Translations under genes and position numbers: made by a program
DNA from: a bacterium
GTDB taxonomy: Bacteria > Hydrothermota > Tepidihabitantia > Tepidihabitantales > Tepidihabitantaceae
Direction: 5' to 3'
Assembly: GCA_046485285.1 (NCBI GenBank)
Contig: JAWOHE010000062.1
Location: 1-44,748, forward strand
Length of the DNA stretch: 44,748 nucleotides
The notes under the pieces: generated by a model
Told to the model about the DNA's origin: nothing
The model's input: only the letters and a program-made list of their open reading frames with translations
Database searches by the model: none
In this document: in pieces, positions 1 to 44,748 of the stretch
Layout: every line of letters begins with the position of its first letter
Numbering within the stretch: the stretch's first letter is position 1

Positions 1-1213
1 GCTCCTCCGCTATCCCGCCCGCCTCGTCACGGATGACGTAGACCTGCCGGCTGTTGAGATGACTGACATACAGCCGCCGGCTGCGCGGGGAGTACGCAAG
101 CTCGAAAGGCGCGTCCTGCACCGGCAGTGTTGTGAGCAACTGCGACCCGTCGTACGACAGCACCGAAACCTCATCCGAGTAGTTGACGCAATAGGTGCGA
201 CGGCTCTCACTGCTCGCCAGGATGCGCTCTGGCAAGTCCCCGACTGACACAACCGAGACAACCGAGTCCGTCTGGCCATCAACCGTGTACACGGCTCTCA
301 CTGCCGGGCTGTAGACGCCAATGAAGACCAACCCAAGTTCCTCGTTGACGGAGAGAGCTGTGACCATGCTCTGCGCAGGCAGGGCGATGCGTGCACTCAC
401 CCCGTTGGTGGCCCCATCAATCACCGTCACATCCTCATAGCTGTCGCAGTAGAACTTGTCGGCCGAGGCGCAGTAGCACGCCGACTGCGGGGCGACGCCT
501 GAATGCAGGGGGATCGTGGCAACAACCTGGTTAGACCAGAGGTCGATGACCGACACCGACGAATCGTCCCAGTTCAGCACGTACAGCTTCCGGTGCCGGC
601 CGTTGAGAAACATCTTGAGCGGGGAGCGACCGACCGGTATCTCGCAGATGAGCGAGTCCTGCGTGCAGTCGAACACCGCCACCACACCGCGCTCCGGACA
701 CGAAACATACAACCGGTCGCGCATCCCGTCCCAGACGCACACCCGGGCCCATTCAAGCGGAATCGCCTTGATGCGCCGGTGCGTCCGGCCGTCAATCACC
801 GCCAGAGACTCGGCTTCGAAGCCGAAGGGAAGGTAGAGCTTGTGGTCGATGGAGTCGTAGGCCATATACATCGGCCAATCGACCGGCCAACTCGCTACCA
901 CGTGGTTGGTCGCGCAGTCGATGGCGAAGAAGATGCCGTCTCGGTACACGCAGCGGCCGTACACCACGTCCATCAGCGGGTTATAGGCCATGCTCCCTAC
1001 CCAGGCCCCGCCGACGTCAATCGAGTCCTCGACCCACTGCCCGTACCCGGACGCCGCCAGCGCGAGCAGGAGCACGAGGACCGCGGGGCGGAGGCATCGG
1101 CGGGTGGTCATCGGTCTGCCCGGTGAGCCGGGTCTGAGCCGCGGCGGTGGAACTGCGGGGACCGGCAGGAACAGGGCGGCAGGCTCCGGACGGCTTCTTC
1201 TACCGGTGCGCAC
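1..1213 (-). CDS. Secreted YncE-like beta-propeller protein, 3' end outside window
   Basis: Not in the ORF track. Hand translation of both ends in one frame: GTG 1213 after SD AAGGAGG, or in-frame ATG 1111, MTTRRCLRPAVLVLLLALAASGYGQWVEDSIDV (signal peptide), IDCATNHVVA repeat, ending VYVIRDEAGGIAEE, the linker that precedes a C-terminal sorting tail. Confidence 0.8.
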   Translation of the reverse strand, partial: MRTGRRSRPEPAALFLPVPAVPPPRLRPGSPGRPMTTRRCLRPAVLVLLLALAASGYGQWVEDSIDVGGAWVGSMAYNPLMDVVYGRCVYRDGIFFAIDCATNHVVASWPVDWPMYMAYDSIDHKLYLPFGFEAESLAVIDGRTHRRIKAIPLEWARVCVWDGMRDRLYVSCPERGVVAVFDCTQDSLICEIPVGRSPLKMFLNGRHRKLYVLNWDDSSVSVIDLWSNQVVATIPLHSGVAPQSACYCASADKFYCDSYEDVTVIDGATNGVSARIALPAQSMVTALSVNEELGLVFIGVYSPAVRAVYTVDGQTDSVVSVVSVGDLPERILASSESRRTYCVNYSDEVSVLSYDGSQLLTTLPVQDAPFELAYSPRSRRLYVSHLNSRQVYVIRDEAGGIAEE

Positions 1214-1331
1214 AGGTCCTCCTTTGCACCGCGGTCTTCTGCCGACTCCGGCACCGATGGGCACCCGTCGTGCCGGCTGAAACAGTCCGCACTCTCGCGG
1301 CGGTGCCGGCGTCATCCCCGCGGACAGCCTG

Positions 1332-1360
1332 AGTGTAGCACCCCCTCACTTGCCGGTCAA
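1332..1360 (-). promoter_or_regulatory. Sigma70-type promoter for the propeller gene
   Basis: TTGACC-17-TACACT on the minus strand. Confidence 0.6.
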
Positions 1361-1424
1361 GATGGCAAACGCACCTGCCCGGCCGCACCGTCCCGCCCCC
1401 GGACCGCCCGGGAAAGGAGCCGGT

Positions 1425-1490
1425 CTACCCCACCAGCACCAGCCTTGCCGACTCGCCCGTATCCTCCCCCCGCGCCGCCACTCCGGCCGG
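1425..1490 (-). pseudogene. Stranded remnant of a C-terminal sorting-domain coding end
   Basis: Reads PAGVAARGEDTGESARLVLVG*, similar to RGVYFVRRQGTGESSRLVLVK* at 43829; shared caccagcaccagcc. Confidence 0.55.
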
Positions 1491-1549
1491 TCCTGGAGGC
1501 GCAGTGGCCGGTGCGGTGTCCCGCGGACCCGACCGAAGGCGGTCGCCGG

Positions 1550-2068
1550 TCAGCCCTGGTCCTGCAGGTCGTCCCGCAGCAGCCGTTCGATCTCGAGGTC
1601 GAGCGAGTCGAGCTCTGGCCCCTCGCTCTTCAGGATCGTCCGGACATAGCGCGAGACGGTGTTGACCAGCGCCTTGTAGCGGCTGAATAGCGGACCTCGA
1701 CGCCGGTTGAGCTCGCGCTGGTCGGTGATTGTCTCGGTCTCGGCCAGCCCGGCGCGGATGCCGTCGAGCTCGGCCGCGATCACTCCGGCGAGCGAGTCCT
1801 GCTCCACGGTCGGCTCGGTCACCCGGACCCGGAACCGCTCGTACCGGTCCTCGAGCCGGGCGAGCCGGCGGGTCGTCCCGGCCCGGAACCGGCGGAGCCC
1901 GACGTCGGGCGGCTGGGACTGGAGATGAAGCGGCACATCGACCGGCGCGATGCGACGGGCGCCCCTGACGACGACGACGCCGGCCGCGATGACCATCATC
2001 ACGAGCATCATCCCGACGAGCAGGAAGAGTGCCGACCGGCCGCTCTCAGTCTGAACGCATCGACTCAT
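1550..2068 (-). CDS. Hypothetical membrane-anchored helical protein
   Basis: 172 aa, one N-terminal hydrophobic segment, charged helical remainder; TTGCAG-18-TATAAT directly upstream. Confidence 0.75.
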   Translation of the reverse strand: MSRCVQTESGRSALFLLVGMMLVMMVIAAGVVVVRGARRIAPVDVPLHLQSQPPDVGLRRFRAGTTRRLARLEDRYERFRVRVTEPTVEQDSLAGVIAAELDGIRAGLAETETITDQRELNRRRGPLFSRYKALVNTVSRYVRTILKSEGPELDSLDLEIERLLRDDLQDQG

Positions 2069-2125
2069 ACCACATTATAAGCGAAGATTGACGGAACCTG
2101 CAACGTCTTCTCCACCCGGCCCGGC

Positions 2126-2153
2126 TTGACTGAGCCGGTTTCCCGGGTAGATT
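2126..2153 (+). promoter_or_regulatory. tRNA promoter
   Basis: TTGACT-16-TAGATT, 12 nt before the tRNA. Confidence 0.65.
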
Positions 2154-2165
2154 CTAGTCACTGAT

Positions 2166-2239
2166 TGCGGGGTGGAGCAGCCTGGTAGCTCGTGAGGCTC
2201 ATAACCTCAAGGTCGCTGGTTCGAATCCAGCCCCCGCTA
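2166..2239 (+). tRNA. tRNA-Met(CAT), initiator type; CCA not encoded
   Basis: Cloverleaf: T-GCGGGG/CCCCGC-T acceptor with 1:72 mismatch, fMet-type D arm GGAGCAGCCTGGTAGCTCG, TGAGG-CTCATAA-CCTCA, GCTGG-TTCGAAT-CCAGC. Confidence 0.95.
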
Positions 2240-2245
2240 CTGACT

Positions 2246-2271
2246 CGAGGCCCGGCGCGCGCCGGGCCTCG
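2246..2271. terminator. Probable bidirectional terminator hairpin
   Basis: Perfect 26-nt palindrome cgaggcccggcgcgcgccgggcctcg between convergent tRNA and mazG. Confidence 0.6.
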
Positions 2272-2294
2272 TTCGTTACGGCCGGTCGCCGAGT

Positions 2295-3095
2295 TCAGTC
2301 GTCCTGGCGGCGCTTCACTTCATCCCAGACCCGGTCCATCTCGGCCAGCGAAGCGTCCTCGAGCCGGACGCCGCGTCGCCGGAAATCCGCCTCGACATCG
2401 CGGAACCGGCGCGCGAACCTGGCATTCGCGTCCCGGAGCGCGCTCTCGGCGTCGATGTCGAGGTGCCGGGCGAGGTTGACCAGTGCGAAGAGCACGTCGC
2501 CGAGTTCCTCCGCGGCCCGCTCGCGGCCGGTCTCGCCCCGGTCCAGTTCCCAGCGCAGCTCGCAGACCTCCTCGCCGACCTTGTCGAGCACGTCACCCGG
2601 GTCGGTCCAGTCGAAACCGACCCGCCGACAGCGCTCCTGGATGAGCCGCGCCTGCTTGAGCGCGGGCAGGGCCCGGGGCAGGCCGTCGAGAGTCGAGTCG
2701 CGCGCCTGACCGGGCTTGTCCTCGGCCTGCTTGATGCGCTCCCAGTTCTCGAGCACCTCGTCCGCGCCGCTGACCTCCGCGGTCCCGTAGACGTGGGGGT
2801 GGCGGCGCTTCAGCTTGGCAACAGCTCCGGCCAGCGCGTCCTCGAGCCTGACGCCGGACTCGGCTTCGAGGACGTCGGCCAGGAACAGCCCGACAAACAG
2901 GTAGTCGCCGAGCTCCTCGACGACCTCGGCCGGGTCGCCCGAGGCGAGCGCCTCGTCAAGCTCGTATGCCTCGTTGAGCACCAGCGGCCGGGTGCTGGCG
3001 ACGGTCTGGTCGCGGTCCCACGGACATTCCGCGCGCAGGCGGCGCACGACCTCGAGCAGGTCGGCGAACCGGCCGCGCGCGCCCGGGTCAGTCAC
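2295..3095 (-). CDS. mazG: Nucleoside triphosphate pyrophosphohydrolase MazG
   Basis: LRAECPWDRDQT, EELGD twice, RRHPHVYG, GFDW; start moved to GTG 3095, which lies 5 nt after TTGACG-16-TAGACT. Confidence 0.93.
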   Translation of the reverse strand: MTDPGARGRFADLLEVVRRLRAECPWDRDQTVASTRPLVLNEAYELDEALASGDPAEVVEELGDYLFVGLFLADVLEAESGVRLEDALAGAVAKLKRRHPHVYGTAEVSGADEVLENWERIKQAEDKPGQARDSTLDGLPRALPALKQARLIQERCRRVGFDWTDPGDVLDKVGEEVCELRWELDRGETGRERAAEELGDVLFALVNLARHLDIDAESALRDANARFARRFRDVEADFRRRGVRLEDASLAEMDRVWDEVKRRQDD

Positions 3096-3232
3096 GCGCC
3101 AGTCTAGCCTGCTTCCACCGGTCGTCAACCTGCTTTCCACCAACCGTCCCCTCCTGCCGGACGACTTCTCCGACGGGTTGTCCGGGCGCTGTCAACAGGT
3201 TGTCCACCAGAGTTTCGGGTTGCCGGCCAGGC

Positions 3233-3801
3233 TCAGGGCCGGTCATCGGCCTCGCCACCGACCAGCCGCTTGAGTTCGGCGAGCGGCGAGTCGGCCGGCG
3301 GCGAGCAGCCGCAAGGTCCCTCGTTGAGATCCTTGCCGCAGGTCGGGCACTGCCCCTTGCAGTCCGGCCGGCACGTCGGCGCGATGGGAATCGCAAGGTG
3401 AATCGTGTCGCGCACCAGCGGGCCGAGTTCGAGCGCGTCGCCCTCGAACCGCAGCCGCTCGACGTCCCGGCCGTCCATCACCTTGCCGTCGACCGGGGGC
3501 ACCTCGCCCTCGCCGAGGAACTCGGTCTGCAGCGGCTCCGCGTAATCCCGGACGAACTCCCCGGCGCAGACCGCGCAGACCATTCGCGCCCGGAACCTGA
3601 CGACGCCGTTGACCAGGAACCGCCGGCCGCTGCGAACGATGTCGAGCCCGACCTTGATCAGCCCGACCAGCTTCAGGAACGACGGGTTTTCGGCAACCTC
3701 GTGCTTCTCCGCGCCGATGTCGGCGGGCTCGAGCTCGAACTCGAGCCGGTTCGACCCCTGCTTGAGGGTCGCGATCGGGACGCGCCAGGGCCGGCGCTTC
3801 A

Positions 3802-3805
<4 letters not shown>
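3233..3805 (-). CDS. yceD: DUF177/YceD family protein
   Basis: CAVC and CRPDCKGQCPTCGKDLNEGPCGC motifs. Confidence 0.9.
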
Positions 3806-4815
<1,010 letters not shown>

Positions 4816-4878
4816 GTCAGGATCGCCGCGTTCGACGCTTCGCGCCCGCTCCCCGCGCGGCCCGGCTCCCGCACCGCC

Positions 4879-6033
4879 CTATACCCGTCCCCACGTGCCC
4901 GACGAGCGCTTGTTCGGCTTGAAGGCCTTCAGCTTGTCGAGCACCTGGGGCAGGGTCGTGTACTCCATGTCCTTGAGGCCCAGCCGGTGCGGCTCGAACG
5001 GCCCGTGGCGGCGGATGTAGTCCGCGACCTCGTTGGCCTTCTGCCGGGCGAGGTCGAACGACGGGTCGTCGAACATGTCCCGCGGGCCGACCAGCCTGCC
5101 CTCGGCAAGCTGGAACCCGCAGGCAATCACCCGCGGCGGACCGTCGAAGCGCGACGGCGTCGCCTGCGCCCGCGAGGTCGGCATCATCGGGCCGTAGTGG
5201 GAGCCCCGCATCCAGCCCGAGACCATGTGCGGGAACGCGAACGGCTCCAGCGCCTCGCCGACCGCGGGCAGGCCGGACTGACAGCGGACAATCATCACCG
5301 GGTCGTCCTTGCCGACGTAGCGCCCGGCGATGAGCGCGAGCTTCTGGGTCGAGGTCGTCGCGGCAATGTCGCCCTTCTTCGTGAAGACATTCTGGATGAC
5401 GTAGTTCTCGGGCGAGCCGATGAGCACCAGCAGGTCGTACATCTGCTCCGGGCAGGCGAGCTTGACGTCCGTCCCGCCGTGCACGTCGTGGACCTGGAAC
5501 ACGAACCCGTCGTGCATCGACGGGTCGATGACCAGCCCGATGGTGTTGAACGGGTCGGCGAACATCCGGAACAGCGGCAGGTTCCAGGCCCCGGGTGCGC
5601 ACTTGTCACCGCAGAAGACCAGGACCGGCTCCGCCTTCCGCTCCTCGAAGGTCATCTCGGCACAGCCCGGCCCCATCCCCTTGACGTTGCCCGAGAACGA
5701 ATCGGCGAGCATATCCTGCCCCGCGCCGTAGAGCTTGAGCTTGCGCGCGAGCCGGGTCCCGTCCATGAAGATGTCCCAGGCCAGCTTATGGACCTGGCGG
5801 TTGTTGTCACCGTGGCGGTGGGTCATGATCAGGTCCATGTCGTCGCCGACGTTGGTGACGCGGAAGTCGACCAGGAAACCCTTCGCCTTGGCGGCCCCGA
5901 GCAGTTTCTCGGCCCGGGCCAGGATGTCGGGGTGGCTGGCCGAGTGGCCGACATAGCCGCCGATGTCGGCCTTGATGACGGATACGGTTATCCTGCTGTC
6001 GTTCTTCTTCGCGGGCCTCGTGCTCTTGGCCAT
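4879..6033 (-). CDS. fbp: Fructose-1,6-bisphosphate aldolase/phosphatase (FBPase class V)
   Basis: KADIGG..GH, VGDD, YGAGQD, YVGKDDP, GWMRGSH, RFDGPP; ATG 6033 after SD AGGAGGAG (the track's longer N-terminus is antisense to rplM). Confidence 0.95.
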   Translation of the reverse strand: MAKSTRPAKKNDSRITVSVIKADIGGYVGHSASHPDILARAEKLLGAAKAKGFLVDFRVTNVGDDMDLIMTHRHGDNNRQVHKLAWDIFMDGTRLARKLKLYGAGQDMLADSFSGNVKGMGPGCAEMTFEERKAEPVLVFCGDKCAPGAWNLPLFRMFADPFNTIGLVIDPSMHDGFVFQVHDVHGGTDVKLACPEQMYDLLVLIGSPENYVIQNVFTKKGDIAATTSTQKLALIAGRYVGKDDPVMIVRCQSGLPAVGEALEPFAFPHMVSGWMRGSHYGPMMPTSRAQATPSRFDGPPRVIACGFQLAEGRLVGPRDMFDDPSFDLARQKANEVADYIRRHGPFEPHRLGLKDMEYTTLPQVLDKLKAFKPNKRSSGTWGRV

Positions 6034-6135
6034 CGATTCTTCTCCTCCTGTTAGCTGCGCGGTGCCTCGCCCGGGCCGGTCGCCCGGCGCGAAGGCCACT
6101 GGCGATAAGCATAAGCCCGGCACGCCGGCGGTCAA
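6034..6135 (-). promoter_or_regulatory. fbp promoter and hairpin-containing leader
   Basis: TTGACC-16-TATGCT (6135-6108); leader GCCTTCGCGCCGGGC-GACCG-GCCCGGGCGAGGC can fold as one stem. Confidence 0.6.
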
Positions 6136-6166
6136 GCGCCGGCCGGAACCGGCCGCGAATCTTGAC

Positions 6167-6262
6167 TTGATTCCGGCCCGGACATCCATATAATGTCCAA
6201 CTCGCATTGCGAGTCCTTGTCCCATTGCCCGCAGTTGACAGGCTGGCTGTCTTGAGTATAAG
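6167..6262 (+). promoter_or_regulatory. Tandem promoters of the rplM operon
   Basis: TTGATT-16-TATAAT (6167-6194) and TTGACA-16-TATAAG (6235-6262). Confidence 0.65.
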
Positions 6263-6273
6263 GAACGACACTG

Positions 6274-6711
6274 ATGAAGACTTTTGTGCAGAAGAAGGAA
6301 GCGGTTCGCCGCAACTGGCACGTCATTGACGCCGACGGGCAGGTGCTCGGCCGGCTGGCGACCCGGGTCGCCGGGCTGCTGATCGGCAAGCACAAGCCCG
6401 ACTTCACCCCCCACGTCGACGCCGGGGACCACGTCATCGTCGTCAACGCCGGCGGCATCCGCGTCACCGGCAAGAAGCTGACCGACAAGATCTACTACCG
6501 CCACTCGTTCTTCCCGGGCGGGCTCAAGTCGCGGACCTACCAGCAGATGGTCGAGCGTTTCCCGACCCGGCCCCTCGAGCTGGCGGTCAAGCGAATGCTT
6601 CCCAAGAACCGCCAGCAGGCGCCGCGGATGAAGCGCCTGCACATCTACGTCGGCCCGGAGCACCGGCACCACGCCCAGCTCCGCGCCGAAACAGCATCGG
6701 TGGAGAAATGA
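6274..6711 (+). CDS. rplM: 50S ribosomal protein L13
   Basis: WHVIDADGQVLGRLA, GKHKPDFTPHVDAGD, YYRHS. Confidence 0.98.
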   Translation: MKTFVQKKEAVRRNWHVIDADGQVLGRLATRVAGLLIGKHKPDFTPHVDAGDHVIVVNAGGIRVTGKKLTDKIYYRHSFFPGGLKSRTYQQMVERFPTRPLELAVKRMLPKNRQQAPRMKRLHIYVGPEHRHHAQLRAETASVEK

Positions 6712-7097
6712 CCAATCGCATATTCGCCGTCGGTTCCCGCAAGTCCGCCACCGTCCGGGTCTGGCTCGACCCCGGGAACGACGAACGGACCGTCAACGGC
6801 CGGTCTTTCAAGGACTACTTCGGCCGCAGTGACCTGGTCGAGAATGCCCTCGCCCCGCTCCGCGTCGCCGGCACGCCGGCGAGCGTCGGCGTCACCTGCC
6901 GGGCCGCGGGCGGCGGCATCAGCGCCCAGGCCGAGGCAATCGCCCTCGGCATCGCCAGGGCACTCACCAAGTCCGACCCCGAGCTCCGCAAGCCGCTCAA
7001 GGACGCCGAGTTCCTCAAGCGCGACCCGCGCGAGCACGAGCGGATGAAGTACGGCCTTGCCAAACGGAGGAAGCGCTTCCAGTGGACCAAACGATAA
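6708..7097 (+). CDS. rpsI: 30S ribosomal protein S9
   Basis: GGGISAQAEAIALGIARAL, RDPREHERMKYGLAKRRKRFQWTKR. Confidence 0.97.
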   Translation: MTNRIFAVGSRKSATVRVWLDPGNDERTVNGRSFKDYFGRSDLVENALAPLRVAGTPASVGVTCRAAGGGISAQAEAIALGIARALTKSDPELRKPLKDAEFLKRDPREHERMKYGLAKRRKRFQWTKR

Positions 7098-7804
7098 CGC
7101 TCAGGAGCCTGCTCGAAGCCGGGCTGCACTTCGGCCACCGCGCCCATCGCTGGAACCCGAAGATGAAGCCCTACATCTTCGGCAAGCGCAACGGCATCTA
7201 CATCATCGACCTCGAGAAGACCATCGAGCGCCTGCGCGTCGCCTACGACGCCATCCGCAACGTCTCCGAGGCCGGCCAGGACATCCTCTTCGTCGGCACC
7301 AAGCAACAGGCCCGGCCGATCATCAAGGAGGAAGCCGAGCGCTGCGGCGCGTTCTACGTCACCGAGCGCTGGATCGGCGGGCTGCTCACCAACTACGACA
7401 CCGTCGCGGTCCGCATCCACCGGATGGTCGAGCTCGAGCGGATGATGGCCGCCGACGACTACGGCGACGCGACCAAGAAGGAAGCCATCCTGATGCGTCG
7501 CGAGCACGCCAAGCTCGCCAAGATGTTCGGCGGCGTCCGGGAGATGGACCGGCTGCCCGGCGCGGTCTTCCTCGTCGACCCGATGCGCGAGGACACGGCC
7601 CTCGCCGAAGCCCGGCGCATCAAGGTCCCGGTCGTCGCGCTCATCGACACCAACGGCAACCCCGACAACATCGAGTACCCGATCCCGGGCAACGACGACG
7701 CGCTCCGGTCGATCAAGCTCGTAGCCGGCACGATCGCCAACGCCGTCCTCGAGGGCCGCAAGGAACACGAGTCGGAACCCGAGCCCCCGCAGGAGGAATC
7801 GTGA
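7082..7804 (+). CDS. rpsB: 30S ribosomal protein S2
   Basis: LLEAGLHFGH, WNPKMKPYIFG, RWIGGLLTN, IPGNDDA. Confidence 0.98.
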   Translation: MDQTITLRSLLEAGLHFGHRAHRWNPKMKPYIFGKRNGIYIIDLEKTIERLRVAYDAIRNVSEAGQDILFVGTKQQARPIIKEEAERCGAFYVTERWIGGLLTNYDTVAVRIHRMVELERMMAADDYGDATKKEAILMRREHAKLAKMFGGVREMDRLPGAVFLVDPMREDTALAEARRIKVPVVALIDTNGNPDNIEYPIPGNDDALRSIKLVAGTIANAVLEGRKEHESEPEPPQEES

Positions 7805-8394
7805 GCCAGCCGATGGAGAAGGTCCGCGAACTGCGCGAGCGCACCAGCGCCGGGATAATGGACTGCAAGGGCGCGCTGGAAGAGGCCGCCGGCGACATCG
7901 ACAAGGCCATCGAGATCCTTCGCACCAGGGGCATCGCCAAGGCCGCCAAGAAAGCCGAGCGCAAGACCTCGGCCGGCGTCGTCGACGCTTACATCCACCC
8001 GGGCGAGAAGCTCGGCGTGCTCATCGAAGTCGCGGTCGAGACCGACTTCGTCGCCCGCAACCAGGAGTTTCGCCGCTTCGTCCGCGACCTCGCGATGCAC
8101 ATCGCCGCGACCGACCCGGTCGCGCTCGACCGCGCCAACGTGCCGGCCGAGGCGGTCGAGCGCGAGATGCGCATCTACCGCGAGCAGGTCGCCGGCTCGA
8201 AGAAACCCGCCAACATCGTCGAGAAGATTGTCGAGGGCAAGCTCGAGAAGTACTACTCCGAGTCCTGCCTGCTCGAACAGCCGTTCGTCAAGGACCCCGA
8301 CAAGACCGTCGGCGACTACCTCAAGGAACAGATCGCCAAGTTCGGCGAGAACTGCCGCGTCAACCGCTTCGTCCGCTTCAAAGTGGGTGAGTAG
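7801..8394 (+). CDS. tsf: Elongation factor Ts, short form
   Basis: ELRERTSAGIMDCKGAL, ETDFVARN, LLEQPFVKD; GTG 7801 after AGGAGG. Confidence 0.97.
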   Translation: MSQPMEKVRELRERTSAGIMDCKGALEEAAGDIDKAIEILRTRGIAKAAKKAERKTSAGVVDAYIHPGEKLGVLIEVAVETDFVARNQEFRRFVRDLAMHIAATDPVALDRANVPAEAVEREMRIYREQVAGSKKPANIVEKIVEGKLEKYYSESCLLEQPFVKDPDKTVGDYLKEQIAKFGENCRVNRFVRFKVGE

Positions 8395-9079
8395 CAGCCC
8401 CCGCCGTCGCTGCAAGCGGGTCCTTCTCAAGCTCTCGGGCGAGGTCTTCGCCCGCCCCGAACTCCTCGAATCGGTCCTCGGCCAGCTCGCCGCCCTGCGC
8501 CGCCGCCGCGTTGAAGTCGCGGTCGTCATCGGCGGTGGCAACATCCTGCGCGGTCGGGACGCGGCCGGAATGGACCGCGCCGCGGCCGACCGGGCCGGGA
8601 TGCTCGCGACCGTCGTCAACGGCATCGTGCTCGCCGACGCCCTCAGCCGCCGCCGGCTCGGGGTTACCCATCTCGCCGCCCGCGCCATCGCCGGCTTCGT
8701 CGCCGGCTACGACGTCGAGACCGCCCGTCGGGCTGTCGCCGAGGGCGTCCTCGTTCTCTCCGGCGGCACCGGCAATCCGTTCTTCTCAACCGACTCCGCC
8801 GCCGCCCTGCGCGCGGTCGAGCTCAACTGCGACGCCCTGCTCAAGGCCACCGGCGTCGCCGGCGTCTATTCGGCCGACCCGAAGCGGAACCCGAAGGCTA
8901 AGCTCTACCGCCGGCTCAGCTACGAGCGGGCGCTCGCCGAGCGACTGGCGGTGATGGACCTGACCGCCTTCGCCCTCTGCCTCGAGCACCGGGTCCCGAT
9001 CGTCGTGTTTGACTTGAAGCGGCCCCGGGCTATAGTGGAAATCGTCGCCGGGAAAACCATAGGGAGCTGCGTATGCTAG
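8387..9079 (+). CDS. pyrH: UMP kinase
   Basis: RVLLKLSGE, VIGGGNILRG, GTGNPFFSTDSAAALRA. Confidence 0.96.
   Translation: MSSSPRRRCKRVLLKLSGEVFARPELLESVLGQLAALRRRRVEVAVVIGGGNILRGRDAAGMDRAAADRAGMLATVVNGIVLADALSRRRLGVTHLAARAIAGFVAGYDVETARRAVAEGVLVLSGGTGNPFFSTDSAAALRAVELNCDALLKATGVAGVYSADPKRNPKAKLYRRLSYERALAERLAVMDLTAFALCLEHRVPIVVFDLKRPRAIVEIVAGKTIGSCVC
9009..9036 (+). promoter_or_regulatory. Internal promoter for frr inside pyrH
   Basis: TTGACT-16-TATAGT, made of codons atypical for this GC-rich gene. Confidence 0.55.
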
Positions 9080-9630
9080 AAAAGGTCTACTCCGACTACA
9101 AGGCCAGGATGCAGAAGTCGGTCGAGGTCCTCGAGACCGAGTTTGCCCGCATCCGCACCTCGCGCGCGAACCCCGCGATCCTCGATGGCATCAAGGTCGA
9201 CTACTACGGCACGCCGACGCCGCTCAAGCAGATCGCCTCGATATCGGTCCCCGAGCCGCGCCAGCTCGTCGTCCAGCCCTGGGACCGCAACGCCCTCGGT
9301 GAAGTCGAGAAGGCGATCCAGAAGTCCGAGCTCGGCCTCAATCCCAGGGTCGAGGCTAACCTTCTCCGGATCGTCATCCCGGCGCTGACCGAGGAGCGCC
9401 GGCGCGAGCTCGTCAAGCTCTGCGGCAAGCTCACCGAGGACGCCCGCATCGCTGTCCGCAACATCCGCCGCGAGGCCAACGAGCAGGTCAAGAAGCTCGA
9501 GAAGGACAAGCAGATTTCCGAGGACGACTCCAAGACCGCGGTCAAGAAGGTGCAGGAGCTGACCGACGAGTTCGTCGCCAAGCTCGACAAGCTCTTCAAG
9601 GCCAAGGAAGCCGAAGTCCTCGAGAAGTAG
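9073..9630 (+). CDS. frr: Ribosome recycling factor
   Basis: IRTSRANP, DYYGTPTPL, PALTEERRRELVK, RNIRR. Confidence 0.98.
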   Translation: MLEKVYSDYKARMQKSVEVLETEFARIRTSRANPAILDGIKVDYYGTPTPLKQIASISVPEPRQLVVQPWDRNALGEVEKAIQKSELGLNPRVEANLLRIVIPALTEERRRELVKLCGKLTEDARIAVRNIRREANEQVKKLEKDKQISEDDSKTAVKKVQELTDEFVAKLDKLFKAKEAEVLEK

Positions 9631-9653
9631 CCCGCGGCCCGGCGCGAGGTGCA

Positions 9654-10355
9654 ATGCCGCGAACCCCTGACGTCGCGAGCTCCCCGGCCCACGTCGCGAT
9701 CATAATGGACGGCAACGGCCGCTGGGCGAGGCAGCGCGGCCTGCCCCGCGCCGTCGGCCACCGCGAGGGCGCGAAGACGCTACACGAAATCGTCAAGGCA
9801 TCGGCCGAGCTCGGCATCGGCTGGCTCACCGTCTACACCTTCTCGACCGAGAACTGGCGGCGGCCGGTAACCGAAGTCAGGGGCCTGATGAAGCTGATGG
9901 CCGAGCGCGCCCGGGCCGAGCAGCCCGGCCTCATCCGGAACAACGTCCGGGTCCGGGTCATTGGCCGGCTCGACGACATTCCCCCGGCCAGCCGCCGCAA
10001 GCTCGACGACCTCGTCGCCGCGACCGCCGCCTGCACCGGCCTCAACTTCACCCTCGCCATCAGCTACGGCGGCCGGGCTGAAATCCTCGACGCCTGCCAC
10101 CGCGCGGCTGCCTCCGGCCGGCCGCCCGCCGACGAGGACGCTTTCCGGCAACTGCTCTACGACCCGGCGATTCCCGACCCGGACCTGCTCGTCCGAACCG
10201 GCGGCGACCAGCGCATCTCCAACTACCTGCTCTGGCAGCTCGCCTATGCCGAGCTCTACTTCACCGAAACGCTCTGGCCCGACTTCCATCGCGCCGAGCT
10301 CGAGGCCGCCCTCGCCGAGTTCGCCCGGCGCCAGCGCCGGTTCGGCCGGGTCTGA
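9654..10355 (+). CDS. uppS: Undecaprenyl/polyprenyl diphosphate synthase
   Basis: HVAIIMDGNGRWA, FSTENWRRP, RTGGDQRISNYLLWQLAYAE. Confidence 0.97.
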   Translation: MPRTPDVASSPAHVAIIMDGNGRWARQRGLPRAVGHREGAKTLHEIVKASAELGIGWLTVYTFSTENWRRPVTEVRGLMKLMAERARAEQPGLIRNNVRVRVIGRLDDIPPASRRKLDDLVAATAACTGLNFTLAISYGGRAEILDACHRAAASGRPPADEDAFRQLLYDPAIPDPDLLVRTGGDQRISNYLLWQLAYAELYFTETLWPDFHRAELEAALAEFARRQRRFGRV

Positions 10356-10362
10356 GGCAGGT

Positions 10363-11157
10363 ATGCTCAGCAGGATCATCATCGGCACCGCGCTCGGGCT
10401 CGCCGTCTTCCTGCTCGTCTGCTGCGCGCCGTCCACGGTCCTGACGCTCTTCGTCGCGGCCTGGGCGGTCCTCGCCACCCTCGAATTCCTCGGCCTGCTC
10501 AAGCGTGCCGACATCCGGCTCAACCCCTGGCTCATCGGCGCGCTCAACGCCTCGACCGTGATCGCGGCCTGGCTCGGCTGGCTGCCCGGCTACGTCGTCG
10601 CGCCGGTTGCCGTGGTCTTCGTCACCGCGGTGCTCATCCGCTCGCCTCTCCCCCGGGTCCCCGTCTACGGCTCGTTCGCGGTCATCTACCTCGGTCTCCT
10701 GCCCGCCCACCTCATCCTGCTCCGGCAGGCCTCGGACGCAGCCGGCTGCTCGCGCTGGCTCGTCCTCTTCCCGCTCGTCCTGACCTGGACCAACGACACC
10801 GCCGCCTACGCGGTCGGCAAGCTTTTCGGCCGCCGCAAGCTGATGCCCGAGCTCAGCCCGAGGAAAACCCAGGAGGGATTGCTCGCCGGGCTGGCCGCCT
10901 CGGCCATTCTCACCGCGCTCTGGCTTGGCCGGCTCGAGCCCTTCACCGGGCGCGGCTGGGGCTGGCTCGCGCTCCTCGGCGTCGGGCTCGGCGCAATCTC
11001 CCAGGTCGGCGACCTCTTCGAATCCATCTTCAAACGCGCGGTCTCGGTCAAGGACAGCTCGACCGCGCTCCGCGGCCACGGCGGCTTCCTCGACCGCATC
11101 GACAGCCTGCTCTTCACCATCCCGGCCTTCTACTGGCTGCTCCGGCTCTACCTGTGA
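10363..11157 (+). CDS. cdsA: Phosphatidate cytidylyltransferase
   Basis: NDTAAY, SPRKTQEG, GDLFESIFKR...KDS...GHGGFLDRIDS. Confidence 0.95.
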   Translation: MLSRIIIGTALGLAVFLLVCCAPSTVLTLFVAAWAVLATLEFLGLLKRADIRLNPWLIGALNASTVIAAWLGWLPGYVVAPVAVVFVTAVLIRSPLPRVPVYGSFAVIYLGLLPAHLILLRQASDAAGCSRWLVLFPLVLTWTNDTAAYAVGKLFGRRKLMPELSPRKTQEGLLAGLAASAILTALWLGRLEPFTGRGWGWLALLGVGLGAISQVGDLFESIFKRAVSVKDSSTALRGHGGFLDRIDSLLFTIPAFYWLLRLYL

Positions 11158-12185
11158 AACTCACCGACCCAATCCTCGGTCACCCGGACCTCGAGCTCGG
11201 GTACCTCGCCTTCGACTCCCTCGGCGTCAAGGGCGCCTGCGTCCGGGTGACGACGCCCGACCTCACCATCGTCGTCGACCCCGGCGCCTCGCTCGAGGGT
11301 GACAACTTCCCACTCCCGGCCGCCGAGCAGTCCAGGCTCCTCGGCGAGCGACTCGACGCCTGCCGCCGGGCCGCGGCCGGCGCGCAGGCGCTCGTCATCT
11401 CGCACTACCACCTCGACCACTTCATCGACAACCGCGACCCGGAACTCTACGGCGGCAAGATCCTGCTCATCAAGGACCCGGACGACCTGCCCCCGAAGCA
11501 GGCCGCCCGCGCTGACACCTTCCTCCGCACCATCGACGGCCTGCCGAAGGAGGTCATCACCTGCGACGGCCGGTCCTTCAGTTTCGGCCGGACGACCATC
11601 AGCTTCTCCAAACCCGTGCCCCACGGCGCGACCGGCCCGGGCACGGACGGCGGCCGGATGCCCGCGCCCGGCACGGTCGTGATGACCACGGTCCGGAGCG
11701 GCCGGGAATCGATAACCCTGTCCTCCGACGTCTGCGGCCCGGCCGAAGAAGCCACCGCCGAACTCATCTGCGCCGGCAAGCCCCGCACCGTCGTCCTCGA
11801 CGGCTACCCCACCCACGTCCTCGGCCAGTACGAGACCGACCTCGACCTGGTTCGGAGCGTCATCAACGCCTGCCGCATCCTCCACGTCCGGTCGGTCCGC
11901 ACCCTCGTCCTCGACCACCACCACTGCCGCGACTACCGCTACCCGGCGTTCTACCGGCTCGTCTACGAACGGGCCGCCCGGCTCAAGAAGCGCTTCGGCA
12001 CGGTCGCCGAACTCGCGGGCGGGACGAGCGCGGTCCTGCGCGGGTACCAGGACTACGGCCCGACCCGGTGGAGAAAGTGGCAGCCGCTCGACCTCGAACA
12101 GGCCCGCCGGGTCATCGACCGCGCGGTCGCCGAGCGCAAGGCCGACCCGGCGATCCTCAAAGACCTCGACCGCTGGGTCGTCTGA
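11154..12185 (+). CDS. Metallo-beta-lactamase-fold hydrolase, UPF0282-like
   Basis: LAFDSLGVK, DPGASL, ISHYHLDH, PHG, SSDV, LDHHHCRD. Confidence 0.8.
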   Translation: MKLTDPILGHPDLELGYLAFDSLGVKGACVRVTTPDLTIVVDPGASLEGDNFPLPAAEQSRLLGERLDACRRAAAGAQALVISHYHLDHFIDNRDPELYGGKILLIKDPDDLPPKQAARADTFLRTIDGLPKEVITCDGRSFSFGRTTISFSKPVPHGATGPGTDGGRMPAPGTVVMTTVRSGRESITLSSDVCGPAEEATAELICAGKPRTVVLDGYPTHVLGQYETDLDLVRSVINACRILHVRSVRTLVLDHHHCRDYRYPAFYRLVYERAARLKKRFGTVAELAGGTSAVLRGYQDYGPTRWRKWQPLDLEQARRVIDRAVAERKADPAILKDLDRWVV

Positions 12186-12204
12186 CCGACCGCTCAGCGC
12201 GGAC

Positions 12205-12343
12205 TTGACAGCGCCGGGCCGGGAGGGCACAATAGGCTCGATGAAGAGACCGGTCGGCCCGATACTGACAGGGCCGGGAGTTCAGTAGTGCAACCTTCGA
12301 ACCTGCCGAGGGTCTTTGACTGCCGGGAGTACTGGAGCAACTG
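12205..12343 (+). promoter_or_regulatory. Promoter, 15-codon uORF (12241-12288) and structured leader
   Basis: TTGACA-17-CACAAT-7nt-ATG; stems cggccc/gggccg, accttcg/cgagggt, ttcagta/tactgga. Confidence 0.5.
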
Positions 12344-12769
12344 ATGGAAATCTCACCTGCCGAGAAGAAGCGTCGTGCCAAGCTGTCGATCCAGATGAAG
12401 AAGCTGTGGCAGGACCCCGAATTCCGCAAGCTGATGTCCCGCGACCACCCGACCGGTCCCCTGTCCGAACGGGGGCGGAGGCGGCTCTCCAGGCAGATGA
12501 AGAAACGGTGGCAGGACCCGGTTTACCGGGCCGACATCATCAGCAAGTACCGGGCGACCAACCCCTTCATCTGGCACGAAGCCGAGCTCGCCATCGGCGA
12601 GAAGTGGGCCAAGCGCACCGTGCGCCACTCGCTCAAGAACCCGCAGTGGACGGTCATCGACGCCGCGCGGCATATGATGATTGAAATCGACGAAGCCGGC
12701 CTCCGGCGCCGCTCGGTCGGCGCCTGCGAGCGCGTGATAACCGAAAAGCGCGTCAAGTACCTGCGCTGA
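12344..12769 (+). CDS. Basic hypothetical protein with two MKKxWQDPxxR repeats
   Basis: SD GGAG, 141 aa, typical codon usage, LSIQMKKLWQDPEFR and LSRQMKKRWQDPVYR. Confidence 0.75.
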   Translation: MEISPAEKKRRAKLSIQMKKLWQDPEFRKLMSRDHPTGPLSERGRRRLSRQMKKRWQDPVYRADIISKYRATNPFIWHEAELAIGEKWAKRTVRHSLKNPQWTVIDAARHMMIEIDEAGLRRRSVGACERVITEKRVKYLR

Positions 12770-12806
12770 CCCGCCGCACCACTGACCCGCCCGGCCCGGT
12801 CCGGTA

Positions 12807-12834
12807 TTGACAGACCCGACCCGACCGTTACGAT
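12807..12834 (+). promoter_or_regulatory. Promoter reading into the repeat element
   Basis: TTGACA-16-TACGAT, ATG 7 nt downstream at 12842. Confidence 0.6.
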
Positions 12835-12908
12835 CGAGACGATGAGGAGACAGCCCAAGTCAGAGGGAGACGCGATTCTGCTTGTGTCCATGAATCTCCC
12901 GAGTCACC

Positions 12909-13345
12909 CGCCATCCGGCCGCTCGTCCGGGGCACCAGCCAAGCCGCCTGCCCGGGAACCGGCCAAGCGCCTCTCCTGAGCGCCGCCCAAGTGCCCTGCC
13001 CGGCCGCTAGCCTGGCGCCTTCCCGGTACGCTAGCCAAGCCACCTACCAGGCGGCCTGCCGGGGGCTCCGGGAGGACGGCCAGGTGTGCGGGTGGCGGGC
13101 GAGCTGTGACACCGGACAGCCCGGCAGTAAGTGCCCTGTACGCGGAATCCGGGTAGCTCGCGCCCCGGGCGCAATCTGGCTCAGGGGGACGGGCTGGGAC
13201 CGGCGAAGTCGAAGTCGTCGAGCCAACCCACGGTGGGGACTGCGGTTTGCGCGGTGGCAGCAGCGCTCCGGGAGATATCCCCGGGACGGTTCCCGGGGCC
13301 GCTGGGGGAAAGCAACTGGGGGTGGGGATCGCAGCGGTATCTCGA
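12909..13345 (+). repeat. Dispersed non-coding element, copy 1
   Basis: Colinear with 43245-43801; core 13073-13272 about 84% identical by hand alignment. Confidence 0.9.
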
Positions 13346-13385
13346 GCGGCTTGACTCGCACCAATACTCAGGCTATAAAACCATT

Positions 13386-15665
13386 GTGGTTACGCGGCCG
13401 CCCCGGCGCCGGATGCGTTTCGGCATCCAGGAACGGCTCGTGCTCTGGCTCCTCGCCTTCGGCGTCCTGCCGGTCGCCGGCACCTCGATACTCGGCTACT
13501 GGCTGATGTCGCGCACCGCAGTCCGAGCAGCGGGAAACCGGCTGACCGCGGTCGCGGAACGGCTCGCCGGTTCGGTCGACAGCGAGCTCCGCGGGCTGGT
13601 CCATGACATCGGCGGTGCCGACCCTGGCTTCACCGCTCTCGCGCCGCGGCTCACGGTCCGGGCCGGGCCTGACCCCGACGACTCCGCCGCGCTAGCCGCC
13701 GCTCTCGCCCACCCGATCGTCCCCGAGCTCGAGCGCATCCGCCGGCGCGCACCGACCCGCTACGAGCAGGTCGCCGTCGCCGACGCGCGCGGCGTCGTCA
13801 TCGCCTCGACCCACCCGGTGACGCGCCTCGCCGCGGCCGGCGAGGACTGGTGGCGACTTGCCTGGAACCGTGGACAGGGCGCCAGCTACCTCGGCCGCCT
13901 GCTCCGGGACGCGGACTCGCCGGCACCTAGCATCACCATCGCCCTGCCGGTCCGCGACCGGGCCGGACGGACGGTCGGCGTGCTCAGGGTCGTCGCCAAC
14001 CTCGCTGGCCTAGCCGAGGCGTTCGAGGACGTGACGATCGGCGCGACCGGCATCGCGACGATGACCTCCGGCTTCGGCGACCTGCTCCTGTCGTCGGCCT
14101 ACGCGACCGACCGCGTCCCGGCCGTTAGCGCCACCCGCCGCCAGCGACTGGCGACGAGCCGGCCGACCTGGTACTCGGGCCGCGGCCTGCTCGGCCGGGC
14201 ATCGGTCATCGCCTTCGCGCCGGTCCGGGCGACCGCCGGCCAGTCGAGCTTCGGCGGGACGAACTGGGTCGTCACCGTCGAGCAGGACCGGGCCGAGGTC
14301 CTCGCCCCGACAATCCAGTTCAGCAACCTCGCCACCGGTATCGGCCTGCTCATCGCCGCCGGCGTGATTGTCGTCGGGCTCTTCCTCAGCGAGCGCATTG
14401 CCCGCCCCCTGCTCGACCTCCGCAACGGCGCCCGGCGCATCGGCGCCGGCGAGCTCGATCTCCGGCTCGACGTCGCCACCGGCGACGAGATCGAGGACCT
14501 GGCCGGTGAGTTCAACGCGATGGCCGCTCGGCTCGGCGAGTCCCGCCGCGGGCTCGAGGACCGGGTGCGCGCGGCGACCGCCGAGCTCGCCCGGGAGCAC
14601 GGTGCGCTTCAGGCCATCGTCGCCGCGCTCGGCGAGGGCCTGATGGTCATCAGCCCGGAGCGCCGCATCGTGATGTGGAACCGGGCCGCCGAACAGTTGA
14701 CCGGCTTCCCGGCCGCCGAGGTCATTGGCCGGCCGTGCTCCGAGGTCCTCCGCGCCCGGGACGACTCGACCGAGTCGCTCTGCCAGGACCGCTGCCCGGC
14801 CCGGACCGCGCTCGAACGGGGAAGGGCGGTCAAGAGCATCGACCTCTCGACGACAATCGCCCGGAAGGACGGCCACCGCCTGCCGGTCACGGTCTCAGCC
14901 GCTCCGGTCGTCGACCGCGACGGCCGGGACCAGGGCTGTGTCGTCGTCCTGCACGACGTCACCCGCGAGCGGGAGATCGACCGGCTCAAGTCCGAGATGG
15001 TCTCGACCGTGTCCCACGAGCTGCGCTCGCCGCTGAACTCGGTCATCGGGTTCGCGGACCTGCTCGACACCCCCGGCCTGCCGGCGGAGAAACGCCGCCA
15101 GTACACCCGGTTCATCGTCAGTGAGGGCCGCCGGCTGGAACGGATGGTCGACGACTTCCTGACCCTGTCCCGGATCGAGGCGGGCCGGTTCGAGCTGGCG
15201 TTCAAGAACGTCGACCTGCGCGAGCTCGTCGACGGGCTCTTCGCGGTCGAGGCCGGCGCCAACCCGCGCCACCTGCTGAGCTGTGACATTCCGCCCGGCT
15301 TCCCGGCCGTCCGGGCCGACCGCGAGCGCATCCGGCGCGCGCTCCACAACCTCATCACCAACGCGATCAAGTACTCGCCCGACGGCGGCCCGGTCACGGT
15401 CTCGGCCGAGGCACGCGACGGCTGGTTCGAAATCTCGGTCCGCGACCGCGGGATCGGGATAAGGAAGGAAGACCTCGACAAGCTGTTCCACCGCTTCCAG
15501 CGCGTCGGACGGCAGGATCGGCCCGACATCCCGGGCACCGGGCTCGGGCTCGCGATCACCGCCGGCATCGTCCGCGAGCACGGCGGCGAGGTCCGGGTCG
15601 AGTCGGAGCACGGCCAGGGCTCGGTCTTCACGATCCGGCTGCCCGCGAACCGACCCGCGGCCTGA
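13386..15665 (+). CDS. Sensor histidine kinase (Cache-like, HAMP, PAS, HisKA, HATPase)
   Basis: Two TM segments, DEIEDLAGEFNAM, WNRAAEQLTG, VSHELRSPL, NAIKYS, DRGIG, GTGLGL; GTG 13386 follows TTGACT-17-TATAAA (ATG 13413 is an alternative). Confidence 0.93.
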   Translation: MVTRPPRRRMRFGIQERLVLWLLAFGVLPVAGTSILGYWLMSRTAVRAAGNRLTAVAERLAGSVDSELRGLVHDIGGADPGFTALAPRLTVRAGPDPDDSAALAAALAHPIVPELERIRRRAPTRYEQVAVADARGVVIASTHPVTRLAAAGEDWWRLAWNRGQGASYLGRLLRDADSPAPSITIALPVRDRAGRTVGVLRVVANLAGLAEAFEDVTIGATGIATMTSGFGDLLLSSAYATDRVPAVSATRRQRLATSRPTWYSGRGLLGRASVIAFAPVRATAGQSSFGGTNWVVTVEQDRAEVLAPTIQFSNLATGIGLLIAAGVIVVGLFLSERIARPLLDLRNGARRIGAGELDLRLDVATGDEIEDLAGEFNAMAARLGESRRGLEDRVRAATAELAREHGALQAIVAALGEGLMVISPERRIVMWNRAAEQLTGFPAAEVIGRPCSEVLRARDDSTESLCQDRCPARTALERGRAVKSIDLSTTIARKDGHRLPVTVSAAPVVDRDGRDQGCVVVLHDVTREREIDRLKSEMVSTVSHELRSPLNSVIGFADLLDTPGLPAEKRRQYTRFIVSEGRRLERMVDDFLTLSRIEAGRFELAFKNVDLRELVDGLFAVEAGANPRHLLSCDIPPGFPAVRADRERIRRALHNLITNAIKYSPDGGPVTVSAEARDGWFEISVRDRGIGIRKEDLDKLFHRFQRVGRQDRPDIPGTGLGLAITAGIVREHGGEVRVESEHGQGSVFTIRLPANRPAA

Positions 15666-15679
15666 ATCGCCCGGCGTCC

Positions 15680-15812
15680 TTGACTTGCCGGCCCGGTCTT
15701 CTATGATGCCCGGTAGCAGGTCCCCTGCCCGACTCGACCGCGGCCGGCCGGGCCCGGCGCGCGGCAGGGAGAAACCGGCACGTCGCCTCATCTGCACCAA
15801 GGAGGAAGACCG
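15680..15812 (+). promoter_or_regulatory. Promoter and about 100-nt structured leader of the thiolase-like gene
   Basis: TTGACT-16-TATGAT; nested stems; SD AAGGAGG. Confidence 0.55.
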
Positions 15813-17195
15813 ATGATCAAGTTCAAGAAGGGGAACCTGCGGGTTCCCAGGTTCCAGCGCCCGGTCTACATGGTCGCGGCCGGAACCACCGACTACCGGA
15901 AGAAGTACCCGGAGTACAAACTCGAGGAGCTCGTGATGATGGGCTTCCGGATGATGCTCGAGGAGAACGACCTCAGGCTGTCGCCGCTCGAGGTCAGGGG
16001 GCTCATCAACATGGCGGTGTACGGCGAGTTCGCCGACCACTTCCAGGACCAGCTCCTCTGCGAAGCCAAGATCCACGACTACCTCGGCCTCGACCCGCTG
16101 CCCAACGTCGGCATCAAGACCGGCGGCGCGACCGGCGGCTACGCGACGCTCATCGGCGCCAGCACGATCGCCTCGGGCTACTCGAACTGCACGCTCGTCA
16201 CCGGCTGGGAGCGGATGGACGAGGTCGACACCCGCACCGGCAACTTCTACATCTCGACCGCGGCCTGCAAGGACTTCGAGACCCGGCTCGCCCGGATGTA
16301 CGCGGCGTACTACGCGCCGATGGCGCGCCGCTTCGCCGACGTCTACAAGGTCAGCGAGGAGATCCGGGCGAAGATCGCGGTCAAGAACCGGCTCTACGCC
16401 TGCTCCTCGCCCTTCGCCCAGAACCCGGGCAAACACACCGTCGAGGAAGTGCTGGGCGGCCGGATCGCCTGCGACCCGCTGCGGATGCTCGAGTGCTGCG
16501 TGATGAGCGTCGGCTCGGCGTCGATACTGCTCTGCGACGAGGAGACCGCCTACAGGCTCAGCGACCATCCGATGCGCCTGCACATCTGCGGCGGCACCCA
16601 CACCCTCCGCGTCGCCGACCGGCGCGATATGGAGGTCCCGCTCCTGCCCAACGAGAAGGAAGGCCAGTACGACTTCATGAAGGATATGAAGGAGCCCTTC
16701 CCGGGCTTCCAGAGCTTCCTCGCCTCGCGCTTCGCCGCCTACATGGCGTACCGGATGGCCGGCATCAACGGCGACCCCTGCGAAGAGCTCGACCTCGTCG
16801 AGCTCCACGACGCCTTCACGATCTCCGATCTCCAGACCTATGGCGACATCGGCCTGCGGCCCTACGGCAAGGAAGAGGAGTACATCACCTCGGGCGACGC
16901 CTACTACGGCGGGCGCTGCCCGTCGAACCTCTCCGGCGGCCTGCTCGGGACGATGCACGCGGTCGGCGCGACCGGGATCTTCCAGGGCGCCGAGTGCTTC
17001 TGGCAGCTCCAGAACAAGTACGACAAGTTCCACGGCGAGCCGAAGATGTGGGAGCGGTTCGGCAAGAAGAAACCCGCCGACTGGCAGTCGCTGCAGATAC
17101 CGAAGCGCCGCCGGGCGCTCTGGATTTCCCACGCCGGCGTCGGCTCCCACGTCACCTGCGGCATCCTTGAGAATCCCGCGGAAGTCGGGAAGTAG
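15813..17195 (+). CDS. Thiolase-domain protein, archaeal SCP2-like type, lacking canonical catalytic Cys
   Basis: TGGATGG, AKIAVKN, ELHDAFT, NLSGGLLGTMHAVGATG, SHAGVG. Confidence 0.88.
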   Translation: MIKFKKGNLRVPRFQRPVYMVAAGTTDYRKKYPEYKLEELVMMGFRMMLEENDLRLSPLEVRGLINMAVYGEFADHFQDQLLCEAKIHDYLGLDPLPNVGIKTGGATGGYATLIGASTIASGYSNCTLVTGWERMDEVDTRTGNFYISTAACKDFETRLARMYAAYYAPMARRFADVYKVSEEIRAKIAVKNRLYACSSPFAQNPGKHTVEEVLGGRIACDPLRMLECCVMSVGSASILLCDEETAYRLSDHPMRLHICGGTHTLRVADRRDMEVPLLPNEKEGQYDFMKDMKEPFPGFQSFLASRFAAYMAYRMAGINGDPCEELDLVELHDAFTISDLQTYGDIGLRPYGKEEEYITSGDAYYGGRCPSNLSGGLLGTMHAVGATGIFQGAECFWQLQNKYDKFHGEPKMWERFGKKKPADWQSLQIPKRRRALWISHAGVGSHVTCGILENPAEVGK

Positions 17196-17204
17196 GAGGC
17201 GACG

Positions 17205-17708
17205 ATGTCAGTGAGCAAACTGCCCGGACACGAAGTCCACTTCACCGGCGAGCCCGCCGAGGTCTACAACAAAAAGCCGCTGGCCTTCAAGTGGCCCCGG
17301 ACGCTGGTGCACTATCACACCTACGGCCTGCTCGCGCCGTTCTTCGATGGCCTCAAGAAGGGCGTCCTGCGCGCGACGAAGTGCCCGACCGCCGGCTGCG
17401 AGAAGGGCCTCTGGCTGCCGCCCCGCGCCGACTGCCCGGACTGCCTCGCCCGGATGGAGTGGGTCGACCTGCCCAACCCGGTCATCGGCGAGGTGTTCAC
17501 GTTCACCCACGTCGAGTACCCCGGCCACGGCGTCGAACTCAGCTACCCATACTACCAGATCGACGTCAGGATACCGGGCTGCTGCACGGTGATGAAGGGC
17601 TACCTCGTCCGGGGCAAGGCGAAGATCGGGATGAAGGTCAAGGCCGGCTTCCGCACCAAGGAGCCGACCAACACCATCTTCGACCTGTTCTGGGAGCCGG
17701 CCGAGTAG
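17205..17708 (+). CDS. DUF35 Zn-ribbon/OB-fold protein
   Basis: KCPTAGC...PPRADCPDC, GEVFTFT, IGMKVKAGF; adjacent to thiolase. Confidence 0.88.
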   Translation: MSVSKLPGHEVHFTGEPAEVYNKKPLAFKWPRTLVHYHTYGLLAPFFDGLKKGVLRATKCPTAGCEKGLWLPPRADCPDCLARMEWVDLPNPVIGEVFTFTHVEYPGHGVELSYPYYQIDVRIPGCCTVMKGYLVRGKAKIGMKVKAGFRTKEPTNTIFDLFWEPAE

Positions 17709-17721
17709 CCGTCTGTTCAAT

Positions 17722-17749
17722 GCGGCGGGGTGGCGCGCCGCCCCGCCGC
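17722..17749 (+). terminator. Terminator-like hairpin
   Basis: gcggcggggtgg-cgcg-ccgccccgccgc after the DUF35 gene; weak U tract. Confidence 0.5.
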
Positions 17750-17784
17750 TTGCCTTGCGGCCCGCATCCGGCTATCATCCGATG

Positions 17785-18381
17785 ATGAAGAAGCAACCTG
17801 AGGTCCGAACCGAGGTGACCTGGTTCCCCCGGCCCGGCCGGGCCTGCACCGCGCGGACGCTGGAACTTGCGCTCGCGCGCGGCCGCGCGCTCGGGCTCCG
17901 GCACTGTGTCGTCGCCTCGACGACCGGCGCGACCGCGCTCAGGCTCGCCCGCCTGCTCCGGGACGGTGAGAAGGCGGTCTGCGTCACCCACCACGTCGGC
18001 TTCCGCGAGCCCGGCAGGTCCGAGCTCTCCGCCGCAATCGAGCGCAGGCTTGCCGCGCTCGGCGTGCCGGTTCTCCGCACGACCCACGCCCTCTCCGGGG
18101 TCGAGCGCGCCGCCCGGCTCCGGTTCGGCGGCCTCGGCCCGGCCGAGACCGTCGCGTGGACCTATCGCACCTTCGGCGAAGGCACCAAGGTCGCGGTCGA
18201 GGTCGCGGTGATGGCGCTCGACGCCGGGCTTGTCGCCCACGGCCCGGAGATCCTCGCCATCGGCGGCACCGGCCGGGGCGCGGACACCGCGCTCGTCATC
18301 CGGCCCGCCCACTCCCGCCAGTTCTTCGATACCTCGGTCCGGGAAGTCGTCTGCAAGCCCCGCGTCCGCGACAGCGACTAG
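17785..18381 (+). CDS. Pyruvate-kinase C-terminal-like alpha/beta protein (COG1751-like)
   Basis: F..PG...T..TLELA..R...LG...VVASTTG.TA, VTHHVGF, GTKVAVE, GGTGRGADTA. Confidence 0.85.
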   Translation: MKKQPEVRTEVTWFPRPGRACTARTLELALARGRALGLRHCVVASTTGATALRLARLLRDGEKAVCVTHHVGFREPGRSELSAAIERRLAALGVPVLRTTHALSGVERAARLRFGGLGPAETVAWTYRTFGEGTKVAVEVAVMALDAGLVAHGPEILAIGGTGRGADTALVIRPAHSRQFFDTSVREVVCKPRVRDSD

Positions 18382-18392
18382 GAGGACTCGAC

Positions 18393-18839
18393 ATGCCCGA
18401 ATGCCCGTTCTGCGCCATCGTCGCCGGCAAGGCCCCGGCCCGGAAGGTCCACGAGGACCCCGTTTCGCTGGCGTTCCTCGACCTCTACCCGGTCGTGCCC
18501 GGCCACACGCTCGTCGTCACCCGCCAGCACGTCCCGCTGCTGACCGACATCGACCCGGCGCAGTGGAACGACCTCGTGATGCCGTTCATGAAGTCGGCCT
18601 ACGCCATCGCCCGGAAGATGAAGAAGGGCCTCGGCTGCAGCCACGTCACGATGCTGCTCCGCGGCCAGCGCGTGCCGCATGTCCACATGCACCTCGTCCC
18701 GAGCTGGCCCGACCGGAAGCACCTCCTCGACCTCACGCTCCAGCTCCAGGACTACTGCCAGCCTCGCCTCAAACCGGCCGTCCCCGAGTCCGAGCTCGAC
18801 ACGCTCGCCGACCGGATCAGGTCCGCCCCGGTCCGCTAG
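18393..18839 (+). CDS. HIT family hydrolase
   Basis: CPFC, PGHTLVV, VPHVHMHLVP; SD AGGAGG. Confidence 0.93.
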   Translation: MPECPFCAIVAGKAPARKVHEDPVSLAFLDLYPVVPGHTLVVTRQHVPLLTDIDPAQWNDLVMPFMKSAYAIARKMKKGLGCSHVTMLLRGQRVPHVHMHLVPSWPDRKHLLDLTLQLQDYCQPRLKPAVPESELDTLADRIRSAPVR

Positions 18840-18896
18840 CGCCGCCGGGCCCGGCTGCGGTTGACGCGAGTTGTCATTCCGCTAGCATAGCTGCCT

Positions 18897-20990
18897 ATGT
18901 TTGACCCTGCGCCACGAGGAGTGCCGCTTGCGCGCGTGCGCAACATCGGCATCGCGGCGCACATCGACGCCGGCAAGACGACGACCACCGAACGCTTCCT
19001 CTATTATACCGGCCGGATTCACCGGATCGGCGAAATCGACGCGGGCACGACCCAGATGGACTGGATGATCCAGGAGCGCGAGCGCGGCATCACGATCACC
19101 TCGGCCGCCACCACGGTCCACTGGCGCGACAACCGCATCAACGTCATCGACACCCCGGGCCACGTCGACTTCACGATCGAGGTCGAGCGCTGTCTCAAGG
19201 TGCTCGACGGCGCGGTCATCGTCCTCTGCGCGGTCGGCGGCGTCGAGCCCCAGACCGAGACCGTCTGGCGCCAGGCCGACCGCTACCGCATTCCCCGGCT
19301 CGCCTTCGTCAACAAGCTCGACCGGGTCGGCGCCGACTTCGACCGCGTCGTCAAGATGATGGCCGAGACTTTCGAGCAGACCCCGCTCCCGGTCCAGCTT
19401 CCCATCGGCGTCGAGACCGAACACGAGGGCGTCATCGACCTAGTCGACAATGTCGCCTGCGTCTGGCACTCCGACGACCTCGGAGCGAGCTACGAGACCC
19501 TGCCGATTCCCGTCGCGCGCCGCGCCGAGGTCGAGGAGTACCGTCACCGGCTCGTCGACAAGCTGACAACAATCGACGAGCGGCTGCTCGAGAAGTACGT
19601 CTCCGGCGACGAGATAACGCCGGCGGACCTGCGCGCCGCGCTTCGCAAGGGCACGATCGAGCTCGCGGTCGTCCCGGTCTTCTGCGGCAGCGCCTTCCGG
19701 AACAAGGGCATCCAGAAGCTCATCGACGGCGTCGTCGACTACCTCCCCTCCCCGCTCGACGTGCCGCCGATCAGGGGCGAGAACCCGAGGACCGGCCAGC
19801 CCGAGACTCGCCCCGCCGACCCCGAAGCGCCGTTCTCCGCGCTCATCTTCAAACTCGCCACCGACCCGCACCGCGGGATGCTCAGCTACGTTCGGGTCTA
19901 CTCCGGGCGCATCAAACCTGGCGAGGTCGTCTGGAGCGTACCCGGGATGAGGCGCGTCCGGATGACCAAGCTCCTGATGATGCATGCGAACCACCAGGAG
20001 GAAGTCCCCGCGCTGTCGGCCGGCGAGATCGGCGCGGTCGTCGGGCTCAAGGACAGCCACACCGGCCAGACGCTGGCCAACTTGGCCCACCCGATCGCCT
20101 ACGAGTCGATCGAAGTACCCGAGCCGGTCGTATCGATTGCCATCGAGCCCCGGACCAAGGCCGAGGAACAGAAACTCCAGTCCTCGCTCCAGACCCTCGC
20201 GCTCGAGGACCCGACCTTCCGGCAGAACGTCGACGACGAGACGGGCCAGCTCGTGCTCTCGGGGATGGGCGAGCTCCACCTCGACATTCTGCTCGACCGC
20301 CTCGAGCGCGACTTCAAGGTCGGCGTCCACTCCGGCAAGCCGCAGGTCAGCTACCGTGAGACCATGACCGCGCCGGCGACCGCCGAGGGCCGGTTCGTCC
20401 GCCAGACCGGCGGCTCGGGGCACTTCGCCGTCGTCAAGCTCGCGCTTGAGCCCTGCCCAACCGGCAATGACATTCGCAACGAGGTCAGCCACGGCGCGCT
20501 TCCCGCCGAGTTCATCGAGGCGACCGTGCGCGGCATCCGGGACAGCTTCGAGGCCGGCGTCCTCGCCGGGTTCGAGGTCATCAATACTCGCGCCCGCATC
20601 CTCGACGGCCGGTTCCACGAAGTCGACTCGCGCGACGTCGACTTCAAGGTCGCGGCCGGCTCGGCCTTCCGCGACGCCTTTCTGGCCGGCCGGCCGACAT
20701 TCCTCGAGCCGATAATGGAGCTCGAAATCGTCACGCCCGAGCAGTACTTCGGCGGCGTCCTGGGCGATGTCACCGCCCGGAATGGCCGCATCATCCACAC
20801 CGAGCCGGTCAAGGGTCACCAGATCATCCGGGCCGAGGTCCCGCTCGCCTCGACCTTCGGATACGCGACGACCCTGCGCAGCCTCAGCCAGGGCCGGGCC
20901 TCCAGTTCGATGCAGTTCAAGACCTTCCGGCCGGTCGACCAAGACACCCGGGTCCGGCTCTACCCGCTCTTCGGCGAAAGGCCCGGATGA
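18897..20990 (+). CDS. fusA: Elongation factor G, stand-alone copy
   Basis: [47 protein letters not shown]. Confidence 0.95.
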
Positions 20991-21000
20991 CACGACCGGC

Positions 21001-21030
21001 GACCCTGCGCGGCGATGTTGACGCAGGGTC
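21001..21030 (+). terminator. Hairpin after fusA
   Basis: gaccctgcg...cgcagggtc inverted repeat. Confidence 0.5.
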
Positions 21031-21040
21031 AAGACCATCA

Positions 21041-21069
21041 TTGACAGGACCCGCGTGACAGGGTAACAT
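21041..21069 (+). promoter_or_regulatory. Promoter of the PorV/TonB operon
   Basis: TTGACA-17-TAACAT, 14 nt before ATG 21084, no SD. Confidence 0.65.
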
Positions 21070-21083
21070 TACAAATAGTAATC

Positions 21084-22712
21084 ATGAACGCAGCCTTGGG
21101 TCTGCTGTTGATTGCCCAGTTGAACTCGTTTGAGTTCGACTCGGTCTTCACGCCCCAGGTCGTCGGTGACTCATTCCCGGTCACGATCGTCGCCCGCGAC
21201 GGTTCGGGCGGAATCTACCCGTACAACGGCAACGCCCTGCTCTCGACGTCACTCGGGGCCTACGTCTACCCGAACATCGCCGAGTTCCAGAACGGCGTCT
21301 GGCAGGGCAGGGTGATAGTCACGCTGGCCGAGAACCTGTCGCTGCGCTGCATCGGCCCGCAGGCATCGGGCGAGAGCAACACCTTCGGCGTCGTGCCCGG
21401 TCCCCCGGACCGGCTGCTCGTTATCCTGCCCGGCGAGCGGGCCGCCCCGGGCTCGCCATCGGGCCGGCTGCCAAACCCGCCCCTGAACCAGTCGGCGGGC
21501 GAGCAATTCGATGTGACGGTCTACCTGACCGACAAGTGGCACAACACCGTCCCGGCCCGCAATGACAGCGTCCGCTTCTCGTCCTCGGACAACTTCGCAA
21601 ACATCCCTGCCGGCAGGCTCGCCAACGGCAGCGGGTCGTTCCCTGCTGTCCTCCGGGCGGCCGGAACCCAGCGGGTCTTCTGCCTCCCGGCCTCCTCGTC
21701 CCAGGTCAGCGCGGACACGTCGTCGCCACTGACCATCGTCCCGGGCGGCTACGAACGCCTGCTGGTCGTGCTCCCGGGCGAGGCCAACCTCCCCGGCGAC
21801 AACACCACCGAACCCGGCCAGACCCCGGGCAAGAACGGCAGCCCGAACGACCAGTTCCTGAGAAGGTTATTCCCGGTCACGGTCTACGGCTGCGACCAGT
21901 GCTGGAACATCGTCCGCGTGACGACCGACTCCGTCCGCCTCAACTCCGATGCACCCTTCGGCTCGACCCCGCCGGCCCTCGCGCTCGGTGACGGCGCCGT
22001 CTTCGACGTCGAGTTCCTGGAAGCCGGGCCCCGCCAGGGCATCTGGGCGACATCAGCGAGCGGAGGGGAGTCATACGTCAGCCGGTTTACGGTCCGGCCC
22101 CTTGTGGTGATGCTCGAGGTCGACGTGCCGGACACGGTCCGGGCCGGCGAGACCGCTTACGTCCGGGTGACGATGCGCGACGGCAACGAGGCCCCGGTCG
22201 TTGCCGCGCCCTGCTACTTCTCGGTGACCGCCGGCAACGGCGAGATGCTCGACCCGGTCCTGCTCTCAGACACCATCGGCCGGGCCACCGCCCGGTTCCT
22301 GTGCGACCGGGCGCGTGGCGACGAGCACGACACCATCAAGGTGTTCGCCGACACGACCGCCTACGCCGGGATCTTCGTGACGATGCCGGACTCGATGCTG
22401 CTCGACGGCGACATCGTGATCTTCCCGAACCCGTTCGGGTTCAACCAGGACCGGGCCGAGATCATCTACTTCCTGCGCAATGCCGCCCCGGTGACCGTGA
22501 CGATCTACGACACCTTCGGCAACGAGGTCTGCAACTGGCGCTTCAGCACCCGCGAGACCGGCGCCCTCGCCGGCGTCAACCGCATCTGGTGGGATGGCCG
22601 CAATTCGAAAGGCCGGAGGGTCGCCAACGGCATCTACGTCGTCCAGGTCATCGGCCAGCTTCACACCGGCACGGTCTTCAAGGCCGCCCGGCAGGTCGGG
22701 GTAGTATGGTGA
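21084..22712 (+). CDS. Secreted multi-Ig-like protein with C-terminal FlgD-Ig/T9SS-like domain
   Basis: Two LLVxLPGE...F.VTVY..D...N.V....DSVR repeats; FPNPF...VTIYDTFGNEV...WWDGRNSKGRRVANGIY. Confidence 0.8.
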   Translation: MNAALGLLLIAQLNSFEFDSVFTPQVVGDSFPVTIVARDGSGGIYPYNGNALLSTSLGAYVYPNIAEFQNGVWQGRVIVTLAENLSLRCIGPQASGESNTFGVVPGPPDRLLVILPGERAAPGSPSGRLPNPPLNQSAGEQFDVTVYLTDKWHNTVPARNDSVRFSSSDNFANIPAGRLANGSGSFPAVLRAAGTQRVFCLPASSSQVSADTSSPLTIVPGGYERLLVVLPGEANLPGDNTTEPGQTPGKNGSPNDQFLRRLFPVTVYGCDQCWNIVRVTTDSVRLNSDAPFGSTPPALALGDGAVFDVEFLEAGPRQGIWATSASGGESYVSRFTVRPLVVMLEVDVPDTVRAGETAYVRVTMRDGNEAPVVAAPCYFSVTAGNGEMLDPVLLSDTIGRATARFLCDRARGDEHDTIKVFADTTAYAGIFVTMPDSMLLDGDIVIFPNPFGFNQDRAEIIYFLRNAAPVTVTIYDTFGNEVCNWRFSTRETGALAGVNRIWWDGRNSKGRRVANGIYVVQVIGQLHTGTVFKAARQVGVVW

Positions 22713-24016
22713 CAATCGCGCGGTTCGGTGCGTGCGTCCTGCTCTGCCTCCTGCTGGCGGCGCCGGTCGCCGCCCGCGAGGGCGGATTGCCCGGCGCGTT
22801 CCTCGCCTACGGCGTCGCCCCGCGAAGTCTTGCGCTCGGCAAGGCCTTTACCGCCATAGCCGATGACCAGCAGGCCGGCTACTTCAATCCGGGCGGGTTC
22901 TTCCAGCTTGACGCCAGCGAGGTCATCGCCGCCCACTCCCAGCTCTACGGCGCTCGCCTCGAGTACGTCGGATACGCGTTCCCGACCCGCCGACTCGGTA
23001 CCTTCGCCGTGTCGCTCATCAACCACGGCGCCGAAGGGCTCGACTCGCGGACCCCTGGAAACGTTCGCTACGAGAGCTTCGCGGCGGCCGAGAACGCCTT
23101 CATGGCCTCCTACTGCCTCAGCCCCTGGACGCGCATCGGCGTCGGCGCGACCGCCAAGCTCGTCACCCAGAACATCGCCCAGTACTCCGACGTCGGCGTC
23201 GGCATCGATGCCGGCATCCTCGTCCGCGACCTGGGGCCTCTCAGCCTCGGACTCACCGTCCAGAACATTCTCCAGCCGACCCTCAAGCTGGCGACGCTCA
23301 CCGACGTCTACCCCCGGGCGCTGCGCGCCGGCCTCGGCGTCCGTCTGCTTGACAGCCGCGTGGTGGTCGCCGCCGACGCGGAGACGCCACTGCTATGGGA
23401 CGTTGCCCCCGACGGCAACCCGGTGCGGCGCTTCACGCCCGACTTCACGCCACACGTTGGCGTCGAGTTCCAAATCGTGCCGGGCGTCCTGCTCCAGCGG
23501 GTGGGAATCGACCCTAACGAGGTCAGCCTCGGGCTCGGGCTCCAGCACCACTGGGGCAGGATGGGGCTGGGCGCCGACTACGCCTTCCTGCTTCACCACC
23601 GCTCGAACTACCGGCTCGCGCCAACCCACAAGGTCGGCGTGTTTATCCGGTTCGCTGGCTTCCGCGTCTGGATCGACGCCCAGCCAGGCACCTTCAGCCC
23701 AACCCCGGAGAACCCGCAGAACGTGCTGAGGATGGACGTGAAGCTGGTCTCGCGCGCGCCGGCCAAACGCTGGCAGCTTCTCATCAAGAACGACCTGGGC
23801 GAGATCGTGCGGACCTTCGGCGGCTGGGACGCCCCCCCGCTGAGACTAAGCTGGGACGGGCTGGACGATGTCGGCAGGCTGGTCGCCGATGGCGACTACT
23901 CGTACGAGATCGTTGTGGTTGACCAGCGGGACTCCGGCCTTGACTTCTCGGGCTTCCTCACACGCGTCCGGACGCGCGGCCCGGAGGGCAAGATCGAGAT
24001 CCGTCCCGGCGAGTAG
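22706..24016 (+). CDS. PorV/PorQ (UPF0164)-family outer-membrane barrel fused to a FlgD-Ig domain
   Basis: Signal peptide; AFLAYGVAPRSLALGKAFTAIADD...YFNPGG; amphipathic strands; WDGLDDVGRLVADGDYSY. Confidence 0.8.
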   Translation: MVTIARFGACVLLCLLLAAPVAAREGGLPGAFLAYGVAPRSLALGKAFTAIADDQQAGYFNPGGFFQLDASEVIAAHSQLYGARLEYVGYAFPTRRLGTFAVSLINHGAEGLDSRTPGNVRYESFAAAENAFMASYCLSPWTRIGVGATAKLVTQNIAQYSDVGVGIDAGILVRDLGPLSLGLTVQNILQPTLKLATLTDVYPRALRAGLGVRLLDSRVVVAADAETPLLWDVAPDGNPVRRFTPDFTPHVGVEFQIVPGVLLQRVGIDPNEVSLGLGLQHHWGRMGLGADYAFLLHHRSNYRLAPTHKVGVFIRFAGFRVWIDAQPGTFSPTPENPQNVLRMDVKLVSRAPAKRWQLLIKNDLGEIVRTFGGWDAPPLRLSWDGLDDVGRLVADGDYSYEIVVVDQRDSGLDFSGFLTRVRTRGPEGKIEIRPGE

Positions 24017-24017
24017 G

Positions 24018-26531
24018 ATGCTCAGGCTTCTCCTGTTGCCGGCCCTGCTTGCCGGCGCCCTCAAACCCGACCAGGCCCGCCGGCTTGTCGAACGCTACAA
24101 CCGGGCGCAGGAAGTCGCCTCGGAACAGGGCCCGCACCAGTCCGTGCCGCTGTATGAGAAGCTCGTGCGCGACTTCGGCACCAGCGAGTACGGCGACGAG
24201 CTCAAGTTCGTGCTCGCCGAGACCCGTTTCAACGTAGGCGACTTCGCGCGCAGCCGCGACCTGTTCCGCCAGCTCGTCGAACGGTCGCGCCACGAGTACA
24301 TCCGGCCGGAGGCGATGTACGGCGTCGCTGTGGCGTCGGTGATGCTCGGGCAGTACGACCAGGCGCGCCTGGACCTCGAGGCGCTGGCCCGGCAGGCGGG
24401 CTACGACCGCGATGACCGCACCAACTTCGCATACGGCGTCCTGCACTACTTCCTCGGCGAGTACGAGCAGGCGGCGTCCCGCCTTGCCGACCTCGCGATG
24501 CCGAAGGCACGGTTCTTCCTCGCCAAGTGCCACGCCGCCCAGGGCCGCCCGGTACCAGCGCTCCTCGCTCTCAACGCGATCGCGGAAGAACTCCCGAACA
24601 CGCCGCTCGCGACGATGGCGCATTTCGCGGCCGGCGAGGCGCTCTTCCGGAACAGGGACTACGACGGGGCGCGCGCGAAGTTCCAGTACTTCGTCGACGA
24701 GTTCCCAAACTCCCCGCTCGCCGATTACGCCCACTACTTCCTCGGCTGCGCCCTGCTCGCCCGGCACCGGGAAGCCGACGCGATCAGGCACCTTCTGCCG
24801 CTGACCCGCCACAGCAACAACTACCTTGCAGCGCACGCTAACTACTTCATCGGCCACGCCCATGTCGCGCTCGGGCAGCCCGAGGACGCGATCGAGCGCT
24901 ACCAGCGCGTCCGCTCCAGCTACCCGAACACAAGGGTCGCCAGCTTCGCGAACCTCCAGCTCGCCCAGGCGATGCTTGCCACCGCCGACACTGCCCGGAC
25001 CCTGCTCGCGACCAGCCAGCTCGCGCAGATGTTCAGGACCGGCGACCTCTCCGGCGTCGGCGACTACCTTTCCGGGGTCGTCCTCTACCAGGCCGGCCGG
25101 CACTATGATGCCGCCCAGCAGTTCGAGAGGGTCATCACGCAGTACTCCGCCACCTCCCTCCGGGAGCCCGGGGCGGCGATGCTCCTGCTCGCCCTTAACG
25201 CGCTCGGACTTCACGACAAGGCCGTCGCGCTCGGCACGAAGTACCTCGCCGACTACCCGGACGGCCTGCCCGGCTGGCGGGCGCGCACTCTCTACTTCCT
25301 CGCCGAGGCCCAGTACTCCTCCGGCAAGTACGGCGACGCGGACGTCAACTACCAGCGCGCCTACGCGCATCCCGGCGCGGACGAAGTCCCCTCCTACTCC
25401 CGCCTCGGCCGCAACTACTGCCTCTACCACCTCGGCCGGCTCGGCGAGGCGGCCGACGGCTTCGCCTCCCTGCTCGGCTCCCGGCCCGGCGACACGCTCT
25501 TCACGATATCGGCCTGGCTCGGCCAGGGCTACTCGCTCTTCAACCAGCAGGAGTACACCGCGGCGCTCGACATCTTCGAGGCTCTGGCCAACACCTTCCC
25601 GGACGAGCCGCTTGCGGCAATCCCCGGGCTTTTCTACTCCGGCTGGTGCTACTACCAGCTCCGCTACTTCGGGCAGGCGGTCGACGCTTGGACGACCCTC
25701 ACCAACCGCTTCCCGGAACAGAACCCGAAGGCCGCCGAGGCCGCCTTCCGCACCGGCGACACCTACTTCAAGGCGCTCGAGTACAACAAGGCAATCGCCG
25801 CCTTTGCCTTCGTCACCGAGCGCTACCCGGCGTCCGACTTCGCCGCGCCCTCGCAGGCGCTCACGGCGCAGTGCTACTACAACCGCGGCCAGCACCTCGA
25901 CGCGGTCCGCGAGTACCAGAAGTTTCTCGACCTTTACCCCTCCGACCCGCAGGCGCCCAGCGTCCGCAGGAGCCTCGAAACGAGCTACTACCTGGCCGGG
26001 GCCGAGGACACCGCGGTAATGAACGACTTCCTGCGCCGCTACCCCCGATCCGAAATGGCCGCCGAAGGCCACTTCGACCGGAGCAAGAGCCTATTCGACC
26101 GGGGCCGGTTCGAGGAGGCCGCTACGGAGGCGCAGAAGGTCGTCGTCAACTTCCCGGGCTACCCGCTTGCCGGCGATGCCCAGTTGCTCGCCGCGGAGTC
26201 CTGGTCCAAGCTCGGCGACTGGACTGCTGCGGCCTCCGCCTACCGCAAGTTCCTCGCCTGGTTCCCGGACCACGCCCAGCTCGTCGGTGCCTGGTTCAAC
26301 CTCGGCACGGCATACTTCAACGCCGGGGAGTACCAACTCAGCCTTGAGGCCTTCTCAACTGTCGTCGACCAGCACCCCGAATCCGAGTATGTCGAGAGCG
26401 CGCGCATAAATGTCGAGCTGTGCCGCAAGCGGCTGGGAAGCACGCCCTCCGGCGAGCGGGCCGGCGACGCGGAAGAGGACCGCCCCGCCGGGGACTCGCC
26501 GGTCCAGCCAACTGAAGGAGGACGTCAATGA
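24018..26531 (+). CDS. Large exported tetratricopeptide-repeat protein (BamD/CpoB-like repeats)
   Basis: Signal peptide; many F/YPxSxxA..A.Y..G TPR units. Confidence 0.9.
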   Translation: MLRLLLLPALLAGALKPDQARRLVERYNRAQEVASEQGPHQSVPLYEKLVRDFGTSEYGDELKFVLAETRFNVGDFARSRDLFRQLVERSRHEYIRPEAMYGVAVASVMLGQYDQARLDLEALARQAGYDRDDRTNFAYGVLHYFLGEYEQAASRLADLAMPKARFFLAKCHAAQGRPVPALLALNAIAEELPNTPLATMAHFAAGEALFRNRDYDGARAKFQYFVDEFPNSPLADYAHYFLGCALLARHREADAIRHLLPLTRHSNNYLAAHANYFIGHAHVALGQPEDAIERYQRVRSSYPNTRVASFANLQLAQAMLATADTARTLLATSQLAQMFRTGDLSGVGDYLSGVVLYQAGRHYDAAQQFERVITQYSATSLREPGAAMLLLALNALGLHDKAVALGTKYLADYPDGLPGWRARTLYFLAEAQYSSGKYGDADVNYQRAYAHPGADEVPSYSRLGRNYCLYHLGRLGEAADGFASLLGSRPGDTLFTISAWLGQGYSLFNQQEYTAALDIFEALANTFPDEPLAAIPGLFYSGWCYYQLRYFGQAVDAWTTLTNRFPEQNPKAAEAAFRTGDTYFKALEYNKAIAAFAFVTERYPASDFAAPSQALTAQCYYNRGQHLDAVREYQKFLDLYPSDPQAPSVRRSLETSYYLAGAEDTAVMNDFLRRYPRSEMAAEGHFDRSKSLFDRGRFEEAATEAQKVVVNFPGYPLAGDAQLLAAESWSKLGDWTAAASAYRKFLAWFPDHAQLVGAWFNLGTAYFNAGEYQLSLEAFSTVVDQHPESEYVESARINVELCRKRLGSTPSGERAGDAEEDRPAGDSPVQPTEGGRQ

Positions 26532-27244
26532 TAATGGGCAAGACGCTGTTCGAGATCTTCCGAAGCAGCCCGGTGATGCTGATACTGCTTGCGGCCTCGA
26601 TAGCATCCCTCGCGCTGATCATCGAGCGCCTCGTCTACTTCACTCGCAACCGCTTCAACCCGGCGCGCAGTCTCGTCGAGACCCGGAACCGCCTGCGGTC
26701 AGGTGGCGTCGACGAAGCACTCCGCTGGGTCCGGACGCAGGAGAACCCTCTCGGACGGCTCTTCGCCATCGCACTTGAGAACCCCGGCCTGACCGGCGAG
26801 GAGGTATCGGACCTGCTCTATGGCGCGATCCTCGAGGAACGCGTCAGGTTCGAGCGGCTGCTCGGCGGTATGGGAACGCTGGCCAACGCCGCCACCCTGC
26901 TCGGCCTGCTCGGCACCGTGACCGGCCTCATCCAAGCCTTCGGCAATATCGCCGCGACAGGCTCCGGCGGGCCGGCGGTGGTCTCCGGCGGCATCGCCGA
27001 GGCCCTCCTCACGACCGCATTCGGTCTCATCATCGGCATCCCGACGCTCTTCTGCTACAACTACTTCTCCAAGAAGGCCGCCGACACGACGATGGTCCTC
27101 GAAAGCACGACCGACCGTTTTATGGTCCTGCTCGAGCGCTACAAGCGCGCCGCCGGTGTCGGCCAGGACTCGATGGCCCCGTCCCGGCCGGCGCCGGGAC
27201 CCGCGCCCCGGCAAACTGGAAAGGCCGACGGCTGGGAGTTCTGA
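26528..27244 (+). CDS. exbB: MotA/TolQ/ExbB proton-channel subunit
   Basis: LLGLLGTVTGLIQAF, GIAEALLTTAFGL. Confidence 0.93.
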   Translation: MIMGKTLFEIFRSSPVMLILLAASIASLALIIERLVYFTRNRFNPARSLVETRNRLRSGGVDEALRWVRTQENPLGRLFAIALENPGLTGEEVSDLLYGAILEERVRFERLLGGMGTLANAATLLGLLGTVTGLIQAFGNIAATGSGGPAVVSGGIAEALLTTAFGLIIGIPTLFCYNYFSKKAADTTMVLESTTDRFMVLLERYKRAAGVGQDSMAPSRPAPGPAPRQTGKADGWEF

Positions 27245-27660
27245 TGCGACGCCCGCACCGCCACGCCGTCACCCGCAGCGAGCTGAACCTGACCTCGCTC
27301 GTCGACGTCGCGCTGGCGCTGGTCATCGGCTTCATTGTCTCGATCCCGCTGTTCTTCGAAACCGGCATATTCGTCTCCGCCCCCGGCGTCGCCCGCGCCG
27401 AGGCGACCGAGGAAGGATCCGATGTCAAGGCTAACATCTACATCGACAACGACGGCCGGATCTTCCTGAACGAAGCAGTCGTGTCCGGTGACAACCTAGC
27501 CGACCTGCTGCCCCGGCTCCTCGAGCGCAGCCTTGAGAAGCGGGTCGTCGTCTCGTCCGGTGATATGGTGCAGTATGACGCGGTCATCAGGATACTGGAC
27601 ATCGCCAAGCAGTCGGGCGCCGCGGACCTTGCACTGCTGCGCCGGAGGCCGGCCGAGTGA
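27244..27660 (+). CDS. exbD: ExbD/TolR subunit with conserved Asp
   Basis: ELNLTSLVDVALALV; periplasmic YDAVIRILDIAKQSG. Confidence 0.9.
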   Translation: MRRPHRHAVTRSELNLTSLVDVALALVIGFIVSIPLFFETGIFVSAPGVARAEATEEGSDVKANIYIDNDGRIFLNEAVVSGDNLADLLPRLLERSLEKRVVVSSGDMVQYDAVIRILDIAKQSGAADLALLRRRPAE

Positions 27661-28058
27661 AATCCGCCTCTATTGACATCCTGCCGATGGCCGCGGTCGG
27701 GTTGATCCTCGTGCTGGTGATGATGGTGATCGCCCCGATGACGATGGCGCACAACGACACCCCGGTGGCGGTGCCGGCGGCACGAACCGCCGAGCGCAAG
27801 GTCGAGGAAAATGTCACCATCAGCTATACCGCGGGGCGGGAACTTCTCCTCAACGACGTTCGATTCGACGACCTGTTCGCGCTCGAGCGCCGGCTCGAAG
27901 GGGAAATCATCCGCGACCCGTACGTCCTCGTCGTCGTTCGGGCCGACCGGGAAGTGCTCCACTCCGAGGTCCTGGACATTCTGGCGATGGCCCGTCGGGC
28001 CGGCGCGCTGCGCATCGCCTGCGCGACAAAACGCGTCGATGAGGACCCGATCCGATGA
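27657..28058 (+). CDS. exbD: Second ExbD/TolR subunit, conserved Asp replaced by Ala
   Basis: IDILPMAAVGLILVLVMMV; VVVRADREV...LAMARRAG. Confidence 0.85.
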   Translation: MKSASIDILPMAAVGLILVLVMMVIAPMTMAHNDTPVAVPAARTAERKVEENVTISYTAGRELLLNDVRFDDLFALERRLEGEIIRDPYVLVVVRADREVLHSEVLDILAMARRAGALRIACATKRVDEDPIR

Positions 28059-28984
28059 ACGAACTCTCGCTCGGGGTCGTGAGCGGTGGGCGGCGCTCCC
28101 GGATGATCGACATCGCGGCCGTCGTCTCCACCGCACTCCACATCGGGTTCATCCTCCTCGCGTCCCGCACCCAGCCGGCGGGCGACTACGCCCCGGACCT
28201 GCACGAAGTCGCGTTCATGGACGTGACCTACCGGCCCGAGGTCGCGAGGGTCATCGCGCCGGCCGGCTCGCCGGGCGGCGCGGGCCCGGTGTCCGCAGAC
28301 GCACCGGCCTACGCCCCCTCCTTTGCGCCGGACCCCGCCGCGGCGATCGACCTTTCTGCGACAATGGAGCGCGACAAGAGCCAGGCCAGGATCGACCTCG
28401 ACGGCTTCGAGCTCGACCGGGACGGCGGGATGGACGTCGTCCGACTCGGCGGCGAGGGCGCGGGCAAGTCAACCGAAGAGATCCTTGCCCAGCCGAAGGT
28501 CAACCTCGCCGGCAGTCTCGACCGCTCCGGCGCCGCGGCTACCGGCCTGCGCGGCTACCCCGGGGTCCGACCACCCAAGGCCCAGCTCCAGATCGAGCAC
28601 CGCCCGCTCGCCAAGGCCCCGGCGGCCAAGCTGCCGACGATCGCAACCGAGGAACTGCCCCGGACAACTGCCGCGCCGACAACCGGCTCCGGGTTCAGCG
28701 TCGCGGGGCCGATATCAGAGCGCACCATCAACCGGCGTGTGCTGCCCCGGTACCCGAAGTGGGCACTCGACCGGCGGGTATCGGGCACGGTCGTCGTCAG
28801 ACTCTGGGTGGTGGCAAACGGCAAGGTCAAAGGAACGCCGGCTGTCGAGACCAGTTCCGGCTACCCGGATCTGGACCAGGTCGTCGTCAGCGCGCTCCGC
28901 CAGTGGGAATTCGAGCCGCTCGCGCCCGGGGTCAAGAGCGAGGACCAGTGGGGCGTGATAACGTTCCGGTTCACGCTGTCCTGA
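28055..28984 (+). CDS. tonB: TonB family energy transducer
   Basis: TM with S..LH (STALH), Pro/Ala-rich linker, PRYPKWA...GTVVV...SSGYPDLD...WEFEP. Confidence 0.92.
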   Translation: MNELSLGVVSGGRRSRMIDIAAVVSTALHIGFILLASRTQPAGDYAPDLHEVAFMDVTYRPEVARVIAPAGSPGGAGPVSADAPAYAPSFAPDPAAAIDLSATMERDKSQARIDLDGFELDRDGGMDVVRLGGEGAGKSTEEILAQPKVNLAGSLDRSGAAATGLRGYPGVRPPKAQLQIEHRPLAKAPAAKLPTIATEELPRTTAAPTTGSGFSVAGPISERTINRRVLPRYPKWALDRRVSGTVVVRLWVVANGKVKGTPAVETSSGYPDLDQVVVSALRQWEFEPLAPGVKSEDQWGVITFRFTLS

Positions 28985-28985
28985 C

Positions 28986-29858
28986 ATGCTGACGTTGCTC
29001 TTGCTGACGCTCCTGGCCCAGGCACCCCATCAGGGCGTCCCCGGGGCCGAACAGCACGGCCTCGGCGAGGAAGAGATAACCGGCGAGGCGACCGTGCTGA
29101 TAACCGACCGCAAGATTCCATTCGCCCCGCAGTTTGACCCGCTCTCGGCCGTCCAGGACCACCTTTTGCCGGATAGCTACGTCTTCGACGAAACCCTCTC
29201 GCGCACCGCCGACTCCCTCAGCATCCCCCACCACTTCATCAGGTCCTCCTACCTCCGCGTGCCTGTAGAGAAGGACTTCATCTACGGCGACATCATGGTG
29301 TTTCTGCCGGTGTTCGAGAGACGAGTCTCAACGTGGACGCTTGACATATCCAACTCCCTCGGCGAGACCGTGAGGCGGGTCACCAGATCCGGGCATCCAC
29401 CGGCCACAATTACCTGGGACGGCAGAACCGACAACGGCGAGCCAATAGCGACAGGCGACGTCTACAGCTTCACCTTCAACGCCTTTGACGCACAGGGTAA
29501 CCAGACTCGCCTGCCCGGGATACCCCGACGCGTTGACGCCATGGTGTTCCGTGCTGACAAGGAAGCCACGGTCTCACTCGCCGCTGAACTGCTCTTCGTG
29601 CATGGCACAAGCCGCCTCCATGAGGCTGCTGCACGCCGCCTCGACGAGGCCGCGAACATCATCCGCGAGGCTCCTCGCAGAGAGGTCATCATCTACGTCT
29701 ACTCCGAGTTCGAGAGGCTCTCGACCGAACGCTGCAACGTCATGCGCGCAGAGATCGAACGGCGCGTCGTCCTGCCATCGGGCGCCCTGTCAGTTGCGCC
29801 CAGGTTCACCCCCGGTCTCAAGCCCAAGTTCTCAAAGGTTGAGATCCTGGTTCGCTAG
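28986..29858 (+). CDS. Exported FlgD-Ig plus degenerate OmpA-C-like protein
   Basis: WTLDISNSLGETVR...WDGRTDNG; LLFVHGTSRL...LDEAA...LSTERC. Confidence 0.7.
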   Translation: MLTLLLLTLLAQAPHQGVPGAEQHGLGEEEITGEATVLITDRKIPFAPQFDPLSAVQDHLLPDSYVFDETLSRTADSLSIPHHFIRSSYLRVPVEKDFIYGDIMVFLPVFERRVSTWTLDISNSLGETVRRVTRSGHPPATITWDGRTDNGEPIATGDVYSFTFNAFDAQGNQTRLPGIPRRVDAMVFRADKEATVSLAAELLFVHGTSRLHEAAARRLDEAANIIREAPRREVIIYVYSEFERLSTERCNVMRAEIERRVVLPSGALSVAPRFTPGLKPKFSKVEILVR

Positions 29859-29979
29859 TATTCCATCGAAACTGCCGGCCGCCAATCGAGCATGACGACA
29901 ACCGGTTTCAGTACAGTTCTGTGCGATCGCGGCCCGGACGCTTGTTGACTGACCCGGCTGGTCGATTAGTATAGCCGTC

Positions 29980-31422
29980 ATGAAAGACGAAGGCCTCGTA
30001 AGGGAGATACCGAGGAAGTCCGAGGACTTCTCCGAGTGGTACTCCGCGGTCGTGCTCAAGTCAGGACTTGCCGACTACGCGCCGGTACGCGGCTGCATGG
30101 TCATCCGGCCCCATGGCTACGCCCTCTGGGAGAACATGCAGGCCCGACTCGACGCCCGCTTCAAGGCGACCGGCCACGTCAACGCCTACTTCCCCACGCT
30201 AATCCCCGAGAGCTTCTTCAAGAAGGAAGCCCGGCACGTCGAAGGCTTCGCGCCCGAGGTCTGGTGGGTGACTCATCGTGGCGCGGACGAACTCGAGGAG
30301 CGGCTGGCCCTGCGCCCGACCTCGGAAGCGGTCATCAACGCGATGTTCGCCCGCTGGGTTAAATCCTGGCGTGACCTGCCGGTGCTGATGAACCAGTGGT
30401 GCAACATCTTCCGCGCCGAGAAGGCGACCCGGCTCTTCCTGCGCACGAGCGAGTTTCTCTGGCAAGAAGGCCACACTCTCCACCGCACGCAGGAGGAGGC
30501 TGAAGAAGAGACGCTGAAGATCCTGAACCTCTACCTCGACTTCCTGAAGAACGACCTCGCCCTGCCCGTGCTGGCCGGGCTGAAGCCCGAGAGCGAGAAG
30601 TTCGCGGGCGCGGACAAGACCTACGCGATGGAAGCGATGATGCCCGACGGGCAGGCCCTGCAGGCCGGGACGTCGCACAACCTCGGCCAGGGTTTCGCAC
30701 GGGCGTTCGAGATCAAGTACCTGGACGAGAACAACACCGAACAGCTCCCCTGGGGCACTTCCTGGGGCGTTACGACCCGGCTCATCGGCGCGCTGGTGAT
30801 GACCCACGGTGACGACCGCGGGCTGTTCCTGCCCCCGAAGGTCGCCCCGATCCAGGCGGTTATCGTACCGGTCCTGTTTGGCAAGAACGACGAAGCGGTA
30901 CTGGCCCGGTGTCGCGAGGCGGAGGCGGTGCTCGAAGGCATCCGGGTCCGGGCCGACTTCTCAACCAACCAGACCGCGGGCTGGAAGTACAACCAGTACG
31001 AGATGCTGGGCGTGCCGGTCCGGGTCGAGATCGGACCGAAGGACGTCGAAAAGCAGGGCGCGGTGCTCGTGCCCCGGGACGGCAGCGGCAAGCGGTTCAT
31101 CAAGTTCGCGGACCTGCGGGCAGAAGTCGAGAAGCTGCTCGACGAGGTCCAGGCCGCGATGTATCGGAACGCGCTCACACGGCTGGAAGCGATGATGTCC
31201 GAGGCCGGCGATTTCGAGGAGTTCCGCCGGAAGCTGGCCGAGAAGCCGGGCTTCGTTCGGGTGGCGTGGTGCGGAACGCAGGAGTGTGAGAACCGCATCG
31301 TCGCGGAGACAAGAACCACCCCGCGGGTAATGGTCCCGACGGAGCAGGGCGAAACGCACCGCAGGTGCATCGCCTGCGGCAGGGACACGGACACCGTCAT
31401 CTACTACGCCCGGACCTATTGA
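29980..31422 (+). CDS. proS: Proline--tRNA ligase, archaeal/eukaryote-like type
   Basis: FSEWY, ALRPTSE, FLRTSEFLWQEGHT, LQAGTSHNLGQ, ends YYARTY. Confidence 0.97.
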   Translation: MKDEGLVREIPRKSEDFSEWYSAVVLKSGLADYAPVRGCMVIRPHGYALWENMQARLDARFKATGHVNAYFPTLIPESFFKKEARHVEGFAPEVWWVTHRGADELEERLALRPTSEAVINAMFARWVKSWRDLPVLMNQWCNIFRAEKATRLFLRTSEFLWQEGHTLHRTQEEAEEETLKILNLYLDFLKNDLALPVLAGLKPESEKFAGADKTYAMEAMMPDGQALQAGTSHNLGQGFARAFEIKYLDENNTEQLPWGTSWGVTTRLIGALVMTHGDDRGLFLPPKVAPIQAVIVPVLFGKNDEAVLARCREAEAVLEGIRVRADFSTNQTAGWKYNQYEMLGVPVRVEIGPKDVEKQGAVLVPRDGSGKRFIKFADLRAEVEKLLDEVQAAMYRNALTRLEAMMSEAGDFEEFRRKLAEKPGFVRVAWCGTQECENRIVAETRTTPRVMVPTEQGETHRRCIACGRDTDTVIYYARTY

Positions 31423-31468
31423 CCCGGCTGTCCGGATGTCTGCCCGCGTGCAGGGCGCAGGCGGGCCC

Positions 31469-33094
31469 CTAGCGGATCGTAATCAGCGGCAGGAGCTTCG
31501 CGAGTGTCTTAGGACCGATCCCCTTGACTCTGCCGAGGTCGTCGACTGCCCGGAAAGCGCCGATGGAGGACCGGTATTCGATTATTCGTGCGGCGGTCTT
31601 CGGACCGATGCCGGGCAGCCGCTCGAGCTCGGCGGCATCGGCGGTGTTGATGTTGACCGACCCGCGGAGGCCCTCGATCGGGGCGAATCCCGGGCCGGCA
31701 GAAGTGCGCCTCGGGAGAGCCACTGCCCGCAGAGTATCAATACGCCCGGCATGCTCGAGCCAGAGCCCGGTCAGCGACACCGCGACCGATCGCCCCGGCA
31801 CGGTGATGCCGGAGGCGGCGAGCAGTCGCTCCGTCGTCACGACTCGCCACTCTGGCTTGCGCAGGGCCGGCCTGAGCCGGGCCACCTCGCGCCCGAGTGG
31901 CCAGCCAACGTCCGCGCCGGGCATCACGAGAATATCGGCGCCTGCTACCATCGGTGCGGGGAGCTTGGGGTCCCGGCCCCGGATGAGTGCGTGCAGCAGC
32001 GTGTCATCAAGCTGCGCTACGCGAAGCCGATCCTCGAACGGCGCGACCGCCCTAAGCTCGTGCCTTCTCGGCCGGCCCGCCGCCAGGCCTGACCCGACCA
32101 CCTCTAACGGCAGGATTGCGACATCGGCAGCTGCCCGATCACGGCAGGCCTCGGCCAGCACTGCCGCGGTCTCCGTACGCCCGAGCTCGACGGACACGAA
32201 CGGCCCGGCTGAGTCCTCGCTTGGGATCGCGACCTCGGCGATCAGGCGCTCGAGACCGTCAGAGCCTCGATCAGCCGGTAGCACGTTCACCGAACGACGA
32301 TTGACCTGTAGGAGCCGGCGAGTCTTGCGGTCAAACAGCATGTCGACAACCGCGAGCCGCTGTGACATACGCGGCACCGGTACCAGCCGGTCGTGGCTTG
32401 CCGCGCCGCCGTCATCCGGACAGACGGCCAGCGCAAGCGCGGGAAAGCTGTCGAGCAACAGGACGCCTTCGGCGGGCGGGAAGCTGCCCAGGGCAATGAT
32501 AACGTCAGGCGTGTCGGCAACGACTGCCGGCAGGTAGCGCCGCAGTTGCTCGAGCGGGCTGCCCGGGACAAAGGCCGCGGCATCGCCTGCGGAGACGACC
32601 GGCACAGACAAGGCCACAAGTGCCACCCGCAGGCCGGCAACGTCTCGAACGACCCACGGCCGGAACAGCGGCGTGCGTCGGTTCAGCAGGACATCAAGTA
32701 TCGGATCGGCCAGCACTGGGAAGCCCGCGAGCCGAGCCAGCACCTCGAGGTTGTTGATCCCCCATGTGAAGTCGCGCGCCCCGACCGCGGCCCCATCGTA
32801 ACCGGCGAGGTTCATGTACCGCACCGCCGCCCGCCCCCAAGTTGCCGTGGCCTCGGCCGAGCCAGCCGCGTAGTTGCCGCAGTCAAGGAGCAATGCCGGT
32901 TCGGCACGCTCGACGCCGATTGTCTGTTCGAGCCCGCGCCAGCCGCCAAGCAGACGCCGCGGCTCGCCCGGTGCCTCGAAATCCGGTGCTGGCCGGATCC
33001 GGCACTCGACATTGGCGGTCACCAGCAACCGGACCCGGCCGATTTCTCCGTCCGGCTGGGCACAGAACAGGTTGATTGCCACCAGCAGGGCCAC
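31469..33094 (-). CDS. Degenerate 5'-nucleotidase-like protein fused to ComEA helix-hairpin-helix domain
   Basis: LLLDCGN, MNLAGYDGAAVGARDF; VNINTADAAELERLPGIGPKTAARII. Confidence 0.8.
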   Translation of the reverse strand: MALLVAINLFCAQPDGEIGRVRLLVTANVECRIRPAPDFEAPGEPRRLLGGWRGLEQTIGVERAEPALLLDCGNYAAGSAEATATWGRAAVRYMNLAGYDGAAVGARDFTWGINNLEVLARLAGFPVLADPILDVLLNRRTPLFRPWVVRDVAGLRVALVALSVPVVSAGDAAAFVPGSPLEQLRRYLPAVVADTPDVIIALGSFPPAEGVLLLDSFPALALAVCPDDGGAASHDRLVPVPRMSQRLAVVDMLFDRKTRRLLQVNRRSVNVLPADRGSDGLERLIAEVAIPSEDSAGPFVSVELGRTETAAVLAEACRDRAAADVAILPLEVVGSGLAAGRPRRHELRAVAPFEDRLRVAQLDDTLLHALIRGRDPKLPAPMVAGADILVMPGADVGWPLGREVARLRPALRKPEWRVVTTERLLAASGITVPGRSVAVSLTGLWLEHAGRIDTLRAVALPRRTSAGPGFAPIEGLRGSVNINTADAAELERLPGIGPKTAARIIEYRSSIGAFRAVDDLGRVKGIGPKTLAKLLPLITIR

Positions 33095-33189
33095 AGTGGC
33101 AATATAACCGCCCGTGAAATCGAAGTCAAAGTCGGCGAACCGCCGGCGCGTCCTTGACTCGCGGGGTCGAAGTCCTAGAATGGCCCGTC

Positions 33190-34377
33190 ATGGACCTCTT
33201 CAACAAGTGCCTGCAGTACTACCCTGTAGTTGAGACGGCCCAGCGGGTCGGCTACTACCCGTACTTCATTCCGCTCAACTCCGAACCCGACCGCCGGGTG
33301 GTCATCGACGGACGCGAGCTGGTGATGCTCGGCTCGAACAACTACCTCGGCCTGACAACCCACCCCAGGCTAAAGGAAGCGGCCCTTGACGCCATCCGCC
33401 GCTACGGGACCGGCTGCACCGGCTCGCGCTTCCTGAACGGTACGCTCGACCTCCACATCCGGCTCGAACGCGAGCTGGCGGAGTTCTACGGCAAGGAAGA
33501 CTGCATCGTCTTCTCTACCGGCTACCAGGCCAACCTCGGCGTGATGTCGGCCCTCGTCGGCAAGCACGACATCGCGGTCACCGACAAGCTTGACCACGCC
33601 TCGATAATGGACGGCTGTAAGATGTCCTACGGCTCGGTCAAGCGCTTCCAGCACAATGACCCTGAGTCGTTCGCGCGCCTGCTCGAGAAGCTGCCCGCCG
33701 ACTCGGGCAAGCTGGTCGTCGTGGACGGTGTCTTCTCGATGGAAGGCGACCTGTCGCCGCTCGACAAGCTGGTCCCGGTCGCGAAGACACACGGCTGCCG
33801 GTTCCTGGTCGATGACGCCCACGCGGTGGGCGTCGTCGGGCCTGACGGACGCGGCACCTGCGCGCACTTCGGGGTCGAGAAGGACGTCGACCTGATTCTC
33901 GGCACCTTCTCCAAGTCGTTCGCCTCGATCGGTGGCTACGTCGTCGGCGAACACAAGGTCATAACCTTCATCCGTCATAATGCCCGCTCGCTCATCTTCT
34001 CGGCCGCGATACCGCCGCCGGCTGTCGCCACCGTCCTCGCCGCGCTCGACATCATCCGGACCGAGCCCGACCGCCGGGAACGCCTCTGGAAGAACTCCCG
34101 CCGAATGCTCGAAGGCCTGCGGGCGATGGGCTACGACATCGGCCGCACGGTCACGCCGATCATACCGATCCACATCGGCGAAGACATGAAGACTCTCAAC
34201 TTCTGGCGCGCGCTATACGACGGCGGCATCTTCGCCAACCCGGTCCTGCCACCCGCGGTCCCGCCCAACCGTTCGCTAATCCGGACGAGCTACATGGCCA
34301 CCCACACCGACGAGGACATCGACCTCGCTCTCGAGCTCTTCGAGCGCATCGGCCGCAGATTCGGCCTCCTCGCCTAG
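33190..34377 (+). CDS. spt: Serine palmitoyltransferase (alpha-oxoamine synthase family)
   Basis: GYYPYF, GSNNYLGL, GTGCTGSRFLNGTLDLH, DHASI, GTFSKS; resembles Bacteroides-type Spt. Confidence 0.8.
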   Translation: MDLFNKCLQYYPVVETAQRVGYYPYFIPLNSEPDRRVVIDGRELVMLGSNNYLGLTTHPRLKEAALDAIRRYGTGCTGSRFLNGTLDLHIRLERELAEFYGKEDCIVFSTGYQANLGVMSALVGKHDIAVTDKLDHASIMDGCKMSYGSVKRFQHNDPESFARLLEKLPADSGKLVVVDGVFSMEGDLSPLDKLVPVAKTHGCRFLVDDAHAVGVVGPDGRGTCAHFGVEKDVDLILGTFSKSFASIGGYVVGEHKVITFIRHNARSLIFSAAIPPPAVATVLAALDIIRTEPDRRERLWKNSRRMLEGLRAMGYDIGRTVTPIIPIHIGEDMKTLNFWRALYDGGIFANPVLPPAVPPNRSLIRTSYMATHTDEDIDLALELFERIGRRFGLLA

Positions 34378-34380
34378 CCG

Positions 34381-35499
34381 ATGGCGCTCGACGTCAGCCC
34401 GGTGCGCGACGCCCGGGGCCTCGGGCAGTTCATCCAGCTGGCGTACGGTATCTACCGCGCCGATCGCTGCTGGGTCGCCCCGCTCGAGTCGGACCTACGC
34501 GACACGCTGACGCCGGGCCGGAGTGCCTTCTGGGAGCACGCCGGGCGCGAGCTATTCCTGGCCCGGCGCGAGGGCCGGCCCGTCGGCCGCGTCGCCGCCA
34601 TCGTCGACCGCAACTACAACTCCTGGCACCAGTCGGCAATCGGCTTCTTCGGTTTCTTCGAGTCCCGGGACGACCCCGAGGCTGCCCGTGCCCTGCTCAC
34701 CGCGGCCGAGAACTGGTGCCGCGCCGCCGGCATCGGCCAGGTCTACGGACCGGCCAACCCCTCGATGAACGACGAGTGCGGGCTGCTCATCGAGCCCTTC
34801 GACACGCCGCCGCTCATCAAGATGAGCTACAACCCCGACTACTACCCCAGGCTCATCGAAGCCGCGGGCTACTCGAAGGTCAAAGACCTCTACGCCTTCC
34901 GGCTCGACCTTTCCAAACCGATCCCCGACAAGGTCATCAGGGTCATCGAGGCCCACAAGGCCTCGGGCGAGCTCGTCGCCCGGCCCTTCGACCTCGCCAA
35001 CATCAAGCGCGACCTCGGCTACGTCAAGGAAGTCTACAACGACGCCTGGTCCCGCAACTGGGATTTCGCGCCGATGACCGAGGACGAGATCGACGACCTC
35101 GCCCGCAAGTTCCGGCCGATCGTCCGTCCGGAGCTCTGCCCGCTCGTCTTCTGGAAAGGCGAGGTGGCAGGGATGGCTATCGGCCTGCCCGACTACAACG
35201 AAGTGCTCATCCGGATGCGCGGCCGGATGCTGCCGTTCGGCTGGCTGCACTACCTGTTCGGCCGCAACCGCATCGACCACTCGCGGCTCTGGGCGCTGGG
35301 CGTCAAACGCCGGTTCCAGCACCTCGGGCTGGGCTCGGTGATGTACCACGAGGCGATAACCGGCGCTCGCCGGCTCGGCCACACCTGGGGCGAGATGTCC
35401 TGGATTCTCGAGGATAACGAAGCCATCATCCGGCCGATCCGCCTGCTCGGCGGCGAGAAGTACAAGACCTACCGCATCTACCAAAAGACGCTGGCCTGA
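34381..35499 (+). CDS. GNAT-fold YghO/bacterial ceramide synthase-like protein
   Basis: IY..D..WVAPL, VGRVAAI, FGFFE, GLLIEPFDTPP..MSYNPDYY, EMSWILEDN. Confidence 0.75.
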   Translation: MALDVSPVRDARGLGQFIQLAYGIYRADRCWVAPLESDLRDTLTPGRSAFWEHAGRELFLARREGRPVGRVAAIVDRNYNSWHQSAIGFFGFFESRDDPEAARALLTAAENWCRAAGIGQVYGPANPSMNDECGLLIEPFDTPPLIKMSYNPDYYPRLIEAAGYSKVKDLYAFRLDLSKPIPDKVIRVIEAHKASGELVARPFDLANIKRDLGYVKEVYNDAWSRNWDFAPMTEDEIDDLARKFRPIVRPELCPLVFWKGEVAGMAIGLPDYNEVLIRMRGRMLPFGWLHYLFGRNRIDHSRLWALGVKRRFQHLGLGSVMYHEAITGARRLGHTWGEMSWILEDNEAIIRPIRLLGGEKYKTYRIYQKTLA

Positions 35500-35507
35500 C
35501 CGCCGGC

Positions 35508-36542
35508 TCAGCGCGGTGTGAAGGTCCGAAGCACCGCCTCCGCCTGGAACAGCCCATCGAGTTTTCTCCGGCCTGGGTTGAAGACGAGCGCGTCGATCAG
35601 GAAGAACCGGCCCTGGTAGTTGAGGCAGTAACTCACGAACGGGCCGCCGATGGCGTCGCGCCGGTTCTGCCAGATCCCGGAAATCCGCAGGCAGGAATCG
35701 CCCAGGAAGTCGACGAACCGCGCCTCGCGCAGGCTGTCGGCCGAGGAATCGCCGTCGTAGTACTCCGCGGTCAGCCGGTCGCGCAGGTCGAACATCAGCC
35801 CCGGATCAAGCCTGCGCTCGTCCTCCTGCCAGTAGACGAAGACGTTGCGGTCCGGGTGGTGGCCGAACAGATAGACGAACCCGACGACGGCATTCTCCTG
35901 GTTCAGGAACCAGCTCGCCGGCACGTCGACACCGAAGGCGAATCTCTCGCGGAGCGAATCGGTCGCCGCCTTGTTCAGCCCCCGATGGTAGACAGCGCGG
36001 GCGCTGTGGTCCAGCACTATCTTCCGGCAGGTCTCCCGGATGCGTTCGGCGTAGCGCCCGAGCCCGGCCGCGAGCAGGGTGTCGCCCTCGGACGCGAAGA
36101 CGAGGAGTTCCTGGTTCGCGGCCCAGGGATTGGGCACGCGGAACAGGCCGAACCCGTCGGGCAGCGAGTCGGCGCGCGCTCCGAGCACGCCGCGGACGAC
36201 CGTGTCCCGGCTCGTCCCGACCAGCAGCACCGTCCTGAAGAGCGACCAGGTCCGGAACTGGCCCGGCTCGAAGAACCTCAGCTCGAACTCGGACTCCGGC
36301 TGCGGCGTCGGCACCGGCAACTGGAGAATGAGCCGCATCGCCGGCTCGACAACTGCCCGCTGACTGGTGACGACCGTTACCTCGCGCAACGGCCCGACCG
36401 CCGGAGACACGTAACGCCGGCACCCCGACAGCAGCAACGCCGCGCCCGCCAGCGCGAAAACCACGCCGGTCCGACCCAATCGCGCCGCTGGCCTGGCGTA
36501 ACTGACCAAGGATATGTTATTTGAGCCGGTTTGTTTGACCAC
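35508..36542 (-). CDS. DUF4837-like lipoprotein
   Basis: Lipobox LSGC; TPQPE, NPWAANQ, GIW...GGPFVSY, FNPGRRK; start uncertain. Confidence 0.75.
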   Translation of the reverse strand: MVKQTGSNNISLVSYARPAARLGRTGVVFALAGAALLLSGCRRYVSPAVGPLREVTVVTSQRAVVEPAMRLILQLPVPTPQPESEFELRFFEPGQFRTWSLFRTVLLVGTSRDTVVRGVLGARADSLPDGFGLFRVPNPWAANQELLVFASEGDTLLAAGLGRYAERIRETCRKIVLDHSARAVYHRGLNKAATDSLRERFAFGVDVPASWFLNQENAVVGFVYLFGHHPDRNVFVYWQEDERRLDPGLMFDLRDRLTAEYYDGDSSADSLREARFVDFLGDSCLRISGIWQNRRDAIGGPFVSYCLNYQGRFFLIDALVFNPGRRKLDGLFQAEAVLRTFTPR

Positions 36543-36545
36543 AAG

Positions 36546-38618
36546 TCACCCCACTCTCATTAGTTCCTCGCACCCGGACCACCGCGCCTCGAGCGCCTGC
36601 CGGACCGCCTCGTGCCCTGGAGCGGAGAGTCCCGGATCCAGTTCGACGAGACGAAAGGCGTCGCGCCGCGCTGCATCGAGGAGTTCGCGGTCAGCGACGA
36701 GGTCCGCGACGCGCAGGTCAGGCAGGCCGGACTGGCGCGTGCCGAGCATCTCGCCCGGCCCGCGCAGCTCGAGGTCCCTCTCTGCCAGCTTGAAGCCGTC
36801 GGCGTTCGCCGCGAAGTAGCGCAGCCGCTCGAGACTCTCCGGTGACCCGCGCGGCGCCATCAGCACGCAGATGGCCTGCTGGCCGCCGCGCCCGACCCGG
36901 CCGCGCAGCTGGTGCAGTTGGGCCAGCCCGAACCGCTCCGGGTGCTCAATCATCATCACTGCCGCGTTCGGCACGTCGACCCCGACCTCGACGACCGTCG
37001 TCGTCACCAGGATGTCAAGCTCACCGCGCCGGAATCGATCCATCACCGCGTCGCGCTCGTCTGCCAGCATCCGACCGTGCACCAGCCCGACCCGCCGCCC
37101 CGCAGACGCCTGCCGCACCCGCTCGAACGTCGCCACCGCGGACTGCAGGTCCAGCTTCTCGCTCTGCTCGATGATCGGGCAGACGACAAAGGCCTGCTCG
37201 CCCCGGCCGACCCGCTCCTCGATGTAGTCGTAGACCCGCTGGCGGTGGCCCTCGGGCACGACCCTGGTGACAACCTCCTTACGCCCGGCCGGCTTCTCGT
37301 CGAGCAGCGACAGATCGAGATCGCCGTGGACCGTCAGCACCAGCGTCCGCGGTATCGGCGTCGCGGTCATCACCAAGAAGTCGGGGTTCTCGTCCTTGTT
37401 GAGCAGGGCCGCCCGCTGCATCACTCCGAAGCGGTGCTGCTCGTCGATGACCGCGAGCCCGAGCCGCCTGAACCGGACCTCGTCCTCGATCAGCGCGTGG
37501 GTGCCGAACACCATTCCGACCGTGCCCGCCGCGAGCCCGGCGAGAACCTCGCGCCGAACCGCCACCTTCGTCGAGCCGGTCAACAGCCGGGCGTCCACGC
37601 CCAGCCTCGCCAGCGCGTCCCGCCAGCCGAGGAAATGCTGGCCGGCCAGTATCTCGGTCGGCGCCATCAGCGCTGCCTGCGCCCCGTTCTCAACCGCCAC
37701 CAGCATCGCGTAGATGGCCACGACTGTCTTGCCCGAGCCGACGTCGCCCTGTAGCAGCCGGTTCATGCAGCGGTCGCGGCCCATGTCGGTGAGAATCTCG
37801 GCGATGACCCGCTCCTGGGCGGCGGTGAAATCAAACCCGACCAGCGCGCGGAAGCGGTCGGTCAGCGCCCGGGTCTCGACCATCGCCCGGCCCCTGCGGA
37901 GCGCGGCCTGCCGGTGGTGACGCAGTGCCAGCAGCACTTCGAGGTGAAACAACTCCTCGTAGGCGAGCCGGGCCCGCGCCTGACTGGCCGCGGCCAGGTT
38001 CGGCGGGTAGTGCACCGCCTCGAGTGCCTGCAGGATCCCCGGGAATCGGTACTGCTCCAGCACCGCCACGGGCAGCCCTTCCAGCAGGTGACCGCCCCAG
38101 CGGTCCAGCGCCAGCCGCACCGCCCGGCGCAGAGTCCAGGTCGAGAGCCCCTCGGTCAGCGGGTAGACCGGGATTATCGCCACGGCGCCCGAGCACTCTC
38201 CCGCCTCGTCGAGAAACTCGAATGCCGGGTTGACCATCTGGGGCTGCCTGTAGACAGTGACCTTGCCCGAGAGCATCACCTCCTGACCGGCGGCGAAGCG
38301 GTCCTTGAGATCGGGCCGGTTGAACCACAGCGCCTCGATGACCCCGGAGTCGTCGCCGACGATGCAGGACACGAGCTGGCGGCGCTGCCTCGTCCGCCGG
38401 GCGCCGACCGCCAGCACCCGCCCGAAAACCGTCACCTCGTCACCGGCCGCCAGTCGGCCGATCGGCGCGGTCGTCGACCGGTCAACGTAGCGGCGGGGGA
38501 CGTGGAAGAGCAGGTCGCGGACGGTCCGGATGCCGACCTTCGCGAGCAGGGCGGCCCGCTTCGGTCCGATTCCCTTGACAAACTGGACCGGCGTGTCGAG
38601 CCCGCTCTCGGCCTGCAT
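36546..38618 (-). CDS. recG: ATP-dependent DNA helicase RecG
   Basis: QGDVGSGKT, DEQHRFG, MTATPIPRT, QLHQLRGRVGRG. Confidence 0.98.
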   Translation of the reverse strand: MQAESGLDTPVQFVKGIGPKRAALLAKVGIRTVRDLLFHVPRRYVDRSTTAPIGRLAAGDEVTVFGRVLAVGARRTRQRRQLVSCIVGDDSGVIEALWFNRPDLKDRFAAGQEVMLSGKVTVYRQPQMVNPAFEFLDEAGECSGAVAIIPVYPLTEGLSTWTLRRAVRLALDRWGGHLLEGLPVAVLEQYRFPGILQALEAVHYPPNLAAASQARARLAYEELFHLEVLLALRHHRQAALRRGRAMVETRALTDRFRALVGFDFTAAQERVIAEILTDMGRDRCMNRLLQGDVGSGKTVVAIYAMLVAVENGAQAALMAPTEILAGQHFLGWRDALARLGVDARLLTGSTKVAVRREVLAGLAAGTVGMVFGTHALIEDEVRFRRLGLAVIDEQHRFGVMQRAALLNKDENPDFLVMTATPIPRTLVLTVHGDLDLSLLDEKPAGRKEVVTRVVPEGHRQRVYDYIEERVGRGEQAFVVCPIIEQSEKLDLQSAVATFERVRQASAGRRVGLVHGRMLADERDAVMDRFRRGELDILVTTTVVEVGVDVPNAAVMMIEHPERFGLAQLHQLRGRVGRGGQQAICVLMAPRGSPESLERLRYFAANADGFKLAERDLELRGPGEMLGTRQSGLPDLRVADLVADRELLDAARRDAFRLVELDPGLSAPGHEAVRQALEARWSGCEELMRVG

Positions 38619-40671
<2,053 letters not shown>

Positions 40672-40676
40672 CTTGT

Positions 40677-42128
40677 ATGCATCTGTTCATCGCGCTGGCG
40701 CTCTGCGCCTCTCTGCCGCCGGTCACCCGCTGGGTCAGCCCGGACGAATCGCGGCCGACCCCGTACCGTGACTGGCGCGACGCCGCCGAAGCCGGGCCTG
40801 CCTGGCAGGCGCGCCCGGTCCGGACCATCGCCGCCGGCGACGGCCGCATCGACATCATCATTCAGTCGGTGCTCGTCGACCCGCTCCGCGAACAGCTCGA
40901 TACCCTGCTCGCCGACATCGCCGCCGAAGGCTGGACCGCGGCGCTGATCTCAGCCCAAGGCTCCTCGCCCGAGTCGCTCCGCGCCTTCCTCGCCGCCGAG
41001 CTTGACTCCGGCCTCGTCAGCGCGGTGCTCGTCGGCGACCTGCCGGTCGCCTGGTTCCAGATGGTCAACGACTTCCAGGGAATTGGCGCTAACGACGGCT
41101 ACGAGGAGTTCCCCTGCGAGCTCTACTTCATGGACCTCAACGGCACCTGGCTCGACACGCTCGTCCGCGACGGCACGCGCGACTCGCTCGTCCCCGGCTC
41201 AGACGGCATCTTCGACACCCACTTCGGCCACGTCGCCCCGGAAATCGGCATCAGCCGAATGCCGATCCGCTCCATATCCGGGACCGACTCGCTGCTCCGG
41301 CCCTACTTGGAGCGCTCGCACGGCTGGCGCGCGGGCACCGTCCCCTCATCGCACCGCGCGCTCAGCTACATCGATGACGACTGGTACGACTGGGCCCAGG
41401 GCTGGGACGGCTACCACGGGCTCGTCTACGACGGCCGCGACGGCGTCTGGGACCGCGAGACCACCCGCTGTTCCGATTACCGCCGCCGCATCGACGACCT
41501 GCCCTACGAGTCGGTCCTGCTCTGCGCCCACTCCTGGCCCGGCGGCCACACGATGTACTTCGCCCGGCGCGACAGCCACGACTGGTTCTACGCCAGAGAG
41601 ATCCCAAGCGTCAACCCCGAAAGCCGATTCTGGAATCTCTTCGCCTGCTCCAACGCCCGGTTCACCGAGTGGAACTTCTCCGCCGGCCGCTATGTCTTCT
41701 CCGGCGAGCACGGCCTCGGCTCCATCGGCTCGACCAAGACCGGCTCGATGCTCGAGTTCCAGGACTGGTACCGGCCGCTCGCGGAGGGCGCCGACTTCAA
41801 CACGGCATTCCGCGACTGGTTCGCCGCCCGGGCCGCCGGCGGCTTCAACCCATCGGAGCGCAGCTGGTTCTACGGCATGGCGCTCATCGGCGACGGCACG
41901 CTCAGGCCGCGCGGCAACTCCTCAGGTGTCGCTCGGGACCCGACGGTGGTCCCGCTAGACCGCGCCGCGCCGACCATCCTCACCGCGGCCGCGCTCGCCC
42001 GGCTCGCCGGCCGCGTGCTCTATGACGTCACCGGCCGCACGGTCAATCCGGCCCGCCTCACGCCGGGCATCTACTACCTCAGCGCCGGCAACAACCTTCC
42101 GCCCCGCCGCATCGTCGTAACGCGCTAG
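40677..42128 (+). CDS. Secreted C25 (gingipain)-like cysteine peptidase with short C-terminal sorting tail
   Basis: VLVGDLP, ELYFMDLNG, PEIGISRMP, CAHS, FACSNARF, LIGDGTL; tail LYDVTGRTV...LTPGIYYL. Confidence 0.78.
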   Translation: MHLFIALALCASLPPVTRWVSPDESRPTPYRDWRDAAEAGPAWQARPVRTIAAGDGRIDIIIQSVLVDPLREQLDTLLADIAAEGWTAALISAQGSSPESLRAFLAAELDSGLVSAVLVGDLPVAWFQMVNDFQGIGANDGYEEFPCELYFMDLNGTWLDTLVRDGTRDSLVPGSDGIFDTHFGHVAPEIGISRMPIRSISGTDSLLRPYLERSHGWRAGTVPSSHRALSYIDDDWYDWAQGWDGYHGLVYDGRDGVWDRETTRCSDYRRRIDDLPYESVLLCAHSWPGGHTMYFARRDSHDWFYAREIPSVNPESRFWNLFACSNARFTEWNFSAGRYVFSGEHGLGSIGSTKTGSMLEFQDWYRPLAEGADFNTAFRDWFAARAAGGFNPSERSWFYGMALIGDGTLRPRGNSSGVARDPTVVPLDRAAPTILTAAALARLAGRVLYDVTGRTVNPARLTPGIYYLSAGNNLPPRRIVVTR

Positions 42129-42244
42129 GCGGACGGCTCGCGGAACGGCCGGGCAGGCAACGCTACTACCTTCTGTCGCGTCCCAGATGGCGAACGAGGA
42201 AACTCGATGACCCCAAGGCAATGCGCGAGAACAAGGAGAGCCCG

Positions 42245-42847
42245 GTGTTGACGCTTATCACGCTGACGATACTCACCCCCGCGGTCCCGGACGCCGACCG
42301 CGGCTTCTGGCTGGGCCCGGCCGCCGTCGCCAGCCCCACTGCTGCCTACTCCGACTACTACTACAGCGACGGGCACGGACAGCCTGTCGACACCTTCACC
42401 GTCATCAACAAGGACGGCTACTGGGGAATGGCCCTGCTCGCCGGCTACGCTCCGACCGACTGGGTACGGTTCCAGGCGACGTTACTCGAGATGCGCCGTA
42501 CGTGGTCCGGGTGCGTCAACCTCGCGCTCGCGCCCGCAGTCGGTCTCGACGTCCAGTTCGAGCTGCCGGTGCGCTGGCGCGTCCGGCCCTACCTCTGGGC
42601 CGGAGGCAACTGGACTGTGCGAATTGCCGCCGCCCTTCCGCCCGGGACCGTCAGCGTCGAGCCGATGATGATGTTCAACACCGGTCCGGGCGTCAGCGTG
42701 CTTATCACACCCCGGCTCAGCGCGTTCTTCGAGACCGGGCTTGCCGGCGTCTCACGCTACTCCGAGGTCGACACGAGGGACAGACTGGTATGGAACGTGG
42801 ACTGCAGCTACATCGCGGTCGAGCGTCCGAAGCTCGGGGTTCGCTGA
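42245..42847 (+). CDS. Small outer-membrane beta-barrel-like protein
   Basis: GTG after SD AAGGAG; VRPYLWAGG, PRLSAFFETG, KLGVR alternating strands. Confidence 0.6.
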   Translation: MLTLITLTILTPAVPDADRGFWLGPAAVASPTAAYSDYYYSDGHGQPVDTFTVINKDGYWGMALLAGYAPTDWVRFQATLLEMRRTWSGCVNLALAPAVGLDVQFELPVRWRVRPYLWAGGNWTVRIAAALPPGTVSVEPMMMFNTGPGVSVLITPRLSAFFETGLAGVSRYSEVDTRDRLVWNVDCSYIAVERPKLGVR

Positions 42848-43244
42848 TACCTGCCCTGACGCAGCGGAGTGCATGGACCTCCGCCGCTCCCCTCGCCTTA
42901 CCGGAACGTCGCTGGCCCGAAGTGGAAAGACACTTCCCGCCGCTTCTGACTTCTTCCTCAGGGGGATGTCCCCCTCCCCAACCATCGCGTCTTCGTGTCT
43001 CATCCGCTTCTCGCCCCTGCGCTCGGCTCGCGCCTGTTAGATGCCGCCGGGCGGGAAGCCTGGCGCCGATTCGTCAGTCCGCGGGGAACGAAACCCACCT
43101 GCCTCTCCCCAGCTCAACCGATTGCGCGCTCTTGCACCGCCCGCGCGAGTGTGGTTTTCGCGAGCCGAACCGCCGAGGGGGGCACTGTCCGGGGGACATC
43201 CGGGTAACCGCGACCGGGGTGCTTCCCCAAGTGCCAGTCCTGAG

Positions 43245-43801
43245 CGCCATCCGGGCGCTCATCCGGGCACCAGCCGGTCCGCCTGCCCGGGCACCGGGTA
43301 TGCGCCTCTCCAGAACGCCAGCCGAGCGGCCCGCCGGTCGGCCTGCCCGGGCACTCCCGAAGGACGGCTGGGTATGCAGGTGGCGGGCGGGCAGTCACGC
43401 CGGACAGCCCGGCAGGAAGTGCCCCTGTAAGTGGAGTCCGGATAGCTCGCGCCCTCGGCGCAACCGGGCTCATGGGGACGGGCCGGGACCGGCGAAGTCG
43501 GGTTCGTCGGGCTAAGTCACCGTGGGGACTGCGGGTTGCGCGTGGGCAGGAGCGCTCCGGGGGGTATACCCGGGGATATCCCCGGGACGGTTCCGGGGGC
43601 CGCCCCGGGTACCGCTCCGGGAGCCGTCTCCGGGGCCACTAGGGGGACCGCTCCTGGGGATATCCCCGGGACGGTTCCGGGGGCCACCCCGGGGACCGCT
43701 CCGGGAGCCGTCCCGGAGGCCGCTCCCGGGGCCGCTGGGGGAGGCGTCCCCGGGGCCGCTAGGGGAAGGCAGGTGGGGTTGGGGTACCCGATGCGACTCG
43801 A
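43245..43801 (+). repeat. Dispersed non-coding element, copy 2
   Basis: Colinear with 12909-13345; core 43361-43562. Confidence 0.9.
43552..43767 (+). repeat. 18 degenerate 12-bp tandem units
   Basis: e.g. atatccccggga, cggttccggggg, ccgctccgggag; an 84-bp higher-order duplication. Confidence 0.9.
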
Positions 43802-43828
43802 AACGCTCCGAGTCGTCTGCCCGAAGCC

Positions 43829-44662
43829 TTACTTCACCAGCACCAGCCGGCTGGATTCGCCGGTACCCTGCCTACGGACGAAGTAGACCCCACGCGCGAG
43901 GTGCCGGACGTCGTTCGCGCCGGGCTGGAGCAGCGCGACCCTGCGGCCGTCCGGTGCGTACAGCCCGACGCCCTTGGTCCCGGCGAGATGAACTGAGTAC
44001 CGCGCCGGGTTGGGCCGGAGCCTGAATGCGGACCGGGCAACCGGGGCGGACTCCGGTTCCTCCACCCCGGCGCCGAGGAACTCTACTATCCGCAGACCCC
44101 AACTGCCCAGGTAGGCGAGGTTACCTGCCACGGCCACGTCACCTGCGCTGTAGTAGGGCCACGAAGTCTTGCGATGATACCCGACCTCTCTCGGATTGGT
44201 GGGGTCCGTGATGTCGTACACAAACAGACCATTCGACGATGCCGTAACATATGCCAGATTACCGGACAGCGCGACGCGAAGACAGCTCGTGCGGGTGTGC
44301 CGGGATGCGACAAGCACGGGTTCCGCCGGGTTGGAGACGTCAAACACGCGGACATAGCCGGAGTCCGGGGGAGACCCCGGCCAGCCGTCGTCAGCCACAT
44401 ACACGTAGTCACCGGCAACATCGAGTCCCCAAGCGCCTGCCGGCATGTCGGAGTGACCCACCTCATACGGATTCGCAGGGTCAGCGACGTTGACGATTCG
44501 CAGTCCACCGCCGGAACTTGCGACATACGCCAGGTCGCCAGCTACCTTCACGTCGACAGCGAAGCCCGGCAGTTGGCACTGCCCGTGCTCGAGCGGGTTG
44601 CCCGGGTCACGGACATCAACCACCCGCAGACTCCCCCAACTCGCGAGATAGGCATAGTCGCC
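43829..44662 (-). pseudogene. 5'-truncated LVIVD-repeat propeller protein with C-terminal sorting domain
   Basis: GDYAYLA..LRVVDV.DP.NP repeats; GVEE linker, PNPA, LYAPDGRRV, GVYFV; in-frame TGA at 44684-44686, no signal peptide. Confidence 0.7.
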
Positions 44663-44748
44663 CTGTCTTCGGTTGCTCTTCTGTCATACTTGCCTCCTCG
44701 CATGCGAGTTCACGTCTGTTGAATGCGTTGCCGCCGTCATCCGTCCTC

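Follow-up and report, generated by a model that had tools for sequence, protein, structure and literature searches.

The window analyzed here, i.e., the whole stretch of 44,748 nucleotides, comes from the genome of an uncultured bacterium of candidate division WOR-3. Eight forward-strand genes, denoted g1–g8, occupy positions 21084..29858 and, as the preliminary description had proposed, overlap or lie 1 nt apart in the gene models, the junctions being, in order, −7, +1, −4, −1, −4, −4, and +1 nt. The features are as follows.

21041..21069, forward strand: promoter-like site TTGACA-17-TAACAT, matching the consensus at 10 of 12 positions
21084..22712, forward strand: g1, 542 aa, Ig-repeat protein with a T9SS-type C-terminal domain (CTD)
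22706..24016, forward strand: g2, 436 aa, PorV-like barrel bearing an additional Ig domain at its C-terminus
24018..26531, forward strand: g3, 837 aa, TPR protein
26528..27244, forward strand: g4, 238 aa, MotA/TolQ/ExbB-family proton channel subunit
27244..27660, forward strand: g5, 138 aa, first ExbD/TolR-family subunit
27657..28058, forward strand: g6, 133 aa, second, divergent ExbD/TolR-family subunit
28055..28984, forward strand: g7, 309 aa, TonB-like transducer
28986..29858, forward strand: g8, 290 aa, Ig domain and degenerate OmpA-like domain

The start of g2 is placed at ATG 22706, which starts a signal peptide; the alternative GTG at 22301 would give a longer frame but falls within g1. 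ATG 24018 of g3 also begins a signal peptide. The single promoter proposed for the operon agrees with one candidate site before g1, identified by consensus match only; two such sites are seen in the 10 kb scanned, versus 0.9 ± 1.0 in shuffled sequence. Since the site ends 15 nt upstream of the g1 start, the leader would be very short. No sigma-54-like TGGCAC-N5-TTGC site, with up to two mismatches, is found in 20801–21100.

Profile matches confirm the domains of the set recognized earlier, that is, a CTD protein, a PorV-like barrel, a TPR protein, ExbB, two ExbD, and TonB. The g1 protein has a short hydrophobic N-terminus, a body of Big_1/invasin-like Ig repeats (its structural neighbours are also Ig-repeat proteins), and a C-terminal T9SS type A/FlgD_ig domain at approximately residues 446–525. 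This domain matches FlgD_ig at 32 bits (cut-off 27) and Por_Secre_tail at 23.9 bits (cut-off 23), i.e., above the type A CTD threshold; it resembles FlgD, with weaker matches to the PorZ CTD (PG93, E 0.028) and the PorU CTD (E 0.23). In the whole-genome scan, no gene of this contig other than g1 matches Por_Secre_tail. The g2 protein comprises a signal peptide, a PorV/FadL-like beta-barrel (approximately residues 70–316), and a C-terminal FlgD_ig beta-sandwich (approximately residues 320–421), the mature N-terminus leading straight into the PorV core. Its PorV_fam score, 68.4 bits, is under the cut-off of 90; the structure model (mean pLDDT 86.5) is matched best, among solved structures, by PorV chains from SprA–PorV complexes (8gl6_F, E 4.2e-11; 6h3i_F, E 1.9e-10), followed by TodX and FadL. 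Between the Ig domains of g2 and g8, identity is 30–46% across about 50 residues. A CTD protein beside a PorV-like barrel recurs elsewhere in the same genome.

The g3 protein, in which YbgF/CpoB- and BamD-like units form a long TPR solenoid, matches TPR_6 at 153.6 bits and tol_pal_ybgF at 214.9 bits across seven stretches; its signal peptide has no lipobox cysteine. Its PorW/SprE score is 82.3 bits against a cut-off of 250, and the best PorW/SprE-like protein in the genomes compared is not g3. Of the motor genes, g4 matches MotA_ExbB (PF01618) at 95.9 bits, tolQ at 86.2, and exbB at 75.7, the latter two far under the equivalog cut-offs, and is one of three MotA/ExbB-family genes in the genome; g5 and g6 match ExbD (PF02472) at 65.5 and 52.7 bits, respectively. 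The g7 protein has a TonB_C domain at residues 231–308 (49.4 bits; tonB_Cterm, 62.9 bits) and an N-terminal membrane helix with a conserved His, H29 being retained by 90% or more of the 33 sequences compared. Its linker of about 190 residues holds a conserved central block (approximately residues 98–150), with per-column conservation of 0.42–0.59 versus 0.58–0.66 in the C-terminal domain. The genome has its own TolQ–TolR–CpoB–Pal cluster (contig C19) and its own ExbB–ExbD–ExbD–TonB operon with a receptor (contig C95); hence, g4–g7 constitute a third motor.

The g8 protein has a signal peptide and is not a lipoprotein. The best-conserved stretch of its first 100 residues across 34 sequences is the N-terminal motif h-G-E-E-V-I-(T/K)-G-E...K-I-x-D, which, in our judgement, looks like a TonB box (ELPPVVATA in the genome's own receptor). 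The motif is followed by a linker; the first 100 residues are modelled poorly, while pLDDT is about 90 over residues 100–290. The earlier label of g8 as FlgD-Ig/OmpA-like holds for its first half: an FlgD_ig domain is found at approximately residues 100–184 (34.5 bits), and the fold matches FlgD (Z 9.6) and the PorU CTD (Z 9.0). The second half applies less well to the degenerate alpha/beta domain at approximately residues 185–290: it has no Pfam OmpA match, its profile matches are weak (DotK/YiaD, E 1.4e-4; MotB, E 3e-3), its fold matches to TssL1, DotK, and MotB-like proteins are in the middling range of the tool (Z 7.5–7.7), and, when aligned with the genome's own Pal, it lacks the 9-residue loop that forms the peptidoglycan pocket of Pal.

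The operon is conserved in relatives, its order being kept across WOR-3. All eight genes, in the same sequence and with g1 first, are found at 15 of 16 loci of the host's taxonomic order, and the same arrangement is seen at most loci from other classes. Other families and classes were sampled with 17 loci: co-linearity of g3, ExbB, ExbD, TonB, and g8 holds in 16; g2 adjoins g3 in 13, and contig ends account for two of the four exceptions; and g1 is undetected by tblastn in five. The latter, together with locus L048, where the motor and g8 are present and g1–g3 are absent, suggests that the surface module may be exchangeable or dispensable. No flanking gene family is common to more than 4 of 31 loci, so the conserved unit is the eight genes, which are single-copy wherever present. 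As noted from the sequence earlier, a TonB-dependent receptor, TolB, and Pal are absent from the operon (no model match among the eight genes), and none is seen inside the block in the relatives examined. The g8 profile has a match in 128 of 189 near-complete WOR-3 genomes and none in 61, including entire families (f5, 0/7; f15, 0/13); as about a third of these genomes do without it, the operon is accessory.

The operon is independent of the rest of the T9SS. The SprA translocon is found in 149 of 151 WOR-3 genomes and is kept in the operon-less families (f5, 6/7; f15, 13/13), and the genome under study encodes dozens of CTD proteins as well as PorU-like and PorV-like proteins. None of the four GldKLMN components is found in WOR-3 (GldM 0/61, GldL over cut-off 0/61, GldK 0/61, GldN 0/41), while the Bacteroidota controls are positive in 5/5 for each search. 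MotA/ExbB genes number only two in each f5 genome, and g8 and g2 orthologues are absent; CTD matches are nevertheless 56–98 per genome, versus 29–53 in the operon-bearing family f4, and so are not fewer than where the operon is present. The genes at 1–1213, 40677, and 43829, named in the preliminary description as likely cargo, have no CTD by Pfam, NCBIfam, or the whole-genome scan. The role proposed there, that of a motor by which CTD proteins generally are exported, released, or anchored, is unlikely, as families without the operon keep SprA and as many CTD proteins; the operon's role may instead be restricted to its own CTD protein, g1.

We give about an even chance to the operon encoding a self-contained, proton-driven, force-transmitting, envelope-spanning machine dedicated to the pair of surface protein and barrel encoded with it; in this way, a motor in the inner membrane would be linked with both the barrel in the outer membrane and the protein at the surface. 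The contacts, topology, and output that we infer for such a machine are as follows. The g4, g5, and g6 proteins would form a Ton/Tol-type stator in the inner membrane, and g7 would transmit force through the periplasm, with g3 as a periplasmic scaffold. The g8 protein, likewise predicted to be periplasmic, would present its TonB-box-like N-terminal strand to g7 and carry the Ig and OmpA-like domains; g2 would span the outer membrane with its Ig domain on the periplasmic side; and g1, probably exported via the cell's T9SS translocon, would be held on g2 by its CTD, like known cargo and cognate shuttle barrels. The motor could then pull or rearrange the g8–g2–g1 end, so that the surface protein is moved, exposed, tensioned, released, or coupled to the wall. 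In the accessible text of PMC12618676, genetically linked pairs of a substrate and its cognate shuttle are an established T9SS principle, and in the Bacteroidota pairs (PorU–PorV, PorZ–PorQ, SprB–SprF, PorP-like) the gene of a CTD protein likewise adjoins that of a PorV/PorQ-family barrel. Here, however, the pair is translationally coupled to a full Ton/Tol-type motor, a TPR protein, and an OmpA-like protein; the barrel has an additional Ig domain and a sub-cut-off family score; and GldKLMN are not found.

The logic of such a machine would resemble that of Tol–Pal, PorE, and Agl–Glt, and a different, rather unlikely reading takes the first two literally: a second tether between the outer membrane, cell wall, and inner membrane, serving envelope integrity or division, with g3 as CpoB, g7 as TolA, g8 as a fusion of a TolB box and a Pal-like anchor, g2 as the outer-membrane partner, and g1 as a passenger, not the target. 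The CpoB-like units of g3, the slightly higher scores of g4–g6 with TolQ/TolR than with ExbB/ExbD models, and the alignment of the g8 C-terminal domain with OmpA-like wall anchors are consistent with it. The operon also shares with Tol–Pal a 5:2-type stator family and a TolA/TonB-like transducer, and the g8 strand motif could act as a TolB box. PorE, in the available part of PMC12204202, is itself proposed to be a CpoB–TolB–Ig–Pal fusion that may use TolA/TonB force, and its C-terminal half, like g8, has an Ig-like and then an OmpA-like domain. However, a distinct Tol–Pal-like cluster coexists in the genome; the operon has neither a TolB propeller nor a lipoprotein, and its OmpA-like domain is degenerate and without the Pal pocket loop; loss from whole families is unexpected for an integrity or division system; and the added barrel and surface protein, strictly linked, would be left without a role.

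Still less probable is a Ton-type motor that replaces the missing GldLM/PorLM and powers CTD proteins generally via the WOR-3 T9SS. The near-universal SprA, the PorU-like, PorV-like, and CTD genes, the failure to find GldK, L, M, and N with positive controls, and the operon parts mirroring T9SS roles (motor, TPR, PorV-like barrel, wall anchor) point that way; the operon-less families with SprA and abundant CTD proteins, the better PorW/SprE-like candidate than g3, and the CTD-less supposed cargo argue against it. We consider it very unlikely that the operon is an uptake system, a receptor-less variant of the C95 operon in which g1 captures a substrate, the FadL/PorV-like g2 is the channel, and the Ton motor energises import. 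The FadL/TodX fold of g2 would suit this, and the C95 operon does encode CTD proteins and a PorV-like barrel together with its TonB-dependent receptor, but the eight genes encode neither a plug-bearing receptor nor a binding-protein or enzyme domain, and the TonB-box-like motif is on the presumably periplasmic g8, not on the barrel, whose mature form starts with the PorV core. FadL-type channels are not known to require energy, which also counts against uptake. From the classical Ton system, with which g4–g7 share family identity, the conserved His of the g7 membrane helix, and, as in the genome's other Ton operon, two ExbD genes, the operon differs in having no receptor here or in the relatives examined, in scores of g4–g7 below equivalog cut-offs, and in a linker with a conserved block rather than a plain spacer.

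No published description of this operon was found in the literature searched. As far as the available descriptions go, the Agl–Glt gliding (focal adhesion) machinery of Myxococcus and its paralogue Nfs likewise have one TolQ-like and two different TolR-like subunits, TonB-C-like transducers, large periplasmic TPR proteins, and a surface protein held by outer-membrane barrels; in the Agl–Glt model, in the accessible part of PMC11761067, the TPR protein GltD is the binding partner of the TonB-like domains and of a linker. However, the sole Glt-related match here, at 22.7 bits (cut-off 40), involves the AgmX/PglI tail model, cytoplasmic platform genes are absent from the operon and its surroundings, and the barrel is of the PorV/FadL type, with a T9SS-type Ig-repeat surface protein instead of a vWA lipoprotein. 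The TPR-tolQ-tolR-tolR-vWA "force transducer" clusters of the PVC group, as given in the available text of PMC12204202, share the order of TPR, TolQ-like, two distinct TolR-like, and transducer genes, and their transducer is also membrane-anchored with a conserved His; its head is vWA there and TonB_C here, and the PorV-like barrel, CTD protein, and OmpA-like protein are additional here.

The eight genes g1 to g8 lie co-directionally between fusA (18897–20990) and proS (29980–31422) in the window, which is contig C84 of the source assembly (2.34 Mb, 102 contigs, 88% complete, 68% G+C) of an uncultured bacterium; its close relatives bear the title "candidate division WOR-3". With gene starts set to those opening signal peptides, Pfam and NCBIfam confirm the gene content and order of the preliminary description:

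21084–22712, + strand: g1, Ig repeats and FlgD_ig, with a type A T9SS C-terminal sorting domain (CTD)
22706–24016, + strand: g2, PorV/PorQ-family match with a C-terminal FlgD_ig domain
24018–26531, + strand: g3, TPR protein of YbgF/CpoB-like units
26528–27244, + strand: g4, MotA/ExbB
27244–27660, + strand: g5, ExbD
27657–28058, + strand: g6, ExbD
28055–28984, + strand: g7, TonB_C
28986–29858, + strand: g8, FlgD_ig

Consecutive genes are joined by junctions of −7, +1, −4, −1, −4, −4, and +1 nt. A promoter-like site, TTGACA-17-TAACAT, ends 15 nt 5' of g1, as judged by consensus match only; a sigma-54 promoter was also considered, and no site with two or fewer mismatches was found. Among sequencing runs searched for the operon, none of RNA was listed, and one DNA run contained 0.06 of its sequence words. 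Elsewhere in the window, the minus-strand frame at 4879–6672 strongly matches fructose-1,6-bisphosphatase (FBPase_3, PF01950, 583 bits); it probably begins too far upstream, given its ~226 surplus N-terminal residues.

The motor genes are recognized at the family level: g4 matches PF01618 (95.9 bits), g5 and g6 match PF02472 (65.5 and 52.7 bits), and g7 matches PF03544 (49.4 bits), all above the Pfam cut-offs. A channel, an ExbD-family subunit, and a TonB_C protein, the combination that defines a Ton system, are encoded together by g4–g7. At the equivalog level, the proteins miss both the ExbB/ExbD/TonB models (exbB, 75.7 bits with a cut-off of 206.2; ExbD_1, 36 with 152.95; TonB PRK10819, 29 bits with 377) and the TolQ/TolR models (tolQ, 86.2 bits with a cut-off of 221; tolR, 51 and 48.3 bits with 127.3). 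None of the eight operon proteins matches a TonB-dependent receptor model, or TolB, PD40, or WD40, in Pfam and NCBIfam, and no receptor gene is added in the related loci; the earlier statement that the operon contains no receptor, TolB, or Pal holds, as no such model matched in g1–g8.

The membrane helix of g7 carries a conserved His. In the periplasmic linker of this protein, a block at residues ~98–150 (window 28340–28510; IDL...LER..SQA.IDL ... KSTEEIL) falls little short of the TonB_C domain in conservation; this is unusual for a linker and suggests, at the sequence level, a putative binding site rather than a plain spacer. The TPR protein g3 reaches 214.9 bits with TIGR02795 (cut-off 90.1), summed over seven repeated stretches of the 837-aa protein; because of this summation, the CpoB/YbgF match is a domain-level likeness, not orthology.

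In the surface module, the type A CTD of g1 is marginal (TIGR04183, 23.9 bits vs. a cut-off of 23; 27.4 bits in a six-frame scan), and g2 scores 68.4 bits with the PorV/PorQ-family model NF033709, below the cut-off of 90. In the predicted model of g2 (mean pLDDT 86.5), a beta-sandwich comes after a beta-barrel; among solved structures, the best matches are the PorV chains of Flavobacterium SprA complexes (8gl6_F, E 4.2e-11; 6h3i_F, E 1.9e-10), and TodX and FadL come next. Among Atlas clusters, one from Krumholzibacteriota, with ~1000-aa Big_1/FlgD_ig proteins, resembles g1 (TM 0.68). Three further genes of the window (at 1–1213, 40677, and 43829) had been regarded as likely cargo; none of them shows a CTD, which corrects this suggestion.

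Two domains are folded in the predicted model of g8 (mean pLDDT 75, ~90 over residues 100–290). The Ig domain comes first, with a 34.5-bit FlgD_ig match and fold matches to FlgD (Z 9.6) and the PorU CTD (Z 9.0). The second (residues ~185–290) is an alpha/beta domain whose alignments with TssL1, DotK, and a MotB-like protein, all of them wall anchors, reach Z 7.5–7.7, i.e., the middling range; profile comparison yields DotK/YiaD (E 1.4e-4) and MotB (E 3e-3). The protein has no PF00691 or Pal_lipo match in Pfam and NCBIfam, and no lipobox cysteine. Aligned by hhalign with the genome's own Pal, it stays in register, at a weak E of 0.096; the LSxxR motif is retained, and the 9-residue binding-pocket loop is missing. 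Hence, the FlgD-Ig half of the earlier designation of g8 stands, while the OmpA-like half is weakly supported. Atlas neighbors of g8 include Spirochaetota families combining FlgD_ig and OmpA, and some g8-like clusters are labeled Elusimicrobiota or Krumholzibacteriota. The first 100 residues are poorly modeled. Directly after the signal peptide, g8 carries the motif h-G-E-E-V-I-(T/K)-G-E...K-I-x-D, kept in 34 sequences phylum-wide; in our judgement, aided by the ELPPVVATA box of the genome's own receptor, it may be TonB-box-like.

The operon is conserved as a unit within the order. The single-copy g2 orthologue occurs in four of its five families, with none in family f5, and all eight genes are in order in 15 of 16 loci, the sixteenth being split inside g3. 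In this single-contig relative (genome G008), the two parts lie on C1 at ~662 kb and ~157–161 kb (loci L016 and L061), with g1, g2, and residues 1–391 of g3 ~500 kb from the remainder (g3 residues 351–823 through g8); the split reflects a rearrangement or, alternatively, a misassembly, and L016 also holds a masked stretch. In other families and classes, 16 of 17 loci keep g3, ExbB, ExbD, TonB, and g8 co-linear; g2 adjoins g3 in 13 (contig ends account for two of the misses); and g1 is detectable in 12. Three loci of other WOR-3 classes (L048, L051, and L060) have two adjacent ExbB genes; L048 keeps the motor, TonB, and g8 without g1–g3. The flanks are variable, no flank family being common to more than four of 31 loci.

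With the g8 profile, 128 of the 189 genomes of at least 90% completeness show a full-length homologue; in the same set, g8 is absent from families f5 (0/7) and f15 (0/13), from f21 and f23, and from most of f31. Two divergent g8-like proteins were also used as queries: P0173 gives no matches in the search for related loci, and P0177 gives, in other phyla, partial FlgD_ig matches only. Similarly, the g8 profile yields Ig-domain matches only in Zixibacteria, Melioribacteraceae, Latescibacterota, Bacteroidetes, and Spirochaetota (one genome each). In a library of 1.84 billion proteins, ~17 full-length g8-like proteins are seen among the best 150 matches listed, where multi-FlgD_ig giants dominate.

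The source genome has three MotA/ExbB genes in total, in the window operon and on contigs C19 and C95; g4–g7 therefore form a third motor. The Tol-Pal-like C19 cluster (36985–40016, minus strand; locus L001) encodes Pal, CpoB, TolQ, and TolR in order, with TolQ at 191.6 bits; no TolA or TolB was recognized among its neighbors with NCBIfam and Pfam. The C95 cluster (15503–29912; locus L002 spans 7001–26500) is a second Ton operon that starts with ExbB-ExbD-ExbD-TonB and continues with a 610-aa CTD protein, a 371-aa unknown, a 929-aa TonB-dependent receptor, and a 1007-aa unknown; a PorV-family barrel (197.7 bits) lies just downstream, as does a further CTD match. Family f5 has the first part of this arrangement as well.

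SprA was detected in 149 of 151 WOR-3 genomes (139 over the cut-off), and in all 18 of the same family; in one relative (G006), it is a 1880-aa gene amid housekeeping genes. It was not found in the source assembly, where tblastn with SprA of one same-genus and two same-family genomes was also negative, likely due to an assembly gap. The eight largest ORFs of the source genome were considered as SprA candidates, and none matches. Profile searches for GldM, GldL over the cut-off, and GldK at E ≤ 1e-30 were negative in 61 of 61 WOR-3 genomes, and for GldN in 41 of 41, vs. detection of each in five of five Bacteroidota controls (picked through a 16S probe search); very divergent forms could be missed by such profiles. 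The GldL model gives faint matches in eleven WOR-3 genomes, in frames of 280–1199 aa. Complete GldKLMN, named in the preliminary description as an observation that would speak against its proposal, is thus not seen, none of the four being found in the WOR-3 genomes searched. According to reviews (PMC5445135), T9SS occurs in Bacteroidota only; WOR-3, where reviews do not place it, has a type IX-like system in which the known motor and ring were not found. GldK model matches in the source genome are FGE-sulfatase domains on Ser/Thr kinases. The region C15:247–13142 (locus L072) contains three FGE-sulfatase-domain proteins behind such false matches, one of them fused to a Ser/Thr kinase, next to further kinases, a PP2C phosphatase, and a group II intron reverse transcriptase.

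The most economical reading of the operon is a dedicated machine that transmits force to a surface module of its own; we give this reading about an even chance, and all its mechanistic steps are ones that we infer. The T9SS translocon would export g1, which would then remain on its cognate PorV-like barrel g2, similar to the linked substrate/shuttle pairs described in PMC12618676. The Ig domain of g2 should be periplasmic, as both barrel ends face the periplasm. The g8 protein, with an Ig domain paralogous to that of g2 and an OmpA-like domain, would connect the barrel with the wall and present its N-terminal strand to g7, the TonB-like protein. The TPR protein g3 might serve as a scaffold, perhaps binding the conserved linker of g7; a parallel is the binding of GltD to GltG in the Agl-Glt model, as presented in PMC11761067. 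Force would come from the g4-g5-g6 stator, and its output may be moving, exposing, or releasing g1, or tethering the envelope.

A tether of the Tol-Pal or PorE type is unlikely: g3 consists of CpoB-like TPR units, but the operon has no TolB propeller, and g8 is not a Pal-type lipoprotein. An uptake system would fit the FadL/TodX-like fold of g2; however, the lack of a receptor partner and the TonB-box-like motif being placed on g8 instead make it very improbable. The preliminary description regarded the operon as a TonB-type motor for export, release, or surface anchoring of CTD proteins, and the phylogenetic profile speaks against a general export motor. Genomes of family f5 have SprA (6/7) and many CTD proteins, yet no g2 or g8 orthologue, and only two MotA/ExbB genes (5/5 genomes); their CTD matches (56 to at least 98 per genome) are not fewer than in the operon-bearing families f4 (29–53) and f1 (47 to at least 98). 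Nor is g3 the best candidate for the PorW/SprE of the lineage, since other TPR proteins of 430–550 aa score equally or better and also occur in f5. We therefore consider a general T9SS motor improbable.

The logic of the dedicated machine is similar to that of PorE, Tol-Pal, and Agl-Glt, and its parts come from known families; what was not found in the literature is their joining in one operon, with a CTD protein and a PorV-like barrel placed beside a TPR protein, a Ton motor, and an Ig/OmpA-like protein. The logic also recalls the TPR-tolQ-tolR-tolR-transducer clusters of PVC bacteria described in PMC12204202. Of the family-model matches, only that of g7 to the AgmX/PglI tail (22.7 bits vs. 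a cut-off of 40) relates to Agl-Glt/Nfs, and the shared TonB_C fold explains it; no AglZ, MglA, or GltI platform genes are present in the operon flanks, which are not conserved. Our literature search returned nothing on the g1–g8 combination (locus tables in the supplements of PMC12204202 may list related clusters), nothing linking PorV with ExbB and TonB, and nothing about T9SS in either WOR-3 or Krumholzibacteriota.

If the dedicated machine exists, it would be a new member among the machines that transmit the PMF to the surface (Ton, Tol-Pal, flagellar stators, GldLM-T9SS, Agl-Glt), and T9SS-type parts, i.e., the CTD protein and the PorV-like barrel, could be plugged into a Ton-type motor. 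A broader and quite unlikely possibility is that WOR-3 runs its type IX-like surface system without GldKLMN by wiring individual PorV-like barrels each to its own Ton-type motor, the operon being one such unit. TonB would then pull, via the TonB-box strand of g8 and the CTD-like Ig domains, on the barrel holding the surface Ig protein, resulting in surface movement, gliding, or regulated exposure; this would be a third motor-to-adhesin machine beside GldLM-SprB of Flavobacterium and Agl-Glt of Myxococcus, and could mark the ancestral state before a dedicated T9SS motor. With SprA near-universal and GldKLMN not found, named candidate genes are now at hand for the question of what energizes T9SS outside Bacteroidota, and the conserved N-terminal strand of g8 provides a precise, cheaply checked, albeit sequence-derived, binding hypothesis.

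The source genome contains eight PorV-family matches, two PorU-like genes (one adjoining a PorV), and ~65 Por_Secre_tail matches over the cut-off. PorV-family barrels adjoin genes with CTD-like ends at C21:8793–9961, C101:101653–102800, C35:26496–27899, and C96:13225–18054; in the last case, the neighbor is a PorU-like gene. From their sequences, such pairs of cargo and barrel look like a general building block in this genome. At C35:24366–33095 (plus strand), a 2909-aa frame without a family match overlaps a PorV gene and a CTD match, to both of which it runs antisense; in this G+C-rich genome, it is probably spurious.
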